Positions 1 through 64,000 of a stretch of DNA of 64,000 nt are shown one piece after another (the first letter of the stretch is position 1; the number at the start of each line of letters is the position of its first letter). The stretch is from Chitinophaga pinensis (GTDB lineage: Bacteria > Bacteroidota > Bacteroidia > UKL13-3): assembly GCA_945873755.1 (NCBI GenBank), contig CAMCEM010000003.1, positions 1,085 to 65,084 of the forward strand, in the 5' to 3' direction. Position numbers and translations under genes: made by a program. The notes under the pieces were generated by a model. That model worked only from the letters and a program-made list of their open reading frames with translations, was not told the origin of the DNA and searched no databases.

Positions 1-1
1 C

Positions 2-1063
2 AACTTAAAACCATTTACAAACACCAATCCTTACCATGAATTAATGCGCCAAGTAGCTATGAAATTTGGTTGGAATGATTTTATTAAACATGAGTTTGGA
101 AAGTTTTGTGTAGATGCTGTTTATTCCAATCATGATAATTGGGTAAGTAAAAAAATAGCACATCAAAAACAAAATGGAGCCAAAGCAATTTATGCATACG
201 AAGATGCAGCCCTAAAATCGTTTAAAAGGGCAAAACAATTTGGATTAACCAATTTCTATGATTTATCAATTGGTTATTGGCGAATGGGTGCTGAGTTATT
301 AGAAGCCGAAAAAGAAAGAAGACCCGATTATGCTGTTACTTTAACAGGTTTATTAAATTCCGCAGAAAAATTAGCAAGAAAAGATGAAGAAATTGAACTT
401 GCCAATCATATAATTGTGGCAAGTTCATTTACCAAAAACTCTTTAAGTTATTATCCACAATCGCTTGAAAATATAAAAGTAATTCCTTATGGATTTCCGC
501 TAGTAAATAATGCTTTTGTTAAAACAGAAAAGCAAAAGCAACAACCGTTAAAAGTATTGTTTGTTGGTGGTTTAACCCAACGAAAAGGCATAGCCGAGGT
601 ATTTGATTCGGTAGCTAAATTTGGCTCTCAAATTCAATTAACTGTAATTGGTAAAAAAACCAATATGGATTGTAAAACTTTAAATGATAATTTAGCAAAA
701 CATACTTGGATTCCCGCATTACCACATAACGAAATATTACAGCAAATGCAAGCTCATGATGTTTTGCTTTTTCCTTCTTTTTTTGAAGGATTTGGAATGG
801 TAATAAGTGAAGCAATGTCGCAAGGATTACCAGTAATAACTACCGCCAATACTGCAGGAAAAGATTTTATTATTAATGGTGAAAATGGTTGGTTAGTAAC
901 TCCAGGAAATACATTGGCGATTGAAGAAATTTTAGAAATTTTAATTCGAAATCCTGAACAATTATTAGGCATAAGCCAGCAGGCTAAACTTACCGCAATG
1001 CATCGTCCTTGGAGTGTATATGCAAACGAAATTGCTAGTTTTGTTAAAGACAAAATATGTTAA
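2..1063 (+). CDS. Glycosyltransferase family 4 (GT-B fold), probably 5'-truncated by the window edge
   Basis: C-terminal GT-B donor-binding motif 'FPSFFEGFGMVISEAMSQGLPVITT'. The frame stays open from base 2 to the listed ATG at 44, so the true start may lie upstream of the window. Confidence 0.8.
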   Translation, partial: NLKPFTNTNPYHELMRQVAMKFGWNDFIKHEFGKFCVDAVYSNHDNWVSKKIAHQKQNGAKAIYAYEDAALKSFKRAKQFGLTNFYDLSIGYWRMGAELLEAEKERRPDYAVTLTGLLNSAEKLARKDEEIELANHIIVASSFTKNSLSYYPQSLENIKVIPYGFPLVNNAFVKTEKQKQQPLKVLFVGGLTQRKGIAEVFDSVAKFGSQIQLTVIGKKTNMDCKTLNDNLAKHTWIPALPHNEILQQMQAHDVLLFPSFFEGFGMVISEAMSQGLPVITTANTAGKDFIINGENGWLVTPGNTLAIEEILEILIRNPEQLLGISQQAKLTAMHRPWSVYANEIASFVKDKIC

Positions 1064-2115
1064 AAAACAGAAGTTTTGGTTTAGATTTATTAAGGGCAAT
1101 TGCTATCAGCTTAGTGCTATTGGCACATTTTGTAAAGGCTTTTGATAAATTAGGCTTTTGGGGTGTTGAATTATTTTTTGCTTTAAGCGGTTTTTTAATT
1201 GGTAAAATACTTTGGAATAGTTTTAACCAAAATCAATACTATAGTTTTCCTTTAATTATTAATTTTTGGCAAAGGCGATGGTGGCGAACCATTCCTAATT
1301 ATTGGCTCTTTTTATTAGTAATGATTGTTTATCAATTGTTTCGAAGCAATCAATTAACTAATTGGGATATAATTTTAAAAAGTATATTTTTCTTACAAAA
1401 TTTTTCAAATAGAGAGGTTGTTTTTTTTAGCGTATCATGGAGTTTGTGTGTTGAAGAATGGTTTTATTTAACATTTCCTTTGGTGCTGTTTTTATTAGCT
1501 AAATTAAAATTAAATAAGCAAGTTACTTTTACCATTTGTATTGTTGTTTTTACCATTTGTTCCATTCTATTGCGCTCCTATTTTATTCAAAAAGGAGTTG
1601 GGCATTCTTTGCGTGGAATTACACTTGCTAGGCTCGATGCCATTGTGTTTGGAGTATTTACAGCCAATGCTTTACAATTAATAAATCTCAACATTAAATT
1701 AAAGTTTTACATGCTTTGGAGTGGAATTATATTATTGTGTTTTTGTATATTTAAAATTCATTTTTCAGGTATATCTTACGAGGAAATAAGAAGCCAACAA
1801 TTGTATTTAATCTTAGCACCTTTATCGTTTGCGCTAATCATTCCAAGTATTGAAAAATTAAACTTTTCGGCTAATCAATTTAAATGGATTGAACTAAGTA
1901 TTCAAAAAATGAGCTTATGGTCATACTCTATTTATTTAAGCCATATTCCCATTTTATTTACCGTTTATTATTTAACAGAAAGCTTTAGAACGACTAATTT
2001 AGGTAACATTTTTTCTAAAATAATTGGCTTGTTTTTAACCTTATTTATTTCAGCTATTATTTACCAATATTTTGAAAAACCTTTAACCAATAAAAGACCG
2101 AAGGAGATTGGATAA
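1057..2115 (+). CDS. Acyltransferase family 3 (OafA/WecH-like) integral membrane O-acyltransferase
   Basis: N-terminal 'LDLLRAIAISLVLLAH' signature and about 10 hydrophobic segments. Overlaps the upstream stop by 7 nt. Sits in the polysaccharide locus. Confidence 0.8.
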   Translation: MLKNRSFGLDLLRAIAISLVLLAHFVKAFDKLGFWGVELFFALSGFLIGKILWNSFNQNQYYSFPLIINFWQRRWWRTIPNYWLFLLVMIVYQLFRSNQLTNWDIILKSIFFLQNFSNREVVFFSVSWSLCVEEWFYLTFPLVLFLLAKLKLNKQVTFTICIVVFTICSILLRSYFIQKGVGHSLRGITLARLDAIVFGVFTANALQLINLNIKLKFYMLWSGIILLCFCIFKIHFSGISYEEIRSQQLYLILAPLSFALIIPSIEKLNFSANQFKWIELSIQKMSLWSYSIYLSHIPILFTVYYLTESFRTTNLGNIFSKIIGLFLTLFISAIIYQYFEKPLTNKRPKEIG

Positions 2116-2121
2116 AATTTA

Positions 2122-2973
2122 ATGAATCAAACAATACAAATTAATCTCCAAATTAAACTTATTCAAGAGTTACGGTTGGTTCACGCATTGGCTGAAGCTG
2201 ATTATAGTATTGCAATTCCAGCTACTGAAATTCATAAATTTGAACTATTAAATAAAAAGTTTGGAGTAAATTTTAATAAAAATGCAACCAATAATATTGA
2301 TTTAACCGATGCTATACAAATTGGCCATGTAGCACCCAATACGTATTTTGGAAATATCCTTAGAAGCCTCATTTTTCCTCATGCTTTAACCAATTTCTGT
2401 TATACACTTTGGCAGGAAAATAGAAAAAACAAATTTTCATTTCAAGGCTTAATTACTCCCAAACGAAAAAACTTAATTGAAAATTGGATTAGCCAAAACA
2501 TTACGACTAAAAAAGTAAGTTTACCTACTAAAAATAATTTTTTTATAAAAGTAAGAAATAAGTTATTGAGAAACTTTGGAATTAATAATGCCATTAAAAC
2601 AAATATTGGAGATTTGGTTGTTTGGTCGTCTGAAAAAGGAAGGTATTATCCATTTAAAGCCTTTGATGAAGAATATTTTAAAGAATTAGCTAACTCTCAT
2701 TTTGTGCTTTGTCCTAGTGGCGATTGTGTGTGGTCGTACCGTTTTTTTGAAGCTGTTTTATGCGGTGCAATTCCAATTGTGGAGCAACATTGCGAAGCTT
2801 ATAATGGGTTTAAATATTTTACTTTTAATACAGTGAAAAATAACTTAATTTGGGATAAACAAGTAGCTGAATTTAATTATAAATTATGTTTAGAAAAAAT
2901 AACCATTCCAAAAGATATTTTGAATTTAGAAATTGAAAGGTTGATTAAGAATTATAATAATAATATAATTTAA
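2122..2973 (+). CDS. Exostosin-like (GT47-type) glycosyltransferase
   Basis: C-terminal motif 'FVLCPSGDCVWSYRFFEAVLCGAIPIV' resembles the exostosin family signature. EPS-locus context. Confidence 0.55.
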   Translation: MNQTIQINLQIKLIQELRLVHALAEADYSIAIPATEIHKFELLNKKFGVNFNKNATNNIDLTDAIQIGHVAPNTYFGNILRSLIFPHALTNFCYTLWQENRKNKFSFQGLITPKRKNLIENWISQNITTKKVSLPTKNNFFIKVRNKLLRNFGINNAIKTNIGDLVVWSSEKGRYYPFKAFDEEYFKELANSHFVLCPSGDCVWSYRFFEAVLCGAIPIVEQHCEAYNGFKYFTFNTVKNNLIWDKQVAEFNYKLCLEKITIPKDILNLEIERLIKNYNNNII

Positions 2974-2975
2974 TA

Positions 2976-4280
2976 TTGGAGGGTACTTTACTAAAATCAA
3001 CTGAAATAAATAAAACAATAATTTCAAATTTTAAAAATGGAATTTGGATTTATTTTTTTCTACTTATTTTTGAAGGTGCTTTGCGCAAATGGTTGCTTCC
3101 TCAACTAGCAAATCCATTGCTTTTAATTAGAGATCCTTTGGTGATTTACTTGTTCTTATCTGCAAGTTTTAATAGAATTATTTTTTTTAACAGTTATCTT
3201 TTTTATGCTTTTTTAATTGTTGCTATAAGTTTTATTGCTACATTGTTTATAGGACATGGAAATATTTTTGTTGCAATTTATGGGGCTAGAATTTTTTTAC
3301 TACATTTTCCAATGATATTTTTAATAGGAAAAATATTTGATAAAGAAGATGTAATTAAAATGGGGCGAGTTATTTTATATATTTCTATTCCAATGGGAAT
3401 ATTAATTGCAGTTCAATTTTTTAGTCCACAAAGTGCTTGGGTAAACAAAGGAATAGGCGATTCAATTGGTGGTGGATTTAGCGGTGCAATGGGTTATTTA
3501 AGGCCGCCAGGTACATTTTCATTTACTAGTGGAACAACTTCTTTTTTTAGTTTAGTAGCTGTATTTGTTTTTTATTTTTGGATTGATACCTCCAAAATAA
3601 ATAGAATTATTTTATTGTTTGCAACAATTGCGCTTATTGCTTCAATCCCTTTTTCAATTAGTAGAAGTTTATTTTTTCAAATAATTATAAGTTTTGCTTT
3701 TACTATTATTGGTATTAATTTTTTTAAAGCGAACAGTAATAAAGGAATCATTATAGTAATTGGGTTTTCTGCTATAGCTTTGTTATTAAGTTTATTCGAT
3801 ATATTTTCAATTGGATTAGAAGCTTTTTATACTAGACTTGAAAGAGCTAATACAGCCGAAGGTGGAATAGAATCGGTTTTTTTAGATAGATATTTAGGTG
3901 GAATGATAAACGCTTTAAATTCTTCATCTAATCAACCTTTTTTAGGCTACGGACTTGGATATGGTACAAATGTAGGCAGCAATATTTTAACCAATAAAAG
4001 ATCTTTTTTAATATCGGAAGGCGAGTGGGGTAGAGTTATTGGTGAATTAGGTCCAATTTTGGGAATTGGAGTAATTTTGATAAGGGTTTTAATGACAATT
4101 AAGTTGGCTTCTTGGTCGTGGAATTACTTAAAAAGGAAAGATATTTTACCATGGATTATTTTTTCGTTTACATTATTTGTATTGCCGCAAGGTGGTTGGT
4201 CTCAACCTACATCTTTAGGTTTTTGTGTATTAATTAGTGGTTTATTAATTGCTTCTTTCAAAACTAGCGAATCAAATTAA
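2976..4280 (+). CDS. Wzy-like O-antigen/EPS polymerase (O-antigen ligase-like membrane protein)
   Basis: Polytopic membrane protein with 10 or more hydrophobic helices and one larger loop. TTG start; there is no in-frame ATG until about residue 110. Position in the EPS locus. Confidence 0.55.
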   Translation: MEGTLLKSTEINKTIISNFKNGIWIYFFLLIFEGALRKWLLPQLANPLLLIRDPLVIYLFLSASFNRIIFFNSYLFYAFLIVAISFIATLFIGHGNIFVAIYGARIFLLHFPMIFLIGKIFDKEDVIKMGRVILYISIPMGILIAVQFFSPQSAWVNKGIGDSIGGGFSGAMGYLRPPGTFSFTSGTTSFFSLVAVFVFYFWIDTSKINRIILLFATIALIASIPFSISRSLFFQIIISFAFTIIGINFFKANSNKGIIIVIGFSAIALLLSLFDIFSIGLEAFYTRLERANTAEGGIESVFLDRYLGGMINALNSSSNQPFLGYGLGYGTNVGSNILTNKRSFLISEGEWGRVIGELGPILGIGVILIRVLMTIKLASWSWNYLKRKDILPWIIFSFTLFVLPQGGWSQPTSLGFCVLISGLLIASFKTSESN

Positions 4281-4290
4281 AATTGATATT

Positions 4291-5430
4291 TTGAAAATAA
4301 TTTTAGTCGGCAATTACTCTAAAGACAACCAAGAAAGTATGAAACGTTTTTTAAATGTTTTAGAATTGGGTTTAAGTAAAAACAATATTGAGTATATAAC
4401 TTGGAAACCAATAATACTATTTGGTTTTTTGTTTAATAGAACAAATGTAGGTTTTGGTAAATGGCTTGCTTATATCGATAAATATATTTTTACATATATT
4501 GTTTTTTATATAAAAGTTATTGTAAATGAATTTAAACTTAATAACACAATTTATCATATCTGCGATCATTCCAATGCAGTTTATATAAATATATTTCCTT
4601 TTAAAAAAACAGTAATAACTTGTCATGATGTGTTAGCAATTAGAGGTGCTTTGGGCTTTAGAGATGCTTACTGTAACGCAAGTGGATTTGGTAAAATGTT
4701 GCAGCATTTAATTTTAAAAAATTTATCAAAAAATATTCATATTGCTTTTGTTTCAAAAAATACTTTAAACCAATTTAAAGAAATTGGAAAAAAGCTTTTC
4801 ATTCAAAATTATAAAGTAATTCACAATGGATTGAATGCCGATTTTAAAAAACTAAATTTAACTGAAATTGAAAACTTAAAAGTTAAATATCCAAATTTCC
4901 CAACTGGTAAATTTATTTTACATGTAGGATCAAATTTAGAAAGAAAAAACAGAAAATTGTTAGTGAACATGCTGTTTCAATTAAATAATAATTATAAAGG
5001 AAATATTTATTTTGCTGGTGAAAAACCCAATGAAGAAGTTATTAATTTAGCTACTCAATTAAATATTAAAAACAGAATATTTTTTATTGAAAAACCCAAT
5101 CATGAATTTTTAAATTTACTTTATAATACTTGTGATGCATTTATTTTTCCATCATTTACCGAAGGATTTGGATGGCCTATTATTGAAGCACAAACTTGCG
5201 GAGCGCCTGTTATTTGCTCAAATATTGAACCATTACCAGAAATAGGAGGGAAAAGTGTTTTGTTAGCTAATCCTAATATTGCAGATGAGTTTGTAACTCA
5301 ATTTTTGCATCTAAAAGATAATGCTTTTAAAACTGAACTAATTGAATTGGGTTATGAAAATGCTTCTTTTTATAGCACTAACCAAATGGTAAATAATTAT
5401 ATTGATTTATATAATACAATATTAAAATGA
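4291..5430 (+). CDS. Glycosyltransferase family 4
   Basis: 'FPSFTEGFGWPIIEAQTCGAPVICS' GT-B motif. I prefer the TTG at 4291 ('MKIILVGNYS', a typical GT4 N-terminus, just after the upstream stop at 4280) over the ORF-track TTG at 4249. Confidence 0.8.
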   Translation: MKIILVGNYSKDNQESMKRFLNVLELGLSKNNIEYITWKPIILFGFLFNRTNVGFGKWLAYIDKYIFTYIVFYIKVIVNEFKLNNTIYHICDHSNAVYINIFPFKKTVITCHDVLAIRGALGFRDAYCNASGFGKMLQHLILKNLSKNIHIAFVSKNTLNQFKEIGKKLFIQNYKVIHNGLNADFKKLNLTEIENLKVKYPNFPTGKFILHVGSNLERKNRKLLVNMLFQLNNNYKGNIYFAGEKPNEEVINLATQLNIKNRIFFIEKPNHEFLNLLYNTCDAFIFPSFTEGFGWPIIEAQTCGAPVICSNIEPLPEIGGKSVLLANPNIADEFVTQFLHLKDNAFKTELIELGYENASFYSTNQMVNNYIDLYNTILK

Positions 5431-6095
5431 AAAATTTTATTAAAGCAATTTTAGTATTATTTCCTTGGTTTTTAAAACGACCATTGCTGCAACTATTTTT
5501 TGGTTATAAACTTCATTCATCAGCAAAAATTGGTTTTTCATGGATTTATCCTGATAAATTAGTAATGGATGAAAATGCTAAAATTGGTCACTTGAATGTG
5601 GCCATTCATTTAAATAAAATTCATTTAGAAAAAGGCGCTAAAATTGGTAGAGGAAATTGGATTACAGGTTTTTCACTAAAAGGAAATTCAAAACATTTTG
5701 CCCACCAAACCAATAGAAAACCTGAGTTAATTTTAGGCGAACAATCTGCCATAACAAAAAACCATCATTTTGATTGTACCCATAGCATTATCATTGGCAA
5801 ATTTACTACCATTGCCGGCTACCAATCGCAGTTTTTAACCCATTCCATCAATATAGAAATGAATAGGCAAGATAGTTTGCCTATAACAATTGGAAATTAT
5901 TGTTTTGTAGGAACCAATGTAGTAGTTGTTGGTGGTTCTGTGCTTCCTTCATTTTCGGTTTTAGGGGCTAAATCGTTGCTGAATAAAGTACACGAAAAAG
6001 AATATTTTTTGTATGGAGGAGTTGCTGCAATGCCAATTAAGGAAATAAATAAAACTGCCAAATATTTTTTAAGAACAGAAGGATTTGTTAATTAA
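5427..6095 (+). CDS. Left-handed beta-helix (hexapeptide-repeat) acyl/acetyltransferase
   Basis: Repeated [LIV]-G-x4 hexapeptide pattern ('AKIGHLNVAI', 'AKIGRGNWITG', 'IGNYCFVGTNVVVVGGSVL'). ATGA stop/start overlap with the upstream GT4. Confidence 0.7.
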   Translation: MKNFIKAILVLFPWFLKRPLLQLFFGYKLHSSAKIGFSWIYPDKLVMDENAKIGHLNVAIHLNKIHLEKGAKIGRGNWITGFSLKGNSKHFAHQTNRKPELILGEQSAITKNHHFDCTHSIIIGKFTTIAGYQSQFLTHSINIEMNRQDSLPITIGNYCFVGTNVVVVGGSVLPSFSVLGAKSLLNKVHEKEYFLYGGVAAMPIKEINKTAKYFLRTEGFVN

Positions 6096-7259
6096 TTGAA
6101 AACAGTTAAACTTCTTCGTGTTATTGCCAGCATGGACCCTAAAACAGGTGGGCCGCCAAATGGCATTAATTATATAACCCCTTTTTTAAATGAATTGAAT
6201 GTTGAAACTACCATTGTTTGTTTAGATAAAACTAACGAACTGTTTATTAAAAATAGTACTATTAAAACTGTTGCTTTATCTCAAAACAAAACGGCTTGGC
6301 AGTATAATTCGCAACTGTATAATTGGTTAATTAATAACTTAATTAATTACGATGTGGTAATTGTTCATGGGTTATGGATTTACAACAATTATGCCGTTGC
6401 CAAAGCAGTTAACGTGTTAAAAAAACAGATTGTAGGTTTTAAAACTAAGTTTTATATTTTTCCTCATGGCATGCTCGATTCCTATTTTCAAAATAATAAA
6501 AAACGATTATTAAAATCTATTCGAAATTATTTTTATTGGCATTTAATTGAAAATAAAAATATAAAATCGGCTAATGGAATAATTTATACTTCGCAAGGCG
6601 AAATGGAAATTGCTTTAAAAACATTTACCAATTTTAAACCAAAGCAAAATATAAATTTGGGTTATGGGGTGGCTGTTCCTAAAAATGTTAGTAATCAAAA
6701 TGGTATTGATGATTACTTTTTGTTTTTAGGTAGATACGACCAAAAAAAAGGAATTGACACAATAATAAATGCATATAAAAAAATATTGCAAACCAATTTA
6801 ACATTACTACCTAAGCTAATAATTGCTGGTCCTGGAAAAAATGATGAATATGGAAAATGTATACAAAAACTAGTGAATGAAAGTGAGGAATTAAAAAATC
6901 ATATTGAATTAAAAGATATGGTTTTGGGAGATGAAAAATGGAATTTAATTGCCAACGCAAAAGCAATGATTTTGTGGAGCCATCAGGAAAATTTTGGTAT
7001 TTCAGTTGCTGAATCTTTGGGTATGGGTGTGCCAGTTCTATTATCAAAACAAGTAAATATTTGGAACGACATTGTTTTAAATAATGCTGGCATGGCGAAT
7101 GATGACTCTGAAGAAAATTTAGTTAAAACAATTATAAAGTTTTGCAATTTAACAGAACTTGCATACCAAGAAATGTGTTTAAATGCAAAAAACACTTATA
7201 CTAGTTTGTATCATCCAATACAATATGCTAAAAGGCTTAAATTTCTTTTTGAAGAATAA
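6096..7259 (+). CDS. Glycosyltransferase family 4
   Basis: 'QENFGISVAESLGMGVPVLLS' GT-B motif and N-terminal 'LLRVIASMDPKTGG'. TTG start. Confidence 0.8.
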   Translation: MKTVKLLRVIASMDPKTGGPPNGINYITPFLNELNVETTIVCLDKTNELFIKNSTIKTVALSQNKTAWQYNSQLYNWLINNLINYDVVIVHGLWIYNNYAVAKAVNVLKKQIVGFKTKFYIFPHGMLDSYFQNNKKRLLKSIRNYFYWHLIENKNIKSANGIIYTSQGEMEIALKTFTNFKPKQNINLGYGVAVPKNVSNQNGIDDYFLFLGRYDQKKGIDTIINAYKKILQTNLTLLPKLIIAGPGKNDEYGKCIQKLVNESEELKNHIELKDMVLGDEKWNLIANAKAMILWSHQENFGISVAESLGMGVPVLLSKQVNIWNDIVLNNAGMANDDSEENLVKTIIKFCNLTELAYQEMCLNAKNTYTSLYHPIQYAKRLKFLFEE

Positions 7260-7277
7260 TAATATAGTTTTTACTTT

Positions 7278-8036
7278 ATGAAAATAGTTTTATTATTAAC
7301 AGCTTGTATTGAACCAACTCAGTTTAAAAATAAAGTTCAGCGCAATATTGCTTCTGTAAGATTAAAAGATTATAAAGAAGCATTGAAACGATGGCTTCAT
7401 CATAAAGATGATAAAATTTCAACAGTTATTTTTGCTGAAAACTCAGGATATGATTTAACTGAAATAGAACACATTTTTTTAACTGAAAATATTTTTCATC
7501 GAAATTATAAAATTTTTCAAAGTATAGCCAGCGAAGTGCCAAGTGGTTTGCATTATGGCTATAGCGAGTTAGAACTTTTTGATAAAGTAATTAACGAAGT
7601 AGCAATAATAAGTAAAGAAGATTTTTTAATAAAAGCAACAGGGAGGATATATTTTCCTAAAATTTCAAAACTAATTTCCAAAACCATTCCACAATATAAT
7701 TTTGTAGCCGATAGCAGAATTTATAGTTTTTTAAATTGGAATAAAAACTATGTTCTGAGCGATTTATTTATTACGAAAGTAGATTGGTATAAAAATAATT
7801 TATTAGACAAAAGAAATATAATGATAGAACTAAATGCAAGCCATTTTGAATTGCTTTTATATAAATTGTTGTATAAAAATAATGAGCTAAAAAATATTTT
7901 ACTACGTTTTCCCTTTAATGTAAATCCAGTTGGTTTAGGAGCACATTGGAATGTAAATTATCAATCCATTCAAAAAAAGATAAGTTACAATTTTAGGGCA
8001 ATTTTTCGTTTCCTTTTTCCTAAAATTTGGATTTAA
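7278..8036 (+). CDS. Hypothetical protein embedded in the EPS locus
   Basis: Long ORF co-directional with and tightly packed against its neighbours. No motif recognised. Confidence 0.45.
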   Translation: MKIVLLLTACIEPTQFKNKVQRNIASVRLKDYKEALKRWLHHKDDKISTVIFAENSGYDLTEIEHIFLTENIFHRNYKIFQSIASEVPSGLHYGYSELELFDKVINEVAIISKEDFLIKATGRIYFPKISKLISKTIPQYNFVADSRIYSFLNWNKNYVLSDLFITKVDWYKNNLLDKRNIMIELNASHFELLLYKLLYKNNELKNILLRFPFNVNPVGLGAHWNVNYQSIQKKISYNFRAIFRFLFPKIWI

Positions 8037-8587
8037 TGACAACAATAAATATAAATACCCGAACAGGTGCTTCATTTAGTTTAACTAATAGAATATTGAG
8101 ATTAATATGGGGAATTGTTTATCAATTATTTTTCAGGTTTTCGCCAAAGCCTTTTCATACTTGGCGAATGTTTATTCTAAAACTATTTGGTGCTAAAATT
8201 GGCAAGGGAGTTCATGTTTATGGTGGAGTTAAAATATGGGCTCCTTGGAATTTAGAACTAGGCGATTATTGTGGCATTGCTGATGGTGTTAAGCTTTATT
8301 CACAAGGTAAAATTTCAATTGGAAAAAATACTGTTATATCGCAAGGAAGTCACATTTGTACTGGAACACATGATTACAACGACAAAGGATTTAAGCTAAT
8401 TACAAAACCTATAATTATTGGAAATGATGTATGGATTGCAGCTGAAGTGTTTGTTCATCCAGGTATAAATATTGAGGATGGTTGTGTAATAAGTGCTCGT
8501 TCGGTGGTAATTAACAATATGCCTGCTTGGAATATATGTTCAGGTTTTCCTTGTATACCTATAAAATTAAGAACTAAAATTAATTAA
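8036..8587 (+). CDS. WcaF-like polysaccharide O-acetyltransferase (hexapeptide repeat)
   Basis: N-terminal 'RILRLIWGIVYQLFFRFSPKPFHTWRMFILKLFGAKIGKGVHVY' is typical of colanic-acid WcaF-type acetyltransferases, followed by hexapeptide repeats. The ATG at 8036 forms a TAATG stop/start overlap; the ORF-track start at 8027 is a TTG. Confidence 0.75.
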   Translation: MTTININTRTGASFSLTNRILRLIWGIVYQLFFRFSPKPFHTWRMFILKLFGAKIGKGVHVYGGVKIWAPWNLELGDYCGIADGVKLYSQGKISIGKNTVISQGSHICTGTHDYNDKGFKLITKPIIIGNDVWIAAEVFVHPGINIEDGCVISARSVVINNMPAWNICSGFPCIPIKLRTKIN

Positions 8588-8595
8588 AATATTTA

Positions 8596-9420
8596 TTGTA
8601 TTTAGATTTAACAATTGCAATTCCAGTAAAAAATGAAGCTAAAAACATAGCTGATTGTATTAAAAGTATTGGAAAAAATTTTGCATTAAACATTGATGTA
8701 ATTGATTCGGGCAGTAGCGATGGAACTGTGGAAATAGCCAGAGAATTAGGAGCAAATATTATTCAATTTACTTGGGATGGTAAATATCCTAAAAAACGAA
8801 ATTGGTATTTGTTAAATCATAAACCAAAAACAAAGTGGGTTTTGTTTTTAGATGCAGATGAACATTTAACAATACCATTTAAAGAAGCTCTTTGTAACTA
8901 TATTCAAAAATTTGATTACGCAGGTTATTGGCTCAATTATTCCATTTATATGAATAACTATAAGTTAAAAGCGGGTTATCCATTGAAAAAATTAGCATTG
9001 TTCCAAACTGAAAAAGGTTTGTATGAAAAAATTGAAGAAAATAATTGGAGTAAATTGGATATGGAAATTCATGAACATGCAATTATAAATGGCTCAGTAG
9101 GGTTTATTAAAAGTAAAATTGACCATAAAGTAAACTTTGAAAATATAAATTGGAAACAAAAACACATGGAATATGCAAAGTGGGAAGCCAAAAGATATTT
9201 AAGTTTAATAAGTAATAAAAGAGTAGCTAATAATTTTACATTTTTTCAAAAAATAAAATATTTTATAGTCAATACTCCATTTGCAGGAATCAGTTTTTTT
9301 ATAGGCTCTTACTTATTTATGTTAGGGTTTATTGATGGAATTAAAGGTTTTAAATATGCATTATTAAAAGCATTTTATTTCCAAAAAGTTTATACAGAAA
9401 TAAAAAAAGTAGGTAAATAG
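8596..9420 (+). CDS. Glycosyltransferase family 2
   Basis: 'IAIPVKNEAKNIADCIKSI', 'DSGSSDGT' and 'LDADE' (DxD) motifs. TTG start. Confidence 0.8.
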   Translation: MYLDLTIAIPVKNEAKNIADCIKSIGKNFALNIDVIDSGSSDGTVEIARELGANIIQFTWDGKYPKKRNWYLLNHKPKTKWVLFLDADEHLTIPFKEALCNYIQKFDYAGYWLNYSIYMNNYKLKAGYPLKKLALFQTEKGLYEKIEENNWSKLDMEIHEHAIINGSVGFIKSKIDHKVNFENINWKQKHMEYAKWEAKRYLSLISNKRVANNFTFFQKIKYFIVNTPFAGISFFIGSYLFMLGFIDGIKGFKYALLKAFYFQKVYTEIKKVGK

Positions 9421-9422
9421 TT

Positions 9423-10652
9423 TTGAATAAAAATATAAAACACTTTTTAATTTATGGAATTAATTTTTCGCCTGAATTAACAGGAATTGGACGTTATAGT
9501 GGGGAAATGGTTGAATGGTTAGTAAGTAAAAATATAAAATGCACTGTAGTAACTTCATTTCCATATTATCCAAATTGGCAAATACAAAAACCATATAATG
9601 GTTGGTTTTATAAAAAAGAAAAAATAAATAATGGACTACTAACTATTTACCGTTGTCCTATGTATGTTCCTAAAAATGTAAATGGAACAAAAAGAATAAT
9701 CCATGAAGCAAGCTTTTTTATTTCATCTTTATTCGTCATTATTTATTTATTATTCAAACCCAAAATAGCAAATATTTTTTGCGTAGCCCCACCATTTCAT
9801 TTAGGTTTAGTAGCAATTTTTTATAAATTTTTTAAAGGAGGAAAGATTTATTATCATATTCAAGATTTGCAAATTGAAGCAGCAAAAAATTTAAATATGG
9901 TTAAACAAAAATATTTATTGAATTTATTTGAAGTATTAGAAAAATTTATATTAAAATATGTTGATGAAATAAGTTCGATAAGTTTTGATATGGTTAATAA
10001 AATTGAATTAAAAGTAAAAAAGAATGTTGTTTTGTTTCCAAATTGGGTTGATTGTAATTTTTATTATCCTATTCAAAATTCTAATATAAATAGATATAAA
10101 TGGGGTTTTAATGAAAACCAAAAAATAATATTGTATTCAGGCAGTATAGGCGAAAAACAAGGACTTGAAAAAATGTTGTTGTTAGCAAATCATTTCAAAT
10201 TACATGATGAAATTTTGTTTGTAATTGCAGGTAACGGACCTTATTTAGAAAAACTAAAACAAGAAGCAAAATCTAAAAATATATTAAATTTAAAATTCCT
10301 TCCACTTCAACCTAATAATATTTTTAACGAATTTTTAAATATGGTAGATATCCATATAATATTTCAAAAAAAAAATACAGGTCAATTAGTAATGCCAAGT
10401 AAATTAACAACAATATTGGCGGTTGGAGGTTTAACATTAATTAATGCAGATAAAGATTCGAGTTTACACAAATTAATAACTGAAAATGAAATTGGATTTT
10501 CAGTTAATTCTGAAAACATAAATGATTTAATTATTAAATTAGAGAATATTTTTACTTTGAACAATAGCACAGTAAAAGCGAATGCTAGAAAATATGCTGA
10601 AAAGGAATTAGATAAAGTAAATTTACTTTCTAACTTTTTTATTAATAAATAA
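9423..10652 (+). CDS. WcaI-like glycosyltransferase (GT4)
   Basis: N-terminal 'YGINFSPELTGIGRYSGEMVEWL' is typical of the WcaI family. TTG start. Confidence 0.75.
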   Translation: MNKNIKHFLIYGINFSPELTGIGRYSGEMVEWLVSKNIKCTVVTSFPYYPNWQIQKPYNGWFYKKEKINNGLLTIYRCPMYVPKNVNGTKRIIHEASFFISSLFVIIYLLFKPKIANIFCVAPPFHLGLVAIFYKFFKGGKIYYHIQDLQIEAAKNLNMVKQKYLLNLFEVLEKFILKYVDEISSISFDMVNKIELKVKKNVVLFPNWVDCNFYYPIQNSNINRYKWGFNENQKIILYSGSIGEKQGLEKMLLLANHFKLHDEILFVIAGNGPYLEKLKQEAKSKNILNLKFLPLQPNNIFNEFLNMVDIHIIFQKKNTGQLVMPSKLTTILAVGGLTLINADKDSSLHKLITENEIGFSVNSENINDLIIKLENIFTLNNSTVKANARKYAEKELDKVNLLSNFFINK

Positions 10653-10680
10653 AGATAATTTAATATTAAAGTAATCATTT

Positions 10681-11313
10681 GTGAACAAAAAATATTTTTA
10701 TTCGAATGTTTTGAAAAATATAAAAATAAAATCTGCTGTTGCATTAGTATTTGCATTTAGTTCAATTTTTTCATGTAAAATAATTGCACAATCAAATAAT
10801 GATTACGAAAAAAAACCTTGGCTTATATCGTTTGGCGTCAACTCAATTTTTGAAGACAGAGATCAATTTGTAAGGTACGTTAATAATGAATCTATTTTAT
10901 GGAATATCAGTCCAATTACATTTGGAGTTGAAAAACGTGTTAATTACTTCATAGGATTAAGTGGGATTATAGGTTCAAATCAATATCCAGAAAATCAAAG
11001 AATAAATGGATTAAGTATAGAACAAGTAAAAGATATTATTTTTATTGATCTTAATACTAAATTCAATTTAGTTCCTTTACTTGAATACAAAACTTTTTTC
11101 GATCCATATTTTGTTGCTGGTGTTGGATATTTGAACAGAAGTGTAAATAATGAAATAGCTATAAATTTAGGATTTGGCTTTAACTATTGGTTAAATAAAA
11201 ATTATGCTTTTAATGTAGGTGGTTCTTATAAGTTTAACAGAGGAATTGAATCAGAAGTTAAAGAAGGCGATTTCCTTCAATTAAATTTAATGTTAATTCA
11301 AGTAATAAATTAA
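10681..11313 (+). CDS. Small outer-membrane beta-barrel-like protein
   Basis: Signal peptide; alternating amphipathic beta-strand pattern with G/Y/F-rich strands ('FVAGVGYLN', 'INLGFGFNYW', 'FNVGGSYKF'). GTG start. Confidence 0.5.
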   Translation: MNKKYFYSNVLKNIKIKSAVALVFAFSSIFSCKIIAQSNNDYEKKPWLISFGVNSIFEDRDQFVRYVNNESILWNISPITFGVEKRVNYFIGLSGIIGSNQYPENQRINGLSIEQVKDIIFIDLNTKFNLVPLLEYKTFFDPYFVAGVGYLNRSVNNEIAINLGFGFNYWLNKNYAFNVGGSYKFNRGIESEVKEGDFLQLNLMLIQVIN

Positions 11314-11419
11314 GTTGTTGTTTTTTAATTAACAAAAGCATAACAATAAGTTCGAATCAACAAAACTATTTGCTAACATTACTAAGTTACTATTGCAGAT
11401 TATATTAATTAATTGAGTA

Positions 11420-12808
11420 ATGGGAAAAATATTTCATAAAAATTCTGTTTATATTTTTTTATTGCGAATTTTCATTCTTTTATCAGATTTAATTGGATTG
11501 AATCTGATAATTTGGTTTTTTCAAGTTTTACTTGGATATAAATTTATTGTAAACTATAATTATCAAGAATTAAATTGGTTAATTTTTTCATTCAATTTTA
11601 GTTGGATTTTTCTATCTTACTTCTTCAAAACATACATTAAAAGTTTTCAAATTATTTACAATTTAAAGTCTACTTTTAATTTATTTATTGTTCATTCATT
11701 TATAAATGTTTTAATAATTAATTTCTTTTTCTATAGTTTAATTGAATTTAAAATAATTTTATTTTATGCTGTTTCAGTTGTTTTGTTTTTACCACTATCT
11801 CGTTATTTTATAAGTTTTTATTTAAATAAATTAGATAAAACTATACATTTAAGAAAAAGAGTTTCAATACTTGGTAATGGACCTCTTTACCCTAAATTAT
11901 TTGAATATTTAAATTCAGAAGATTCTGGATTTAAATTAGTACCAATTTTACCTAAAATTAGCGCTGAAAAAGTTAATTTAGAAATTTTTATTAATGCAAT
12001 TAATTTAGCTAAAAAGCACGATGTAACTGAAATTTATTCAACAATTACGCCTGTTGATGATAATATGCACATCAGAGTGGTTCACTTAGCCGAAAACGAA
12101 TTCATTAGGTTTAAATTCGTTCCCGATTTTAATGTAGTTCTTAAAAATCATTTTAAAGTAAGAGTAAAATCGCAAGTACTTGAAGTAAATTATACAAGAG
12201 AACCATTAGAAGAATTAGACAATAGAATAAGAAAAAGATTTTTTGATTTGCTTGTCAGTTCATTGGTTATTATACTTATTTTAAGTTGGTTATACCCAAT
12301 TATCGCATTGTTAATAAAGTTAGATTCTAAAGGTTCGGTTTTATTTAAACAATTAAGAAGTGGAAGAAAAAATAAACCATTTGTTTGTTTAAAATTTAGA
12401 ACAATGATTCCAAACGAAGAACAGGATTCGAAACAAGCCACTAAAAACGATTATAGATTTACAAAATTTGGTACATTTTTAAGAAAAACTAATCTTGATG
12501 AATTACCACAATTCATTAATGTTTTTTTAGGTCAAATGAGTGTTATTGGTCCAAGGCCTCATATGTTAAATCATACAAAACAATATGGTGAATTAGTTGA
12601 CTCGTACATGCAACGTCATTTTATAAAACCAGGAATTAGTGGTTGGGCTCAAATTAATGGTTTAAGAGGTAATTTAGATCAAAAAATGATGGAACTAAGG
12701 GTAAAATACGATTTGCATTATATTAAAAATTGGTCAGTTTGGAGCGATATAGATATAATGTATAAAACTTTTATAATTACTTTAGTTGGAGATGATAACG
12801 CGTATTAA
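11420..12808 (+). CDS. Initiating polyprenyl-phosphate sugar phosphotransferase (WbaP/WcaJ-type bacterial sugar transferase)
   Basis: C-terminal catalytic domain with 'FRTM', 'TKFGTFLRKTNLDELPQFINVFLGQMSVIGPRPH' and 'KPGISGWAQING'. N-terminal transmembrane helices. Confidence 0.9.
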   Translation: MGKIFHKNSVYIFLLRIFILLSDLIGLNLIIWFFQVLLGYKFIVNYNYQELNWLIFSFNFSWIFLSYFFKTYIKSFQIIYNLKSTFNLFIVHSFINVLIINFFFYSLIEFKIILFYAVSVVLFLPLSRYFISFYLNKLDKTIHLRKRVSILGNGPLYPKLFEYLNSEDSGFKLVPILPKISAEKVNLEIFINAINLAKKHDVTEIYSTITPVDDNMHIRVVHLAENEFIRFKFVPDFNVVLKNHFKVRVKSQVLEVNYTREPLEELDNRIRKRFFDLLVSSLVIILILSWLYPIIALLIKLDSKGSVLFKQLRSGRKNKPFVCLKFRTMIPNEEQDSKQATKNDYRFTKFGTFLRKTNLDELPQFINVFLGQMSVIGPRPHMLNHTKQYGELVDSYMQRHFIKPGISGWAQINGLRGNLDQKMMELRVKYDLHYIKNWSVWSDIDIMYKTFIITLVGDDNAY

Positions 12809-12827
12809 AAAAAATTATTTGTTAACT

Positions 12828-15701
12828 ATGAATTTAAAAGGCATACTATTATTTATTTTTACATTTTTATGGTTTTACTCTTTTTCTCAAACAGGTAAAA
12901 TAGCAGGAAGAGTTATTTCTTCTAAAGGAGAAGGCTTAATAAGTGCTGTAGTTACTATTAGTTTAGGCGAATTTACTAAACCTATACAAACTGATTACAA
13001 TGGCGATTTTAAATTCAATGATTTAAAGCCAGGTAAATACAAAGTAATGGCCAAATATGTTGGTTTTGATAATACTGTACTTGAAAATATTGAAGTTATT
13101 GCGGGTCAAACAACTCCATTAAATATTGTACTTTTTGAAAAACAAAAAACATTAAAAGACATAACAATTAAAGGTAAAGTTAAAAGAGACAATGTAAGTG
13201 CATTGCTAATAATGCAAAAAAATGCTGCTTCCGTTGGTGATGCAATTTCAGCAGAGGCAATAAAAAGAAGTCCAGATAAAAGTACTAGTGATGTTTTAAA
13301 ACGCGTTAGTGGAGCAAGTATACAGGATAATAAGTTTGCTATTATTAGAGGTTTAAATGAGCGTTATAATTCTGCATATTTAAATGGTTCACCACTTCCT
13401 AGCTCAGAATCAGATAGGAAAGCTTTTGCATTCGATATTTTTCCTTCAAATATGCTAGATAATTTAGTTATTACTAAAACTGCTACGCCTGATCAAACTG
13501 GCGAATTTGCTGGAGGAATAATATTAATTAATACCAAAAATATTCCTGACGAAAACTTTCAATCTTTTAGTTTTGGATTAGGATATAATAATTTAACTAC
13601 CTTTAAAGAAAAATTAACCTATAAAGGAGGTTCCTTGGATTTTTTAGGTTTAGATGATGGAACAAGGGGTGTTCCTAAAAATTTACCTGCATTAAATAAT
13701 TGGCCAGGTGATAGAGCTGGAAAAGCACAAGCAGCTAAACTTATGCCAAATGATTGGGGTGCTATAAGTAGTGTTTTTGGACCTTCTGTTTCATTACAAT
13801 ACACAATAGGAAAATCTTTTAAAATAAAAAAGAAAGAGGCTTTAGGTTTGCTTTTTTCATTAACATATTCCAACACTCCAAACAGATATGATCAATACTT
13901 ATATGGTTATGACCAAAATGATGAAAATAAAATTCAAACCAATTTAAAAGATATTAACTATACTGAAAGAATTTTAGCCGGTGCTTTATTAAATCTATCT
14001 TTTAAAGTTAATGAAAACAATAAAATTAGTTTTAAAAATATTTATAGTATTAATTCTGAAGATAGAGTTGTTAGAAGGATAGGTGCATTCAACTTAAATC
14101 AAATAGACCCACTAAGAACAGAGTCAAATTTATTTTGGTTTACTTCAAATGAAATATTGACAAATCAATTAAATTCAGAACATTATATTCCCAAAACCAA
14201 AACAAAAGTTAATTTATTAATTTCAAACGGAAATGTATCGAGGTTAACACCCGGAATGAGAAGGTTATTATATACTGCCGGAACTGGAGAAAAGTTTCAA
14301 GCAAATATTGTTACTAATGCCGATTTTGCTGCATCTACTGGTGGTACATATCTTTATACTACTATAAATGAAAATGTTAAAAGTGCTCAAGCAGATTTTA
14401 GTCAAAATTTTGATTTTAATAAAAATTTTAAAAATAATGTTAAAATAGGTTTTAATTTTCAAAGTAGAAATAGAGATTTTAAAGCACGAAAACTTAACTT
14501 AGCTAAATATCAACAAACTGGAGGTGGTGGTGTAGAATTTGCAGACTCACTGCTTTTTTTGAATGATAAAGAGATTTTTTTACCTCAAAATATAGGAATT
14601 CTTCCAGGAGGAAAAGGTGGATTCATGTTAGAACAAATAATAAATCCTTACGATGCCTATGATGCAAGTGCAAACGTTTTTGCAAGGTATTTTATGGTTG
14701 ATACTAAAATTGGAGCAAGATTAAGAGCTATTTGGGGAAGCAGATTAGAAACATTTTATTTAACCTTAAACTCAACAAGAGATGATCGTTCATTGATTCG
14801 TTTGAATACTGTTAAATATGATTTTTTACCTTCAATTAATTTTGTTTATTCTTTAAATGAAAAACAGAATTTAAGATTTTCTTATTCTGAAACAGTAAAT
14901 AGACCTGAATTTAGAGAATTGGCTCCATTTGTTTTTTATGACTTTACAAATAGGTATACTTATTCTGGAAATGATACCATTGTTAGGTGTAAAATTAATA
15001 ATTTTGATTTTAGGTATGAGTACTTTCCTGGTAAAAACCAATTACTTTCAGGAAGTTTGTTTTATAAAAAGTTCGATAAACCAATTGAACAATATTCTAA
15101 TCCAAACGCTGCAAGAGAGGTTACTTATGTAAATGCTATTTCAGCTGCCAATTATGGTTTTGAATTTGAATTTAGAACGGTATTATCTTCTTTATTTAAT
15201 ACCGACTCTATTTCTTTTTTAGAGAATACTACTATTTTTACAAACTATGCTTACATATTATCAAATGTTTTAATAAACAATAAAGATTCAAATTACAGAG
15301 AAAGTTCTACTATAAGTGACTTATTTAGAACAGATGGAAGAAGACTCCAAGGCCAATCACCTTATGTATTAAATGCTGGAATTCAATATGTAGATCCCAA
15401 AAGTGGATTGGGCGCTACGTTATCTATTAACAGTGTAGGCGATAGAATTTCTATAGTTGGAAATGTTAATGAACCGAGTTTATGGGAGCAAGGCAGAACT
15501 ACAGTAGATTTGCAATTATCTAAAACTTTTTTGAATAAAAAACTTGAAATTAGGCTTAATGCAAAAGACATTTTAGTTCAAGATTTAGTATTTTACAACG
15601 ATTTGAACAACAATTCACAATTTGATTCTAGCTCTGACTTTAAAATTATTTCACGTAATTTTGGTAATGAGTTTTCTTTTTCTGCAGCTTATAAGTTCTA
15701 A
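12828..15701 (+). CDS. TonB-dependent-receptor-like outer membrane barrel with N-terminal CarboxypepD_reg domain
   Basis: Signal peptide from the ATG at 12828 ('MNLKGILLFIFTFLWFYSFSQ'). 'GKIAGRVIS...GKYKVMAKYVGF' carboxypeptidase-regulatory-like domain. Plug-like segment ('AIIRGLNERYNSAYLNGSPLPS'). C-terminal 'FSFSAAYKF' barrel terminus. No SusD-like partner follows. Confidence 0.8.
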   Translation: MNLKGILLFIFTFLWFYSFSQTGKIAGRVISSKGEGLISAVVTISLGEFTKPIQTDYNGDFKFNDLKPGKYKVMAKYVGFDNTVLENIEVIAGQTTPLNIVLFEKQKTLKDITIKGKVKRDNVSALLIMQKNAASVGDAISAEAIKRSPDKSTSDVLKRVSGASIQDNKFAIIRGLNERYNSAYLNGSPLPSSESDRKAFAFDIFPSNMLDNLVITKTATPDQTGEFAGGIILINTKNIPDENFQSFSFGLGYNNLTTFKEKLTYKGGSLDFLGLDDGTRGVPKNLPALNNWPGDRAGKAQAAKLMPNDWGAISSVFGPSVSLQYTIGKSFKIKKKEALGLLFSLTYSNTPNRYDQYLYGYDQNDENKIQTNLKDINYTERILAGALLNLSFKVNENNKISFKNIYSINSEDRVVRRIGAFNLNQIDPLRTESNLFWFTSNEILTNQLNSEHYIPKTKTKVNLLISNGNVSRLTPGMRRLLYTAGTGEKFQANIVTNADFAASTGGTYLYTTINENVKSAQADFSQNFDFNKNFKNNVKIGFNFQSRNRDFKARKLNLAKYQQTGGGGVEFADSLLFLNDKEIFLPQNIGILPGGKGGFMLEQIINPYDAYDASANVFARYFMVDTKIGARLRAIWGSRLETFYLTLNSTRDDRSLIRLNTVKYDFLPSINFVYSLNEKQNLRFSYSETVNRPEFRELAPFVFYDFTNRYTYSGNDTIVRCKINNFDFRYEYFPGKNQLLSGSLFYKKFDKPIEQYSNPNAAREVTYVNAISAANYGFEFEFRTVLSSLFNTDSISFLENTTIFTNYAYILSNVLINNKDSNYRESSTISDLFRTDGRRLQGQSPYVLNAGIQYVDPKSGLGATLSINSVGDRISIVGNVNEPSLWEQGRTTVDLQLSKTFLNKKLEIRLNAKDILVQDLVFYNDLNNNSQFDSSSDFKIISRNFGNEFSFSAAYKF

Positions 15702-15814
15702 CTAAAAATTATTTAGTTAATATTAAGTTAAATTTATAATAATACTAAAGAAATTTTATCTTTACATTTATTCGTTTTATTTGTGTCTTAATTTTTAAAC
15801 AAACAAAAATACAA

Positions 15815-18800
15815 ATGAAAAAAATCACAACAACAATTTTAGCTTTGATGATGACTGTAATAGTTATGGGTCAAACAAGAACTTTGCAATCTGTAAACTA
15901 CAGAGGTGCATTTGAACCTGGTGTTACTGCATGGACAGATGGATGGACAAACTTTAATCCAAATGCAGTATCTTACACAACTGGTATTACTACCAATGTT
16001 ACTGCTAGTATTACCAAAAATACTACTTGGTTAGCTGGAAGAACTTATTTATTAAAAGGTACTATTTATGTGAAATCAGGAGCAACTTTAACTATTCAAC
16101 CTGGTTGTATTATTAAAGGTGACGCAAATGTTTCTAACTCATGTTTAGTTGTTTCAAGAGGAGGTAAAATTAACGCTCAAGGAACAGCTGTAAATCCTAT
16201 TGTTTTTACTTCATCTAAAGATTCAGGACAAAGAAACTTAGGAGATTGGGGTGGTGTAATTCTTTTAGGAAAAGCTAGAACAAATGCAACTGGTGGTGTT
16301 GCTAACGTTGAAGGTTTAGCTGCATCTACTGATAACGAATTTGGTGGAACTGACGATGATGATAATTCAGGTGTATTCTCATATTGCCGTATAGAATTTG
16401 GTGGATATATTTTCTCGCCAGATAAAGAAATTAATGGTTTAACTATGGGTGGTGTTGGTCGTAAAACAAAAATTGATCACGTTCAAGTATCATATAATAA
16501 TGATGATGCTTTTGAATGGTTTGGTGGAACAGTTAATTGCACTCATTTAGTTGCATTTGGTAATTTAGATGATGATATGGATACAGATTTAGGTTACAGT
16601 GGAACAGTTCAATTTGGTTTAGTAATTCGTGATAAAAACTTTTTTGATGCAAGTACAGGATCTACTTCAGAAGGTTTTGAATCAGATAACGATCCAGTTG
16701 GAACAGTACGTACATTAGCTCCAAGAGTAAATGCAGTATTTTCTAATTTTACATGTGTTGGTCCTTACCGTAACGATTTATCTCAATCAATTAATGGTAA
16801 ATATGAAAGAGCTATTCGTATCAGAAGAAATTCTAGCTTGCGTATATTTAATTCTGTATTTACTGATTATAACAAAGGTTTACAATTTGATGGAACTGAC
16901 TGTATTTTAAATGGAAAAAATGGATTGTATAATGCAGTTGATTCATTAAACGCATCTGCTGTTAAATATAATGTATTTGCTAGTATTAAAAACAATGCGT
17001 ATATGGTTGGAACTTATTCAGGTGCTAGCGGTTCTTATGCTGCTGCTGCTGCTTTAACTGCTGATTCAATGTTTAATGGTATGTTAAATACTTACCAAAC
17101 TGCTTCAAACGGTTTATTTGTTGATAATATTAATACCTCTAATTTTAACATGGATTATCGCCCAGCTGTTGGTTCTCCGTTAAATTCTGGTGCTAATTTT
17201 TCTGATGTATTTATTTCATCAAGAACTAAATTAGGTTTAGGCGATGCTACAATTTCATCTCCTAACAGCGGTGATTCAGTAGAAATTGCTAGCTTGTCAG
17301 ATGTTCAAACTGCCACCATTACATGTGCAAGTATTGCAAACGCAGATTCTTACAACTGGACAACAAGTGCAAAATCAGGTGTAACTTTTGTTTCTGGTCA
17401 AGGTACTACTTCAGTTACAGTATCTTTTGCAACTAATTTAGCATCTACAATTGCAAAACCTTTATTTATTTTTGTTCAAGCTACAAACAATGCTTCAAAC
17501 ACTTTTTCAGCAAAAGATTCAATCAGAATTTCAAGATCAAAGCCTACATTTAGAATTGGTGCTTTAACTTCTAATCCAAATAATAATTTAATTGGTTATA
17601 CTTGGCAATCTGCTGCATTAACTGTTCAAGCTAGTGCTGGTCAAAAAGTAGTAAATGTTGCAAGTACAGCTGGTTTAATGCCAGGTATGCACGTTCAAAG
17701 AATTGCTGGAACTACTGCGGGTAATGTTGGAACAAGCAATGTTGTTGATGTTGTTAATAGTGCAACACAATTCACTTTAAAAAACAATATTTCAGCTAAT
17801 TTAACTACAGGTGCTATTTTAAGAGCATTTTATGTTCCTTTAAATACTTTTGGTACTACTTCTAGTTCAAACGTTTCAAGTGCAGCAACTTATACATCTA
17901 CTGCTTCTGCTTCAAGTGCGTTAACTGCTGTTACTGTTGCATCAACTAGTGGTTTAGTTGAAGGTATGTGGTTAAGAGTAGTTTCTGGAACTGGTACATT
18001 AAAAGCTGGTACTATTGTTTCTAAAATTATTGATGGTACAACATTTGTATTATCATTACCACCTTCAGTTGCTTTAAATAATGCTGTAATAGCTGGATAT
18101 CCTGTTATGAATAACTTATGCCCTTACTCAGTTACTTCTGGTTATACTACTGAGTTCGATTATACTGTTGTTTCAACTACTGCATCTAACAATATTGGAT
18201 ATAAATTTGATGTTCCTAAAAATGCACGTATTTGCCGTGTAGGAAATAATGCATTAACTGATTATTTAACAAACCCAATTAAATCTATTTTAACTACTGC
18301 TAATTCAATTGGTGTTGTATTTGATTCAGCTCACGCATCAGGTGCAATTGGAGTTACACCATACAACAATGCTGGTTTAGGTACTAAATTTAGTTTAACG
18401 GTTGGTAAAGTTAAAGCTGGCGTTTACAAAGTAACTAGTAATGGTGCTGCAGTAGCTAATTCAACAGTAAGATACACTGCAAGTGTAACTAACGGTAGTG
18501 CTGTATCATCTTATAAATGGACTATCCCTGCTACAAACGTAACTGCATTGTCAGGTATAGTTGTTGGAAACGTTGTTACAACAACTACTGATACATTATC
18601 ATTACGTTTTGATAGCACAAACAATACAGTTAAATTTAAATCTGGTTCATTAAAAGTAGAAATAATTAACAACTGTGGAACTGGAACTGGTAAGTCATTT
18701 ACTTTAAATAATACAACTACTTTAGCTAAAACTCAAGGAGAAATTGAATTACAAGAAGTAATTGAAAATGCAACTGAAGCCAATACTTTCAGCGTATATC

Positions 18801-19030
18801 CTAATCCTAACAATGGTAACTTTAACATTAACATGACTGCTGCTAATACTGAAGCTGCTGCTCAAGTTATTATTACTAATATTCTAGGTCAAGTTGTTCG
18901 TGAAATTTCATTAACTAACGATAACGGAACTATCAATTCAGAAATTAACGCTAATCTTTCAACTGGTATCTATTTTGTAAAAGTACAAGTAGGTTCAGAA
19001 GTAAATGTTGCTAAAATATCTGTAAACTAA
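15815..19030 (+). CDS. Large T9SS-secreted surface protein (beta-helix-like N-region, PKD-like modules, Por/T9SS C-terminal sorting domain)
   Basis: Signal peptide. The N-terminal about 300 aa carry 'DDAFEWFGGT' and parallel-beta-helix-like repeats. Two 'SYNWT/SYKWT' PKD-like modules. The C-terminal about 80 aa ('FSVYPNPNNGNFNINM...GIYFVKVQVGSEVNVAKISVN') are a typical T9SS CTD. Confidence 0.8.
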   Translation: MKKITTTILALMMTVIVMGQTRTLQSVNYRGAFEPGVTAWTDGWTNFNPNAVSYTTGITTNVTASITKNTTWLAGRTYLLKGTIYVKSGATLTIQPGCIIKGDANVSNSCLVVSRGGKINAQGTAVNPIVFTSSKDSGQRNLGDWGGVILLGKARTNATGGVANVEGLAASTDNEFGGTDDDDNSGVFSYCRIEFGGYIFSPDKEINGLTMGGVGRKTKIDHVQVSYNNDDAFEWFGGTVNCTHLVAFGNLDDDMDTDLGYSGTVQFGLVIRDKNFFDASTGSTSEGFESDNDPVGTVRTLAPRVNAVFSNFTCVGPYRNDLSQSINGKYERAIRIRRNSSLRIFNSVFTDYNKGLQFDGTDCILNGKNGLYNAVDSLNASAVKYNVFASIKNNAYMVGTYSGASGSYAAAAALTADSMFNGMLNTYQTASNGLFVDNINTSNFNMDYRPAVGSPLNSGANFSDVFISSRTKLGLGDATISSPNSGDSVEIASLSDVQTATITCASIANADSYNWTTSAKSGVTFVSGQGTTSVTVSFATNLASTIAKPLFIFVQATNNASNTFSAKDSIRISRSKPTFRIGALTSNPNNNLIGYTWQSAALTVQASAGQKVVNVASTAGLMPGMHVQRIAGTTAGNVGTSNVVDVVNSATQFTLKNNISANLTTGAILRAFYVPLNTFGTTSSSNVSSAATYTSTASASSALTAVTVASTSGLVEGMWLRVVSGTGTLKAGTIVSKIIDGTTFVLSLPPSVALNNAVIAGYPVMNNLCPYSVTSGYTTEFDYTVVSTTASNNIGYKFDVPKNARICRVGNNALTDYLTNPIKSILTTANSIGVVFDSAHASGAIGVTPYNNAGLGTKFSLTVGKVKAGVYKVTSNGAAVANSTVRYTASVTNGSAVSSYKWTIPATNVTALSGIVVGNVVTTTTDTLSLRFDSTNNTVKFKSGSLKVEIINNCGTGTGKSFTLNNTTTLAKTQGEIELQEVIENATEANTFSVYPNPNNGNFNINMTAANTEAAAQVIITNILGQVVREISLTNDNGTINSEINANLSTGIYFVKVQVGSEVNVAKISVN

Positions 19031-19056
19031 TTATAGTTTTTTAATAATAATTATTG

Positions 19057-19087
19057 AAAACCCTCAACTTATGTTGAGGGTTTTTTT
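19057..19087 (+). terminator. Rho-independent terminator after the T9SS cargo gene
   Basis: 'aaaaCCCTCAACttatGTTGAGGGttttttt': 8-bp GC-containing stem, 4-nt loop, 7-T tail, 27 nt after the stop codon. Confidence 0.8.
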
Positions 19088-19140
19088 GTTTAACATTCTC
19101 ATAACATTAAAATAGTAACATTGCCTAAATATTTTTAACA

Positions 19141-19875
19141 ATGAAACAGAGTTTACTTTTTATATTAATATTATCAATTTTAACATCTTGCACCAAAGAT
19201 TCAAACACTATAATAGTTGAAACGAAACCTTATACTCCAAACCACAATACTTTTATAACCGAAACAAATGAAAATTTGATAAAAACTACCTATAAATATT
19301 CAACTATTTGGAGGTTAACTGAAATTCAAACATTTGATAACGAAGTTCCAACTGAAAAAATAAGTATTACATACAACAATAATTTGGTAACCAAAGCAAG
19401 TAATAAAAACAATACTTCGTACAAATATTATTTAAATAAAAAACGGTTGGCCGATAGTTTAAAAATAAATGTAATTGGTTTGTTAAGTATTACAGAATTG
19501 TATAAGTACGATATAAATGGATACATAATCAGAAAAGATATCAATGCTTTAATAAATAATGTTCCTTACGAAGAATATACTGATTATACAATAAAGAATG
19601 GAAATATAATTAAATCGGTTCAAACCACCGATACAGATGTTTTTACCACCGATTTTGAATATTATGAAGATTCGACCAATGTTTTGGCAGGTACTTTAGA
19701 AGCCATTTCTTTTATTCCACAAAGTAAAAATTTACTAAAGAAAGAATCATTTAGCGATGAAACATTTAACGAATATACTTATTTAGTTAATGAAGCTGGT
19801 GACTTAGAAATAACAATTGTAAATGAGTTTGGCGATATTAAACAACGAATTGTAACTACTACTAAAATTAAATAA
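19141..19875 (+). CDS. Hypothetical lipoprotein
   Basis: Lipobox 'LTSC' after a hydrophobic signal sequence. No recognisable domain. Confidence 0.6.
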   Translation: MKQSLLFILILSILTSCTKDSNTIIVETKPYTPNHNTFITETNENLIKTTYKYSTIWRLTEIQTFDNEVPTEKISITYNNNLVTKASNKNNTSYKYYLNKKRLADSLKINVIGLLSITELYKYDINGYIIRKDINALINNVPYEEYTDYTIKNGNIIKSVQTTDTDVFTTDFEYYEDSTNVLAGTLEAISFIPQSKNLLKKESFSDETFNEYTYLVNEAGDLEITIVNEFGDIKQRIVTTTKIK

Positions 19876-19956
19876 TACCTTAAATAATTCATAAATAGTT
19901 AACGCTTTAGTAACTTTAGATTTTTATTTTTGACAATTATTCTGTAAATTAATTTA

Positions 19957-20652
19957 ATGAAAACCCTATTTTTTTGTTTGTTTATGCTAGTTTTTGCTTT
20001 ATTTAGCAAGGCTGGAAATCAATCATCAAAAGAGGATTCAATTAAAATTGAAACAATAAACTTTGGTGTTTCATTAGGAATTGGTACAAATGGTTACAAT
20101 GGAAATATACAAAGTCAAATTAGCCAGAAATTTGGTATAAGATTAGGTTATTCGAAAGGATACTATGATCCGCAATATTATACAGTATTTAGTGGCAACT
20201 CTATTAATGTTGTAGCTAACTTTACTGTAGAATTGTTTAATTTTCAAGTAGATTATTTTCCGTTTAAAAATAAAATATTTAGAATTACAGCAGGAATTTC
20301 AAAAAATTTTAATACTTATTTGGTTAATATTACACCACTTACAAGTCAAACATTTGGATACATAAGTTATCCTCCAGAATCGATTGGGAATTTGCAAGCG
20401 AAAGTTATTGTTGATGAAATTAATCCTTATTTAGGCATTGGGTTTGGTAAAACAATTCCTAATACTAAATTTGGAATGGGTGTTGATTTTGGTTTGTACT
20501 ATCATGGTTCACCAAAGTTTATTTTAATTACAAATGGTTCTTTTGAGCCAAGTAATAATTCTAAAAACATATCATTATTAAATAATGCATTTAATGATTT
20601 TGTTTTTTTTCCCTTGGCAAATTTTAATATTGTTTACAGAATTACTAATTAA
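19957..20652 (+). CDS. Secreted beta-rich (barrel-like) protein, stand-alone copy of the C-terminal module of the 20658 gene
   Basis: Signal peptide. From 'FGIRLGYSKGYYDPQYYTVFSGNSINVV' onward it is near-identical in protein, and largely in DNA, to residues encoded at about 22425-23024. Confidence 0.65.
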   Translation: MKTLFFCLFMLVFALFSKAGNQSSKEDSIKIETINFGVSLGIGTNGYNGNIQSQISQKFGIRLGYSKGYYDPQYYTVFSGNSINVVANFTVELFNFQVDYFPFKNKIFRITAGISKNFNTYLVNITPLTSQTFGYISYPPESIGNLQAKVIVDEINPYLGIGFGKTIPNTKFGMGVDFGLYYHGSPKFILITNGSFEPSNNSKNISLLNNAFNDFVFFPLANFNIVYRITN

Positions 20653-20657
20653 TACAA

Positions 20658-23024
20658 ATGAAATTTAAACTGATAATTGTACTTTTTACTTTGTTATTTA
20701 TAAATGCTTGTAATTTTAATGAAGGAGAAAATGAAAATAATCAAACTAATTCAGATTCTATTGTTGTAAATACAACTATTAAAGCAATATTTAGTACTGA
20801 AGACTCATTGTCTGAAAAAAATATTTCTGTATCAATAATTGGAAAAGATGCTGAACATATTTTTGATGTGGAAGGTAAAACTAATTATAAAGTAGAAAAT
20901 GGTGTATTAAATTTATTTTTAGCTCCAGGAGTAAATCCTACTAACGAAAATCCATTAACCTTTACCATACAAGCCAATATGGAAGGTTATTTACCAATAA
21001 AACAAGAAGTTTTTGTATATAATAACACTGAAAAAGTTTCAGTAAACTGCATCTTTAAAAAACCTATTATTTTAAATAAAGAACAAAAAAAGGAAGCTAC
21101 TTTAATTGAAAAAAATAAAAACAAAACGGATACAAAAGTAAATTCAAATTCACCTCAAGTTTTTCCTAAAGCAGAGGTAAAAAAACCAACTATAACTACA
21201 GAAGTAAAAAACAAACCAACTCCAACAGAAAAAAAGATTGTTGATGTTAAAACAAAAGTAAATTCACCTAAAGTTTCAACAAAAACAGAGGTAAAGAAAC
21301 CAACTATCACTACAGAACAAAAAAAGGATGTTATTCCTGTTGAAAAAAAGATTGTTAAAACAGAAACAAATTTAAGTGCTAATTCACCTAAAGTTTCAAC
21401 AAAAACAGTGGTAAAGAAACCAACTATCACTACAAAAGAAAAAAACAAACCAACTCCAACAGAAAAAAAGATTGTTGACGTTAAAGCAAAAGTAAATCCA
21501 AATTCACCTAAAGTTTCACCCAAAGCAGAGGTAAAGAAACCAACCATAACTACAGAAGAAAAGAACAAATTAACTCCAGAAGAAAAAAAGATTGTTGATG
21601 TTAAAGCAAAAGTAAATTCACCTCAAGTTTCACTTAAAGCAGAGGTAAAGAAACCAACCATCACTTCAGAAGAAAAAAACAAACCAACTCCAACAGAAAA
21701 AAAGATTGTTGACGTTAAAGCAAAAGTAAATCCAAATTCACCTCAAGTTTCACCCAAAGCAGAGGTAAAGAAACCAACCATAACTTCAGAAGAAAAGAAC
21801 AAATTAACTCTAGAAGAAAAAAAGATTGTTGACGTTAAAGCAAAAGTAAATCCTGATTCACCTCAAGTTTCACTTAAAGCAGAGGTAAAGAAACCAACTA
21901 TAACTACAGAAGAAAAAAACAAACCAACTCCAACAGAAAAAAAGATTGTTGACGTTAAAGCAAAAGTAAATCCTGATTCACCTCAAGTTTCACTTAAAGC
22001 AGAGGTAAAGAAACCAACCATTACTTCAGAAGAAAAGAACAATCCAACTCCAGAAGAAAAAAAGATTGTTAAAATAGATTCAATTAATTTTGTTGTTGGT
22101 TCTAATATTGTTAAACCTAAAGTTGAAGCTCAAAAACCAACAGTTACAGTAATAAAAAAGGAGGAAATTCCTGCTAAAAAAGAGAATATTAAAACTGATA
22201 CTTTAGGAATAATTGCAAATTCAAATTCTTTATTGCCTAAAGTTGATATTAATAAACAAAAATTAAATGGAAAGCAAAAAAAGGATTCAATTAATGTTAC
22301 TAAAAAGAAAGATAACATAGATACTTTAACTTTAAATTCAAGAATAGATAGTGATACTTTTAAAATTGAAAAACAAAATGCTAGCTTAATTGCGGCACAA
22401 AATAAAGATACCATTCCTTTCAATAAAAAGAATTTAGGAATTTCACTTGGTTTGGGATCTATAGGTTATAATTTGAGTTTACACCATCAATTTAACAAAA
22501 AATTTGGTATAAGATTAGGTTATTCGAGAGGATACTATGATCCGCAATATTATACTGTATTTAGCGGGAACTCCATTAATGTTGTATCAGATTTTAATGT
22601 AGAAATGTTAAATTTTCATTTAGATTATTTTCCGTTTAAAAATAAGATATTTAGAATTACTACCGGAATTTCAAGAAATTTTAATACTTATTTGCTTAAT
22701 ATAACACCACTTACAAATCAAACATTTGGTTATATAAGTTATCCTCCAGAATCGATAGGGAATTTGCAAGTAAAAGTTACTGTTGACGAATTTAATCCTT
22801 ATTTAGGTATTGGGTTTGGTAAAACAATTCCTAATACAAAGCTTGGAATGGGTGTTGATTTTGGTTTGTACTATCATGGTTCGCCAAAGTTTAAGTTAAT
22901 AACAAAAGGTTCTTTTGAACCAAGTAACAATCAAAAAAATATTTCTTTATTGAATAATGCTTTTAACGATTGGGTATTTTTTCCTATGGCTAATATAATT
23001 ATTGTTTACAGAATTAACGATTAA
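20658..23024 (+). CDS. Modular lipoprotein: N-terminal Ig/transthyretin-like module, K/P/T/E-rich 40-aa tandem repeats, C-terminal beta-rich barrel-like module
   Basis: Lipobox 'INAC'. The N-module is shared with the 23030 gene. There are 8 well-conserved and 2 degenerate copies of 'KVNPxSPxVSxKAEVKKPTITxEEKNKPTPTEKKIVDVKA'. The C-module is shared with the 19957 gene. Confidence 0.75.
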   Translation: MKFKLIIVLFTLLFINACNFNEGENENNQTNSDSIVVNTTIKAIFSTEDSLSEKNISVSIIGKDAEHIFDVEGKTNYKVENGVLNLFLAPGVNPTNENPLTFTIQANMEGYLPIKQEVFVYNNTEKVSVNCIFKKPIILNKEQKKEATLIEKNKNKTDTKVNSNSPQVFPKAEVKKPTITTEVKNKPTPTEKKIVDVKTKVNSPKVSTKTEVKKPTITTEQKKDVIPVEKKIVKTETNLSANSPKVSTKTVVKKPTITTKEKNKPTPTEKKIVDVKAKVNPNSPKVSPKAEVKKPTITTEEKNKLTPEEKKIVDVKAKVNSPQVSLKAEVKKPTITSEEKNKPTPTEKKIVDVKAKVNPNSPQVSPKAEVKKPTITSEEKNKLTLEEKKIVDVKAKVNPDSPQVSLKAEVKKPTITTEEKNKPTPTEKKIVDVKAKVNPDSPQVSLKAEVKKPTITSEEKNNPTPEEKKIVKIDSINFVVGSNIVKPKVEAQKPTVTVIKKEEIPAKKENIKTDTLGIIANSNSLLPKVDINKQKLNGKQKKDSINVTKKKDNIDTLTLNSRIDSDTFKIEKQNASLIAAQNKDTIPFNKKNLGISLGLGSIGYNLSLHHQFNKKFGIRLGYSRGYYDPQYYTVFSGNSINVVSDFNVEMLNFHLDYFPFKNKIFRITTGISRNFNTYLLNITPLTNQTFGYISYPPESIGNLQVKVTVDEFNPYLGIGFGKTIPNTKLGMGVDFGLYYHGSPKFKLITKGSFEPSNNQKNISLLNNAFNDWVFFPMANIIIVYRIND
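21135..22082 (+). repeat. In-frame tandem repeat, about 120-bp unit (114-123 bp), about 8 copies
   Basis: The landmark 'gcagaggtaaagaaaccaac' recurs at about 21171, 21291, 21411, 21531, 21640, 21763, 21883 and 22003. The central copies are nearly identical at DNA level. Confidence 0.95.
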
Positions 23025-23029
23025 TACAA

Positions 23030-24973
23030 ATGAAATATAAATTATTACTTATACTTTTTGCTTTTGCAATCACCAATTCTTGTAGGTTTCCGAAAGAAGA
23101 AATAGAAAAGTTTGAAATAAATACAGATGCTAGCTTTGTAAATATATTACTTAAAGCTAAGTTTTACACAGAAGACTCGTTGCCTATTAGAAAAATATCA
23201 ATGAATATAAATGGAAAAGATGCCAAACATATTTTTGATATTGAAGGTAAAACTAATTTTAATGCAGAAGGAGGCGTAATAGATTTTATTTTAGGACCAA
23301 ATGCTAATCCTACTAATGACAATCCAATAACTTTTACAATTCAAGCAAATATGGAAGGCTATCTTCCTTTAAAACAAGATGTATTTGTATTTAATAGTAC
23401 CCAAAAAATTACAATTAATTGTACTTTTAAAAAACCTGTAAATATACCTACAAGCTCAAAGTATAGTTCATTATCATTAAATTTTTTAGGTAAAACAAGA
23501 TTAGACACTGCGTACTTTAATATTTTAAGAAATGATGGTGTTAATTTTACAATAAAATATCCTACAAAAGGGTTGTTTTTTCTTAAAAAAAATTCAGTAA
23601 AATTTAGGGTTGAAAACAAAGATGAATTTTTAAGTAATTTATTATTAGATACCATAAAATATAGCCCCGACAGTGGTTCTGCAATTTCAACTTTAACTAA
23701 CAAAGTTTTTAAATATAATATTAAACCTAATGAAGATAAAATAACAGTTAATCCATTAACTTTAGTTTCATCTGCAAAAAACATTACAGCAAAAGTTGGA
23801 TATCTTAAACCAAATTTAATTGCTGAATATAAATCAAGAAAAATTCCTGATACTACCAATTTAAGCAATGTTAGGGTAAATATTATTACCCAATCTAGTT
23901 TTCAAGAATTTGGTTATACTGATGAAAATGGAGTTGTTATTAATAATTATACCTCATTTAGTAATGCAGTTGGGATTCCACAAGTTTTCTTTTATGATGC
24001 TTCAACAGGAATTGCGCTAACTCCATATTATGCTGATTGTGATAATGGAGCTATTATAGAAGCCAATTTACCAATTAATAATTATAAAATTTTTATTGAT
24101 GGAATTGATTACAGCAGCAATTCTGATATGTATTTTAACACTAAAAGAGTTGTAAATATAAAACCCGATTTCTTTGAACCAAGCGGAACTGAATTTAAAT
24201 TAATTTTTAAAGACAATATGCTAAATGGGAGATTCTTTTTATTTAACAATGCAGTTAACAGTTGCGGTTTTGCAAATGTTGAAGTTAGCTCGCCTAATAT
24301 TCCTTTAAACAGAGGATTTTACGGTAAATTTAATTTAGTACATCCACAATACGATGTTACATACGATTTAGATTATTCAAAGCAAATAAATTCATACAAA
24401 GTGCCAGCTTTTGCTACATCAAATACAAGCATTAAAGTTAGTTTAAATCATCCAACTAATTTATGTAGAAACAATACTACCTTGTTTAATGAAGAAATAT
24501 TGAATACACCTTTATGTAACTATACCATTGCCCCATTAACAGTAAACTTTAACTATAATCCATCTGCTTTTTTAAGTACTATAAACGATTTTAAGGCAGT
24601 GACTGCTAATGCTAAAATTGTTTGTCCTTCGGGTAATTTTATTTTCCCACCAACCATTGATTTGTTCTTGTATCAATTAGGTTGCAATAGCGAAACAACC
24701 ATTCGATTTGAAAATGGAACTTATAACAGTCCTTCGTTAATTGAAGATAAAAAAACATACATTTTAAGATACGACAAACTATCTCAAACTGGTTTACCAA
24801 CTAAAATTTACGATACTTTATATTTTGACTCTGACGTGCCAGAGAAGATAATTAAAGACGATAAAACAGGCTATTGGGAAGGAACTTTAACTTACAATAC
24901 TACCAGTGGTTTTGAAATAGATGTTTTATTCGACAATAGAAAATTAAGGTACAATATTCCTAACTGTAAATAA
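23030..24973 (+). CDS. Large hypothetical lipoprotein sharing the N-terminal module of the 20658 gene
   Basis: Lipobox 'ITNSC'. 'GKDAKHIFDIEGKTNF...NPITFTIQANMEGYLPLKQDVFVFN' parallels 'GKDAEHIFDVEGKTNY...NPLTFTIQANMEGYLPIKQEVFVYN'. The remaining about 500 aa are unrecognised. Confidence 0.65.
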   Translation: MKYKLLLILFAFAITNSCRFPKEEIEKFEINTDASFVNILLKAKFYTEDSLPIRKISMNINGKDAKHIFDIEGKTNFNAEGGVIDFILGPNANPTNDNPITFTIQANMEGYLPLKQDVFVFNSTQKITINCTFKKPVNIPTSSKYSSLSLNFLGKTRLDTAYFNILRNDGVNFTIKYPTKGLFFLKKNSVKFRVENKDEFLSNLLLDTIKYSPDSGSAISTLTNKVFKYNIKPNEDKITVNPLTLVSSAKNITAKVGYLKPNLIAEYKSRKIPDTTNLSNVRVNIITQSSFQEFGYTDENGVVINNYTSFSNAVGIPQVFFYDASTGIALTPYYADCDNGAIIEANLPINNYKIFIDGIDYSSNSDMYFNTKRVVNIKPDFFEPSGTEFKLIFKDNMLNGRFFLFNNAVNSCGFANVEVSSPNIPLNRGFYGKFNLVHPQYDVTYDLDYSKQINSYKVPAFATSNTSIKVSLNHPTNLCRNNTTLFNEEILNTPLCNYTIAPLTVNFNYNPSAFLSTINDFKAVTANAKIVCPSGNFIFPPTIDLFLYQLGCNSETTIRFENGTYNSPSLIEDKKTYILRYDKLSQTGLPTKIYDTLYFDSDVPEKIIKDDKTGYWEGTLTYNTTSGFEIDVLFDNRKLRYNIPNCK

Positions 24974-25012
24974 AAATAATAGCATTTTGGATTTTAATAT
25001 ATTGCTTTGTAA

Positions 25013-25882
25013 ATGAAACTAATCAAAGAAATAAAATCATTAGTTTATAAAGCAAAAAAAAATTACAGAAATGTAGTTTTAAAACGAAAAATTAATAATT
25101 TTTACTTACTAAATAAGTCGAAAATAATCGATTCAGCACTTTTATCTTCACTTCAATATTATTTGAATAACGAGTTATCGGTATTTCCATATTTGTTTAA
25201 AAATGAATACAATAAACTGGAATTTACAGTAACCAATGAAAATGGATTTAACTATATTTTGTTTAATGGATACAAAATGTATTTTAAACAAAACTGGTCT
25301 GTTTTAAGCTGCAAAAGTTATATTAAAACATTATTGGTTGAACAAGATGCTAGATCACCTCATTGTTATTGTACAGATAATTTTTATGTAAATAACGATG
25401 AAACATTGCTAGATATTGGAGCAGCAGAAGGAAATTTTTCATTGTTATCAATTAATAAAGCCAAAGAAATTTATATGTTTGAATATAACATTGATTGGTA
25501 TAAAGCATTAGAAAAAACATTTGAACCTTTTACTGAAAAAATACAACTTTTTAATAAAAAGGTAGACAATAAATCAACTTCCAATTCAATAAAGTTAGAT
25601 GATTTACCAGAGTTATATACAAAAAAACTTTTTATTAAAATGGATGTAGAAGGAAGCGAAAAAGCCATTTTTAAAGGAATGGAAAAACTGCTTGCCACAA
25701 ATAAAAACATTAGAATAGCTGTTTGCACTTACCATGGATATAATGATGCAGTTGAATTTGAAAACTACTTTAAACAACTAGGTTTTAAAACTGAGTTTTC
25801 AACCGGTTATATGCTTTATTATTTTGCTAAAGATTTAAAACCACCATATTTAAGAAAAGGGGTATTGCGGGTTTGGAGATAA
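25013..25882 (+). CDS. FkbM-family SAM-dependent methyltransferase
   Basis: 'LLDIGAAEGNFSL' SAM-binding glycine motif and FkbM-like C-terminal half ('IKMDVEGSEKAIFKG'). Confidence 0.6.
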   Translation: MKLIKEIKSLVYKAKKNYRNVVLKRKINNFYLLNKSKIIDSALLSSLQYYLNNELSVFPYLFKNEYNKLEFTVTNENGFNYILFNGYKMYFKQNWSVLSCKSYIKTLLVEQDARSPHCYCTDNFYVNNDETLLDIGAAEGNFSLLSINKAKEIYMFEYNIDWYKALEKTFEPFTEKIQLFNKKVDNKSTSNSIKLDDLPELYTKKLFIKMDVEGSEKAIFKGMEKLLATNKNIRIAVCTYHGYNDAVEFENYFKQLGFKTEFSTGYMLYYFAKDLKPPYLRKGVLRVWR

Positions 25883-25940
25883 AGAAAATATTCATTTAAA
25901 ATAATTTCCTGATTGCTCGAAATCCTTAATTAGACTGATG

Positions 25941-26014
<74 letters not shown>

Positions 26015-26037
26015 TATTTTAATGGTGCAAATATATT

Positions 26038-26343
26038 TTACAAAGTTATAATTCCAAACTTTAATAAAACTATTGCTAATCCGTATATAAATGTTGCTAA
26101 TATTATACCTCTGCCTGTTTTTAATTTATCAAATTGTATAAATATATAAAATACTGCTAAGTTAATAACTGCACATAAACTAAGTAGGGGAGATAGCATT
26201 TTTTCTTCTACCGAAATTTTCAAGAATTCGCCTAAAGCCAAACTTTCAAATTTGGTAAAATAAAAAATAATTATTCCTACAGTTGGAGCCAAAAGCCCAA
26301 CAACAATTCCTATAACTAAGTGATTAAATTTTGTGTTTTCCAT
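26038..26343 (-). CDS. Small integral membrane protein (3 predicted TM helices)
   Basis: Hydrophobic helices. Directly abuts the surE stop, suggesting co-transcription. Confidence 0.5.
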   Translation of the reverse strand: MENTKFNHLVIGIVVGLLAPTVGIIIFYFTKFESLALGEFLKISVEEKMLSPLLSLCAVINLAVFYIFIQFDKLKTGRGIILATFIYGLAIVLLKFGIITL

Positions 26344-27111
26344 TTAAAATTTCCATTTGTTTAAATCTGATATAGATTTGTGAGCAGTTAAATCGAAATG
26401 AACCGGAACTATTGATACATAATTATTTGCCAATGCCCATTCATCTGTATCTTGTCCTTCATCATTGTTTACAAATTTGCCTGTAAGCCAATAATATTTT
26501 CTTCCATTTGGATCTAATCTTTCATCAAAATCTTCTTCCCATTTAGCATTTGCTTGCCTGCATATTCTTATCCCGTTTAAAAGTTCTTTATCTATTTTAG
26601 GGATATTTACATTTAGTAAAACGCCTTTTGGTAAATTTTCTTTTAAAATATTTTCAGCAACTTTAGTTGCAATTTCAGCTGCTAAAGTAAAATCAGCTTC
26701 GTAAGCAAAATCGCATAAGCTAAAACCTGCCGATGGAATGCCCTCAATACATCCTTCCATAGCTGCACTCATAGTGCCGCTATACAATACATTTATTGAT
26801 GAATTACTTCCATGATTAATACCTGAAACCACTAAATCTGGTTTTCTATGCAATACTTTGTCAACAGCTAGTTTTACGCAATCGGCTGGAGTGCCACTGC
26901 ATTGGTAGGAAGCAATATCGCCATATAAATCGGTTTTGGCCAAACGTAAAGGTTTGCTTATAGTTACTGCATGTCCCATGGCACTTTGAGGTGCATCGGG
27001 TGCAACTACTATCACTTCACCTAAATGTTTTACAGCATTTACCAACGCTTTAATTCCTGGTGCGGTTATACCATCATCGTTGGTTACAAGTATCAATGGC
27101 TTTGTCGACAT
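26344..27111 (-). CDS. surE: 5'/3'-nucleotidase SurE
   Basis: N-terminal 'ILVTNDDGITAPGIKAL' and 'SGINHGSN' signatures. Typical length. Confidence 0.92.
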   Translation of the reverse strand: MSTKPLILVTNDDGITAPGIKALVNAVKHLGEVIVVAPDAPQSAMGHAVTISKPLRLAKTDLYGDIASYQCSGTPADCVKLAVDKVLHRKPDLVVSGINHGSNSSINVLYSGTMSAAMEGCIEGIPSAGFSLCDFAYEADFTLAAEIATKVAENILKENLPKGVLLNVNIPKIDKELLNGIRICRQANAKWEEDFDERLDPNGRKYYWLTGKFVNNDEGQDTDEWALANNYVSIVPVHFDLTAHKSISDLNKWKF

Positions 27112-27293
27112 TTTTATTCTGTTTATTGGTGGCGCAAAGTAAGATTATTGAGTTAATATTATGAGTATTTTTATACAAAAATGATTGATTTAACTAATAA
27201 AAAAATTATTATTTAAGTAGAATCTAATTATTTCTAATATCCTTTTTGTTAATTGAGAAATAGATTGGTATTATCGCATTATTAATTAAAACC

Positions 27294-29498
27294 ATGAAAA
27301 AAATATTTTTATTTATCGCTTTACTTTTAAACGGATTTTTATTTGCTCAAAATTTAACTATTGAAGATGCTATTTTAAAAGGTAGAACAACTTTAGCTCC
27401 TCAACGATTAAGTCAACTTATGTTTAAACCCGATAACAAAACAATAAGTTATATTGGAAAATTAAATGGGAAAGAAGTATTAATTTATATAAATGTACCT
27501 GATTTAACTAAAGACACCATTTTAAAAGTGGAAGATTTGTATTTATCTTTTTATAGTGTAATGCCAGAAGAAACTAAGTTTGAAAGATTTCCTTTTTTTA
27601 CTTGGTTCGATAATAATTCAATCATTTACACTTACAACAATTCAGTTTATTTATACGATTTTACAAATAAAAAAACTACAATAAAAGTAAGAGCCAGCGG
27701 CAATGCCGAAAATATTGATTACGATAAAAACTCAAACAGAATTGCATATACTATAGGCAGTCAATTGTTTGTTAGCGATAACACTTCTATAAATACATTG
27801 CTCGATTATGCTAAAAAAGGGAAAAAAGATGGAGTTGTTCAGTCTGATTTAATAACAAACGACAATGGTGCCGATTTTGATAACGGAAAAGGGGTACATA
27901 GAAGTGAATTTGGAATAACCAAAGGTACATTTTGGAGCCCAAAAGGAAATAAATTAGCTTATTATATGTTAAATGAAACCATGGTAACTAGTTATGGTTT
28001 AATGAAATTTGATACAAAACCATCGGGTTTAGAAAATATTAAATATCCTATGGCTGGTGCTAAAAGCCACGAAGCAAAAGTTTTTGTTTACGATTTTATT
28101 AAAAAACGCAATGTTGAAATAGAAACAGGTGAGCCTAAAGAACAATATTTAACAAATATAGCATGGAGTATAGATGAAGAGTTTTTATACATAGCAGTTG
28201 TAAACCGTGGGCAAAACGAAATGAAATTGAATATGTATGATGCACTTTCAGGTAAATTTATCAAAACATTGTTTACCGAAACTAATGCCAAATATGTAGA
28301 ACCCGAAAAACCAATATTATTTGTTAAAAACAACGATAAACAATTTGTATGGCTAAGCGAAAGAAACGGTTTCAATAACTTTTATTTATATGAAAGAGGA
28401 GGAAAACTATTAAAGCAACTAACTAATTTAAAACAACACATTAGCGAATCGGTAGGCTTTGATGCAACTGGAGCTAATTTATTTTTTAATGCTTTTTCGG
28501 CAGATGGAATGAACAAATACTTGTATTCGGTAGAAATTAAAAGTGGTAAAATTACTCAACATAATAAATTAGAGGGCATACATGCTTCGATTGTAAGCGA
28601 TGATGGTTTTTATATTTTAGATAGTTATAGTAATTTAAATACACCACGCCAAATAATATTAAACGATGTAAAAGGAAGAATTTATGGTTCGTTGGTAAAT
28701 GCAGTTAACCCTTTGGTAAATTTTGCTACAACAGAAATTACACTTGGTAAAATTAAATCACCTGATGGGGTAACCGATTTAAATTACCGATTAATTAAAC
28801 CTGCAAATTTTGATTCAACTAAAAAATATCCAACAATAGTTTATGTTTATGGAGGGCCTCATGCGCAAATGGTTACTAACAGTTGGTTAGGTGCTGCCGA
28901 TTTATGGATGCTTTCGTTTGCACAACAAGGTTATGTAATTTTTACATTAGATAATAGAGGTTCACTAAACAGAGGATTAAATTTTGAAAATATTACTCAT
29001 CGCCAATTGGGTAAATATGAAATGGAAGACCAACTTGCTGGTGTTAAATTTTTAAAACAACAAAACTATGTTGATTCAAATAAATTAGGTGTTTATGGTT
29101 GGAGTTTTGGTGGCTTTATGACCACTAGTTTAATGACCCGAACGCCTGATGTATTTAAAGTGGGTGTTGCTGGTGGACCAGTAATTGATTGGAGTTTGTA
29201 CGAAATAATGTATACCGAAAGATATATGGATACTCCGCAAGAAAACCCTGATGGATACAAAGAAAACAACTTAATTAATTATGCTAAAAACTTAAAAGGC
29301 AAACTACTTTTAATACATGGAACTAACGATAATGTAGTTTTATGGAACCATACTTTAAATTATATTAAACAATGTGTTGATGATGGTATTTTAATTGATT
29401 ATGCCGTATATCCAACCCACGAACACAATGTTTTAGGCAAAGACAGAGTGCATTTATTCAAAAAAATAAATCAATACTTTAACGATTATTTAAAATAA
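27294..29498 (+). CDS. Dipeptidyl-peptidase IV-type S9B serine peptidase
   Basis: Signal peptide. N-terminal beta-propeller region. C-terminal alpha/beta hydrolase with nucleophile elbow 'GWSFGGFMT' and 'LIHGTNDNVV...HEH'. Confidence 0.85.
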   Translation: MKKIFLFIALLLNGFLFAQNLTIEDAILKGRTTLAPQRLSQLMFKPDNKTISYIGKLNGKEVLIYINVPDLTKDTILKVEDLYLSFYSVMPEETKFERFPFFTWFDNNSIIYTYNNSVYLYDFTNKKTTIKVRASGNAENIDYDKNSNRIAYTIGSQLFVSDNTSINTLLDYAKKGKKDGVVQSDLITNDNGADFDNGKGVHRSEFGITKGTFWSPKGNKLAYYMLNETMVTSYGLMKFDTKPSGLENIKYPMAGAKSHEAKVFVYDFIKKRNVEIETGEPKEQYLTNIAWSIDEEFLYIAVVNRGQNEMKLNMYDALSGKFIKTLFTETNAKYVEPEKPILFVKNNDKQFVWLSERNGFNNFYLYERGGKLLKQLTNLKQHISESVGFDATGANLFFNAFSADGMNKYLYSVEIKSGKITQHNKLEGIHASIVSDDGFYILDSYSNLNTPRQIILNDVKGRIYGSLVNAVNPLVNFATTEITLGKIKSPDGVTDLNYRLIKPANFDSTKKYPTIVYVYGGPHAQMVTNSWLGAADLWMLSFAQQGYVIFTLDNRGSLNRGLNFENITHRQLGKYEMEDQLAGVKFLKQQNYVDSNKLGVYGWSFGGFMTTSLMTRTPDVFKVGVAGGPVIDWSLYEIMYTERYMDTPQENPDGYKENNLINYAKNLKGKLLLIHGTNDNVVLWNHTLNYIKQCVDDGILIDYAVYPTHEHNVLGKDRVHLFKKINQYFNDYLK

Positions 29499-29507
29499 GA
29501 AATATAT

Positions 29508-29870
29508 CTAAACTTGGTCCTGGATTCTTTTAATTATTAGTTGACTTATTCTTTTATTTACTTCAGTTTTATTTTCCAAATAAAATGTAAACTCCATTTT
29601 GCTAAATAAACCAATGGTTAAACCTAATAATTGGTTTTTAAGAACAAGGTTTTTCTGAAAGTTTTTTTTAATAAATAGTTCTTTATCTTTTTCTTTTACA
29701 GGTATTTCGTTTTTATTAATATGGTTTAAAACCAAATCTAATATTAACTCATTCTGAAACTTTAAAATGGGGCGCAATGTTTGGTTTTGAAAATTTTCAA
29801 TATCCAAACTTTGTTTATCTAAATCAATAGTAATAGCTGGTCTAAGTAGTAATAGTTGGTTATCTCTCAT
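29508..29870 (-). CDS. Hypothetical protein
   Basis: ORF with coherent coding composition. No motif recognised. Confidence 0.45.
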   Translation of the reverse strand: MRDNQLLLLRPAITIDLDKQSLDIENFQNQTLRPILKFQNELILDLVLNHINKNEIPVKEKDKELFIKKNFQKNLVLKNQLLGLTIGLFSKMEFTFYLENKTEVNKRISQLIIKRIQDQV

Positions 29871-29922
29871 TTTTTATATAAAAAAAAGAGGTTGTCTCAA
29901 AAGGACTACCTCTTTGTATTAT

Positions 29923-29991
29923 GTCACATTGAGCGTAGTCGAAATGTTTTGAAAACGTAATTATTAAGTTCTCGACTTCGCTCGAACTGAC
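29923..29991. repeat. Imperfect inverted repeat (about 22-nt arms, 25-nt spacer), REP-like intergenic element
   Basis: 'gtcacattgagcgtagtcgaaa' pairs with the reverse complement of 'ttctcgacttcgctcgaactgac' (about 3/4 of positions). It resembles the 'GAGCG..GTCGAA' intergenic palindromes common in Bacteroidota. An adjacent hairpin aaagaggt/acctcttt lies at 29885-29915. Confidence 0.5.
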
Positions 29992-30032
29992 GAGCACTTT
30001 AGGGCATTTGAGTCAGGCTCTTTTTAAATTCT

Positions 30033-30824
30033 TTATTTCTTTTTAGTAGTATATTTTGTTCCCTTTCCAAGGAAAAAGTTAAAAGTATCGCTTCGTAAAC
30101 CTAGCCTTAAAGTTTCGCAAGGTATTACATCGTTTGGAGCAATATTTCCCAAACTTACATTAGCACCAACTAACTTTATAAAATAAGTTTGTTGGGCTTT
30201 TTGAGGAGCTTCCCAAATAATTTTTTCAGAAGGTATTTTGGTTAATATTTCTTGAACCAATCCTTCTCTTACTTCGCCACTGCTTCTATATACTCCCACG
30301 TTTCCAGCTTCCCTGGCTTCAGCTATTACTTTCCATGCACCAGCTTCTATTTCTGTTTCCATTAGCTGAATCCATTGGTAAGGAGGAATAATTTTTTCAA
30401 TGTCTTTACTTCCTACTTCGCTTAAAACGGTAACGTATTTACTCAATTTCTGAATATAATCTAGCTTTATGTCATGAGGTAACTCTATTGATCCGTCTGA
30501 TATCTCGGCATGAGTTAATTTAAATTTTTCAATTCCTTTTAAATAATCATCAAATTGGTTTCTTACTAAAAAAGCTTCAAATAAGGTACCTCCAAAATAT
30601 ACTATGATATTATTTTTTTGGTAAAGTTTTATCTTTTCGTCCAAGTTTGGTGTTACAAAAGCAGTTCCAAAACCTAATTTAATAATATCTATTAAGCCTC
30701 CCGAAACTGAAATCAAATCTTCAGCTTCTCTAAAACTCAATCCCTTGTCCATTACCATTGTTAATCCCATTTCGCGAGGTTTTAAACTGCGTTCAGGAAT
30801 CATTTTCAACTTAAAGTTATTCAT
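30033..30824 (-). CDS. comA: (2R)-phospho-3-sulfolactate synthase (ComA family)
   Basis: 'PERSLKPREMGLTMVMDKGLS' N-terminus and TIM-barrel-like length/pattern ('IDIIKLGFGT', 'AEISDGS') typical of the ComA/YitD family. Confidence 0.75.
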   Translation of the reverse strand: MNNFKLKMIPERSLKPREMGLTMVMDKGLSFREAEDLISVSGGLIDIIKLGFGTAFVTPNLDEKIKLYQKNNIIVYFGGTLFEAFLVRNQFDDYLKGIEKFKLTHAEISDGSIELPHDIKLDYIQKLSKYVTVLSEVGSKDIEKIIPPYQWIQLMETEIEAGAWKVIAEAREAGNVGVYRSSGEVREGLVQEILTKIPSEKIIWEAPQKAQQTYFIKLVGANVSLGNIAPNDVIPCETLRLGLRSDTFNFFLGKGTKYTTKKK

Positions 30825-30899
30825 TTATTTTAAACAATTGTGGTGCGATATTAGTATTTTATGTTAGTTTAAAGTTTAATTTTTATAAAAGTCATTAAT

Positions 30900-32825
30900 T
30901 TAACTGACGTTAGTGTATATGGCTTTTATTTCATCAGCATATTTAGTTTCAACTACTTTGCGTTTAATTTTCTGCGTAGGAGTCATTTCGCCATCTTCTA
31001 AAGTAAATGGTTTTCTTTTTAAAGAGTAGTTCTTTACCCTTTCAAACTTCCCTAAATTAACTTCTAGTTTTTTCAAGTCTTCATCCATCCAATCAATTAT
31101 TTCTTTGTCTTTAATAAAAACATCTAAACTATCAAAAAACTCTTCTTTAAGATTAAAGTTTTCTTTTAATTCTTCTTTGCTTGGTACAATTAAGGCTGTT
31201 AAGTATTCTTGTCCATCGCCAATTAAAAATATTTGTTCTATTTTATTCGATTTCATGTAAACATTTTCAATAGGAGTAGGGTATATATTTTTGCCAAATG
31301 AATTTACAATTAAATTTTTAATTCTATCAGTTATTTTCAAATATCCTTTTTCAAATTTTCCTACATCACCTGTATGCAACCAACCTTCACTGTCAATTGC
31401 TTTTGCAGTTTCTTCAGGTAAATTCCAATAACCTTTAATTACATTTAATCCTCTTACTAAAATTTCGCCTTCTTCACATTCAAAATTTGGATTATACGAA
31501 TCGTAAGTTTGTAAAGTAATTATTTCTTTGGTTTCTATATTTTGTAATGCTACTTCATTTGCTTGGCCTATTCTTCCTACAGTTCCCCAAATTTGTCGGT
31601 GTACCTCGTTTGCACATACAAAAGGCGATGTTTCTGTTAATCCATAACCTTCAATAACTAATATATCCAAATTTGCAAAAAACTCACCCACATGTTTGGG
31701 TAAAGCACCACCTCCGCTAACCATTACACTCATTTTACCACCTAAACGCGCTTTTATTTTACTGTAAACTAATTTTTCGGCCAGTGCCAATTGTATATTT
31801 AAGAACAAACCATTGGGTAAATTATTTTCCTTATTTATTCTTCTTGTTTCACCAATTTTTAAAGCCCAATTAAATATTTTTAATTTAAAACCACCTTGAG
31901 CAGTTGCACTTTTTCTTACCCGTTCCTCAATTCTTTCTAAAAGTCGAGGTACAGTTAATATTGCTCTTGGCTGAACTTCTTGTATGTTAGCAGTTAACGA
32001 TTCTAAACTTTGTGCAAATGCAACTTTAAAACCTTTATAGGTACTATAATAATAAGTACAAGTTCTTTCATAAACATGGCACAATGGTAAAAAAGAAAGG
32101 AAAGTATAATCTCTGGTAACTAAAGGCAATAACATATCTGCCATTACTATATTACTCATAAAATTATTATGCGATAGCATTGCACCTTTTGGCTTTCCAG
32201 TTGTACCTGATGTATAAAGCAAACACGATAAATCATCGTAAGTAACTTTTTCTAATTCCTGTTCAATTAAATCTTTTGTATTACTGTATAATTTATTTCC
32301 TTCTTCTACTAATTTATTGTACGAAATAATTCCTTCGCCTTCAGTATCAAAAGCTGTTATAATAAATTTTAATGTTGGACAATTTACTTTTACTTTTTTT
32401 AATCGTTTTAATAAAAATGGAGTTCCTACTAAAATAACTTGAGAGCCAGAATCATTTATAATATGCTCAATATCCGCTTCTGACGAAGTAGGGTAAATAG
32501 ATACATTTACTAAACCTAACTGCATTAAACCTTGATCAAAGCAAATGTATTCAGGACAATTTTCTATTAACAATGCTGCTCTATCACCTTTTCTTAACCC
32601 TGCATTATATAAATAAGCTGAAATTGCATTTAATTGATAAAATATTTGTTCGTATGTTATGTCTTCGTACCTGTCTCTTTTTTTTACTTGTAAATAAGTA
32701 TCGGATGGTTTATTAATATTATTTGCAGTGTTTCTTAAAAAATAATGTAATGATTTAAAATTTTTGTATTGGTTTGTAATTATTTCGAACATAGTTTGTA
32801 TTTTTATAATGCGAATAAAATGCAT
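30900..32825 (-). CDS. Long-chain fatty acid-CoA ligase (AMP-forming adenylating enzyme)
   Basis: AMP-binding signature 'LLYTSGTTGKPKGAMLSHNN', 'GYGLTETSP', 'WLHTGDVG' and C-terminal 'TPTQKIKRK'. Confidence 0.9.
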   Translation of the reverse strand: MHFIRIIKIQTMFEIITNQYKNFKSLHYFLRNTANNINKPSDTYLQVKKRDRYEDITYEQIFYQLNAISAYLYNAGLRKGDRAALLIENCPEYICFDQGLMQLGLVNVSIYPTSSEADIEHIINDSGSQVILVGTPFLLKRLKKVKVNCPTLKFIITAFDTEGEGIISYNKLVEEGNKLYSNTKDLIEQELEKVTYDDLSCLLYTSGTTGKPKGAMLSHNNFMSNIVMADMLLPLVTRDYTFLSFLPLCHVYERTCTYYYSTYKGFKVAFAQSLESLTANIQEVQPRAILTVPRLLERIEERVRKSATAQGGFKLKIFNWALKIGETRRINKENNLPNGLFLNIQLALAEKLVYSKIKARLGGKMSVMVSGGGALPKHVGEFFANLDILVIEGYGLTETSPFVCANEVHRQIWGTVGRIGQANEVALQNIETKEIITLQTYDSYNPNFECEEGEILVRGLNVIKGYWNLPEETAKAIDSEGWLHTGDVGKFEKGYLKITDRIKNLIVNSFGKNIYPTPIENVYMKSNKIEQIFLIGDGQEYLTALIVPSKEELKENFNLKEEFFDSLDVFIKDKEIIDWMDEDLKKLEVNLGKFERVKNYSLKRKPFTLEDGEMTPTQKIKRKVVETKYADEIKAIYTNVS

Positions 32826-32835
32826 TTTTTTTAAA

Positions 32836-32847
32836 TCGCAATTGCGA
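32836..32847. promoter_or_regulatory. Perfect 12-bp palindrome immediately upstream of the acyl-CoA ligase start; candidate operator
   Basis: 'tcgcaattgcga' lies 10 nt upstream of the minus-strand ATG (32823-32825). Confidence 0.25.
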
Positions 32848-33067
32848 AATTTAATAAACTTTAAATTGTTTTTTATTGATTATTACTAAAAATGAAAATA
32901 TTTTAGCAGTCTTTAATTATTTTCTTTAAACTTTGGCTTAATATTTGTTTTTAAAAGTTTTGTAAAAAATTAATTTTCATTTTATCGTTTTATTATATTT
33001 ATAAATAATCAAAAGGTTAGTTAATTTGTTAATTTTGTTATTGTATTCAATTAAATATATAAAATTT

Positions 33068-34408
33068 ATGAAAGTTAAATTAATATTATTTGTGTTATCC
33101 TTAATTGTTATTAATTCTTGTTCAATTACTAAAGAACAAGGCAAAGCAGCAGATGATTTGTATTTTTCAACTAAAGATAAATCGAGTTACGGATCTGATA
33201 AAATAATTCCAATTGATATTGAAAAAATTAAAAAAGATTTTCCTTCACAAGTAGATCCCAATAAGCCGTCAGGTTATTATTCTGAGGGTACTCAAAATCA
33301 AAATGCAGTTGTTGGTTATCCTATTTATAAAGAAATTCAAGATTCGTTATATGCTATTAATCCTCAACTTTCTGGTTATTATCAACCCTACCCAATGCCA
33401 CCTTTTAGCCTTAGAGATCAATATTTACAAGCTAAAATGGAAAGACGCCAAGCAAGGCGATTAGCAAGAATTAACAATAGAAATAATTTCAATAATTTTG
33501 GCTTTAATTCTGGCTGGAATAATGGATGTATCAATGGCTGGAATAATAACGGTTGGAACAATGGTTGGAATAATGGTTTTTGTGGATTTAATTCGTTTAA
33601 TATTTGGAATGGATTCAACAATTGGGGACCGCAATTTAATATTGGTTGGAACAACTGGAATGGATGGAATACAGGATTAGGATTTGGTTTTAATAATTGG
33701 GGTTGGAACAATTTTTACAATCCTTGGGGCTTTTACAATCAAAATTTATATGGTTATAATCCTTGGGGTTATTACAATTATTATCCTAATTATGGAGGTG
33801 GAAATGGAGAAATAAGAAATACTAATCCTGGTCAATCTAAACCTCGCCAAGTAATTGGCACCAATTTACCAGCTACAAATGGCGGTACAATTGACAATCC
33901 AAATCCTAATCCATTAAAATATACACAATCCCGAAGCAGTAACGATGCAAATATTGATCCTGCTATTCAAATTCCAAATCAAAGTAGAGCCAATGGAAAT
34001 GGAGGTGTATTAATACCTACTCCTTCTGGTGTTCAGTATATATTGCCAAGCAGAGATAATAATGCACCTAAAAGTTATGAAACTTTTGAAAAATCGGTTG
34101 AGGTAGAAAAACAACAAGTAGAAATTCAAAAGGCAAATCCACAAATTTTTTATCAAAAACCTGTTGAACCAACTGTAGTTACTCCTAGTCCAAGTAGGTC
34201 AAATACTCCTGCTCCAACTAACCCACAACCTCAATATGTTCCGCCTAGCTATCAACAGCCAGCTAATAACCAACCAGTTTATACTCCTTCTCGATCTAAC
34301 AATGGTGGCAGTTCAGGCGGAGGAGGATCAAATAGTGGCAGCAGAGGTTCAAGTGGAGGAAGCAGTGGAGGTGGAAGTAATAGTGGTGGAGGTTCTAGAC
34401 CAAGATAA
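33068..34408 (+). CDS. Lipoprotein with an extreme Asn/Trp/Gly/aromatic low-complexity core and a Gly/Ser-rich tail
   Basis: The ATG at 33068 gives 'MKVKLILFVLSLIVINSC' (lipobox). Residues encoded at about 33473-33808 are almost only N/G/W/F/Y. A P/Q-rich segment follows, then a G/S-rich C-terminus (about 34298-34405). Confidence 0.65.
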   Translation: MKVKLILFVLSLIVINSCSITKEQGKAADDLYFSTKDKSSYGSDKIIPIDIEKIKKDFPSQVDPNKPSGYYSEGTQNQNAVVGYPIYKEIQDSLYAINPQLSGYYQPYPMPPFSLRDQYLQAKMERRQARRLARINNRNNFNNFGFNSGWNNGCINGWNNNGWNNGWNNGFCGFNSFNIWNGFNNWGPQFNIGWNNWNGWNTGLGFGFNNWGWNNFYNPWGFYNQNLYGYNPWGYYNYYPNYGGGNGEIRNTNPGQSKPRQVIGTNLPATNGGTIDNPNPNPLKYTQSRSSNDANIDPAIQIPNQSRANGNGGVLIPTPSGVQYILPSRDNNAPKSYETFEKSVEVEKQQVEIQKANPQIFYQKPVEPTVVTPSPSRSNTPAPTNPQPQYVPPSYQQPANNQPVYTPSRSNNGGSSGGGGSNSGSRGSSGGSSGGGSNSGGGSRPR

Positions 34409-34433
34409 ACTTTAAACTTTTAATTTTATTAAT

Positions 34434-35966
34434 ATGAAAAAAATTGTTTTGGCTACTTTTAGTGTATGCCTTTCATTTTACACTTATGCTCAAAATGAGC
34501 AAGATGTTTTACGTTATTCGCAAAATAAAATATTTGGCTCAGCACGTGTTTTAGGAGCTGGTGGTGCATTTGGTGCATTGGGTGCCGATTTAAGCTCTAT
34601 AGCAATTAACCCAGCTGGAATTGCGCTATACAGGCGAAGTGAAACTGCAGGAAGTTTGGCTATTTCAGCTTATTTTAATGATAATAGATATATAGAAAGT
34701 ACTACTTTTGAATCAAAAACGGCTTTGAATATACCTCAAATAGGTTTTGTTTTTAATAAAATGCAACAAGGCTTTAAAGGCGATGAAACAGAAGGTTTGG
34801 TCAGCTACTCTTTTGCTTTTGGTATAAATAGATTAAACGATTTTAACCAAAATAATATTTTTACTGGGGTAAACACTAAATCGAGTATTGCAGATTATTT
34901 TGCTGAATTAGCAAATGGTAAAACTTTTCCGGGCTCAAACCCATATAGTTTTTACAATAACAATATTCCGGGTATGGCTTGGAATACTTATTTAATCGAT
35001 TCTGCAGCACCATTAAAATATGCTTCTACATTTGAAAGTAAAAACGATACCAATTTTTCGATACAACAATCGGGCATAGCTAAAGTTATTGGAAACATTA
35101 ACGAATACAATTTTTCAAGTGGTTTAAATGTTTCTAATATGTTTTATTTTGGAGCATCTTTATTAATTCAAAATGTAAATTATGAATCAAATTCTGAATT
35201 TAAAGAAAGTGTTCTAACAAGCAGTAGGTCAAATAATTTATATCAAGGCAGTAATTTTACTTCAATTCTTAAAACATCTGGAAGTGGAATAGGAGGCAGG
35301 TTTGGTTTTATATTTAAACCATTTTATTATTTTAGATGTGGAGTAAGTTATACAACTGCCGTTAGGTTAAATTTAAAAGATGAATACAGTTATGGATTAA
35401 ATTCGCAAATTAAAGGGATTAACACTTATGTATTTAGCGAAAATGAAAGAACAGATAGTTGGGAATATGATATTGTTACACCAAGTAAATTAACATTAAG
35501 CACCTCTTTTATATTTAAAAAATTAGGTTTTATTTCAATAGATTGGGATCAAGTTGATTATAGTTCTGCTAGAATTACTTCTCAAAAAGAGTTATTTATT
35601 AATGCAAACAAAAATGTGAGTGAATTATATAAAAAAGCCTACAATTTAAGAATAGGATCTGAGTTAAAGTATAAAGACACCCGTTTTAGGTTAGGATATG
35701 CAAATTATGGAAGTCCTTTTAAAGATAATTCATTAGGAGTTTCTTTAGATAATCCAACCCAAACTTTAACAGGTGGTTTAGGTTTTATTTTCCCAACAAT
35801 TGATAATTATGGTACTGATTTTTTTATAGATGGTGCTTTGGCTTATTCTTGGGTTAAAAACTATAATACACCCTATCAATTAGAAAATAAAGGCAAAACT
35901 AGTTATACTGTCGAAAATAACTTTTCAATGATAAATGTTATAATAACAGCAGGTTTAAGATTTTAA
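34434..35966 (+). CDS. FadL/TodX-like outer-membrane beta-barrel protein
   Basis: Signal peptide ending 'YAQ'. 'GAGGAFGALGADLSSIAINPAGIA' N-terminal segment as in FadL-type transport barrels. Alternating strands. C-terminal 'TAGLRF'. Confidence 0.55.
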   Translation: MKKIVLATFSVCLSFYTYAQNEQDVLRYSQNKIFGSARVLGAGGAFGALGADLSSIAINPAGIALYRRSETAGSLAISAYFNDNRYIESTTFESKTALNIPQIGFVFNKMQQGFKGDETEGLVSYSFAFGINRLNDFNQNNIFTGVNTKSSIADYFAELANGKTFPGSNPYSFYNNNIPGMAWNTYLIDSAAPLKYASTFESKNDTNFSIQQSGIAKVIGNINEYNFSSGLNVSNMFYFGASLLIQNVNYESNSEFKESVLTSSRSNNLYQGSNFTSILKTSGSGIGGRFGFIFKPFYYFRCGVSYTTAVRLNLKDEYSYGLNSQIKGINTYVFSENERTDSWEYDIVTPSKLTLSTSFIFKKLGFISIDWDQVDYSSARITSQKELFINANKNVSELYKKAYNLRIGSELKYKDTRFRLGYANYGSPFKDNSLGVSLDNPTQTLTGGLGFIFPTIDNYGTDFFIDGALAYSWVKNYNTPYQLENKGKTSYTVENNFSMINVIITAGLRF

Positions 35967-36114
35967 ACTTAAAAATATTTATAAAAATACTTTATAACCA
36001 ATTACTAATTGTATTTTCTATAGTTTTAAGTATCTTGTTTTTATAAACAAAATACTTAATTTATTTCTTCTATTGGCTTTATAGCCTTATTTTGCGCCTT
36101 TAAAATTAAAAACA

Positions 36115-37533
36115 TTGACATTAATAAAATCTATTTCAGGAATAAGGGGGACAATTGGGGGACAAATAGGTAACGCATTAACACCTATTGATGTAGTTAA
36201 GTTTACTGCTGCTTTTGGTAGCATGATAAAACAAGACTCAATCGAATGTAAAATTGTAGTTGGACGAGATGCTAGAATTAGTGGCGATATGGTTAATAGA
36301 CTTGTATGTGCAACTTTATGTGGTTTAGGAATTGATGTAATCGATTTAGGATTAAGTACTACACCAACAGTAGAAATGGCTGTTGTAATGGAAAAGGCAA
36401 ATGGAGGTATAATTTTAACGGCAAGCCACAATCCAAAACAATGGAATGCTTTAAAATTATTAAATAGCAAAGGCGAATTTATTTCTGATGAGTTAGGTAA
36501 ACAAATGCTTGCTGTTGCTGAAGCAGGAAATATGGAGTTTGCCGAAGTAGATAAGTTAGGTAAGATTACAGAGAAAAAAGATTATATTCAAAAACACATT
36601 GATGAAATTTTAAAGTTAGATTTAGTTGACATTGAGGCAATAAAATCCAAAAAATTTAAAATTGTTGTTGATGCTGTAAATTCAACCGGAGGCATTGCCA
36701 TTCCAATGCTTTTAAAAGCCTTAGGAGTTGACGATGTGATTGAAATATTCTGTACTCCCGATGGAAAATTTCCTCATAATCCAGAACCAATTCCCGAAAA
36801 TTTAACTGCAATTTCAAATGAAGTTGTGCGTAATAATGCTGATTTAGGAATTGTTGTTGATCCAGATGTAGATAGATTGGCTTTAGTAAATGAAGATGGA
36901 ACCATGTTTGGCGAAGAATACACTTTGGTTGCTGTAGCAGATTATATTCTTAGTAATGTTACAAACGAAAGTTTGAAAAAAAATGGATTTGTTAAAAACA
37001 CAGTTTCTAATTTATCGTCAACCAGGGCTTTAAAAGATATAACAGATAAATACAAAGGAAAATATAATGCTAGTGCAGTTGGTGAGGTAAATGTAGTAAC
37101 ATTAATGAAAGAAACCAAAGCTGTAATTGGTGGTGAAGGCAATGGAGGAATAATTTTTCCAGAATTACATTATGGCAGAGATGCAATGGTAGGTATTGCA
37201 TTGTTTTTAACACATTTGGCTAAAAGCGATAAATTGTGTTCCATTTTACGTTCTTCTTATCCTGATTATACCATTGCAAAAAAGAAAATTGATTTGGATG
37301 TAAATATCAATATTGATGAACTTTTAAATGGCATTAAAGAAAAATATAAGAAACAACCTATCAATACAATTGATGGTGTAAAAATAGAATTTGATAACGA
37401 GTGGGTTCATTTACGCAGAAGTAACACTGAAGCTATTATTAGAATATATGCTGAAAGTAAAAGTGAAGCAACAGCCAACCATTTAGCTGAAAAAATTATA
37501 ATGGATATGAAACTAATTATTAACGGACAGTAA
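36115..37533 (+). CDS. glmM: Phosphoglucosamine mutase (alpha-D-phosphohexomutase family)
   Basis: 'SGIRGTIGG', active-site 'GIILTASHNPKQWNALKL', metal-binding 'GIVVDPDVDRL' and sugar-binding 'GGEGNGG'. Confidence 0.85.
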   Translation: MTLIKSISGIRGTIGGQIGNALTPIDVVKFTAAFGSMIKQDSIECKIVVGRDARISGDMVNRLVCATLCGLGIDVIDLGLSTTPTVEMAVVMEKANGGIILTASHNPKQWNALKLLNSKGEFISDELGKQMLAVAEAGNMEFAEVDKLGKITEKKDYIQKHIDEILKLDLVDIEAIKSKKFKIVVDAVNSTGGIAIPMLLKALGVDDVIEIFCTPDGKFPHNPEPIPENLTAISNEVVRNNADLGIVVDPDVDRLALVNEDGTMFGEEYTLVAVADYILSNVTNESLKKNGFVKNTVSNLSSTRALKDITDKYKGKYNASAVGEVNVVTLMKETKAVIGGEGNGGIIFPELHYGRDAMVGIALFLTHLAKSDKLCSILRSSYPDYTIAKKKIDLDVNINIDELLNGIKEKYKKQPINTIDGVKIEFDNEWVHLRRSNTEAIIRIYAESKSEATANHLAEKIIMDMKLIINGQ

Positions 37534-37534
37534 A

Positions 37535-37621
37535 GGCTACTGGCTTCTGGCAGCTAGCTACTTGCAAAATAATAAACCTTTTAAAATAATTCTGTTTGCC
37601 AGCTGCCAGAAGCTAGTAGCC
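37535..37621. repeat. Long imperfect inverted repeat (24-nt arms, 2 mismatches, 39-nt spacer) between glmM and ychF
   Basis: 'ggctactggcttctggcagctagc' (37535-37558) pairs with 'gccagctgccagaagctagtagcc' (37598-37621). The arms are internally repetitive ('cttctggc'). Followed by an A-run, not a T-run. Confidence 0.7.
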
Positions 37622-37641
37622 AGAAGCAAAAAAATAAAAAA

Positions 37642-38733
37642 ATGCAGTGTGGAATTGTAGGCTTACCAAATGTAGGCAAATCAACTTTATTTAATTGTTT
37701 GAGCAATGCAAAAGCGCAAGCAGCAAATTTCCCTTTTTGTACCATTGAACCTAATGTGGGTGTGATAACTGTACCCGATGAACGTTTAAATGTATTAGAA
37801 AGTTTAGTAAAACCCAATAAAGTAGTTCCTACCAATATAGAAATTGTAGACATTGCTGGATTAGTAAAAGGAGCTAGCAAAGGAGAAGGTTTAGGAAACC
37901 AATTTTTAGCAAATATTCGTCAAACTGATGCAATTATTCACGTATTGCGTTGTTTTGAAGATGACAATATTATTCACGTTGATGGTTCAGTTAACCCATT
38001 ACGCGATAAAGATATTATTGATACTGAATTACAGTTGAAAGATTTAGATTCAATAGAAAAAAAATTACAAAAAGTAAGCAGAGCAGCCAAAACAGGCGAT
38101 AAAGATATGATAAAGGTGGAAACTACTTTGTTAAAATACAAAGCCCACCTCGATGATGGAAAGTCAGTTAGAACTTTAGAAGTTACCGAAAACGAAAAAG
38201 AACATGTTGAAGATTTGTGTTTACTTACCGCAAAACCTGTAATGTATGTTTGTAACGTGGATGAAAATTCGGTTGTGAATGGAAATAAATTTGTTGACAT
38301 GGTTAAAGATGCAGTAAAAAACGAAAACGCTGAAGTTTTAATTATTAGTGCTGCTATTGAAAGTGAAATTTCAGGATTAGATAGCTACGAAGATAGAATT
38401 GCTTTTTTAAACGATTTGGGATTATCAGAAAGTGGTGTTGCAAAATTAATTAGGGCTTCTTACAAATTACTTAATTTAATTACTTATTTCACTGCTGGAG
38501 TTCAGGAAGTTAGGGCATGGACAATTGATAAAGGATTTAAAGCACCACAAGCAGCAGGTGTCATTCATACCGATTTTGAAAGAGGCTTTATAAAAGCAGA
38601 TGTTATTGCTTATGAGGATTTTAAAAAATATGGTTCCGAATCGGCATGTAAAGAAGTTGGTGCATTAAGAATGGAAGGAAAAGAATACTTAGTAAATGAT
38701 GGTGATGTTATGCACTTTAAATTTAATGTATAA
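37642..38733 (+). CDS. ychF: Redox-regulated ribosome-binding ATPase YchF
   Basis: 'CGIVGLPNVGKSTLFN' P-loop, 'DIAGLVKGAS', and C-terminal TGS-like 'RAWTI..G..A..AAG.IH.DF..GFI'. Confidence 0.95.
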   Translation: MQCGIVGLPNVGKSTLFNCLSNAKAQAANFPFCTIEPNVGVITVPDERLNVLESLVKPNKVVPTNIEIVDIAGLVKGASKGEGLGNQFLANIRQTDAIIHVLRCFEDDNIIHVDGSVNPLRDKDIIDTELQLKDLDSIEKKLQKVSRAAKTGDKDMIKVETTLLKYKAHLDDGKSVRTLEVTENEKEHVEDLCLLTAKPVMYVCNVDENSVVNGNKFVDMVKDAVKNENAEVLIISAAIESEISGLDSYEDRIAFLNDLGLSESGVAKLIRASYKLLNLITYFTAGVQEVRAWTIDKGFKAPQAAGVIHTDFERGFIKADVIAYEDFKKYGSESACKEVGALRMEGKEYLVNDGDVMHFKFNV

Positions 38734-39074
38734 TATTTATTTTATTGCTAAACATTTTTTATAAATTTAAAATTGAATTTATTTTGATTTCTAATTAATT
38801 TTTTCTCGAATTTCTCAAGTTTTTCTTCTTTAATTACACTTTTAAGGAAAAAAAATAATTGTTTGTTTTTTGTAATTTATTAAACCATTGCAACCATTGT
38901 AAAGCCTTATATTACATACAATAAACAGTAATTAATAAATAATTTAAAACCAACTATTTTATAAAATAAATACTAAATAATATAACTACGGTGTTAAATT
39001 TTTGTAAACACTGTGTGTTTATTCAACTAAAATAATTTTATTCGCAAGTAATTAATCTAAATAAACAAAAAAAA

Positions 39075-39902
39075 ATGAACCAAAAAGTATCAAAAAAAGA
39101 AGAAAGTAAAGCGAGCGGAATTTTTGCTTCGCTAGCCATTCCAATGTTAGTTGGAGTAGGAATTTTATTATGGATGTTTGTATTAGGTAATCCTAGCAAC
39201 TTTGCAGATGGAGCAACTCGACACCATCCTGTTAAAGATGGCATAGGCTCGGTTTTAGGACTAATATATTTAGGAGGATTTATTGTACCAATTTTATTAT
39301 CGTTGGTTTTAATGAGTATTACTTTCTCAATTGAGCGTTTTTTAACAATTGCAAAAGCTTCTGGTAAAAAATCTGCTGAATCATTTGTACGAAAAGTAAA
39401 AGTTAACTTAGCAGCAGGAAATGTTGATGAAGCAATAAAAGAATGTGATGCTCAACAAGGTTCGGTTGCTAATGTAATAAAAGCAGCATTGCATAAATAC
39501 AAAGAAATGCAAGGCGAAAGCACCATGGATAGAGATCAAAAAGTATTAGCAATTCAAAAAGAAATTGAAGAAGCTACATCTTTAGAGTTACCAATGTTAG
39601 AAAAAAACTTAGTAATTATTGCTACAATGGCCTCGGTTTCTACTTTGGTTGCATTATTAGGAACAGTATTAGGTATGATCAAGGCGTTCTCGGCATTAGG
39701 TAACGCTGGTGCTCCTGATTCAACTGCCTTAGCTACGGGTATTTCTGAAGCACTTATCAATACAGCATTAGGAATTGGTAATTCAGCAGTTGCAATTATT
39801 ATGTATAATGTTTTTACAACTAAAATTGATAAAATTACTTATACAATTGACGAAGCTGGTTTTAGCATTGTTCAAAACTTTGCTTCATCGCACAAGCGTT
39901 AG
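39075..39902 (+). CDS. exbB: MotA/TolQ/ExbB proton-channel protein
   Basis: Three TM segments and conserved C-terminal 'GTVLGMIKAF...IATGISEALINTALG'. Heads an exbD-exbD-tonB operon. Confidence 0.9.
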   Translation: MNQKVSKKEESKASGIFASLAIPMLVGVGILLWMFVLGNPSNFADGATRHHPVKDGIGSVLGLIYLGGFIVPILLSLVLMSITFSIERFLTIAKASGKKSAESFVRKVKVNLAAGNVDEAIKECDAQQGSVANVIKAALHKYKEMQGESTMDRDQKVLAIQKEIEEATSLELPMLEKNLVIIATMASVSTLVALLGTVLGMIKAFSALGNAGAPDSTALATGISEALINTALGIGNSAVAIIMYNVFTTKIDKITYTIDEAGFSIVQNFASSHKR

Positions 39903-39964
39903 TTTTATTGCAATTTTTTATTGCAAATTTTAATTTAATAATTTAAAAAAAATAAAACAGACAA

Positions 39965-40561
39965 ATGGCTAAAGTAAAAGTACCTCGTAAAAGCACATCG
40001 GTTGATATGACCGCAATGACTGACGTTGCGTTCCTATTGTTAACATTTTTTATGTTAGCTACTCAGTTTAAACCCGATGAACCAGTTCAGGTGTTAACGC
40101 CATCATCTGTTGCCGAAATTCCACTTCCAGACGTTGATGTAATGCTAATTACAATTAGCAACGACAATAGAGTATTCTTTGATTTACAAGGTGAACATTA
40201 CAAAAAAACTTTACTTGAAAAAATGAGTAAAAAATTTAATGTAACATTTACCGATGATGAAAAGAAAAAATTTTCAGATATGAGTAGTTTTGGTTTGCCA
40301 TTTGCGCAACTAAAACAATACATAAACTTGAGTTCTGAAAAAAGAAAAGAGTTACAATCAACAGGAATTCCATACGATTCGTTAAATAATGAATTGAGTG
40401 AATGGGTTTGGCAAAGTCGTTTAACTAATAATGGCGTTCGCGTTGCTATTAAAGGCGATAGAGATGTGAGTTATCCCGCAATAAAACAAGTAATTAATAC
40501 GCTACAACAAAGAGATGTAAATAGATTTAATTTTATTACATCTATGGAAGGCGCTCAATAA
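39965..40561 (+). CDS. exbD: ExbD/TolR biopolymer transport protein
   Basis: 'DMTAMTDVAFLLLTFFML' N-terminal TM signature. Operon context. Confidence 0.85.
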   Translation: MAKVKVPRKSTSVDMTAMTDVAFLLLTFFMLATQFKPDEPVQVLTPSSVAEIPLPDVDVMLITISNDNRVFFDLQGEHYKKTLLEKMSKKFNVTFTDDEKKKFSDMSSFGLPFAQLKQYINLSSEKRKELQSTGIPYDSLNNELSEWVWQSRLTNNGVRVAIKGDRDVSYPAIKQVINTLQQRDVNRFNFITSMEGAQ

Positions 40562-40583
40562 TATTAAAGAAAGGAATTAAAAA

Positions 40584-41237
40584 ATGGCAGAAATAGAAGG
40601 TGGAGGAGGCGGTAATAAAAAAGGTGGGAAACCACATGGTAAAAAACTTTCAACTAGAGTAGATTTTACTCCAATGGTTGATTTAGGTTTTTTACTCATT
40701 ACCTTTTTTATGTTAACAACCTCCCTTAACAAGCCCAAAACAATGGAGTTGAACATGCCTGTAAAAGGGGATGAAATAGATAAAACTGCTGTTAAAGTAT
40801 CGCAAACTGTTACGGTACTTTTAACAGGTAACAATCAAATACTGTATTATTTTAGTGATCCTGTAACGCTAGATCCTATGACACCACAAATTACTGATTA
40901 CAGTGCTGGAGGAATTAGACCAATGCTATTGCGCGAAAACAGAAAACGTGTACCTAAGATAGATTCTATTCAGGTTTATAAAGATTTGTTTAGAATAAGC
41001 AAAATCAGTGAATCTGATATGAAAGCCAATATATCTCGTTTAAAAGCTGATCCAGAAGGTTTAATTGTAATTATTAAAGCCGATGATAATGCAAAGTTCA
41101 ACAATGTAGTAGACATACTAGATGAAATGTTAATTTGTAATATTGGTCGTTATGCTATAGTAGATATTTCGGAACCTGAAAAGGAATTAATAAAAAATTC
41201 TGCAACGCTTTTAGAAGCAGCAACAAAAAATAAATAA
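40584..41237 (+). CDS. exbD: ExbD/TolR biopolymer transport protein (second paralogue)
   Basis: 'DFTPMVDLGFLLITFFMLTT' TM signature. Operon context. Confidence 0.85.
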   Translation: MAEIEGGGGGNKKGGKPHGKKLSTRVDFTPMVDLGFLLITFFMLTTSLNKPKTMELNMPVKGDEIDKTAVKVSQTVTVLLTGNNQILYYFSDPVTLDPMTPQITDYSAGGIRPMLLRENRKRVPKIDSIQVYKDLFRISKISESDMKANISRLKADPEGLIVIIKADDNAKFNNVVDILDEMLICNIGRYAIVDISEPEKELIKNSATLLEAATKNK

Positions 41238-41245
41238 TTTTAATT

Positions 41246-42040
41246 ATGGCAGAAACAAGTATTTTTGATAACAGTTGGGTAGATATGGTTTTTGAAGGCC
41301 GTAACCAACAATATGGCGCTTTTGTTCTACGTAAAAAAAGTAGCAACTATACCTTAAAAGGAATAATTTTTTCAATTATTGGTTTTTCTTTAGCCATTGC
41401 AGCTCCTGTAATAGTAAATTATTTAAAATCGCAAATACCTAAAGAAAACATTATAGTAGAAGCTGAAGTAACTAAGCTAGATGCACCTCCACCAATCGAT
41501 GAAAGTGCACCACCACCACCACCTCCACCACCACCACCACCGGTAAAGAGTACTATTAAATTTACTCCACCCGAAATTAAAAAGGATGAAGATGTAGCTG
41601 AACCACCTCCAACGCAAGACGAAGCAGCAAAAGTGGATGTAGGAGCTCAAACAGTTATTGGAGATCCGGATGCTAAAGAAGTATTAGTGGAAGAAACTGG
41701 AAACGGAAATGATGGTGAAATATTAATTGAAGCCGAAATTAATCCTGAATATCCAGGAGGAGAAGAAAAAATGCAAGAATATTTATCTTCAGCAGTGGAG
41801 TATCCACCAATGGCGAAGGAAAATAATATAGAAGGTAGAGTTGTACTTCGTTTTGCTGTTATGGCTGATGGGAAAATTGATAATATTCAAATTTTAAATA
41901 AACCTGCTTTAGGATGGGGTTGCGAAGCTGCAGTAGAAAAAGCTGTTAAAAGTATGCCAAGATGGAGTCCTGGAAAACAACAAGGACGACCAGTTGCGGT
42001 TTATTTTACATTACCTTTTCAATTTAAGTTAGACCAATAA
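41246..42040 (+). CDS. tonB: TonB-family energy transducer
   Basis: N-terminal TM anchor, poly-Pro spacer ('APPPPPPPPPPPPV'), and C-terminal TonB domain 'PEYPGGEEKMQEYL...YPPMAKENNIEGRVVLRFAV'. Confidence 0.9.
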   Translation: MAETSIFDNSWVDMVFEGRNQQYGAFVLRKKSSNYTLKGIIFSIIGFSLAIAAPVIVNYLKSQIPKENIIVEAEVTKLDAPPPIDESAPPPPPPPPPPPVKSTIKFTPPEIKKDEDVAEPPPTQDEAAKVDVGAQTVIGDPDAKEVLVEETGNGNDGEILIEAEINPEYPGGEEKMQEYLSSAVEYPPMAKENNIEGRVVLRFAVMADGKIDNIQILNKPALGWGCEAAVEKAVKSMPRWSPGKQQGRPVAVYFTLPFQFKLDQ

Positions 42041-42064
42041 TTTACAATTTATTAATTATAAATG

Positions 42065-42103
42065 AGCTTGTTAAACTATTAGTTTAGCGAGCTTATTTTT
42101 TTT
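42065..42103 (+). terminator. Probable rho-independent terminator of the exbBD-tonB operon
   Basis: 'agcttgttaaact-att-agtttagcgagct' (13-bp stem, 2 mismatches) followed by 'tatttttttt'. Confidence 0.55.
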
Positions 42104-42118
42104 ATAAATATTTATATA

Positions 42119-42346
42119 ATGAGTTTAGAAGAAATTAGGAATAAAAGAGAAAATAAAGTAGGAAACATAGTTAGTTATTTTGGGGCCATTATGGGTTTAT
42201 TTTACCTGGTTTTGGGTATCTCTATTTTGTTAAATAAAATTCCATTATTTGTAAATGAAATAGTAAAAATAACTTTAGGCATTGCAATGGTTTTATATGG
42301 TATTTTTAGGCTTTATAGAATTATAAAAAAAAGAAACCAAGAATAA
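42119..42346 (+). CDS. Small membrane protein (2 TM)
   Basis: Two hydrophobic helices and a basic C-terminus. Immediately upstream of the histidine kinase. Confidence 0.5.
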   Translation: MSLEEIRNKRENKVGNIVSYFGAIMGLFYLVLGISILLNKIPLFVNEIVKITLGIAMVLYGIFRLYRIIKKRNQE

Positions 42347-42362
42347 AATTAATATTTAATTT

Positions 42363-43412
42363 ATGATAAGAAATCCAAAACCTATTCATATAGCATTAAT
42401 GGTTTCAAGTATACTTGCAATTGTTGTTTCTTTGGTAATGTATTTAATTTTAGATTCAAACTTAATTAAAGTAATAGTTATTTTTACTTTAACTTCTGGC
42501 TTGTCTTTTTTTCTGTTTTTTTATACCATTGAGTTTTTTATTTATAGAAAAATAAAGCTTATTTATAAAACAATTCATAGTTTAAAAACCCAAAAATACG
42601 ATGCTGTTTTAGAAAATTTTGCTTGGGATAAAGATCCAATTTTTGAAATGAGTAAGGAAGTAATTAATTGGGCACGTGATAAAAAAATAGAAATTGAACA
42701 ATTAAAAAAAGTAGCTGATTTTAGAAAAGAATTTTTAGGAAATGTAAGTCACGAATTAAAAACACCTATTTTTAGTATTCAAGGTTATTTACATACATTG
42801 TTAGATGGGGCAATGGATGACATAGAAGTAAATAAAAAATTTTTAATTAAAGCGGCAAAAAGTACTGATAGATTAAGCGATTTAGTAGCCGATTTACTAG
42901 AAATTTCGAATTTAGAAAGCGGAGAGTTGCGAATGAATATTGATAAATTTGATATTACTTCATTAACCAAAGATGTGTATGAACAATTTGAAGTAAAAGC
43001 AAAACAAAAAGGAATTGATTTATTAATAAAAGAAGGTTGCAATAAACCATTTTTTGTATTGGCCGACAAATATAGAATTAGAACTGTTTTAGTAAATTTA
43101 ATTGGTAATTCGTTGAAGTATGGGAAATTAAATGGCATAACTTCTGCTGCCTATTACATTATGGGCGATAATATTTTAATTGAAATAGCCGATACCGGTG
43201 AAGGAATTAGTCAAGAATTTTTACCACGAATTTTTGAAAGATTTTATAGGGTTGATAAAAGTAGAACAAGAAACGATGATACTGGTGGAACTGGACTTGG
43301 TTTAGCCATTGTAAAACATATTATAGAAGCGCACCACCAAACTATTAATGTACGCAGTACTTTACAGCAAGGAACAACCTTTAGTTTTACTTTAAAAGCA
43401 TCTGCTGTGTAA
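42363..43412 (+). CDS. Sensor histidine kinase (HisKA + HATPase_c), no cognate regulator in the window
   Basis: Two N-terminal TM helices. H-box 'FLGNVSHELKTPI', N-box 'LVNLIGNSLKY', G-boxes 'DTGEGI' and 'GGTGLGLAIVKHI'. Confidence 0.9.
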   Translation: MIRNPKPIHIALMVSSILAIVVSLVMYLILDSNLIKVIVIFTLTSGLSFFLFFYTIEFFIYRKIKLIYKTIHSLKTQKYDAVLENFAWDKDPIFEMSKEVINWARDKKIEIEQLKKVADFRKEFLGNVSHELKTPIFSIQGYLHTLLDGAMDDIEVNKKFLIKAAKSTDRLSDLVADLLEISNLESGELRMNIDKFDITSLTKDVYEQFEVKAKQKGIDLLIKEGCNKPFFVLADKYRIRTVLVNLIGNSLKYGKLNGITSAAYYIMGDNILIEIADTGEGISQEFLPRIFERFYRVDKSRTRNDDTGGTGLGLAIVKHIIEAHHQTINVRSTLQQGTTFSFTLKASAV

Positions 43413-43474
43413 CTAACACTTCATTTATTCATGTTTTTTTATTTATTAAATTTAAAATAATTATAATTGCAAAT

Positions 43475-43795
43475 ATGAGTAACGAAATACCAAACGATCC
43501 AAACCAAATAAATATTGAATTAAGTGAAGAAATGGCTGAAGGCATTTATGCTAATTTAGCAATAATTACTCACAGCAATAGTGAATTTGTTTTAGACTTT
43601 ATTAGAATTATGCCAGGAGTTCCAAAGGCAAAAGTAAAATCGCGCATTGTTTTAACACCTGAACATGCCAAAAGATTATTGTTAGCTTTAAACGACAATA
43701 TAAGCAAATATGAAGAACAAGTTGGAGCCATTAATTTACCCGATGCAATGCCACCTTTTCCAATGAATTTTGGCGGACCTACAGGTCAAGCATAA
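43475..43795 (+). CDS. DUF3467 domain protein
   Basis: 'EGIYANLAIITHSNSEFVLDFIRIMPGVPKAKVKSRIVLTPEHAKRLL' matches my recollection of the DUF3467 family core. Confidence 0.7.
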   Translation: MSNEIPNDPNQINIELSEEMAEGIYANLAIITHSNSEFVLDFIRIMPGVPKAKVKSRIVLTPEHAKRLLLALNDNISKYEEQVGAINLPDAMPPFPMNFGGPTGQA

Positions 43796-43970
43796 CAAGA
43801 TTTTTGAATTTGAGTTATGAATTATTTTTTTTATAATAGGTTGGTTTAACTATCTATTGAATGGAAATAATTGAAGAGTAAAATACCGCGAAATTAAAAT
43901 ATCAGACATTAGTTACTAGACTCCAAGAGTAAAAAGCTAAATTCATTTTTATGAAAGAATAGTTTTAACA

Positions 43971-45119
43971 ATGAGAAAAATAATATTTACAATAATTCTC
44001 CTTTTTGTAATTCAAAAATTGACTTTTGGACAGCAGGAAGTAAAAACAAATGATGGAAAAACTGTTTTATTGTTTGAAGACGGCACTTGGTTATATGCTG
44101 ATAGCATTCCCTTGTATAGCATTAAGTCAATAAATATAACAAATTTAGAACTCCCCAAAACTAAATCCAAAGATAAAATCATTACACATACAGGATATTC
44201 GCTTTTATACAACGAAACACACGAACAAGCAAATTGGGTGGCCTACGAACTTACTAAAGAAGAAACAAATAAACTTTTTGAACGAACTGATAAATTCATA
44301 TCAGACCCAAAAGTGAAAACAGAAACTGCCACCGACAAAGATTATCAAGGCTCAGGTTACGACAGAGGACACTTGGCACCTGCCTCTGATATGGGTTGGT
44401 CATCTACCACAATGGCTGAATCTTTTTATTATAGTAATATGAGTCCGCAGACACCAAGTTTTAACAGAGGTGTTTGGAAAAAATTAGAGGAGTTAGTTCG
44501 TACTTGGGCAATAGAAAACAATGCTGTTTACGTTGTTACTGGACCGGTATTAATAAATGGTCTTCAAACAATTGGACCAAATAAAGTTTCAGTTCCAAAT
44601 TACTATTACAAGGTAGTTTTAGATTACAGCGAACCAAACATAAAAGGCATTGGCTTTATTCTTCCAAATATTGGGTCTAAGGAACAACTTCAATATTATG
44701 CTGTAACAATTGACAGTGTTGAAAAAATAACAGGAATTGACTTCTTCCCATTACTTCAAGATGAACAAGAGGAATTAATTGAAAAAAACCTGTGTATTAA
44801 ATGTTGGTCTTGGAAGAATACCAAAACAATGGGTGAAAAGAATGAAAACAAAGCAACGGAATCCGTTCAATGTAATGGAATAACAAAAGCTGGAGAGAGA
44901 TGTAAAAACAAAACATTAAATATGAGTGGATATTGTTATCATCACGAAGGGCAAATTAAAAGTAACAATTCGAATAGCAACACCGAAGAAATTAAAGTAT
45001 ATTCAAATGAACCTACAAAAACTAGTTCAACATCAGTTCAATGCTCTGGAACTACTAAATCTGGCAACCGATGCAAAAGAATGACTACTAGCTCAAGTGG
45101 AAGGTGTTACCAACATTAG
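43971..45119 (+). CDS. Secreted DNA/RNA non-specific endonuclease (NUC/EndoG-like beta-beta-alpha-Me) with duplicated C-terminal Cys3-His motif
   Basis: Signal peptide. Catalytic 'YDRGHLAPASD' and 'SNMSPQTPSFNRGVWKKLE'. C-terminal 'CNGITKAGERCKNKTLNMSGYCYHH' and 'CSGTTKSGNRCKRMTTSSSGRCYQH'. Confidence 0.85.
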   Translation: MRKIIFTIILLFVIQKLTFGQQEVKTNDGKTVLLFEDGTWLYADSIPLYSIKSINITNLELPKTKSKDKIITHTGYSLLYNETHEQANWVAYELTKEETNKLFERTDKFISDPKVKTETATDKDYQGSGYDRGHLAPASDMGWSSTTMAESFYYSNMSPQTPSFNRGVWKKLEELVRTWAIENNAVYVVTGPVLINGLQTIGPNKVSVPNYYYKVVLDYSEPNIKGIGFILPNIGSKEQLQYYAVTIDSVEKITGIDFFPLLQDEQEELIEKNLCIKCWSWKNTKTMGEKNENKATESVQCNGITKAGERCKNKTLNMSGYCYHHEGQIKSNNSNSNTEEIKVYSNEPTKTSSTSVQCSGTTKSGNRCKRMTTSSSGRCYQH

Positions 45120-45487
45120 ACAAAAATATGATTGAATTAAATAATACTGAAAACAGGTTTAGAGTTTTAAATATAATCGTTATCATACTTTCAATATATG
45201 TTTTAAAAGCATTAATTGCCGGCTCTGTGAAAGAAAATTCTATTCCATTAAATTATATTGAAAATACAATTTTTGCATTTTTCTTTTTTGCATTTTCCAT
45301 TCGATTCTTCAAAGCAAAAAACAAATTGAAATTTATAAGTTGGAGTTGGATTGACCTGCTTTCAAGTATTGCAATGATTGGTTTTCAGCTTGCAGACAGG
45401 CTTTTAAAACTTATAACACTACTTAGGTTTATTAGCGCATTTCGTTCAACAAAACACTTTGTAAATCAAATTTTTAATAATGATTAA
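45104..45487 (+). CDS. Small four-helix membrane protein resembling an isolated voltage-sensor (S1-S4) domain of ion_trans channels
   Basis: Four hydrophobic helices. The S3-like 'WSWIDLLSSIAMIGF' is followed by the S4-like 'RLLKLITLLRFISAFRSTKHF', with R/K spaced at multiples of three. No pore (S5-P-S6) follows. Alternative start at 45128. Confidence 0.4.
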   Translation: MLPTLDKNMIELNNTENRFRVLNIIVIILSIYVLKALIAGSVKENSIPLNYIENTIFAFFFFAFSIRFFKAKNKLKFISWSWIDLLSSIAMIGFQLADRLLKLITLLRFISAFRSTKHFVNQIFNND

Positions 45488-45495
45488 TTTAAAAT

Positions 45496-46038
45496 ATGAA
45501 AGTTAAAACTACTCCAATAGAAGGACTTTTAGTTATAGAACCTCAAGTATTTAATGACGCTAGAGGTTATTTTTACGAGAGTTACAACAAACAAAAATTT
45601 GCTGAAGCAGGAATTGATTATGAATTTATTCAAGACAATCAAAGCCTTTCGCAAAAAGGAATTATTCGAGGATTGCATTTTCAAGCACCACCATATGAGC
45701 AAGGTAAATTGGTGAGAGTTATACAAGGTGCTGTAAAAGATGTAGTGGTTGATATTAGAAAAAATTCGCCCACCTTTGGACAACATTTTTCTATAGTATT
45801 AACTGCACAAAATAAAACCATGTTTTTTATTCCTCCCGGTTTTGCCCATGGTTTTGAAACATTAGAAGAGAATACTATTTTTTTATATAAATGTACCAAT
45901 GTTTATAACAAAGAAAGCGAAGGAGGATTGCTTTGGAACGATCCATTTTTAAATATAAATTGGCAAAACAATGATCCTTTAATAAGCGATAAAGATAAAA
46001 TATTACCCACTTTCGAAAATTTAATAAGCCCTTTTTAA
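45496..46038 (+). CDS. rfbC: dTDP-4-dehydrorhamnose 3,5-epimerase
   Basis: 'TPIEGLLVIEPQVFNDARGYFYESY', 'RGLHFQ' and 'GFAHGF' cupin signatures. Typical 180-aa length. Confidence 0.92.
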   Translation: MKVKTTPIEGLLVIEPQVFNDARGYFYESYNKQKFAEAGIDYEFIQDNQSLSQKGIIRGLHFQAPPYEQGKLVRVIQGAVKDVVVDIRKNSPTFGQHFSIVLTAQNKTMFFIPPGFAHGFETLEENTIFLYKCTNVYNKESEGGLLWNDPFLNINWQNNDPLISDKDKILPTFENLISPF

Positions 46039-46971
46039 ATGGAAAATATAGATGAAGAAGTTATTGATTTAATTGGAAAAATTAAAGAAAAATATAACAC
46101 ACAAGGTCAAAATTTTAAAAGTTATTTAGAAGGATTATTGTACCAAGATTATACCAACTACTGGGATTACATTGCGGTTGATAGTCTTTTAACGCTTCAA
46201 AAACCTAAAACTTTAATTCCTGATGAAGTAATTTTTATAATTTACCATCAAATTACAGAATTGTATTTTAAATTGGCATTGCACGAATTTGAACAAATAA
46301 GCGCAAAAGCTAAAAATATGGATGTGAAATTTTTTACCGATAGAGTTAAAAGAATAAATGCCTATTTTAATAACCTAACACATAGTTTTGATATTATGGT
46401 AGATGGCATGGAGCCTGAACAATTTTTAAAGTTTAGAATGAGTTTGCTTCCTGCCAGTGGTTTTCAAAGTGCACAGTATAGAAAAATAGAAATGTTTGCC
46501 ACCAGTTTTGACAGATTGGTTGATAAAAACAAACGAGAGGAGCTTAAAGATAAATCAATTGAAGAACAATTTAAGTTTATATATTGGCAAGCTGGAGCAA
46601 CCGAAGCTGAAACTGGAAAGAAAACACTTACGCTTACCAAATTTGAACAAAAATATGGAGATGAGTTTTTAAGAATTGCTAATCAAAACGTTGATTTAAA
46701 TTTATGGGCTATTTACAGTTCTTTGAGCGAGGTAGATAAACAAAACCAAAATTTAATTGACGAACTTAAAAAACTTGATTTAAATGTAAATGTAAATTGG
46801 CCTTTAATGCATTATAAGTCAGCGGTTAAATATTTACAAAAACCCAAAGAAGAGGTAGCTGCAACTGGTGGTACTAATTGGCAAAAATATTTACCTCCAC
46901 GTTTCCAATTACGAATTTTTTATCCAGATTTATTTACACAAGAAGAACTAGCAAATTGGGGTAAATTTTAA
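46039..46971 (+). CDS. kynA: Tryptophan 2,3-dioxygenase
   Basis: 'DYIAVDSLLTLQKP', 'IIYHQITELYFKL' and 'FRMSLLPASGFQSAQYR' are typical of the bacterial TDO family. Confidence 0.8.
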   Translation: MENIDEEVIDLIGKIKEKYNTQGQNFKSYLEGLLYQDYTNYWDYIAVDSLLTLQKPKTLIPDEVIFIIYHQITELYFKLALHEFEQISAKAKNMDVKFFTDRVKRINAYFNNLTHSFDIMVDGMEPEQFLKFRMSLLPASGFQSAQYRKIEMFATSFDRLVDKNKREELKDKSIEEQFKFIYWQAGATEAETGKKTLTLTKFEQKYGDEFLRIANQNVDLNLWAIYSSLSEVDKQNQNLIDELKKLDLNVNVNWPLMHYKSAVKYLQKPKEEVAATGGTNWQKYLPPRFQLRIFYPDLFTQEELANWGKF

Positions 46972-47043
46972 AGAAAATTAAATAGGTTTATTTTGTTTAA
47001 AACTCATTTTTACCTTTATTTGAGAAAAATATCAATAAAACAT

Positions 47044-47238
47044 ATGAAAAAAATACTTGCAATTTTATTAGTTTTTTCGTTATTAGTTGGTTGTACTAAT
47101 GATGTTCCTGCAAATAAACAAGAAGAAAAAACAATTGACAGTTTAGTTGATAATGAACAAGCTGCCAGCGACTCTATGATGAAAGCCATTCAGGCTGAAA
47201 TTGGTTCTGATACTTTGCCTGATGAAGGTGCTGAATAA
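47044..47238 (+). CDS. Small acidic lipoprotein
   Basis: The ATG at 47044 gives 'MKKILAILLVFSLLVGC' (lipobox). The ORF-track start at 46993 is rejected. Confidence 0.5.
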   Translation: MKKILAILLVFSLLVGCTNDVPANKQEEKTIDSLVDNEQAASDSMMKAIQAEIGSDTLPDEGAE

Positions 47239-47256
47239 AAATATTAATTTTTACAG

Positions 47257-48426
47257 TTGGTGTTAGAAAATAAAGATATAGAACTAAGTATTGTTATGCC
47301 TTGCTTAAACGAAGCTGAAACGTTAGCAATTTGTATTACCAAAGCCAATAACTGGCTTAAAAACAATAACGTAAGTGGCGAAGTTGTTATTGGCGATAAT
47401 GGAAGTACTGATGGCAGCCAAGAAATTGCAACTAATTTGGGTGCAAGGGTAATTAATATTCCCACCAAAGGATATGGCAGCGCATTAATGGGCGCTATAG
47501 AAGCCAGTTATGGCAAATATGTAATAATGGGCGACAGTGACGATAGTTACGATTTTGGAAACCTTACTTTGTTTGTAAATGAACTAAGAAATGGTTACGA
47601 TTTGGTAATGGGCAACAGGTTTAAAGGTGGAGTAGCAAAAGGTGCAATGCCTTTTTTACATAAATACCTTGGTAATCCAGTTTTATCATTCATTGGTAGG
47701 TTATTTTTTAATAGTAAAGCAGGCGATTTTCATTGTGGTTTAAGAGGATTTAGACAAGATATTGTTAGTGTATTAAACTTGCAAACTACAGGAATGGAAT
47801 TTGCTAGTGAAATGGTGGTAAAAGCTACTATTTTTAACTTAAAAATAACTGAAGTACCAACTACTCTTTCCCCTGATGGCCGTTCTCGTCCACCTCATTT
47901 AAGAACTTGGCACGATGGCTGGAGACACTTAAGATTTTTACTCATTTATTCACCTCGTTGGTTGTTTTTAATACCTGGAAGTTTTTTAATGCTGTTTGGT
48001 TTTATTTTAAGCTTTTTAATAATTCAAAAACCATTAAAAATTTTTGGCAATATTCAATTAGATACAAACACATTACTTTATGCCGGTGCTTCAATTATAG
48101 TTGGTTTTCAAGCTTTTATTTTTGGTGTTTTTACCAGGGCTTATGCAATACAAGCTGGGTTTTTACCCAAGAACGATAAGTTAATAAAATGGCTTGAAAT
48201 TATAAACTTAGAAAGAGGATTAATAGGCGGAATAATAATTTTTATTGCAGGTTTGGCTGGAACAATTTATTCGCTAACATTATGGACAGAAGTTCATTTT
48301 GGCCGACTAGATTACCCAAGCATTTTAAGAATTGTAATTCCTAGCGTGGTAGCAATTATACTGGGTTTATTAACCATACTTTCAAGCTTTTTCATTAGTG
48401 TATTAAACGTAAATAAAAAATCTTAA
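47257..48426 (+). CDS. GT2 polyprenyl-phosphate glycosyltransferase (DPM1/GtrB/ArnC-like) with C-terminal TM helices
   Basis: 'LSIVMPCLNEAETL', 'GDNGSTDGS' and 'GDSDDSY' (DxD), followed by 4 TM helices. TTG start. Confidence 0.85.
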   Translation: MVLENKDIELSIVMPCLNEAETLAICITKANNWLKNNNVSGEVVIGDNGSTDGSQEIATNLGARVINIPTKGYGSALMGAIEASYGKYVIMGDSDDSYDFGNLTLFVNELRNGYDLVMGNRFKGGVAKGAMPFLHKYLGNPVLSFIGRLFFNSKAGDFHCGLRGFRQDIVSVLNLQTTGMEFASEMVVKATIFNLKITEVPTTLSPDGRSRPPHLRTWHDGWRHLRFLLIYSPRWLFLIPGSFLMLFGFILSFLIIQKPLKIFGNIQLDTNTLLYAGASIIVGFQAFIFGVFTRAYAIQAGFLPKNDKLIKWLEIINLERGLIGGIIIFIAGLAGTIYSLTLWTEVHFGRLDYPSILRIVIPSVVAIILGLLTILSSFFISVLNVNKKS

Positions 48427-48626
48427 AATTTCCCTTTGTTTTTATTGGCTCTTGTTTAAAACACAACTATTCATAGTATTGTGTGTATTGAAATGGTGTT
48501 TCTTTACTATAACTAACGGACACTTTTTATATTTTAAACCTTCAAAGGATTGTGCTAACGCTAAGGTTAGTAGGGAAGTATATTCAAAAAATTCTTAAAT
48601 AAATACTTATTCTATTTTATTGGACT

Positions 48627-48666
48627 CCCCAGAAGTAGTGAATTTTAAAATTCACTACTTCTGGGG
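48627..48666. repeat. Perfect 40-bp palindrome (20 + 20, no spacer)
   Basis: 'ccccagaagtagtgaatttt|aaaattcactacttctgggg'. The right half is the exact reverse complement of the left. Lies 200 bp downstream of the GT2 gene, with no T-tail. Confidence 0.95.
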
Positions 48667-48703
48667 ATATTATCTTTGAATATTATAACCATTATTTGCA
48701 TAT

Positions 48704-49105
48704 AAAAATACTACATATGTATTATTGTTTTTGCTATAAATATTTTTAAAGTTTGCTATTGATATGAAAACCAAAAAATAAAATTAAGTTGAACAAAAAA
48801 TACCAATAATTTGGTATTGATTATTTGTAAAACTTTGACCAAGTTTGTTAAAATTTAAAAACCATATGGTTACTAATAACCACTTATATGGTACTAAATA
48901 ACCATACTTTAAAAATAAATATTATTTAATACAATTAGCCAATGGCAGTTAAATATAGGGTTTATAAATAAAAGAGTTAATTAAAAAAAATACTACATGT
49001 GTAGTATTGATATTGTGTTTTTTATACCACATGTTTGTTTAATAAAAAATACCAAGAACTAGGTATTGATTATATAAAAAACTTATTACATGTTTGTTAA
49101 ACTTT
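48704..49105 (+). repeat. Four copies of an operator-like module (AAAATACYA-Nx-TRGTATTGAT palindrome plus downstream GTTTGYT box) in a 700-bp non-coding region
   Basis: The palindromic sites are at 48704-48727, 48795-48824, 48985-49014 and 49045-49074. Each is followed 25-40 nt later by 'aagtttgctatt', 'aagtttgttaaaa', 'catgtttgtttaa' or 'catgtttgttaaac'. The 48795 and 49045 copies align over about 75 bp. Confidence 0.7.
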
Positions 49106-49124
49106 TAAACCAAACAATATAATT

Positions 49125-49685
49125 ATGAAAACAAAAACAATTACTTATTTATTACTCTTGGGTACTTTTTTTTATGCGTGTTCAAAATGTGAAGAAACGA
49201 CAGGATCTACAAGAAAAGTTAGTCCATTGGACATAACTTTATTATTCCCATATGACAATATTAAAACTGTTAAATTTTTGAAAAATAAATCAGATACTGT
49301 TATCTTTCATAATTCAGGTTTACAAACAACATATAATTACACAAGTACCCAGTCAGATTGTCCCGAAAAAATTCCTTTAGAAGAAAAGTATCTTCAATTC
49401 ATTGATAGTATAAATGGAAATGAGTTCTTATTAATGCTTTATATCAATAGTGCTTTCTATTCCAATTTTGCTATTTCCATAAATAATAAAATTTATGCAA
49501 ATGGGAATTCTTTGGGTTTCACCAAAACATCAAATCCTCCAATTTCGAGTATTATACTAGGTAAGCGGTATGATACTATTACTTCTGTAATTAATGTTTT
49601 CAATGACTCTCTTACATTTAAAAAGAAAAATTATGGTTTACTTAAATTTACAACTAATGGAAATACTTTCGAATTAATACCCTAA
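49125..49685 (+). CDS. Hypothetical lipoprotein
   Basis: Signal sequence plus 'FFYAC' lipobox. No domain recognised. Confidence 0.5.
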   Translation: MKTKTITYLLLLGTFFYACSKCEETTGSTRKVSPLDITLLFPYDNIKTVKFLKNKSDTVIFHNSGLQTTYNYTSTQSDCPEKIPLEEKYLQFIDSINGNEFLLMLYINSAFYSNFAISINNKIYANGNSLGFTKTSNPPISSIILGKRYDTITSVINVFNDSLTFKKKNYGLLKFTTNGNTFELIP

Positions 49686-49700
49686 AACAAAATAAAAATT

Positions 49701-50369
49701 ATGAAAAAAATAGCACTATTTTTACTAATTGCTTTGTGTGTGCAAAGTAGTATTAATGCCAAGAATAAGAAAAAAGAAAGTCAAGGAAACACTTTCACCA
49801 TAAGTAAGGAATTAAAAGGATTTGAAGTTGATTATTTAACTAACAAAGATTTTAAAACTAAGGTAGAAAATAAAAAGTTTTGGGGTATTTTAGAAATAAT
49901 TATTGATTGGGTAGCCTCCTTGTTTAACAGCAGTTATGGTAAATATACCGATGATACAAAAAATCAAGACGGACCATATTTTTTATTCGATAGGAGCCCT
50001 AATGGCTTGCCAATATCTGAACAATTACAGCAATTACGGAATAAAATTATGGGTAAAGATGCCACTAATACAATTATAGCGTCTAATAACTATGATAGTA
50101 TATATAAAACAATATTAGATAATGCAACAAATAATACTCCATCAAATTGTAACAAGTTTTCGGTTTGCGAAGGTGCTGCTATAGCTAAAAATGCTGCTTT
50201 TGTATATATTGTTGGAATAGGGCTTAACTTGGATGGTAATTTTGAGTACTTTACGGATATAAATTTGCGCAACGGATACAGGGACAAGGCTATAAACTAT
50301 TTAAAAAATTTGGAAGGTTTTTGCCTGCGGTTGGTGTTTTCACCAACCTTTTTTTTGTTAAAACTATAA
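49701..50369 (+). CDS. Secreted hypothetical protein whose 3' end runs into a REP hairpin (possibly a truncated gene)
   Basis: Signal peptide. The last about 15 codons ('FCLRLVFSPTFFLLKL') are encoded by the REP palindrome at 50323-50348 and its T-run. Confidence 0.45.
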   Translation: MKKIALFLLIALCVQSSINAKNKKKESQGNTFTISKELKGFEVDYLTNKDFKTKVENKKFWGILEIIIDWVASLFNSSYGKYTDDTKNQDGPYFLFDRSPNGLPISEQLQQLRNKIMGKDATNTIIASNNYDSIYKTILDNATNNTPSNCNKFSVCEGAAIAKNAAFVYIVGIGLNLDGNFEYFTDINLRNGYRDKAINYLKNLEGFCLRLVFSPTFFLLKL

Positions 50370-51045
50370 TGCCAAATGCATAATTATATTTACTTTTTTA
50401 CAGCCACAATTTTAAATTAGCAAAATTTGCTAAAGCCCGACAAATACAAACAAATAATTTGTGATAGTTTAAATTATTTGGTAAAAAATAAAAGAGTTAT
50501 AGTTTATGGCTTCGTAATTATGCCAAACCACATACATATAATTTGGCAAATAAACGAGCCCAACACAATAGAAACAGTTCAAAGAGATTTTTTGAAATTT
50601 ACTGTACAGCAAATTAAATTTGATTTGCTTAAAAAGCATGTAAATGTTTTAACATATTTTAAAAGTAATGCAAAAGATAGAGCCTATCAATTTTGGGAAA
50701 GAAGAGCCTATACTTCAAAATTATACAACAGAAAAGTAGTGGAAGAAAAACTAAACTATATTCATAATAACCCAATAAGTAAAAAATGGAATTTATGCAG
50801 TTTACCCGAGTTATATAAATACTCTTCGGCTTCCTTTTATTTAACAAATAACAGTCCTTTTGAATTTATTACTGATTACAGAAATGGCATTTAGCTTTAA
50901 TTGGTTGGTGAAAACACCAACCATAGGCAAATTTGATGTTGAAAAGAACAACCACAGGCAACACCAACCATATGGTAGATTTATTACTTATTATAGTAAT
51001 AGCATTTAACTTTAATTGGTTGGTGAAAACACCAACCAAAGGCAA
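50323..51045 (+). mobile_element. RAYT (REP-associated tyrosine transposase) locus flanked by inverted REP-like hairpins
   Basis: The hairpin 'ggttggtg-tttt-caccaacc' at 50329-50348 faces 'ggttggtg-aaaa-caccaacc' at 50903-50922 and 51018-51037. A 44-bp direct repeat (50887-50930 / 51002-51045) has 2 mismatches. A partial copy lies at about 50949-50975. Confidence 0.7.
50376..50894 (+). pseudogene. IS200/RAYT-type Y1 HUH transposase with an in-frame TAG at codon 15 (or an N-terminally truncated protein from the TTG at 50427)
   Basis: HUH motif 'MPNHIHIIW' and catalytic-Tyr motif 'LNYIHNNPI'. The same frame upstream reads 'MHNYIYFFTATILN*QNLLKPDKYK', where the stop (50418-50420) sits where a TGG (Trp) would restore a normal N-terminal beta-strand. 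Confidence 0.65.
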
Positions 51046-51131
51046 GATTAATAAAATTATTAATTAGGCACACAAAAAATATATAAATTTTAATAATTAC
51101 ATTGTATGTTTGGCAAAAAATAAAATTATAA

Positions 51132-51737
51132 ATGTTAGGATTACTTAAAAACTTACACCACAAATACGTTTTTCTTAGAAGAATAAATGTATTGTCGACT
51201 CAAATAGCACAACAATTACCAAACGACATTAGAATTTTAGATATTGGCTGTGGAGATGGAACTATTTCTAAAATGATTTTAGAAAATAAAAAGAATGTTA
51301 CTATAAATGGAATAGATGTTTTTGCAAGAGAAACTTGTGCAATTCCTTTTAAAATGTTTGATGGTAATACCATTCCGTATGCAGACAACGAGTATGATGC
51401 AACTATGTTTGTTGATGTTTTGCACCACACCACAAATATTAAAGAACTATTGACTGAGGCTGCAAGAGTAAGTAGCCAATACATTATTTTAAAAGATCAT
51501 CATTACAATAATGTATTCGATTTTGCAATTTTGCGTTTTATGGATTGGATAGGAAATGCACCACATGGAGTTAAAGTAATTTATAACTTTAAAACATTAA
51601 GTTTTTGGAAACAGACATTTAACGAAATAGGGTTTGAAATAGTAAGTTTAAATAACAATGTTCCAATTTATCCTTTTCCTTTTAATTTAATATTTGGTAG
51701 AGATTTGCATTTTATAGCAGTTCTTAAAAAAAAGTAA
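51132..51737 (+). CDS. Class I SAM-dependent methyltransferase
   Basis: 'ILDIGCGDGT' motif I and 'ATMFVDVLHH' motif II-like. Confidence 0.8.
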   Translation: MLGLLKNLHHKYVFLRRINVLSTQIAQQLPNDIRILDIGCGDGTISKMILENKKNVTINGIDVFARETCAIPFKMFDGNTIPYADNEYDATMFVDVLHHTTNIKELLTEAARVSSQYIILKDHHYNNVFDFAILRFMDWIGNAPHGVKVIYNFKTLSFWKQTFNEIGFEIVSLNNNVPIYPFPFNLIFGRDLHFIAVLKKK

Positions 51738-51743
51738 TTAGTT

Positions 51744-54659
51744 ATGATTGAAAAAAAGTTTATCGATTCTCGTATTAGTTTAATATTGATTTATCAGCAA
51801 AAGTTCGATAATCAATTTACACAGTTAATGCATAGTATTTCAAAATCAAAAACTGATTGTGAAGCAATAGTAATATGCAATGAAACAGATGAAAAAAGTA
51901 TTTTATCAAAAAATCAAGAGCTGATAAGTAAAAACAAACTAAAATTTGTAAACAAAAACGAAGATTTTTTTCAAAAAGCTGTTCAATTAATCGAAGGCGC
52001 TAACACCATTATTTGCGATGGAATTAGTTTGTTTAACATTAACTCAAGTTTAGCGTGGGTTAACACCAATAAAAAGAATCTAGTTAAAGATGAATTTTAT
52101 ATTGCAACTAGAAAAATAGATGCCAAAAAGTTAGCAATAACTGATAGACTTAGCAATGCTGCATACAAATTTTTTACACCATCAAAAAACGAAGATGCTG
52201 GTTTTGGCCAGTTAATTGTTAACTCTAAAATTTTAACAGAAACACTTACAAATGATAGTTGCTATTCGAAAAATGTAAATGAACTTATTTTACATTTAGA
52301 ATTACATGAAATTAAATTAAACGAAGCGGTTATAAGTGCTCACGATAAAGTAAATGCTGCAAGTTGGGTTGATGTTTTAAAATCGCCCCTCTACTTTTTT
52401 AAACACATAATAAATTGGTTTATCCTTTATCCTTTTAAACAAATTGGTGCTAAAAAGTTTCAATTAAATAATGGAAATTCAGGAATTTACAGGTTGTTAT
52501 TTTTAGTAAGCACTTTTTTTATTGCTTATTTTATGCTTAGCAAAAGTTTCGATTTTGGTTTAACATGGGATAGCAAACTCCATAACCAATATGGTTACGA
52601 TATGTTAAAATATTTTGAAAGTGGAGGAAAAGATACTACTTGTTTTACTTCGCATAGAGATTATCCGTATTACGGAGAGCATATTAATGTAATTGCTTCG
52701 TACATCAATAAAAATTATGAGCCTAGTTGGGGCGAATATGGAACAAGACATTTATTAAATGCATTGTATGGTTTTATAGCCATGCTTTTTGCTGGTTTAA
52801 TTGCCCGCGAGTTACTTTCGTGGCGAACAGGATTAATAGCATTTTGGGCAATTTTTTTAACACCTACTTTCTTTGCTCATAGTATGAATAATCCTACTGA
52901 TATTCCACTGGCAACTGGTTTTGCAATTGCAATATTTGGAATTATTAAAATATTAAAACAACTGCCTAAAGTAAAGTTCAATGCAATTTTAATTTTTGCA
53001 ATTGGTTTTGGAGTAGCCATAGGCTCGCGTATTGTGGGCGTTTTATTGGTGGCGTATTTGGGTATGTTTATGGGAATTATTTGGTTGTTGGTTGTAAAAA
53101 AAACATCTTTTAATGATGGTCTAAAATTAATTTTCCCTTATTTAAAAGTAATTGGCTTGGCATTTATAATAGGATATTTTATAGGCTTGTCGTTATGGCC
53201 TTATGGCAGATTTAGACCTATTGATGGACCTTTGGAAGCACTTACTCGCTCATCGAACAATGCTTTTTATGCTTATAACTTAGAACTGTGGCAAGGAGTA
53301 AAAACCTATATGATTTACATGCCTTGGTATTATGTAGTTAAGTTTATGGGTATTACATTGCCTTTATATGTGCTATTAGGAATACTTTTATTTATTGGAA
53401 GTTTGTTTTTTTATGTAAAAAAGAAACCTGCCATTCCAGTATTTTTGGTATTATTTACTTTTGTATTTCCATTAATTTATGCTGAAATAAAAAACATAAC
53501 ATACTATAATGGTTGGCGACATTATTTGTTTATTTATCCATCGTTAGTAGCGCTACTAGCTTTAGGTTACGATTATACATTTACGTACATTAAACCTAAA
53601 TTTATATCGTATATTTTAGCTGTATTAATGTTTGGATTAGCTGCAAAAACTACTTTATGGAGTATTCAAAATCACCCTAACGAAACCGTTTATTACAACG
53701 AAATTGTTGGCGGAACTAAAGGTGCTTTTGGTAATTACGAAATGGATTATTACGCAAACAGTGCTCGCCAAGCTGCTGAATGGATTGCCAATAATGAACC
53801 AAAAGGGAAAAAATTAGTAATTGGTACAAACAACGAACCTTTATGTGTGAGTTATTATGCAACCAAAATTAATGATAGCATTCAAACAGTTTGGATGAGA
53901 GATTATGAAGAAGAAAAGCAGTTTTGGGATTACCAAGTGTTAACATCAAGAACTTATTCAAAAACCCAAATGAATAATGGAGGTTATCCTCCAAAAGGAA
54001 CTGTTTATACTGTAAATGTTGATGGTGTTCCAATTGCGGCAGTTGTAAAACGAGAAGTGTTTTATATGCCTTTAGGTTATAGAGCCATTGATAACAAACA
54101 AATAGATTCAGCAATTTATTATTTTGCAAAAGCAACAGAATGGGACAACAAAAGCGAAGAAAATTTTAGAATGTATGGTTTTGCTTTAATGCTCGGAAAC
54201 AGATTTGATGAGGCTGATAAAGCATTTAATAAATCAATTGAATTATATCCTGAAAATTATTCAGCTTATGCCAACAAAGGTTTAATGTACTTTAACCAAA
54301 AATTATATCAAAAAAGTATTGAAGCCTGTGCCAAAGCAACCAAATTGAAAGAAAATATTACTGAAGCTTATTATTATGCTGCTTTGGCTTATTTAAATAT
54401 GAACGATTACAACGGAGCAATTGAAAGATTAGAAACTGCATTGAAATTCAATGGACAATCGCCCGAAATTTTTTATTATTTAGGAAAGTCGTACGAAGCA
54501 ATAAAAAACACAACCAAAGCAGCGGCTAATTTTGAATATTGTTTAGGCATGAATCCCAACTTTAAGCAAGCTTGGGGCGATTTGGCCAACCAATATAGAA
54601 GTTTGGGTAAAACACAAGATGCAGATTTTTGTATGCAAAAGTATAATTCAATTCCATAA
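51744..54659 (+). CDS. GT-C (ArnT/PMT-like) polytopic membrane glycosyltransferase with a cytoplasmic N-domain and C-terminal TPR repeats
   Basis: About 220-aa soluble N-region, about 12 hydrophobic helices (52.4-53.7 kb), and a C-terminal TPR-like region ('AIYYFAKATEWD', 'YANKGLMYFNQKLYQKSIEA', 'AYYYAALAYLNMNDYNGAIE', 'YYLGKSYEAIKN'). A GT2 and a methyltransferase lie nearby. Confidence 0.55.
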   Translation: MIEKKFIDSRISLILIYQQKFDNQFTQLMHSISKSKTDCEAIVICNETDEKSILSKNQELISKNKLKFVNKNEDFFQKAVQLIEGANTIICDGISLFNINSSLAWVNTNKKNLVKDEFYIATRKIDAKKLAITDRLSNAAYKFFTPSKNEDAGFGQLIVNSKILTETLTNDSCYSKNVNELILHLELHEIKLNEAVISAHDKVNAASWVDVLKSPLYFFKHIINWFILYPFKQIGAKKFQLNNGNSGIYRLLFLVSTFFIAYFMLSKSFDFGLTWDSKLHNQYGYDMLKYFESGGKDTTCFTSHRDYPYYGEHINVIASYINKNYEPSWGEYGTRHLLNALYGFIAMLFAGLIARELLSWRTGLIAFWAIFLTPTFFAHSMNNPTDIPLATGFAIAIFGIIKILKQLPKVKFNAILIFAIGFGVAIGSRIVGVLLVAYLGMFMGIIWLLVVKKTSFNDGLKLIFPYLKVIGLAFIIGYFIGLSLWPYGRFRPIDGPLEALTRSSNNAFYAYNLELWQGVKTYMIYMPWYYVVKFMGITLPLYVLLGILLFIGSLFFYVKKKPAIPVFLVLFTFVFPLIYAEIKNITYYNGWRHYLFIYPSLVALLALGYDYTFTYIKPKFISYILAVLMFGLAAKTTLWSIQNHPNETVYYNEIVGGTKGAFGNYEMDYYANSARQAAEWIANNEPKGKKLVIGTNNEPLCVSYYATKINDSIQTVWMRDYEEEKQFWDYQVLTSRTYSKTQMNNGGYPPKGTVYTVNVDGVPIAAVVKREVFYMPLGYRAIDNKQIDSAIYYFAKATEWDNKSEENFRMYGFALMLGNRFDEADKAFNKSIELYPENYSAYANKGLMYFNQKLYQKSIEACAKATKLKENITEAYYYAALAYLNMNDYNGAIERLETALKFNGQSPEIFYYLGKSYEAIKNTTKAAANFEYCLGMNPNFKQAWGDLANQYRSLGKTQDADFCMQKYNSIP

Positions 54660-54701
54660 AAAACATTTGTAATAATTTTACGTTATAATTGTAATATTAA
54701 T

Positions 54702-55088
54702 ATGCCAATAGCCATTTCGAACGATGTAAAAATTAGTGTTGATACTTTTTATCAAAACGATAAATTGAACAACATAGAAGGCAATTATATGTTTGCTTAT
54801 AGAATTACTATTGAAAACAGAGGTGATTTTACTATAAAATTATTACGCAGACATTGGGATATTGTTGATTCAATTTATGGTGTTAGTGTTGTTGATGGCG
54901 ATGGTGTTATAGGCGAGCAACCTATATTAGAACCTGGTGAAAGTTATACTTATGTTTCTGGTTGTGCTTTAATAAGCGAGTTTGGTAAAATGAATGGATA
55001 TTATTGCATGCAACGCCAAATTGATGAAAAAGAATTCAATGTTATAATACCTGAATTTCAACTTATAGTTCCATTTAAATTAAATTAA
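54702..55088 (+). CDS. apaG: ApaG (DUF525) protein
   Basis: 'FAYRITIENRGDFTIKLLRRHWDIVD...GDGVIGEQPILEPGESYTYVSG' parallels E. coli ApaG. Confidence 0.88.
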   Translation: MPIAISNDVKISVDTFYQNDKLNNIEGNYMFAYRITIENRGDFTIKLLRRHWDIVDSIYGVSVVDGDGVIGEQPILEPGESYTYVSGCALISEFGKMNGYYCMQRQIDEKEFNVIIPEFQLIVPFKLN

Positions 55089-56182
55089 AATTCATATACA
55101 TGCATAGTTCCTGGCATTGGTAAACTATATTTATCAGATAGTTTTAAGGAATCTAAATCTCTATCTACACTTTTTGCCTTTTTAAAAAAATAATTAAAAT
55201 TAGTAGCATTCACTGTTTTAATTTTTTTGGGTGAGTAAGGGTTAAAAAAATTTTCCCAATGAGTAAGTAACACTTTTTCAGGCTTTATTTGATTTAGTAA
55301 GTTTTGTGGATAACAATTAGTAAAGTTTGCTGATGCAATTTGCAAAATAGCCAAATCTATTTTTTTATCTTGTAATAATTCATCTTCAATTTTACCTTCG
55401 TTAATTTCGCATCCTGCGCCTTTTATTAAAATTCTATATTTAATAATTGAATCACTTTCCAATAAATCAACTATAAATGCAAAAGTTTTCCCTTCTTTAA
55501 ATTGGTTTGCTTTTACTAATTGAGTTGAACTTTTAAAATTATTAAAATACATACTATCAGTATGTCCTTTCATAAAATGTATATGCCTAAAATGAGGAGC
55601 ATGACTTGATGGAATAATTAGTACACGCATGTTGTTGCTAATTTTAATCCAATTTTTATTTTTAAATTTACTATTGTAAACAAAGTTTTCTGAGTTATTA
55701 AATTTCCTGTTTTTAATAAAATTATTAATTATGTTTTTGGTCGATTGGTCGCCATAAATAAGCGCATTAGTTGGCAATGAATCTTTTTCTAATAAATACG
55801 CTAAATCAAGCAAATGATCGTAATGTGAGTGAGAAATAAATACAGCATTTATTTTACTAAAACTGTTGTTATTTCTATTAACAAACCAACTTCCTTTTTT
55901 AAAATACCCTTCTTTAAATTTAATTTTTCCTAAAGCAGCTTTTAAACCTCTGTTATTCGAAAAAAAAGGGTCAAATAAAATGGTTTCATCTTTAAATTTA
56001 ATAAGCAAGTTATTACAACCTAGGTATTGAACATAAACTTTATTATTGTTACTATTTACATTTTTTATTTCCTTTAAAGTATCCTTGGTTAAAACACCCA
56101 ATTTTTCGTACTTTTTAGGATAATGGGGAAAAGAACAAGAAATTGCATGCCAACAGATTAAAAGTAAAAAAGTTTGTCTCAT
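55085..56182 (-). CDS. MBL-fold metallo-hydrolase (lipoprotein-like N-terminus)
   Basis: 'VFISHSHYDHLLD' metal-binding motif. N-terminal 'AISCS'. Confidence 0.7.
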   Translation of the reverse strand: MRQTFLLLICWHAISCSFPHYPKKYEKLGVLTKDTLKEIKNVNSNNNKVYVQYLGCNNLLIKFKDETILFDPFFSNNRGLKAALGKIKFKEGYFKKGSWFVNRNNNSFSKINAVFISHSHYDHLLDLAYLLEKDSLPTNALIYGDQSTKNIINNFIKNRKFNNSENFVYNSKFKNKNWIKISNNMRVLIIPSSHAPHFRHIHFMKGHTDSMYFNNFKSSTQLVKANQFKEGKTFAFIVDLLESDSIIKYRILIKGAGCEINEGKIEDELLQDKKIDLAILQIASANFTNCYPQNLLNQIKPEKVLLTHWENFFNPYSPKKIKTVNATNFNYFFKKAKSVDRDLDSLKLSDKYSLPMPGTMHVYEF

Positions 56183-56334
56183 TATTGTTGCGAAATTACA
56201 TTTACATTTTAAAAAAAACTCATTAAGTAATAAATGTATAAAATAAAATAATGATTATAAGTATATTAAATATTTAGTTTGTTTTCATGTTATGATTTAA
56301 ATATACTTTATTTGTTGTTAAATAATTCTAAATC

Positions 56335-57384
56335 ATGAGTATTCAATCAATAATGGAAGAAATGACCAAAACAAGCGAGAAGCTTGTGAAAGGATATGAA
56401 GTTTTACAAAATATAAAAGAAGTAGAAATTGCTACTACTCCAAAAGAATTGGTATGGCAAAACGACTTAGTTAAACTTTATCATTACAAACGCGAAACTC
56501 CAGCAAAAGTTAAAATTCCTGTATTGGTTTCGTTTGCTATGATGAATCGACATGATGTTTTAGACTTACAACCTGATAGAAGTTTAATGAAAAAACTATT
56601 AGATGAAGGTTTAGATATTTATATAATGGATTGGGGCTACCCAAAACAACAACATAAATTTTTAACAATGGAAGATTACATTATTGAATTTATGGGTGGT
56701 GCGGTTGATTTTATTCGTAAATCGACCAAGAACGATAAAATACACAAAATGGGTATTTGCCAAGGAGGAACATTTAGTACTATTTATGCTGCTTTATTCC
56801 CTCAAAAATTAAAATCACTTACTGTTTATGTAACTCCTTACGATTTTAGCGATAAAGGTAATTGCATGCTGTACAAATGGACTAAAGATTTAAATGTAGA
56901 TGCAATGGTTGATAATTTAGGAAATATTCCTGCCGACATGTTAAACGCTGGTTTTAGTTCTTTAAAACCAAGTATGGACATAAGTAAATACTTTGGCGTA
57001 ATGGATATGTTAGAAGATGAAGCCAAAATGCTTAATTTTTTACGCATGGAAAAATGGAAAGCAGATTGCCCCGATATAGCGGGCGAAATGTTTAGAAAAT
57101 ACATAAAAGATTTGTGGCAAGACAATAAATTGGTAAAAGGTGAACTTGAAATAGGTGGACGCAATGTAAATTTAAAAAATGTAACCATGCCTTTTTTAAA
57201 TATTTATGCAACCGAAGACACTATTATTCCTAATAACTCTACCATTCCGGTAAATGATTTAATAGGTTCAAAAGACAAGGAATTATATGCTTTCCCAGGT
57301 GGTCATATTGGAGTGTTTGTGGGTGCAAAATCGCAAAAAGAATTAGCGCCAAAAGTGGCTAAATGGGTTGCTGAAAAAAGCTAA
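56335..57384 (+). CDS. phaC: Class III-type poly(3-hydroxyalkanoate) synthase PhaC-like alpha/beta hydrolase
   Basis: About 350 aa. Cys-containing lipase box 'MGICQGGTFS' as in class III/IV PhaC. 'LVSFAMMNRHDVLDL', and 'PGGHIGVFVG' near the C-terminus. Confidence 0.55.
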   Translation: MSIQSIMEEMTKTSEKLVKGYEVLQNIKEVEIATTPKELVWQNDLVKLYHYKRETPAKVKIPVLVSFAMMNRHDVLDLQPDRSLMKKLLDEGLDIYIMDWGYPKQQHKFLTMEDYIIEFMGGAVDFIRKSTKNDKIHKMGICQGGTFSTIYAALFPQKLKSLTVYVTPYDFSDKGNCMLYKWTKDLNVDAMVDNLGNIPADMLNAGFSSLKPSMDISKYFGVMDMLEDEAKMLNFLRMEKWKADCPDIAGEMFRKYIKDLWQDNKLVKGELEIGGRNVNLKNVTMPFLNIYATEDTIIPNNSTIPVNDLIGSKDKELYAFPGGHIGVFVGAKSQKELAPKVAKWVAEKS

Positions 57385-57434
57385 TCACAATTTGTGATTT
57401 ATTATTTCTGATTTTTGAAATGAAAAGGCTGCTT

Positions 57435-57645
57435 TAGCACTCGCTCGCATCTTGCGAGTGTGGGTTTAGTTGGCGTCTCGTCATTTTTACTTTAAATTAC
57501 CAGCCAGAGGCTTATCAATATATTCACTCTTAGCACTCGCTCGCATCTTGCGAGTGTGGGTTTAGTTGGCGTCTCGCCTTTTTACTTTAAATTACCAGCC
57601 GGAGGCTTATCAATATATTCACTCGCAAGATGCGAGCGAGTGCGG
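57435..57645. repeat. Tandem direct repeat (2 x about 95 bp) plus a third partial copy with an inverted hairpin loop
   Basis: Copy 1 is 57435-57529 and copy 2 is 57531-57624 (a few substitutions and a 1-nt indel). The 24-nt core 'gcactcgctcgcatcttgcgagtg' (57437-57460, 57533-57556) recurs as its exact reverse complement at 57620-57643. Confidence 0.9.
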
Positions 57646-57665
57646 GACCTTTCAATCTTTCAATT

Positions 57666-58343
57666 TCACAAACGCCAATCAATGGGGGTTTTGTTATTGG
57701 CTAATAAATATTCGTTTGTTTTTGAAAATGGTTTACTTCCAAAAAATCCTCGGGAAGCAGATAGGGGAGAAGGGTGAACTGACTTAATAATAAAATGCTT
57801 GTTTGGATTGATAAACTCCATTTTATCATGTGCATTTTTGCCCCAAAGTATAAAAACTACCTTTTCTTTTTGGTTCGAAATATTTTCAATTACTTTATTG
57901 GTAAACTGTTGCCAACCAATTTTACTGTGTGAATTAGCTTGATCTTTTAATACAGTTAGGCTTGTGTTTAACAATAAAACTCCTTGCTTAGCCCAGTATT
58001 GTAAATTTCCATGATTTGGTTTTTTAAATTCAGTTATATCTGTTTCAAGTTCTTTGTAAATATTCCTTAAACTAGGTGGAATTTTTATTCCTTCATTTAC
58101 TGAAAAACATAAACCATTGGCTTCTCCTTCGCCATGGTAAGGATCTTGGCCAAGCAATACCACATTTATTTTATCAAAAGGTGTTAAATTAAATGCTTCA
58201 AAAACAAGTGATTCAGGTGGAAATATATTTTCACCCTCGGCTTTTTGTGCTATTAGTTTTTTTTCTATTGCTTTAAAATATGGTTTTTCTTTTTCTGAAT
58301 CGAAAAGCCATAACCACGATGGATGAATGTTCTGAAAGTTCAT
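57666..58343 (-). CDS. ung: Uracil-DNA glycosylase (family 1)
   Basis: 'VVLLGQDPYHGEGEANGLCFSV' water-activating loop and 'HPSPLSA' motif. Confidence 0.95.
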   Translation of the reverse strand: MNFQNIHPSWLWLFDSEKEKPYFKAIEKKLIAQKAEGENIFPPESLVFEAFNLTPFDKINVVLLGQDPYHGEGEANGLCFSVNEGIKIPPSLRNIYKELETDITEFKKPNHGNLQYWAKQGVLLLNTSLTVLKDQANSHSKIGWQQFTNKVIENISNQKEKVVFILWGKNAHDKMEFINPNKHFIIKSVHPSPLSASRGFFGSKPFSKTNEYLLANNKTPIDWRL

Positions 58344-58400
58344 TTGGGAGCAGTGTTGAGCCGAATTTTCAATTATTTATTGACGATATTTTTAAAACAA

Positions 58401-58431
58401 AAAAGCCAAAATTGATTAAATTTTGGCTTTT
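58401..58431. terminator. Bidirectional-looking rho-independent terminator hairpin
   Basis: 'aaaagccaaaatt-gatta-aattttggctttt': 13-bp perfect stem flanked by A-run and T-run. On the minus strand it follows the 45-aa ORF. Confidence 0.6.
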
Positions 58432-58453
58432 TATAAATATTTTTAAGTAAATA

Positions 58454-58591
58454 TTATCCTTCAATAATAACCGTACGTTCAGTATTTGGCGATTTTACTT
58501 TAACTAATTGTGTGTTCAATTTTATGCGTTGCACGCGTAAATGTGATTTAGTTTTATTTCTTCTGTCTTTTCTTTTTAAACGTGTAAACAT
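58454..58591 (-). CDS. Candidate 45-aa highly basic small protein (not in the ORF track)
   Basis: Hand translation of the minus strand gives 'MFTRLKRKDRRNKTKSHLRVQRIKLNTQLVKVKSPNTERTVIIEG*'. ATG at 58589-58591, TAA at 58454-58456, terminator hairpin 22 nt downstream. Confidence 0.4.
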   Translation of the reverse strand: MFTRLKRKDRRNKTKSHLRVQRIKLNTQLVKVKSPNTERTVIIEG

Positions 58592-58664
58592 GGTAATTCA
58601 ATTTTTATTGGGGGCAAATATAAGTTTTAATATCTTATTGTCAATTGGTAATTAATATTTTTTT

Positions 58665-59216
58665 TCAATCTAACTCAAATGAATTAGATATTTTCCAAGT
58701 ACCTGAATTAAAGTGTAATAAATGCAGTTTATTTGCAATAAAATTTAAATTTAAAGTATTTCCATTTATTTCCTTCCATATTTTATTGTGTTTTCTAGTT
58801 GTATCTATGTTTAATTCCAAACACAATGCGGGTTCGTATGAATCAATTGAATAATTATCAAAAATTATTCTATTATGAATTTCTAAATAGTATTTTAAAC
58901 TTTTCTGAAAATTTATTAATTCAATATTTTCTACAATTTTTAAGCTAAAATCATTATTTTTTTTTACAAATCCTGACAATTCAAGCTCAAAAGAAACTGA
59001 TTGACTGGCATATTTTTTTAAGCTATCAGTTAAAAAATATTCGTTTTTTTCATCCCAACTAAATGGTTCAATAAGCATAATTTTTGGAATAAAAGACGCA
59101 TCAAACTTTATTGAGTTTTTTTTTGCTAATTCTTTCACAAACGAAACTATATTGGTATAATTTGAATTGCAAGGTATTAATGCAACACAAAATTTTTTTC
59201 CTAAATCGGGGTACAT
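58665..59216 (-). CDS. Hypothetical protein; weak resemblance to a 2H-phosphoesterase (LigT-like) fold that lacks both catalytic His-x-Thr motifs
   Basis: About 180 aa. 'FCVALIP' N-terminus. 'PKIMLIEPF' and 'EPALCLELN' lie where LigT has 'HLTL' and 'HITL'. This rests on motif spacing only. Confidence 0.3.
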   Translation of the reverse strand: MYPDLGKKFCVALIPCNSNYTNIVSFVKELAKKNSIKFDASFIPKIMLIEPFSWDEKNEYFLTDSLKKYASQSVSFELELSGFVKKNNDFSLKIVENIELINFQKSLKYYLEIHNRIIFDNYSIDSYEPALCLELNIDTTRKHNKIWKEINGNTLNLNFIANKLHLLHFNSGTWKISNSFELD

Positions 59217-59371
59217 CTAGCAATTTTTTTCGAATATATCTAGTTTTACTCGAACTTAAAGTTAAATTATATAAATAGTTAATATTAATATTTTAAGTGT
59301 ACTTCTTGTTAGTAAAACAAATTGTAAAATAATTATTTAAGTAAATAAATTGCCAACCAATTATTTTATAT

Positions 59372-60712
59372 ATGAAAGTACATTTTATTTCAATTGGTGG
59401 TGCGGTAATGCACAACTTAGCTTTGGCATTATTGGCAAAAGGATATACAATTACTGGTAGCGATGATGAAATATATGAACCAGCAAAATCGCGTTTAGAA
59501 TTGAAAGATATTTTGCCTAAAAGTTTAGGTTGGAATGAAAATAATATTCATGAAGGTTTGGATGCAGTTATTTTAGGCATGCATGCCAAGAAAGATAATC
59601 CAGAATTATTAAAAGCCATAACATTGGGTTTGAAAATATATTCGTTTCCAGAATACATGTATGAACAAACCAAAGAAAAATTGAGAATAATTGTAGGTGG
59701 AAGTCATGGAAAAACAACTACAACAGCTATGATTTTGCATGTACTAAATTATTTTAAAATTGATTTTGATTATTTAGTTGGTAGCAAATTAGATGGTTTT
59801 GATACCATGGTAGGTTTAAGCAATCAATCGAAGATTGCAGTATTTGAAGGCGATGAATATTTAACATCGGCCTTAGATTTAAGACCTAAGTTTCATGTAT
59901 ACAAAGCCGATATTGGTATTATTACAGGCATTTCGTGGGATCACATCAATGTATTTCCAACGTATGAAATTTATTTAGAACAGTTTAAAATATTTGTGGA
60001 AGCATTACCTAAAAATGGTTCAATAATTTATAGTGCTGACGACAATGAAGTAAAAAAATTGATTGAAAATTCAATTATTGATTCAATAAAATTACCTTAT
60101 TCAACTCCAGATTTTGAAATTAATAATGGTGTAGTTCATTTAAAAATAAAGGATTTAATTATTCCTTTACAGTTTTTTGGTAAACATAATTTGCAAAACA
60201 TGATGGCTGCTAAATATGCTTGCGAAGCTTGTGGTGTGGATGAATTACAATTTTTAGAAGCGATACAAACGTTTAAAGGGACATCAAACAGACTAGAAAA
60301 GATTTTTGAAAATGAAAATTCATTAATTATTAGAGATTTTGCCCATGCTCCATCAAAACTAAAAGCCACTGTAAATGCTGTTAAAGAATTAAATCCGGAA
60401 AGGAAATTAATAGCTATTTATGAATTGCATACATACAGTAGTTTGAATAAAAGTTTTTTACCTCAATATATAAACAGTATGAAAAATGCAGATGTTAAGG
60501 CAGTGCTTTATAGTAAACATACTTTAGAAATGAAAAAAATGCCAATGCTTGAAAATAAAGATGTGGAAGAAGGTTTTGGAGAAAATGTAAAGGTTTTTAC
60601 TAATAAAAATGAGTTGGAAGTTTTTATTAAAAATAATTATACAAAAAATGAAAATTTATTACTTATGAGTAGTGGAACTTTTGATGGTATGGATTTAAAT
60701 TTTAATAAATAA
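59372..60712 (+). CDS. mpl: UDP-N-acetylmuramate:L-alanyl-gamma-D-glutamyl-meso-diaminopimelate ligase (Mur ligase family, Mpl-like)
   Basis: 'HFISIGGAVMHNLALALLAKGYTITGSD' N-terminus and ATP-binding 'GGSHGKTTTTAM'. Mur-ligase middle and C domains. Confidence 0.8.
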   Translation: MKVHFISIGGAVMHNLALALLAKGYTITGSDDEIYEPAKSRLELKDILPKSLGWNENNIHEGLDAVILGMHAKKDNPELLKAITLGLKIYSFPEYMYEQTKEKLRIIVGGSHGKTTTTAMILHVLNYFKIDFDYLVGSKLDGFDTMVGLSNQSKIAVFEGDEYLTSALDLRPKFHVYKADIGIITGISWDHINVFPTYEIYLEQFKIFVEALPKNGSIIYSADDNEVKKLIENSIIDSIKLPYSTPDFEINNGVVHLKIKDLIIPLQFFGKHNLQNMMAAKYACEACGVDELQFLEAIQTFKGTSNRLEKIFENENSLIIRDFAHAPSKLKATVNAVKELNPERKLIAIYELHTYSSLNKSFLPQYINSMKNADVKAVLYSKHTLEMKKMPMLENKDVEEGFGENVKVFTNKNELEVFIKNNYTKNENLLLMSSGTFDGMDLNFNK

Positions 60713-60738
60713 AAATTATTTATTTTCGTTTTAAAATT

Positions 60739-61575
60739 ATGAAATTTATATTTTATTTAAACACTTTATTGCTTTCATTATTGTGCAACAATGTTTTTGC
60801 ACAACAAGGCGATATTAAATGTGACAATATTGAGCAAAATATACCTGTTCCCTGGCAATTGTTTAGAGAAGGAGATGTAAATTTTAGTAAACGAATAGTT
60901 AGAATTATTGATTTGAGAGAAAAACCAAATCAAGTTTTATTATACCCTAAAAATGCATTGCCAGTAATAATGTACGAGGCCATTAAAACTAAAAAATTAA
61001 TTCCTTTTAAAAACGATAGTTGTACCAGTGTTTATAGTACTGAAAGTATTTTAAAAATGGGAACAGATACTCAGTTTGTCGAAAATCCAAATCCCGAAAA
61101 CCCTGAGGAAGTAAAAACCGATACAGTTATAACACCATTTGACCCTTTAACTAGAATTTATAAGCTAAGGATTGTAGAAGATTGGCTTTACGACAAAAAA
61201 CACAGTAGCTATGTTATTAAAATAGTTTCAATAGCTCCGGTTTATAAACTAAAAATTGCTGGTATTGACCTAGGCGACCAAGATTTATGTGTATTTAGAT
61301 ATTATTATAATGATGTAAACAAACCGAAAGATGTAAGAAATTTGTTAGCTAAAAAATGTGTGTTTAATAGGCAAAACAATGCAGCCATGATGAGTTTTGA
61401 TGCATTTTTTGAAGGTAGATATTTTTCAAGTTATATTGTAAAAGCAAGCAATCAAAGAGATTTTTACATTAAAGACCAAACAGAATATAAAGACAATGGA
61501 TTGGATGCTATTTTAGAAAACCAAAATATACAGGATGATTTAATAAAAAGGGAGCAAGATTATTATGACAATTAA
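60739..61575 (+). CDS. gldN: GldN/PorN-family protein (stand-alone paralogue)
   Basis: Signal peptide. 'REGDVNFSKRIVRIIDLREKPNQVLLYP', 'EDWLYDKKHS', 'FNRQNNAAMMSFDAFFEGRYF' and C-terminal 'REQDYYDN' parallel conserved blocks of Flavobacterium GldN as I recall them. No gldK/L/M is adjacent. Confidence 0.65.
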   Translation: MKFIFYLNTLLLSLLCNNVFAQQGDIKCDNIEQNIPVPWQLFREGDVNFSKRIVRIIDLREKPNQVLLYPKNALPVIMYEAIKTKKLIPFKNDSCTSVYSTESILKMGTDTQFVENPNPENPEEVKTDTVITPFDPLTRIYKLRIVEDWLYDKKHSSYVIKIVSIAPVYKLKIAGIDLGDQDLCVFRYYYNDVNKPKDVRNLLAKKCVFNRQNNAAMMSFDAFFEGRYFSSYIVKASNQRDFYIKDQTEYKDNGLDAILENQNIQDDLIKREQDYYDN

Positions 61576-61623
61576 TACCAATTGTATTTATAAAATAGTC
61601 CAAAGCTGTTTTATAAATTTATT

Positions 61624-61931
61624 CCGATTAATCGCATACGCGTCAACTTAATTTTAGTTTTAAGATGGGAAACGTTAATAAACATTATAGTTCCAAAGGA
61701 ACGACTTTACAGAAGCATCGGGTTTTAACTCGTTGAAAAAAAAAACGAACAGAACCCTCTCCAAGAAAACCTCAAAATCTTTGCAAAAGCCAGAGGCTTT
61801 CGCAAAGATTTTGAGGTTTTCGTTTTGTTTATTTATTCATTTTACCCCGAATTTCATTCGGGGCTAACGTAAGTTCGTTCCTCCGGAACTTACATTTGAA
61901 AATACTTAAGTTGACGCCTCTGCGATAAATC
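61624..61931. mobile_element. MITE-like 308-bp non-coding element with 27-bp terminal inverted repeats and several internal hairpins
   Basis: The TIRs are 'cgattaatcgcatacgcgtcaacttaa' (61624-61650) and 'ttaagttgacgcctctgcgataaatcg' (61905-61931), complementary at 24 of 27 positions. There is an internal 20-bp perfect stem (61764-61783 / 61801-61820), extended by a further 6 bp. Smaller hairpins: 'ccccgaa-tttca-ttcgggg' and 'gtaagttc...gaacttac'. Confidence 0.5.
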
Positions 61932-62007
61932 GTTACTTAATGCCGCCAACACAATAACGCCTTACGTTAATAAAATTGAAATAATTGCTTTGTGCAAGCG
62001 GTATAAC

Positions 62008-62355
62008 TTATTTATTTATTAGTTTTTGAAAATAAACAGCGCCAATTGCATATGCTATACAATCAAACCAATCTGCTGTAAAATAGGAAGATATTGAAGG
62101 AATTATTATTTCAAATACTATGCAAAAATAAATACAAGAAAAAAACACCAACTTTCTATTAAAAACAAAACCATTTTTTTTTGCAACAAAAGTTCTTTGT
62201 AATATCAATGCTACACCTAAAATAATCGGTAATAAAACAATATCATCTATATAATTGTCTAAAATTTTAAAATGTATATTATTAAATATCAATATTAAAT
62301 GTATTAACCAAACAATGACCGCAATAATAAAATAAATGTATTTACCCATTTGCAC
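62008..62355 (-). CDS. Small integral membrane protein (4 TM)
   Basis: Four hydrophobic helices. Overlaps the upstream ORF by 1 nt. Confidence 0.5.
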   Translation of the reverse strand: MQMGKYIYFIIAVIVWLIHLILIFNNIHFKILDNYIDDIVLLPIILGVALILQRTFVAKKNGFVFNRKLVFFSCIYFCIVFEIIIPSISSYFTADWFDCIAYAIGAVYFQKLINK

Positions 62356-62648
62356 TAACCAGGAAGAGCCATTAAAACAAAAGTGGTTATAGCAATAATG
62401 CTTAATATAATTAATTGACCACCCCTAATAATTGTTTCTATAAATTTAATAAAAAAGTTGTTTTCCGAATTTTTAAGTTTTACAAAATCCATTAAAACAG
62501 ATTGATTTTGCCATTTTTTCTCAAGCTCGTCAATTTCTTTTCTATATTTATAATCCAGTATTTCGCCACAGGTGCTACAAAAAGCTTTTTCACCACTACT
62601 CCAACTGTTGCAATGCTCACATTTTTTTTGATTGTAAATACTTTTCAA
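62355..62648 (-). CDS. Zinc-ribbon protein with C-terminal TM anchor
   Basis: 'CEHC...CSTCG' CxxC-X13-CxxC ribbon and C-terminal 'LIILSIIAITTFVLMAL' helix. Confidence 0.5.
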   Translation of the reverse strand: MKSIYNQKKCEHCNSWSSGEKAFCSTCGEILDYKYRKEIDELEKKWQNQSVLMDFVKLKNSENNFFIKFIETIIRGGQLIILSIIAITTFVLMALPG

Positions 62649-62673
62649 GCAATTATTTAGTGTTTTGGCAAAA

Positions 62674-63126
62674 CTAGTTAAATAGCTTTAACAATTCACG
62701 TTCTCTAAATTCAAAAATTTCTTTCACTTTTTTATCTACAAACAACCAATGTAAAATAGGTGCAAATATCCATCCTTTCGAAAGGTACGAAACCCTGTCT
62801 TTCATTATTGTTTTACCATTTACTTCTTCAAAAAAATGCTCGTGATACCACAAAGTATACGGTCCTTTTACTTGGTTATCAGCAAATTTATAAGGCATAT
62901 CCCATTCAGTTATTTCTGTTTTCCATTTAAAAGAAATTCCATTTAATTTAATTTTATAATCAATTAAAGTTCCTTTTTTCATTTCAATTGGCGATGGAGT
63001 TAGAATTTTGAAATAAACTTCGCTTGGGGTAATTTTATTTAAATTTTCGGCTTTACTAAAAAAATCAAATACTTCACTTAAAGGTTTATTAATGGTAGTA
63101 GTTTTTTCTAAAATATATTTTTTCAT
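62674..63126 (-). CDS. SRPBCC (START/Bet v1-like) superfamily protein
   Basis: 150 aa. 'INKPLSEVFDFFSKAENLNKITP' and 'GPYTLWYHEHFFEE' match the COG4276-type SRPBCC pattern. Confidence 0.6.
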   Translation of the reverse strand: MKKYILEKTTTINKPLSEVFDFFSKAENLNKITPSEVYFKILTPSPIEMKKGTLIDYKIKLNGISFKWKTEITEWDMPYKFADNQVKGPYTLWYHEHFFEEVNGKTIMKDRVSYLSKGWIFAPILHWLFVDKKVKEIFEFRERELLKLFN

Positions 63127-63230
63127 ATATTGGTTTCAACAACAAATAATTAAAGAAGTTTTTGCTATGATATTATTTATATAATATGTATATAATTTTT
63201 AACCTAAAATTTTTAGGTTAAACTTGCAAG

Positions 63231-64000
63231 ATGAATTATTTAAGAGCTGAAAACCTTTCGAAATATTATGGCGAAAGACATTTATTCAGTAATATAACTT
63301 TTACTATTACAAAAGGACAAAGAGTAGCATTAATTGCCAAAAACGGATCTGGTAAAACCAGTTTGCTCAATATTTTAACTGGACGCGATTCGGGCGATGA
63401 AGGTCAGGTAGTTATTGATAAAAATATTAGATGGGCTTACATTGAACAAGAACCTCAATTTTATGAAACAGACGATGTTTGGACAGCAATTTACAAATCG
63501 GAAAACGAATTGTTACAATGTGTTGCCAAGTACGAAGAAGTAATTGAGCAATTAGAAAAAGACCCCAATAATATTGAAAATCAAAATCAGCTTCAGTATG
63601 CAATGGAGGCTATGGATTTGAATAATGCTTGGGATATTGAAACTAAAATAAAAACTATTTTACAGCAATTAAATTTAAATGAAAATTTACATAGTAAAAT
63701 AGATAGTTTAAGTGGAGGACAGAAAAAACGACTTGCAATTGCAAGGGTTTTGGTTCAACAACCCGATTTTATAATTATGGATGAGCCTACCAATCATTTA
63801 GATATAAAAATGATAGAGTGGCTTGAAACTTTTTTAACTGTAAACAATACCACCCTTTTATTGGTTACCCACGACAGGTATTTTTTAGATAAAGTATGCA
63901 ACGAAATAATAGAATTAGCCGAAGGCAATTTATATGTTCATAAAGGTAATTATGCTTATTTTTTAGAAAAAAAAGCACAAAGAGAAGAGTATATGGATAA
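63231..64000 (+). CDS. ABC-F family ATPase (Uup/YbiT-like), 3'-truncated by the window edge
   Basis: Hand translation gives 'MNYLRAENLSKYYGERHLFSNITFTITKGQRVALIAKNGSGKTSLL' (Walker A), 'LSGGQKKRLAIA' signature and 'IIMDEPTNHLD' Walker B. The ORF is still open at base 64000 and is not listed in the ORF track. Confidence 0.85.
   Translation, partial: MNYLRAENLSKYYGERHLFSNITFTITKGQRVALIAKNGSGKTSLLNILTGRDSGDEGQVVIDKNIRWAYIEQEPQFYETDDVWTAIYKSENELLQCVAKYEEVIEQLEKDPNNIENQNQLQYAMEAMDLNNAWDIETKIKTILQQLNLNENLHSKIDSLSGGQKKRLAIARVLVQQPDFIIMDEPTNHLDIKMIEWLETFLTVNNTTLLLVTHDRYFLDKVCNEIIELAEGNLYVHKGNYAYFLEKKAQREEYMD

Follow-up and report, generated by a model that had tools for sequence, protein, structure and literature searches.

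CarO of Acinetobacter baumannii, the closest described relative of the barrel discussed here, has a proposed role in glycine/ornithine uptake (PMC7573547). TamL of Bacteroidota, which offers a precedent for a lipid anchor and an outer-membrane barrel on one polypeptide, is a lipidated TamA-like Omp85 protein (bioRxiv 10.1101/2024.10.17.618404), and lipoproteins of this phylum reach the cell surface by means of a position-critical export signal, C-X-K-(D/E)2-X or S-D-D-x-x at positions +2 to +6 (PMC5080379). The locus described here defines a barrel-plus-lipoprotein cassette of abundant, uncultured freshwater Bacteroidota and contains a gene, g2, in which parts of both partners are fused. We consider it rather probable that g2 was born by duplication and has been maintained, that its spacer and N-terminal module lie on the periplasmic side, and that barrel and lipoprotein cooperate, all taken together.

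Gene order and the duplicated segment

In the window, i.e., the whole stretch of 64,000 nucleotides that was analyzed, the ORFs g1, g2, and g3 are co-directional, whereby both intergenic gaps consist of the same 5 bp, TACAA (Table 1). The neighboring g0 adjoins the barrel gene in most related loci, sometimes in inverted orientation, and the locus has a T9SS cargo gene and a polysaccharide cluster as neighbors. A Pfam family was found for none of g0, g1, g2, and g3. The hairpin behind the T9SS cargo gene is the likely 5' boundary of a predicted g0-g1-g2-g3 transcription unit, and the terminator scan revealed no comparable terminator from g0 through the end of g3. The −7 promoter consensus of Bacteroidota is TAnnTTTG. 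A match to it in front of g1, TATTTTTG, may be regarded as a weak lead to a g1 promoter, the motif occurring about 0.9 times per kb across the window. A sigma-70 promoter scan gave fewer sites than in shuffled sequence, as is expected for Bacteroidota.

Table 1. Positions of the features of the g0-g3 locus within the window
Feature	Position	Strand	Description
Terminator-like hairpin	19056..19085	+	strong; 13-bp stem, then T run; after the upstream T9SS cargo gene
g0	19141..19875	+	244-aa probable lipoprotein (…LTSC) of no known family; conserved cassette neighbor
TATTTTTG	19925..19932	+	match to Bacteroidota −7 promoter consensus, 25 nt 5' of g1 start
g1	19957..20652	+	stand-alone 231-aa CarO-like outer-membrane beta-barrel; type-I signal peptide …FSKA|GNQ
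Direct repeat (~1 kb), copy 1	20028..21065	+	3' barrel gene (g1), TACAA, first ~136 lipoprotein-type codons (g2)
g2	20658..23024	+	788-aa chimera: lipoprotein signal, N-module, repeat spacer, complete mature barrel
g2 N-module	20658..21062	+	aa 1-135; signal peptide, lipobox Cys18 (FINAC), one beta-sandwich; paralogous to g3 aa 1-135
g2 spacer	21063..22403	+	aa 136-582, 447 aa; K 22%, T 11%, V 11%, P 9%, E 9%; net charge +42
Eight tandem units	21126..22073	+	114/120 bp (38-40 aa); pairwise DNA identity 68-92%
Spacer tail	22074..22403	+	about three decayed units; IKTD.L…KKDS.N…KIEKQN…, conserved between lineages
Direct repeat (~1 kb), copy 2	22400..23437	+	g2 barrel part, TACAA, first ~136 codons of g3
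g2 C-module	22404..23021	+	aa 583-788; CarO-like barrel lacking a signal peptide of its own; 79% identity with mature g1
g3	23030..24973	+	647-aa probable lipoprotein (…TNSC), all-beta, string of beta-sandwich domains
FkbM-family methyltransferase	25013..25882	+	conserved downstream neighbor

A sequence-only reading had described three consecutive co-directional genes made from shared modules, with the 231-aa product recurring as the C-terminus of g2 and the N-module of g2 recurring at the N-terminus of g3. The ORFs are as described and the modular relationships are real: g1 and aa 583-786 of g2 share 79% amino acid identity over 204 aa (E 2e-117) and 86.6% DNA identity over 561 bp, the position pair 20131/22503 lying on this alignment, and aa 1-135 of g2 and g3 share about 58% amino acid identity, corresponding to 73% DNA identity over 408 bp. 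Since both similarities, g1/g2 and g2/g3, occur at an offset of exactly 2372 bp, they form one contiguous direct repeat. The repeated segment of about 1 kb comprises the 3' four-fifths of the barrel gene, the 5-bp spacer, and the first 136 lipoprotein codons, and it is because this one segment is present twice that g1, g2, and g3 have modules in common. What had been called domain shuffling is better described as a single tandem segmental duplication with breakpoints in two adjacent genes, and the modules do not travel independently. In the lineage of the window, an ancestral pair of barrel and lipoprotein genes underwent this duplication across the gene junction. As both breakpoints are located inside genes, three genes resulted, namely the intact barrel gene g1, the chimera g2, and the intact lipoprotein gene g3, whereby g2 joins the signal peptide, lipobox, and first beta-sandwich of the lipoprotein to a complete mature barrel.

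In each of the 14 species-level genomes, down to 24% identity, a barrel gene directly precedes the g3 homologue, as it does in the metagenome contigs that cover the junction; the two genes are also adjacent in a paralogous second locus. The gap between the barrel gene and the ~650-aa lipoprotein gene measures 0-5 bp. The carriers of the cassette are uncultured low-GC freshwater Bacteroidota, and most of the 14 genomes lack g2 (the middle gene is missing in L002, L004, and L013-L018). This distribution indicates that a barrel and lipoprotein pair without g2 is the ancestral state. g3, a ~650-aa lipoprotein of no known family, is the ancestral partner of the barrel gene.

In an NJ tree (support values not shown) all g2 N-modules fall into a single clade; they also share derived residues as well as the junction between N-module and spacer, which together suggest that g2 arose once. 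The C-modules group by lineage and not by position, so that gene conversion or repeated duplication is needed beyond the simple model. The paralogues differ by a dS of 0.5-0.7; as the dS between lineages is saturated (1.2-1.9), gene conversion as deduced from the paralogue dS is only suggestive. The idea that outgroup barrels are clearly closer to the g2 C-module than to g1 was dropped, the difference being at most 3 percentage points on a common alignment; an asymmetry between the copies with respect to outgroups holds only for the N-modules.

The barrel, the lipoprotein module, and the repeat spacer

The NCBIfam model OMP_CarO (NF038067, equivalog) matches g1 with an E-value of 1e-7 (31.6 bits) and the g2 C-module with 2.9e-6 (26.9 bits), both below the cut-off of 300 bits and thus not CarO equivalogs; this weak match was the only one that NCBIfam yielded for the cassette genes. 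The same model matches 30 of 30 sampled barrel relatives. In a phmmer search g1 hit CarO from the PDB with an E-value of 3e-6, and a profile of 30 family members hit the CarO structures 4fuv, 4rlb, and 4rl9 over the whole barrel with E-values of about 1e-22 at profile positions 43-238. The AF2 model of g1 is all-beta with an only moderate pLDDT of 68; its best Foldseek matches are CarO (E 7e-8, probability 1.0, TM 0.46-0.51), followed by OmpA, TtoA, NspA, Ail, and OmpW. These profile and model matches bear out the suggestion of a beta-rich, possibly membrane-embedded C-module, which is predicted to be a membrane beta-barrel and a distant homologue of CarO, from which the strand number of eight is taken. 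The proteins end in …VYRITN (g1) and …VYRIND (g2), i.e., with two extra residues and no terminal aromatic residue, in comparison to …YRF, …YRIF, or …FRIY in the barrel relatives. The same barrel occurs mostly as a stand-alone protein of 210-250 aa in more than 2000 representatives, few of which have any Pfam match and which can now be placed in the CarO superfamily.

For the N-terminal end, the lipobox noted earlier was found as Cys18 in both g2 and g3. The signal peptide and lipobox read MKFKLIIVLFTLLFINAC in g2 and …FAITNSC in g3; the Cys is invariant across 15 aligned g3 homologues, and the lipobox is kept in every g2 orthologue (three g2 lineages). With a hydrophobic signal peptide ending in a lipobox Cys, g2 and g3 are predicted lipoproteins, the lipobox positions −3 and −2 being atypical. 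The AF2 model of g3 is all-beta with a pLDDT of 73.7, in which the equivalent of the N-module is a beta-sandwich of 7-8 strands (pLDDT 70-80), and g3 carries six conserved Cys residues. PDB searches, profile search included, returned no sequence relatives of g3 or of the g2 spacer and N-module, and Foldseek with the whole g3 model returned only generic multi-Ig matches at a TM of about 0.1, which are uninformative. A CarboxypepD_reg-type sandwich (PF13620/PF13715), suspected from a motif '…EGYLP.KQ.V.V', was not supported: the hhalign probability against the CarboxypepD_reg domain of the neighboring receptor is 0.3%, and CarbopepD_reg_2 or PEGA matches were seen in only 2 of 14 N-modules with weak E-values of 0.04-0.11. 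The view that the architecture represents no described family stands for the N-module, which has no known family, but not for the C-module, which maps to CarO, albeit far below the family cut-off; assignment of the modules to characterized families was among the outcomes that the sequence-only reading itself had named as counting against it.

The two modules of g2 are joined by a spacer for which no Pfam or PDB match was found. The spacer lies on the disordered side of the charge-hydropathy boundary. Being rich in V, T, and I that alternate along the chain, it might adopt beta structure instead. Tandem Repeats Finder reported a period of 120 bp with 7.9 copies at 21133-22070. The array had been counted as eight near-identical and two decayed units, of which the eight units hold, whereas their identity is lower than this wording implies (Table 1) and probably three decayed units follow downstream. 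A unit HMM gave weak matches to decayed units at aa 123-152, 485-504, 521-550, and 578-591, which would correspond to these three and probably to one further, weak match upstream of the array. Homologous spacer tails are present in L025 and L028. The expectation that the repeat copy number varies was fulfilled by strain comparison, with 1, 4, 7, 8 (window), and 10 units among closely related strains, whereby the counts of 1 and 4 come from short-read assemblies in which the array is possibly collapsed; L001, L003, and L008, with an N gap or contig end inside the array, were left out of the unit counts. Outside the array, the strains with 7 (L030) and 10 units (L029) share about 99% identity with the window; the more distant L008 has a different dominant unit type. 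These comparisons indicate that the spacer rapidly gains, loses, and homogenizes units, its length among close strains being about 171-523 aa. The array is hence a ready strain marker, and it breaks short-read assemblies. The unit HMM showed a non-significant similarity (E 0.04) to an N-terminal 'KKDSIK…KN' segment of outgroup barrels, from which the repeat unit might conceivably have arisen.

Orientation and upkeep of the chimeric protein

In an outer-membrane barrel with an even number of strands, the N-terminus points to the periplasm, so that the spacer and the lipid-anchored N-module of g2 are most likely on the periplasmic side. g2 would be made as a lipoprotein, with BAM inserting its C-terminal barrel into the outer membrane; both of its ends would then be fixed in this membrane, and between them would run a long, cationic, flexible loop whose variable length is tolerated. 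Thus, the barrel topology favors a periplasmic tether as the most likely arrangement. An N-extended barrel relative, probably P0143, matches an AMIN-like domain, which is periplasmic. Seen as a Rosetta stone, the fusion makes it probable that the barrel and the first, lipid-proximal domain of g3 cooperate at the same membrane face as a barrel-lipoprotein complex.

It might also be that g2 is a size-variable surface stalk, in which the N-module is exported, the array serves as an extended or antigenically variable stalk or brush, and the barrel is the anchor, with the variation driven by phage or grazer pressure or serving to tune the reach of an adhesin; the sequence-only reading had likewise spoken of surface proteins. 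Unit number and type vary between near-identical strains, and rapid changes of this kind in the size of an array are found more typically in proteins exposed at the surface. Moreover, g3 is adhesin-like as a string of beta-sandwich domains, and the locus is situated beside the T9SS cargo gene and the polysaccharide cluster. However, a periplasmic barrel N-terminus would require the spacer to pass through the outer membrane, for which a CarO-type barrel offers no obvious channel, and the periplasmic-type AMIN-like domain of the N-extended family member speaks for the opposite side. Behind the lipidated Cys, the g3 family has C-K/R-F-P-K-D/E-E, i.e., K-(D/E)-E at +5..+7, and g2 of the window has C-N-F-N-E-G-E with E at +5, +7, and +9, so an acidic cluster is present in both, and g0 of L002 carries the canonical signal (C-Q-K-D-D). 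In g2 and g3, however, the position-critical signal is absent at +2..+6 as judged by eye against the published motif (PMC5080379), the g3 motif being displaced by two positions. Together with the barrel topology this speaks against the surface assignment, and we regard the stalk as unlikely.

A further reading, which we consider quite improbable, sees the barrel/lipoprotein pair as an outer-membrane docking or display module whose first lipoprotein domain binds the barrel. g2 would then be a fusion of the contact partners, and N-module plus spacer an extension cassette that can be passed on laterally. The phylogeny of L028, discordant on a single 6.3-kb contig, suggests such a transfer, by which a stand-alone barrel would acquire a lipid anchor and a tether.

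Chimeras of this kind arise automatically from tandem duplications whose breakpoints lie inside genes, several assemblies break or collapse at the array, and homologous recombination between the duplicated parts could easily delete g2. It would therefore be conceivable that g2 is a neutral or decaying leftover of the duplication, or an assembly artefact. Against this, intact g2 orthologues of 512-864 aa occur in L026, L027, L028, L029, and L030, the reading frame is unbroken and the lipobox kept in every complete copy, and g2 was found independently in more than eight assemblies from different projects. The dN/dS between lineages is 0.20 for the N-module and 0.10 for the C-module, at saturated dS. 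L028 contains g0, g2, and g3 and no g1, so that g2 is the only barrel gene of its cassette. Intact copies in several lineages and purifying selection on both modules indicate that g2 is a maintained gene, which makes a non-functional by-product very unlikely.

The two membrane anchors on one polypeptide, and a K/P/E/V/T composition that recalls the proline-rich region of TonB, would also fit an envelope-spanning tether with the lipidated end in the inner membrane, the barrel in the outer one, and the spacer bridging both like TonB or Lpp/OmpA-type connectors. A spacer that ranges from ~171 to 523 aa among close strains argues against such a molecular ruler, and the donor g3 looks like an outer-membrane lipoprotein partnering the barrel; this arrangement appears highly improbable. 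The order of passenger, long linker, and C-terminal barrel resembles classical autotransporters. That the barrel moves spacer and N-module across the outer membrane by autotransporter-like self-export, as in type V secretion, is nevertheless hardly credible, since Pfam and NCBIfam gave no match to any autotransporter barrel family, the homology is to CarO with its 8 strands rather than to type V barrels with 12 or 16, the barrel normally stands alone, and the g2 N-terminus is predicted to be lipidated.

The locus illustrates how one tandem duplication with intragenic breakpoints can give rise to a new multi-domain envelope gene that is kept under selection and that replaced its parent in one lineage, and the fusion suggests that the first domain of the lipoprotein functions jointly with the barrel. 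How far this matters more widely depends on the topology. A periplasmic tether would be a modest curiosity. If the N-module were surface-exposed, g2 would offer a one-polypeptide model for the surface placement of Bacteroidota lipoproteins, and the display of a lipoprotein in covalent linkage to a small barrel would be relevant to the still unsolved question of how lipoproteins of this phylum are exported to the surface.

Comparison with known systems

CarO of A. baumannii is homologous to the cassette barrel, similar to it in size (~230 aa), and likewise provided with a signal peptide; it belongs to another phylum and the g1/g2 barrel is only about 19% identical to it. Its proposed role in glycine/ornithine uptake cannot be transferred; for CarO, carbapenem uptake is also named in the literature. 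In contrast to CarO, the cassette barrel is always paired with a large lipoprotein gene, and in g2 it follows a lipoprotein module and a repeat spacer on the same polypeptide. Adjacent, co-oriented barrel and lipoprotein genes whose pairing is conserved across genomes are also known from SusC/SusD and BtuB/BtuG. Those barrels, however, are 22-stranded TonB-dependent transporters with surface-exposed lipoproteins carrying the canonical export signal, and the cassette barrel is too small for polymer transport.

In-frame gain and loss of units between strains is a property of size-variable tandem-repeat proteins such as the streptococcal alpha C protein and the mycoplasma Vlp proteins, and low-complexity, charged, proline-containing, and length-tolerant spacers are found as PEVK/TonB-type Pro/Glu/Val/Lys sequences. 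g2 resembles all of them without sequence homology. OmpA/OprF combine a small 8-stranded barrel, a Pro-rich hinge, and a periplasmic domain, and the transmembrane domain of OmpA is among the structural matches; their barrel is N-terminal, i.e., the order is reversed compared to g2, and the peptidoglycan-binding domain OmpA_C (PF00691) is absent from g1, g2, and g3 according to Pfam.

TamL represents a topology precedent from the same phylum, as a single polypeptide starts with a lipoprotein anchor, continues with a periplasmic part, and ends in an outer-membrane barrel, yet it has a 16-stranded Omp85 barrel with POTRA domains and no repeat spacer and is not homologous to g2. The protein P0143 (497 aa) belongs to the same barrel family, in which N-extension is rare (seen in about 5 among the top 150 representatives). 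As in g2, an N-terminal domain and a Pro/Lys-rich linker precede its C-terminal CarO-like barrel, whereas it has an ordinary signal peptide without lipobox, an unrelated N-domain, and no tandem repeats. Compared with these systems, the novelty of g2 is a new arrangement that is built from a known barrel family, CarO.

Duplication origin of the chimeric gene

The three genes g1 (a stand-alone CarO-like barrel gene), g2 (a chimeric gene) and g3 (a large all-beta lipoprotein gene) share modules, as the sequence-only reading had proposed. Residues 583-786 of the g2 product (C-module) match g1 with 79% identity (E 2e-117), and its first 135 residues (N-module) are about 58% identical in amino acid sequence to the start of g3, with DNA identities of 86.6% over 561 bp and 73% over 408 bp, respectively. 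One and the same offset, 2372 bp, applies to both similarities, and the intergenic pentamer TACAA is identical at g1-g2 and g2-g3. Thus, they constitute one contiguous direct repeat of ~1 kb, in which the 3' four-fifths of a barrel gene is followed by the intergenic spacer and then by the first ~136 codons of a lipoprotein gene; the repeat-built spacer of g2 is the 1.4 kb separating both copies. The single offset and the identical TACAA spacers speak for one tandem duplication instead of the domain shuffling suggested earlier. A tandem duplication reaching from inside a gene A into the next gene B would generate A, a B(5')::A(3') chimera, and B, and judged from sequence the g1-g2-g3 arrangement is the outcome expected of such intragenic breakpoints. 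The antisense ORFs over g2 and g3, which have F/V/L-rich low-complexity translations, most likely arise as a side effect of the coding strand being AT-rich and repetitive.

Features of the locus, with positions in the window
Feature	Position	Orientation	Description
Polysaccharide-biosynthesis cluster	44-12808	co-directional, directly upstream	long gene run
Last gene of this cluster	11420-12808		462 aa
Two genes near the cassette	12786-19030		971 aa and 1071 aa
Terminator	19056-19085		
g0	19141-19875		244-aa probable lipoprotein, without family
g1	19957-20652	co-directional with g2, g3	ORF, 231 aa
g2	20658-23024	co-directional with g1, g3	ORF, 788 aa
g3	23030-24973	co-directional with g1, g2	ORF, 647 aa
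Direct repeat, two copies of ~1 kb	about 20028-21065 and 22400-23437		contiguous similarity at 2372-bp offset
Repeat array of g2	21126-22073		eight 38-40-aa units
Tandem Repeats Finder hit	21133-22070		period 120 bp, 7.9 copies
Antisense ORFs	21155-21568, 22130-22423, 23359-23868	- strand	97-169 aa
tRNA gene, just downstream of the methyltransferase gene	25941-26014	- strand	sole Rfam match in the 64-kb window

All relatives of the locus come from uncultured Bacteroidota MAGs or metagenome contigs, and the readable sample names (lakes, ponds) suggest freshwater sources. Three contigs with this locus, which is typical of Bacteroidota, (L017, L021, L022) carry the MAG labels Candidatus Methylacidiphilales, Bifidobacterium sp., and Vulcanococcus limneticus and are probably mis-binned. 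A barrel gene is located directly upstream of the g3 homologue in 14 of 14 species-level genomes, as well as in each metagenome contig spanning the junction. The pairing persists at 24% identity, with inverted neighbour genes (L019, L022, L023), and in a second, paralogous locus (L005, L020, L021). So strict a pairing, at a spacing of 0-5 bp, argues for a functional partnership of barrel and g3-type lipoprotein. The second pair (L005 4040-6746; also L006, L020, L021) lies in an unrelated locus of the same genome as L001 (GCA_040402875.1), with a barrel of 243 aa (40% identity to g1), a lipoprotein of 656 aa (37% identity to g3), and a GldC-like gene beside them; the cassette is thus a duplicable two-gene unit.

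Since most genomes (L002, L004, L013-L018) contain barrel and lipoprotein only, the pair represents the ancestral state. The chimera is present in the window, L001, L026, L027, L029, L030, L003 (the same contig as L011), L008, L009, L010, L007 with L025, and L028. Its N-modules form one clade (NJ tree, bootstrap values not displayed) and share derived residues as well as the junction KKPI[IV]LNKEQKK..TLI[ED]KNK, so the chimera has a single origin. L028, a 6.3-kb contig, harbors g0, a 612-aa chimera, g3, and the methyltransferase gene, and no stand-alone barrel gene is found on it. Its backbone resembles L004 (g0 77%, g3 78-87%, barrel 71%, methyltransferase 87% identity), and L004-type genomes are without the chimera. 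The L028 N-module is 69% identical to that of the window, versus 65% for the L007 lineage, a lineage that otherwise stands much closer to the window. For this one contig, either a lateral gain of N-module plus spacer or an old chimera that was lost at least four times might be assumed. In both cases L028 implies, again from one contig, that the cassette can make do with the fused form as its sole barrel.

For the window versus the L007/L025 lineage, dN/dS is 0.20 for the g2 N-module and 0.10 for the C-module, with dS saturated. The lipobox is kept in three of three g2 lineages, and all complete copies are in frame (512-864 aa). By these sequence measures g2 is a maintained gene, and it is unlikely to be a non-functional by-product. 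Its N-module lies on a long branch and evolves about three times faster than that of g3 (dN 0.24 vs 0.08). The C-modules group by lineage (78% identity between g1 and g2 within a lineage; 66% and 75% between orthologues of different lineages), and the paralogue dS in the window (0.5) is lower than the orthologue dS. A tentative reading, given the saturation, is that g1 and the g2 C-module have undergone gene conversion.

Spacer and repeat array

The spacer (residues 136-582 of g2) is rich in K (22%), T (11%), V (11%), P (9%), and E (9%) and has a net charge of +42. In relation to the charge-hydropathy boundary it falls on the disordered side, and both flanking modules on the folded side; Pfam and PDB searches yielded no relatives of it. 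The array consists, as described before, of clearly related tandem units of the 40-aa type, but the near-identity claimed for them did not hold, with pairwise DNA identities of 68-92%. About 3-4 weak, decayed unit matches are located on its flanks.

The copy-number variation that had been anticipated was indeed found across related strains. L029 and L030, both about 99% identical to the window outside the array, have 10 units (864 aa) and 7 units (748 aa) compared to 8 in the window, L026 (88-95% identity) has 4 units (630 aa), and L027, which is close to L026, has 1 unit (512 aa). Between L026 and L027 the identity is 99.86%, the difference being an in-frame indel of 354 bp, which corresponds to three units. 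The window array contains mostly 'EEKNKPTPTEKK' units and one 'EQKKDVIPVEKK' unit; in L008 every unit, of at least 8, belongs to the 'EQKKDVIPVEKK' type, which is probably ancestral because it resembles the diverged units of L028. In L001 the N-module is identical and the unit order differs at the 3' end of the array. Taken from these sequences, turnover of both copy number and unit type is supported, whereby the lowest counts may reflect short-read collapse. The spacer ranges from about 171 to 523 aa, and thus the g2 protein tolerates large length changes.

Ns or assembly breaks occur within the array in three assemblies. Short-read assemblies regularly break there or gain a 100-N gap (L001 9508-9607; contig ends of L003, L008, and L007/L025), which is why public MAGs annotate g2 wrongly, in pieces, namely as a 263-aa protein (L001) and a 343-aa "partial" protein (GCA_037141455.1).

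Identity of the modules

The C-module gave no Pfam match. It matches the NCBIfam model OMP_CarO weakly (E 1e-7, far under the family cut-off, which excludes a CarO equivalog) and the CarO crystal-structure sequences with E 3e-6. An exhaustive profile search yielded 2,291 cluster representatives of the barrel family, nearly all of them stand-alone proteins of 210-250 aa. The CarO model was matched by 30 of 30 sampled relatives, and their joint profile covered the whole barrel of the CarO structures (E about 1e-22). The AF2 model of g1 is all-beta (pLDDT 68), and Foldseek returned CarO as best match (E 7e-8, probability 1.0), followed by OmpA, TtoA, NspA, Ail, and OmpW. Thus, the C-module is a distant member of the CarO-like superfamily of small outer-membrane barrels, in which it constitutes a new, distant branch. 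In one 227-aa protein (P0015, from a 1088-bp JGI contig), an unrelated N-terminal two-thirds precedes a stretch that matches the last ~67 residues of the g2-type barrel (83% identity); it probably derives from a chimeric metagenome contig and was left out of the evidence.

The g3 family is small and unannotated (16 clusters, all about 650 aa), with an invariant Cys18 behind a hydrophobic leader and six more conserved cysteines. Its AF2 model (pLDDT 73.7) presents a string of beta-sandwich domains, and a structure search with it matched generic multi-Ig proteins only. The N-module common to g2 and g3 comprises signal peptide, lipobox, and the first sandwich, and no tie to CarboxypepD_reg or another family was found.

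Genomic context, predicted topology and comparison with known systems

The upstream polysaccharide cluster encodes five glycosyltransferases of the GT1 type and one of GT2, together with an Acyl_transf_3 and a GT47/exostosin-like protein; the final gene of the cluster fits the Bac_transf sugar transferase of L001 and L004 in position and size. The barrel-lipoprotein block may be part of a cell-envelope glycan locus. Two further genes stay near the cassette in most related genomes, even inverted (L019, L022, L023), and encode a TonB-dependent-receptor-like protein of 971 aa (CarboxypepD_reg, Plug, OMP_b-brl_3) and a type IX secretion cargo of 1071 aa (PKD-like domain, Por_Secre_tail), to which orthologues add Beta_helix_4. 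The g2 gene is conserved, and because a terminator precedes g0 and the terminator scan found none inside g0-g3, it is very probably co-transcribed with g0, g1, and g3.

The g2 product starts with a lipoprotein leader and one beta-sandwich, continues with a cationic low-complexity spacer, and ends in a CarO-like barrel, which would insert into the outer membrane. Even-stranded barrels have both termini in the periplasm, which makes a periplasmic location the most likely one for the spacer and the lipid-anchored N-module. A long flexible loop would then connect two membrane-anchored ends of the protein. N-extended relatives are rare in the barrel family; P0143 carries a linker rich in P and K, and an N-extended relative among those sampled, probably P0143, matches a periplasmic-type AMIN-like domain. 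The Bacteroidota surface-export signal C-X-K-(D/E)2-X is position-critical at +2 to +6 (PMC5080379) and is absent there from g2 and g3. Periplasmic placement is supported by the P0143-type relatives, the displaced or absent export signal, and the precedent of TamL, a lipidated barrel of the same phylum. The g0 orthologue of L002 (1349-2086) starts with C-Q-K-D-D, an exact export signal, and g0 of the window with C-T-K-D-S, a partial fit.

The main rival, a surface-exposed stalk of variable size, would suit the variable repeats, the likeness of g3 to adhesins, and the envelope and polysaccharide surroundings, but it is disfavoured by the barrel topology and appears doubtful to us. Autotransporter-like export of g2 and a bridge from inner to outer membrane are both unlikely.

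Lipidated barrels such as TamL, barrel-hinge-periplasmic-domain proteins such as OmpA, and size-variable repeat proteins are already known. What appears to be new is the combination of these parts in g2, its clear origin by one tandem duplication inside a conserved barrel-lipoprotein cassette, and the possible lateral spread of the chimera.

Follow-up and report, generated by a model that had tools for sequence, protein, structure and literature searches.

A conserved Bacteroidota gene pair encoding an aromatic-rich lipoprotein, predicted to be largely disordered, and a FadL-superfamily outer-membrane barrel

In the 64,000-nucleotide stretch of Chitinophaga pinensis DNA analysed here (the window), two adjacent genes on the + strand encode a lipoprotein with an extreme low-complexity core and an outer-membrane barrel, and the question raised by this locus is what such a pair does in the envelope. 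A sequence-only reading had proposed a cargo-plus-barrel module, in which a functional-amyloid or prion-like core would be exported to the surface by the adjacent barrel, on the model of CsgG in curli or FapF in Fap. The likeness to curli (CsgA/CsgG) and Fap (FapC/FapF) lies in a polar, Asn/Gly-rich, self-association-prone sequence encoded beside an outer-membrane barrel gene.

The lipoprotein gene (33068..34408, + strand) starts with the ATG at 33068 and encodes 446 aa plus a stop, with a lipoprotein signal peptide (MKVKLILFVLSLIVINS followed by C18); the listed ORF begins further upstream, at a TTG (33026), and the homologues start with MKVK. The signal peptide II with its lipobox runs up to the lipidated Cys18 (33068..33121), which is invariant in the lipoprotein alignment (A1), and a lipobox is present in 69 of the 73 ORFs lying upstream of related barrels. 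Read directly from the sequence, TAATTTTG (33031..33038, + strand), 30 nt 5' of the start codon, is a candidate -7 promoter box for this gene by its likeness to TAnnTTTG, which we take to be the Bacteroidota -7 consensus. The lipoprotein matched no Pfam or NCBIfam family, a type IX C-terminal sorting domain was not found with Pfam, and the architecture of the protein is common to 47 sequence homologues. Its AF2 model has a mean pLDDT of 45, with 317 of the 446 residues below 50, and about 70% of the protein is predicted to be disordered.

Four segments surround the core. The acidic-aromatic motif DDLYF (aa 29-33, 33152..33166), 11-16 residues past the lipid Cys, has the family consensus DD[VL]Y[YF] with D29, D30 and Y32 invariant in A1, and the first acidic pair falls at +11 to +16 from the lipid Cys in all 69 family lipoproteins; by analogy with BamH-BamG, this segment may be where the lipoprotein docks on the barrel. 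Directly 5' of the core, AF2 predicts a basic helix with pLDDT up to 81 (aa 115-139, ...ERRQARRLARINNR, 33410..33484), whose consensus is ERxQxRRLARxNNR, with SRLRRF or SRIRRF at the equivalent place in distant members. On the other side of the core, a P/Q/N-rich segment, disordered according to AF2 (aa 248-400, 33809..34267), carries the short motifs SKPRQVIGTNLPATNGGT.DNPNPNP and GVLIPTPSGVQYILP, conserved in A1, and is modelled with low confidence, including a weak hairpin (314-325) and a helix (340-356). It is followed by a Gly/Ser-rich tail (34268..34405) ending in SRPR, so that the order first described, a P/Q-rich segment and then a G/S tail ending in RPR, is indeed what is seen. R444 is invariant in A1, P445 and R446 are nearly so, and a basic C-terminus (RPR, RRR, RKR or GRR) terminates the protein in nearly all 73 loci. 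The net charge C-terminal of the core has a median of +13 across the family lipoproteins (range +3 to +79), and in some lineages the cationic tail, which is made up largely of Ser, Thr, Pro and Gly, reaches +79 and the protein 700 aa.

The core itself (aa 136-247, 33473..33808, 112 aa) contains 38 N, 23 G, 13 W, 12 F and 9 Y, i.e., 34% Asn, 21% Gly and 30% Trp/Phe/Tyr. A composition count bears out the earlier description of this stretch as holding 13 Trp and no charge after its first Arg: all the Trp of the lipoprotein are found there, and this Arg is the sole charged residue. N, G, W, Y and F together make up 85% of the core, compared with at most 42% over any 112-aa stretch of every other ORF in the window. 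The presence of a low-complexity core in orthologues, on which the amyloid proposal had been made to depend, holds for composition and patterning: in 68 relatives the core is approximately 33% aromatic with even spacing, and its composition is kept while its sequence drifts. W, Y and F swap between clades and no repeat register is conserved; the only element conserved in sequence is GPxFNIGWNxWNGWNTGxGF, with N195, G199 and W200 as conserved positions in A1. The maintenance of a composition without a sequence suggests a cohesive "sticker-spacer" domain rather than a registered amyloid repeat. In eukaryotic prion-like domains, evenly spaced aromatics favor condensates over fibrils. Self-association of the core is plausible, and points in favor of an amyloid are its conserved, uncharged N/G/aromatic composition, the short hairpins proposed by AF2 in the conserved GWN element, and a PAPA-like score of approximately 0.16 against a usual threshold of 0.05, on an approximate scale that makes the value indicative only. 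The prion-like composition noticed at first is thus one that favors self-association, but the registered repeat of CsgA or FapC is missing. We know of no described precedent for a highly aggregation-prone aromatic core inside the periplasm.

The barrel gene (34434..35966, + strand, 510 aa) follows on the same strand after 25 nt (34409..34433), as first described, and since no terminator-like site is present inside this spacer, co-transcription of the two genes is likely. The AF2 model of the barrel (pLDDT 78.8, pTM 0.77) comprises 14 strands and an N-terminal plug (hatch) domain, and Foldseek matched it to FadL, TodX, TbuX and BamG with E-values between 1e-16 and 1e-10; for FadL, TodX and TbuX the TM score normalised to the target is 0.56-0.66. 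The "FadL-type" label given at first is correct as a fold; the match to Pfam PF03349 (Toluene_X) is just below the cut-off (26.8 against 29.7 bits), and many close homologues carry a precomputed match to this family. At least 6089 relatives of the barrel were found at E<=1e-20. The only solved structures with a significant profile match are TbuX (2e-9), Pseudomonas FadL (3e-6), E. coli FadL (6e-6) and CymD (0.02), so that the evidence leans towards the grouping with hydrophobic-substrate importers that the sequence-only reading had named as contrary to its own proposal.

Fold, plug domain and NPA motif are common to this barrel and the FadL/TodX/TbuX importers. The NPA motif of the hatch (aa 59-61, 34608..34616) is invariant in two barrel alignments (A2 and A4), and N59, P60 and A61 align with the NPA of E. 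coli FadL in the HMM alignment. PDB entries exist for the FadL mutants N33A, P34A and delta-NPA. In contrast to these importers, the barrel is approximately 60-80 residues larger and has an N-terminal extension of the mature protein (aa 20-38, QNEQDVLRYSQNKIFGSAR, 34491..34547), delimited from the alignment and the HMM offset, in which Q20, D24, R27 and S29 are invariant; the N-terminal segment is modelled with a pLDDT of 31-67. At the other end, the last predicted strand spans residues 493-509 of 510 and the protein ends in ...GLRF. Classical FadL has no lipoprotein partner, whereas the window-type barrel is always co-encoded with one. Within the FadL superfamily the barrel forms a clade of its own.

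The pairing had been offered as something to be checked in other Bacteroidota, and it is syntenic there: in 73 of 73 testable loci, with barrel identity down to 31%, a same-strand lipoprotein-type ORF precedes the barrel and ends 3-265 nt before it. Each of these upstream ORFs has an 80-aa window rich in N/G/W/Y/F (59-90%), and nearly all end in a G/S tail with a basic C-terminus. The pair persists even at loci where every other neighbor differs; the lipoprotein and the barrel are a core, uncharacterised two-gene module of the Bacteroidota outer membrane. The ProRS gene (proS) lies divergently upstream of the pair in 49 of 52 sampled loci, a housekeeping setting that makes the pair unlike an accessory biofilm locus. 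No ProRS is encoded in the window, where the position of proS is held, as elsewhere in this clade, by a divergent gene for a long-chain acyl-CoA-synthetase-like protein (30900..32825, - strand, 641 aa), whose best NCBIfam matches are fatty-acid--CoA ligases, each below its cut-off; an AMP-binding gene occurs at the equivalent position in the close relatives L004, L006 and L011, and also at L001. Of 65 loci, 11 have a patatin-like phospholipase gene on the same strand as the pair (in L002 it shares 4 nt with the barrel gene) and 3 have thioesterases; all these lipid-related neighbors are clade-specific, not universal. Downstream of the pair the neighbors are heterogeneous, and no conserved accessory, nucleator or chaperone genes were found among them.

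In Bacteroidota, the lipoprotein export signal consists of at least 2 acidic residues among the six that follow the lipid Cys (PMC12578637). At positions +2 to +7, 66 of the 69 family lipoproteins have no acidic residue and the other 3 have one; the 66 thus lack the surface-export signal, and a periplasmic orientation is predicted from its absence. It is conceivable that the conserved DD pair is itself such a signal, displaced or particular to this family. The layout of Flavobacterium johnsoniae Fjoh_4939 (Pro-tRNA ligase), Fjoh_4940 (SPII lipoprotein) and Fjoh_4941 (FadL-type barrel) is the proS-lipoprotein-barrel layout of the sampled loci, and on the basis of this synteny Fjoh_4940/Fjoh_4941 are the probable counterpart of the pair, with proS where the window clade has the acyl-CoA synthetase gene instead. 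Both proteins were detected in the outer-membrane proteome, and TamL depletion raises them 2.6-fold and 5.6-fold, respectively, alongside Lol proteins; vesicles contain Fjoh_4941 and not Fjoh_4940, which is classed as periplasm-facing and of unknown function (TamL study, PMC12045153 and preprint). The absence of Fjoh_4940 from vesicles may reflect a detection limit. Both proteins are uncharacterised, their single mention being in the TamL study.

We propose, with a probability of about 0.5, that the FadL-family barrel and its disordered lipoprotein partner form a core envelope complex, which probably serves outer-membrane homeostasis or the traffic of hydrophobic molecules, lipids included. 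The conserved lipid-proximal segment of the outer-membrane-anchored lipoprotein would dock on the barrel, as BamH does on the FadL-like BamG, and the disordered rest of the protein would most probably extend into the periplasm. In that compartment the aromatic core may associate with itself or bind glycans or hydrophobic ligands, and the cationic tail could touch the inner membrane or the peptidoglycan, which is anionic. The function of the pair would then be to let fatty acids, lipids or further hydrophobics pass, or to maintain the homeostasis of outer-membrane lipids. The acyl-CoA synthetase gene beside the pair in the window clade echoes FadL-FadD. The N-terminal extension of the barrel is BamG-like, and since in BamG it blocks the lateral transport path, transport in the manner of a classical FadL becomes less likely.

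The same extension introduces a second reading, in which the barrel would be a non-transporting scaffold comparable to BamG/BamH: its N-terminus would fill the lateral opening and it would hold the lipoprotein on the surface, perhaps on BAM or another machine, with the aromatic and cationic regions acting on glycans, LPS or clients. FadL-like barrels gripping the N-terminal tail of a lipoprotein have a precedent in BamG-BamH and BamG2-BamH2 (F. johnsoniae Fjoh_1412/0823 and Fjoh_1686/1685; B. thetaiotaomicron Bt4367/4306 and Bt1785/1786), where a 14-strand FadL-fold barrel has a dedicated lipoprotein. An N-terminal extension of approximately 10-12 residues relative to FadL separates BamG from the transport FadLs; in our barrel the HMM alignment offset gives 7-10 residues beyond E. 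coli FadL and TbuX, and the lipoprotein likewise has a conserved lipid-proximal segment. The gene order, lipoprotein then barrel, is that of the operonic BamH2-BamG2, the BamG of P. gingivalis and of B. thetaiotaomicron are within the top four Foldseek matches, and one barrel of the family gives a weak match to the BamG NCBIfam model. Sequences rich in Trp, Tyr and Asn, such as the core, are also typical of carbohydrate-binding surfaces. The profile evidence points the other way: that match reaches 43.8 bits, the best of the family, against the 250 bits needed for the BamG equivalog (NF053685), to which the window barrel has no match at E<=1, and two sequence-profile searches from the barrel family recovered TbuX and FadL and no BamG chain. 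In F. johnsoniae the C-terminal extension of BamG contacts BamD, and our barrel has no such extension, its last strand ending at 509 of 510. BamH has two domains, an elongated shape and a carbohydrate-binding fold, unlike the lipoprotein described here, which is predicted to be disordered, is without the export signal as are 66 of the 69 family members, and, together with nine distant members, matches neither PF14092 nor any other Pfam family above threshold; at one locus (L084) a separate PF14092 (BamH) gene is found near the pair. Moreover, Fjoh_4940/4941 are additional to BamG/BamH and BamG2/BamH2 in F. johnsoniae, and the BAM study of that species, in its main text and the supplements consulted, names neither of them, the co-purifying subunits bearing other locus tags. 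Taken together, we consider this scaffold role doubtful.

PorV and PorQ, the type IX secretion shuttles, are likewise barrels of the FadL superfamily, turned to protein binding in Bacteroidota. The window barrel was rejected as either of them, with no match to NF033709 or NF052325 (cut-offs 90 and 325 bits), for which the family members do not exceed 35.3 and 21.5 bits; their PorV_fam matches are weak, and the lipoprotein carries no type IX sorting domain.

A third reading, which we regard as unlikely, gives the functional role to the lipoprotein, as an outer-membrane-anchored, disordered envelope tether or spacer whose core and polycationic tail would bind the peptidoglycan or the inner membrane in the manner of Lpp, Pal or OmpA, the barrel being mainly an anchor or assembly partner. 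The predicted disorder and periplasm-facing orientation of the lipoprotein, the tails of up to +79 in proteins of up to 700 aa, and the widespread occurrence of the pair in a housekeeping context among the sampled loci are in agreement with such a role. Wall-tethered proteins are typically excluded from vesicles, and the F. johnsoniae vesicles have the barrel without the lipoprotein. However, Pfam finds no peptidoglycan-binding domain (OmpA_C, LysM, SPOR) in the lipoprotein, the length and charge of the tail vary widely (+3 to +79), and the constant co-encoding of a FadL-type barrel with hatch and NPA would be left unexplained.

A further lead comes from general knowledge of FG-nucleoporins and the prion-like domains of FUS and hnRNPA1, which resemble the core in being uncharged, about one-third aromatic with even spacing among Gly and Asn, and conserved in composition more than in sequence; the core differs from them in being bacterial, outer-membrane-anchored, Trp-rich, flanked by basic motifs and known from sequence alone. 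As their counterpart, it would use its Trp, Tyr and Phe as stickers to build a condensate or gel around a FadL-type lateral-gate channel, creating a protected, water-poor route or filter that would link the outer membrane to the remaining envelope for lipids and hydrophobics. We hold this to be quite improbable; if true, it would mean a widely conserved role for the phase behavior of low-complexity domains in the bacterial envelope.

Curli-like export of an amyloid cargo, for which the conserved pairing and the core composition had spoken, is very improbable and unsupported here, because the genuine two-gene module joins an SPII lipoprotein without export signal, not a free secreted subunit, to a plugged FadL fold with invariant NPA instead of an open CsgG- or FapF-like pore, Pfam matches to curlin, Fap or CsgG are absent, nucleator and chaperone genes are not conserved nearby, proS adjoins the pair in nearly all sampled loci, the even, interchanging aromatics keep no register, and a long, disordered cationic tail, absent from amyloid subunits, makes up most of the protein. 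Compared with the registered repeats of curlin or FapC, the lipoprotein has only a short 4-aa GWNN repeat; the imperfect GWNN repeats noticed at first are real at the DNA level, where TRF finds a tandem repeat within the core (33511-33578, period 12, 5.4 copies).

The lipoprotein gene of the pair lies at 33068-34408 (+). In the ORF listing of the window, its + strand frame is open from 33026 to 34408, and the ATG at 33068 (MKVK...) corresponds to the start in homologues, giving a 446-aa protein whose signal peptide is of the classical lipoprotein type and whose Cys18 is invariant among the aligned homologues. The 112-aa low-complexity core described in the sequence-only reading was recovered at exactly its quoted position (aa 136-247, nt 33473-33808); its residues include 38 Asn, 23 Gly, 13 Trp, 12 Phe and 9 Tyr, and only one is charged. 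The lipoprotein has no Trp outside this core, whose N/G/W/Y/F share reaches 85%, versus 42% in the next-richest of the window ORFs able to hold a 112-aa stretch. The GWNN repeats were detected by TRF as a 12-nt repeat at 33511-33578, and the P/Q/N-rich segment followed by a G/S tail with an SRPR end is present downstream of the core. The 510-aa barrel ORF (34434-35966, +) opens 25 nt past the lipoprotein stop codon, and a scan of these 25 nt gave no terminator-like site between the two genes. The scan for sigma-70 promoters and terminators gave no excess over shuffled sequences, with a model that fits Bacteroidota poorly. An artefactual origin of the low-complexity ORF was considered and rejected: the ORF is conserved, and the ORFs overlapping it, one of 97 aa antisense to the core (33418-33711, -) and one of 60 aa in another frame over it (33498-33680, +), are spurious by-products of repetitive AAT/GGT/TGG-rich DNA.

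The pairing of both genes holds in other Bacteroidota, as the idea of a two-gene module had implied. Scanning genomes with the barrel profile gave 80 Bacteroidota loci, whose record titles name Bacteroidia, Bacteroidales, Flavobacteriales, Chitinophagales, Sphingobacteriia, Rikenellaceae and Tenuifilaceae, with Perlabentimonas gracilis as the one cultured species. In every locus of this set with upstream DNA (73/73), a same-strand ORF ends 3-265 nt ahead of the barrel. A lipobox is present in 69 of these upstream ORFs. All 73 contain an 80-aa window, starting at approximately residues 64-195, in which N/G/W/Y/F make up 59-90%, and nearly all have a tail rich in G/S that ends in basic residues (RPR, RRR, RKR or GRR). 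Upstream, the pair is flanked by an opposite-strand gene in 68/69 loci, and this divergent neighbour is prolyl-tRNA synthetase (proS) in 49 of the 52 loci sampled. In a comparison with loci L015-L082, a long-chain acyl-CoA-synthetase-like gene takes the proS position (30900-32825, - in the window) in the window's own clade alone, and no prolyl-tRNA synthetase was found in the 64-kb window. The acyl-CoA synthetase gene adjoins a phosphosulfolactate-synthase (ComA)-like gene at 30033-30824 (-) (TIGR03849, 255 bits for a cut-off of 280), an arrangement kept in the close relative L001; a tie of this gene to sulfonolipid metabolism is speculation.

Downstream of the pair, the neighbours vary: type IX secretion cargo genes (12/65), a patatin-like phospholipase (11/65), OmpH (5/65) and thioesterases (3/65) were the commonest, and the 65 loci tallied have no universal third gene. 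The patatin-like gene follows the barrel on the same strand in one clade (L002, L015-L025, L029 and L060), and in L002, where it lies at 10852-11625, it overlaps the barrel stop by 4 nt; this arrangement suggests a three-gene operon including a lipid-hydrolysing enzyme. A 4HBT thioesterase takes the patatin position in three other loci.

One architecture is common to the 47 sequence homologues of the lipoprotein. From the N-terminus, it comprises the lipobox, a conserved DD[VL]Y[YF] motif, an N-terminal region of approximately 115 aa and a basic helix (ERRQxRRLAR). Next comes the N/G/aromatic core, in which a single element (GPxxNFGWNxxNGWNxGxGF) is conserved; after the short motifs SRPRQVIGSNLP... 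and G.LINTPNGVQYIAP, the protein continues with a segment rich in P, Q and N and closes with the G/S tail and its SRPR end. Full sequences of distant members keep this plan, with DDVYY, an acidic linker, SRLRRF and the aromatic core in succession, followed by an extended cationic region rich in Ser, Thr, Pro and Arg and by a basic end. The cationic tail of some lineages has grown into long tandem peptide repeats, for instance SPSRSTTPRRQVSPSRSNRTTTPTRTR several times over (L075 aa 400-700, L044 aa 300-400, L059 aa 470-530), and such homologues reach 700 aa and a net charge of +79. The AF2 model of the lipoprotein has a mean pLDDT of 45, with 317/446 residues below 50, and the protein is predicted to be mostly disordered, with a few helices ahead of the core and two weak hairpins.

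Neither Pfam nor NCBIfam gave a family at threshold for the lipoprotein and nine distant members, and a search of solved structures with its sequence returned noise only and no PDB relative. Homologues are annotated as 'hypothetical', 'YgcG' or 'FadL family', all from MAGs, the cultured P. gracilis (L040) being the only cultured carrier seen among them; the 'YgcG' annotation is an artefact of the Gly-rich tail. Searched exhaustively with a profile of the lipoprotein alignment, 1.84 billion representatives yielded 245 representative clusters, versus at least 6089 clusters of proteins at 90% identity (E<=1e-20) for the barrel. Since the profile search gave just 245 matches, sequence methods badly under-detect the lipoprotein family: its evolution outpaces them, and synteny uncovers the remaining members. 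The pair is thus an example of fast-evolving disordered partners slipping past sequence searches.

Among 68 members, the core has a median length of 115 aa and an aromatic total of approximately 33%, while Trp varies between clades from 1 to 23% and Tyr from 0 to 38%. Its aromatic residues are spaced more evenly than in shuffled sequences (z < -1 in 82% of these members, > +1 in none). The low-complexity region is therefore maintained in orthologues as composition and patterning, which are under selection, and not as sequence. Such conservation is a mark of cohesive 'sticker-spacer' domains, not of registered amyloid repeats. An approximate PAPA-type score of the core is well over the usual threshold, a value that is indicative only. 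Self-association of the core is plausible and, if it occurs, would provide a genetically tractable bacterial envelope-anchored prion-like or FG-like domain.

For the barrel, Pfam Toluene_X/FadL scored 26.8 bits (cut-off 29.7) and NCBIfam gave no match to the window protein. A confident AF2 model built from 19 homologues (pLDDT 78.8, pTM 0.77) has significant Foldseek matches only to FadL-superfamily structures (E 1e-16 to 1e-10), among them Pseudomonas FadL, E. coli FadL, TodX and TbuX, with BamG of P. gingivalis and B. thetaiotaomicron equally good; placement within the superfamily is not decidable from this predicted fold alone. Against solved structures, the family profile matched TbuX (2e-9), Pseudomonas FadL (3e-6), E. 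coli FadL (6e-6) and CymD (0.02), with no BamG or PorV chain among the matches; a second profile matched TbuX alone, and the single barrel sequence returned nothing useful. Distant members scored weakly against NCBIfam BamG (at most 43.8 bits, cut-off 250) and PorV/PorQ (at most 35.3 bits, cut-off 90). The plug domain has an invariant NPA motif, which aligns with the NPA of E. coli FadL. The conclusion drawn is that the barrel belongs to a separate FadL-superfamily clade in Bacteroidota and is neither BamG nor PorV.

The Bacteroidota BAM complex includes BamG, a FadL-like barrel, and the paralogous pair BamH2-BamG2 is encoded as an operon (PMC12611786, PMC12578637; both 2025). A surface scaffold resembling BamGH is the first rival explanation. 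In its favour, the mature barrel has a strongly conserved N-terminus (QNExDALRYSQ...), which exceeds that of FadL or TbuX by 7-10 residues, an extension that separates BamG from transport FadLs in the same studies (PMC12611786, PMC12578637); a C-terminal extension is absent from the AF2 model. Identity of the pair with BamG/BamH or BamG2/BamH2 themselves was rejected, the F. johnsoniae locus tags (Fjoh_1412, 0823, 1686 and 1685; PMC12611786, PMC12578637) being different and the family models not being matched. One Bacteroidales contig (L084) also carries a true BamH gene (PF14092; 11670-12980, -) approximately 4 kb from the pair, so BamH is there encoded separately from the disordered lipoprotein.

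The lipoprotein export signal of Bacteroidota consists of at least two acidic residues within six residues of the lipid-bearing Cys (PMC12578637). This signal is absent from the lipoprotein family, 66/69 members having no acidic residue in that stretch, and an acidic pair is conserved at +11 to +16 in 69/69. The default prediction is therefore a periplasm-facing protein, and the lipoprotein most probably has this orientation, with a private export route via the barrel as a less likely option. C-terminal of the core, the net charge of family members has a median of +13 and a maximum of +79. Another rival casts the lipoprotein as an envelope tether and the barrel as no more than its anchor. The weakest explanation, a functional amyloid exported by the barrel as in curli (CsgG) or Fap (FapF), is to be dropped: the protein is a lipoprotein without export signal, the barrel is a plugged FadL fold, no curli or Fap components were found, the synteny is of a housekeeping type, and both the aromatic patterning of the core and the long cationic tail speak against it.

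A study of TamL in F. johnsoniae classes the SPII lipoprotein Fjoh_4940 (A5FA28) as periplasm-facing, with function unassigned; Fjoh_4941 (A5FA29) is a FadL-type barrel and Fjoh_4939 a Pro-tRNA ligase (PMC12045153 and preprint). This layout is the conserved synteny of the family, therefore Fjoh_4940/4941 are very probably orthologues of the pair. Both were detected in the outer-membrane proteome, and TamL depletion raised them 2.6-fold and 5.6-fold, respectively, along with LolA and LolB homologues; in vesicles, the barrel was seen and the lipoprotein was not (PMC12045153 and preprint). The literature searched contained no mention of Fjoh_4940/4941 beyond this study and, across FadL-like barrels paired with lipoproteins, disordered lipoproteins, periplasmic phase separation and the fitness of Bacteroides FadL, no description of a disordered aromatic-core lipoprotein family. 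In Parabacteroides merdae, transposon mutants of two fadL-family genes (NQ542_07320, NQ542_08455) show broad sensitivity to hydrophobic xenobiotics (PMC12669032).

The best-supported reading is that the pair would constitute a core outer-membrane module, a FadL-family barrel complexed with a disordered lipoprotein. The lipid-proximal conserved segment of the lipoprotein would dock on the barrel, on the model of BamH-BamG, while the disordered core and cationic tail would most probably reach into the periplasm. Such a module could help to move fatty acids, lipids or hydrophobic molecules, or contribute to outer-membrane lipid homeostasis. The case for this lipid role is circumstantial and is drawn from the importer-like sequence affinities of the barrel, its NPA hatch, the acyl-CoA synthetase, patatin or thioesterase neighbours, each in different clades, and the induction upon TamL depletion.

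Bacteroidota are dominant in gut, oral, soil and freshwater communities, and their outer membrane was recently shown to differ in construction from the E. coli model. Within the phylum, BAM has co-opted FadL-like barrels to hold lipoproteins, and type IX secretion has done so to shuttle proteins. The pair looks like another, uncharacterised FadL-barrel module that spans the classes and orders sampled, and its probable F. johnsoniae counterpart is expressed and responsive to disturbed outer-membrane lipid homeostasis. Pairs of FadL-like barrels and lipoproteins are already known in Bacteroidota; the present pair is a separate, uncharacterised variant whose disordered lipoprotein partner carries a conserved aromatic low-complexity core. 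This partner is unusual in being almost wholly disordered, with an aromatic core whose composition and patterning are kept across lineages.

Further downstream of the pair, past GlmM-like and YchF-like genes, the window carries an ExbB-ExbD-ExbD-TonB cluster at 39075-42040 (+), in an order conserved in L001. The sole RNA gene found in the window is a tRNA-Ala (GGC) at 25940-26014 (-).
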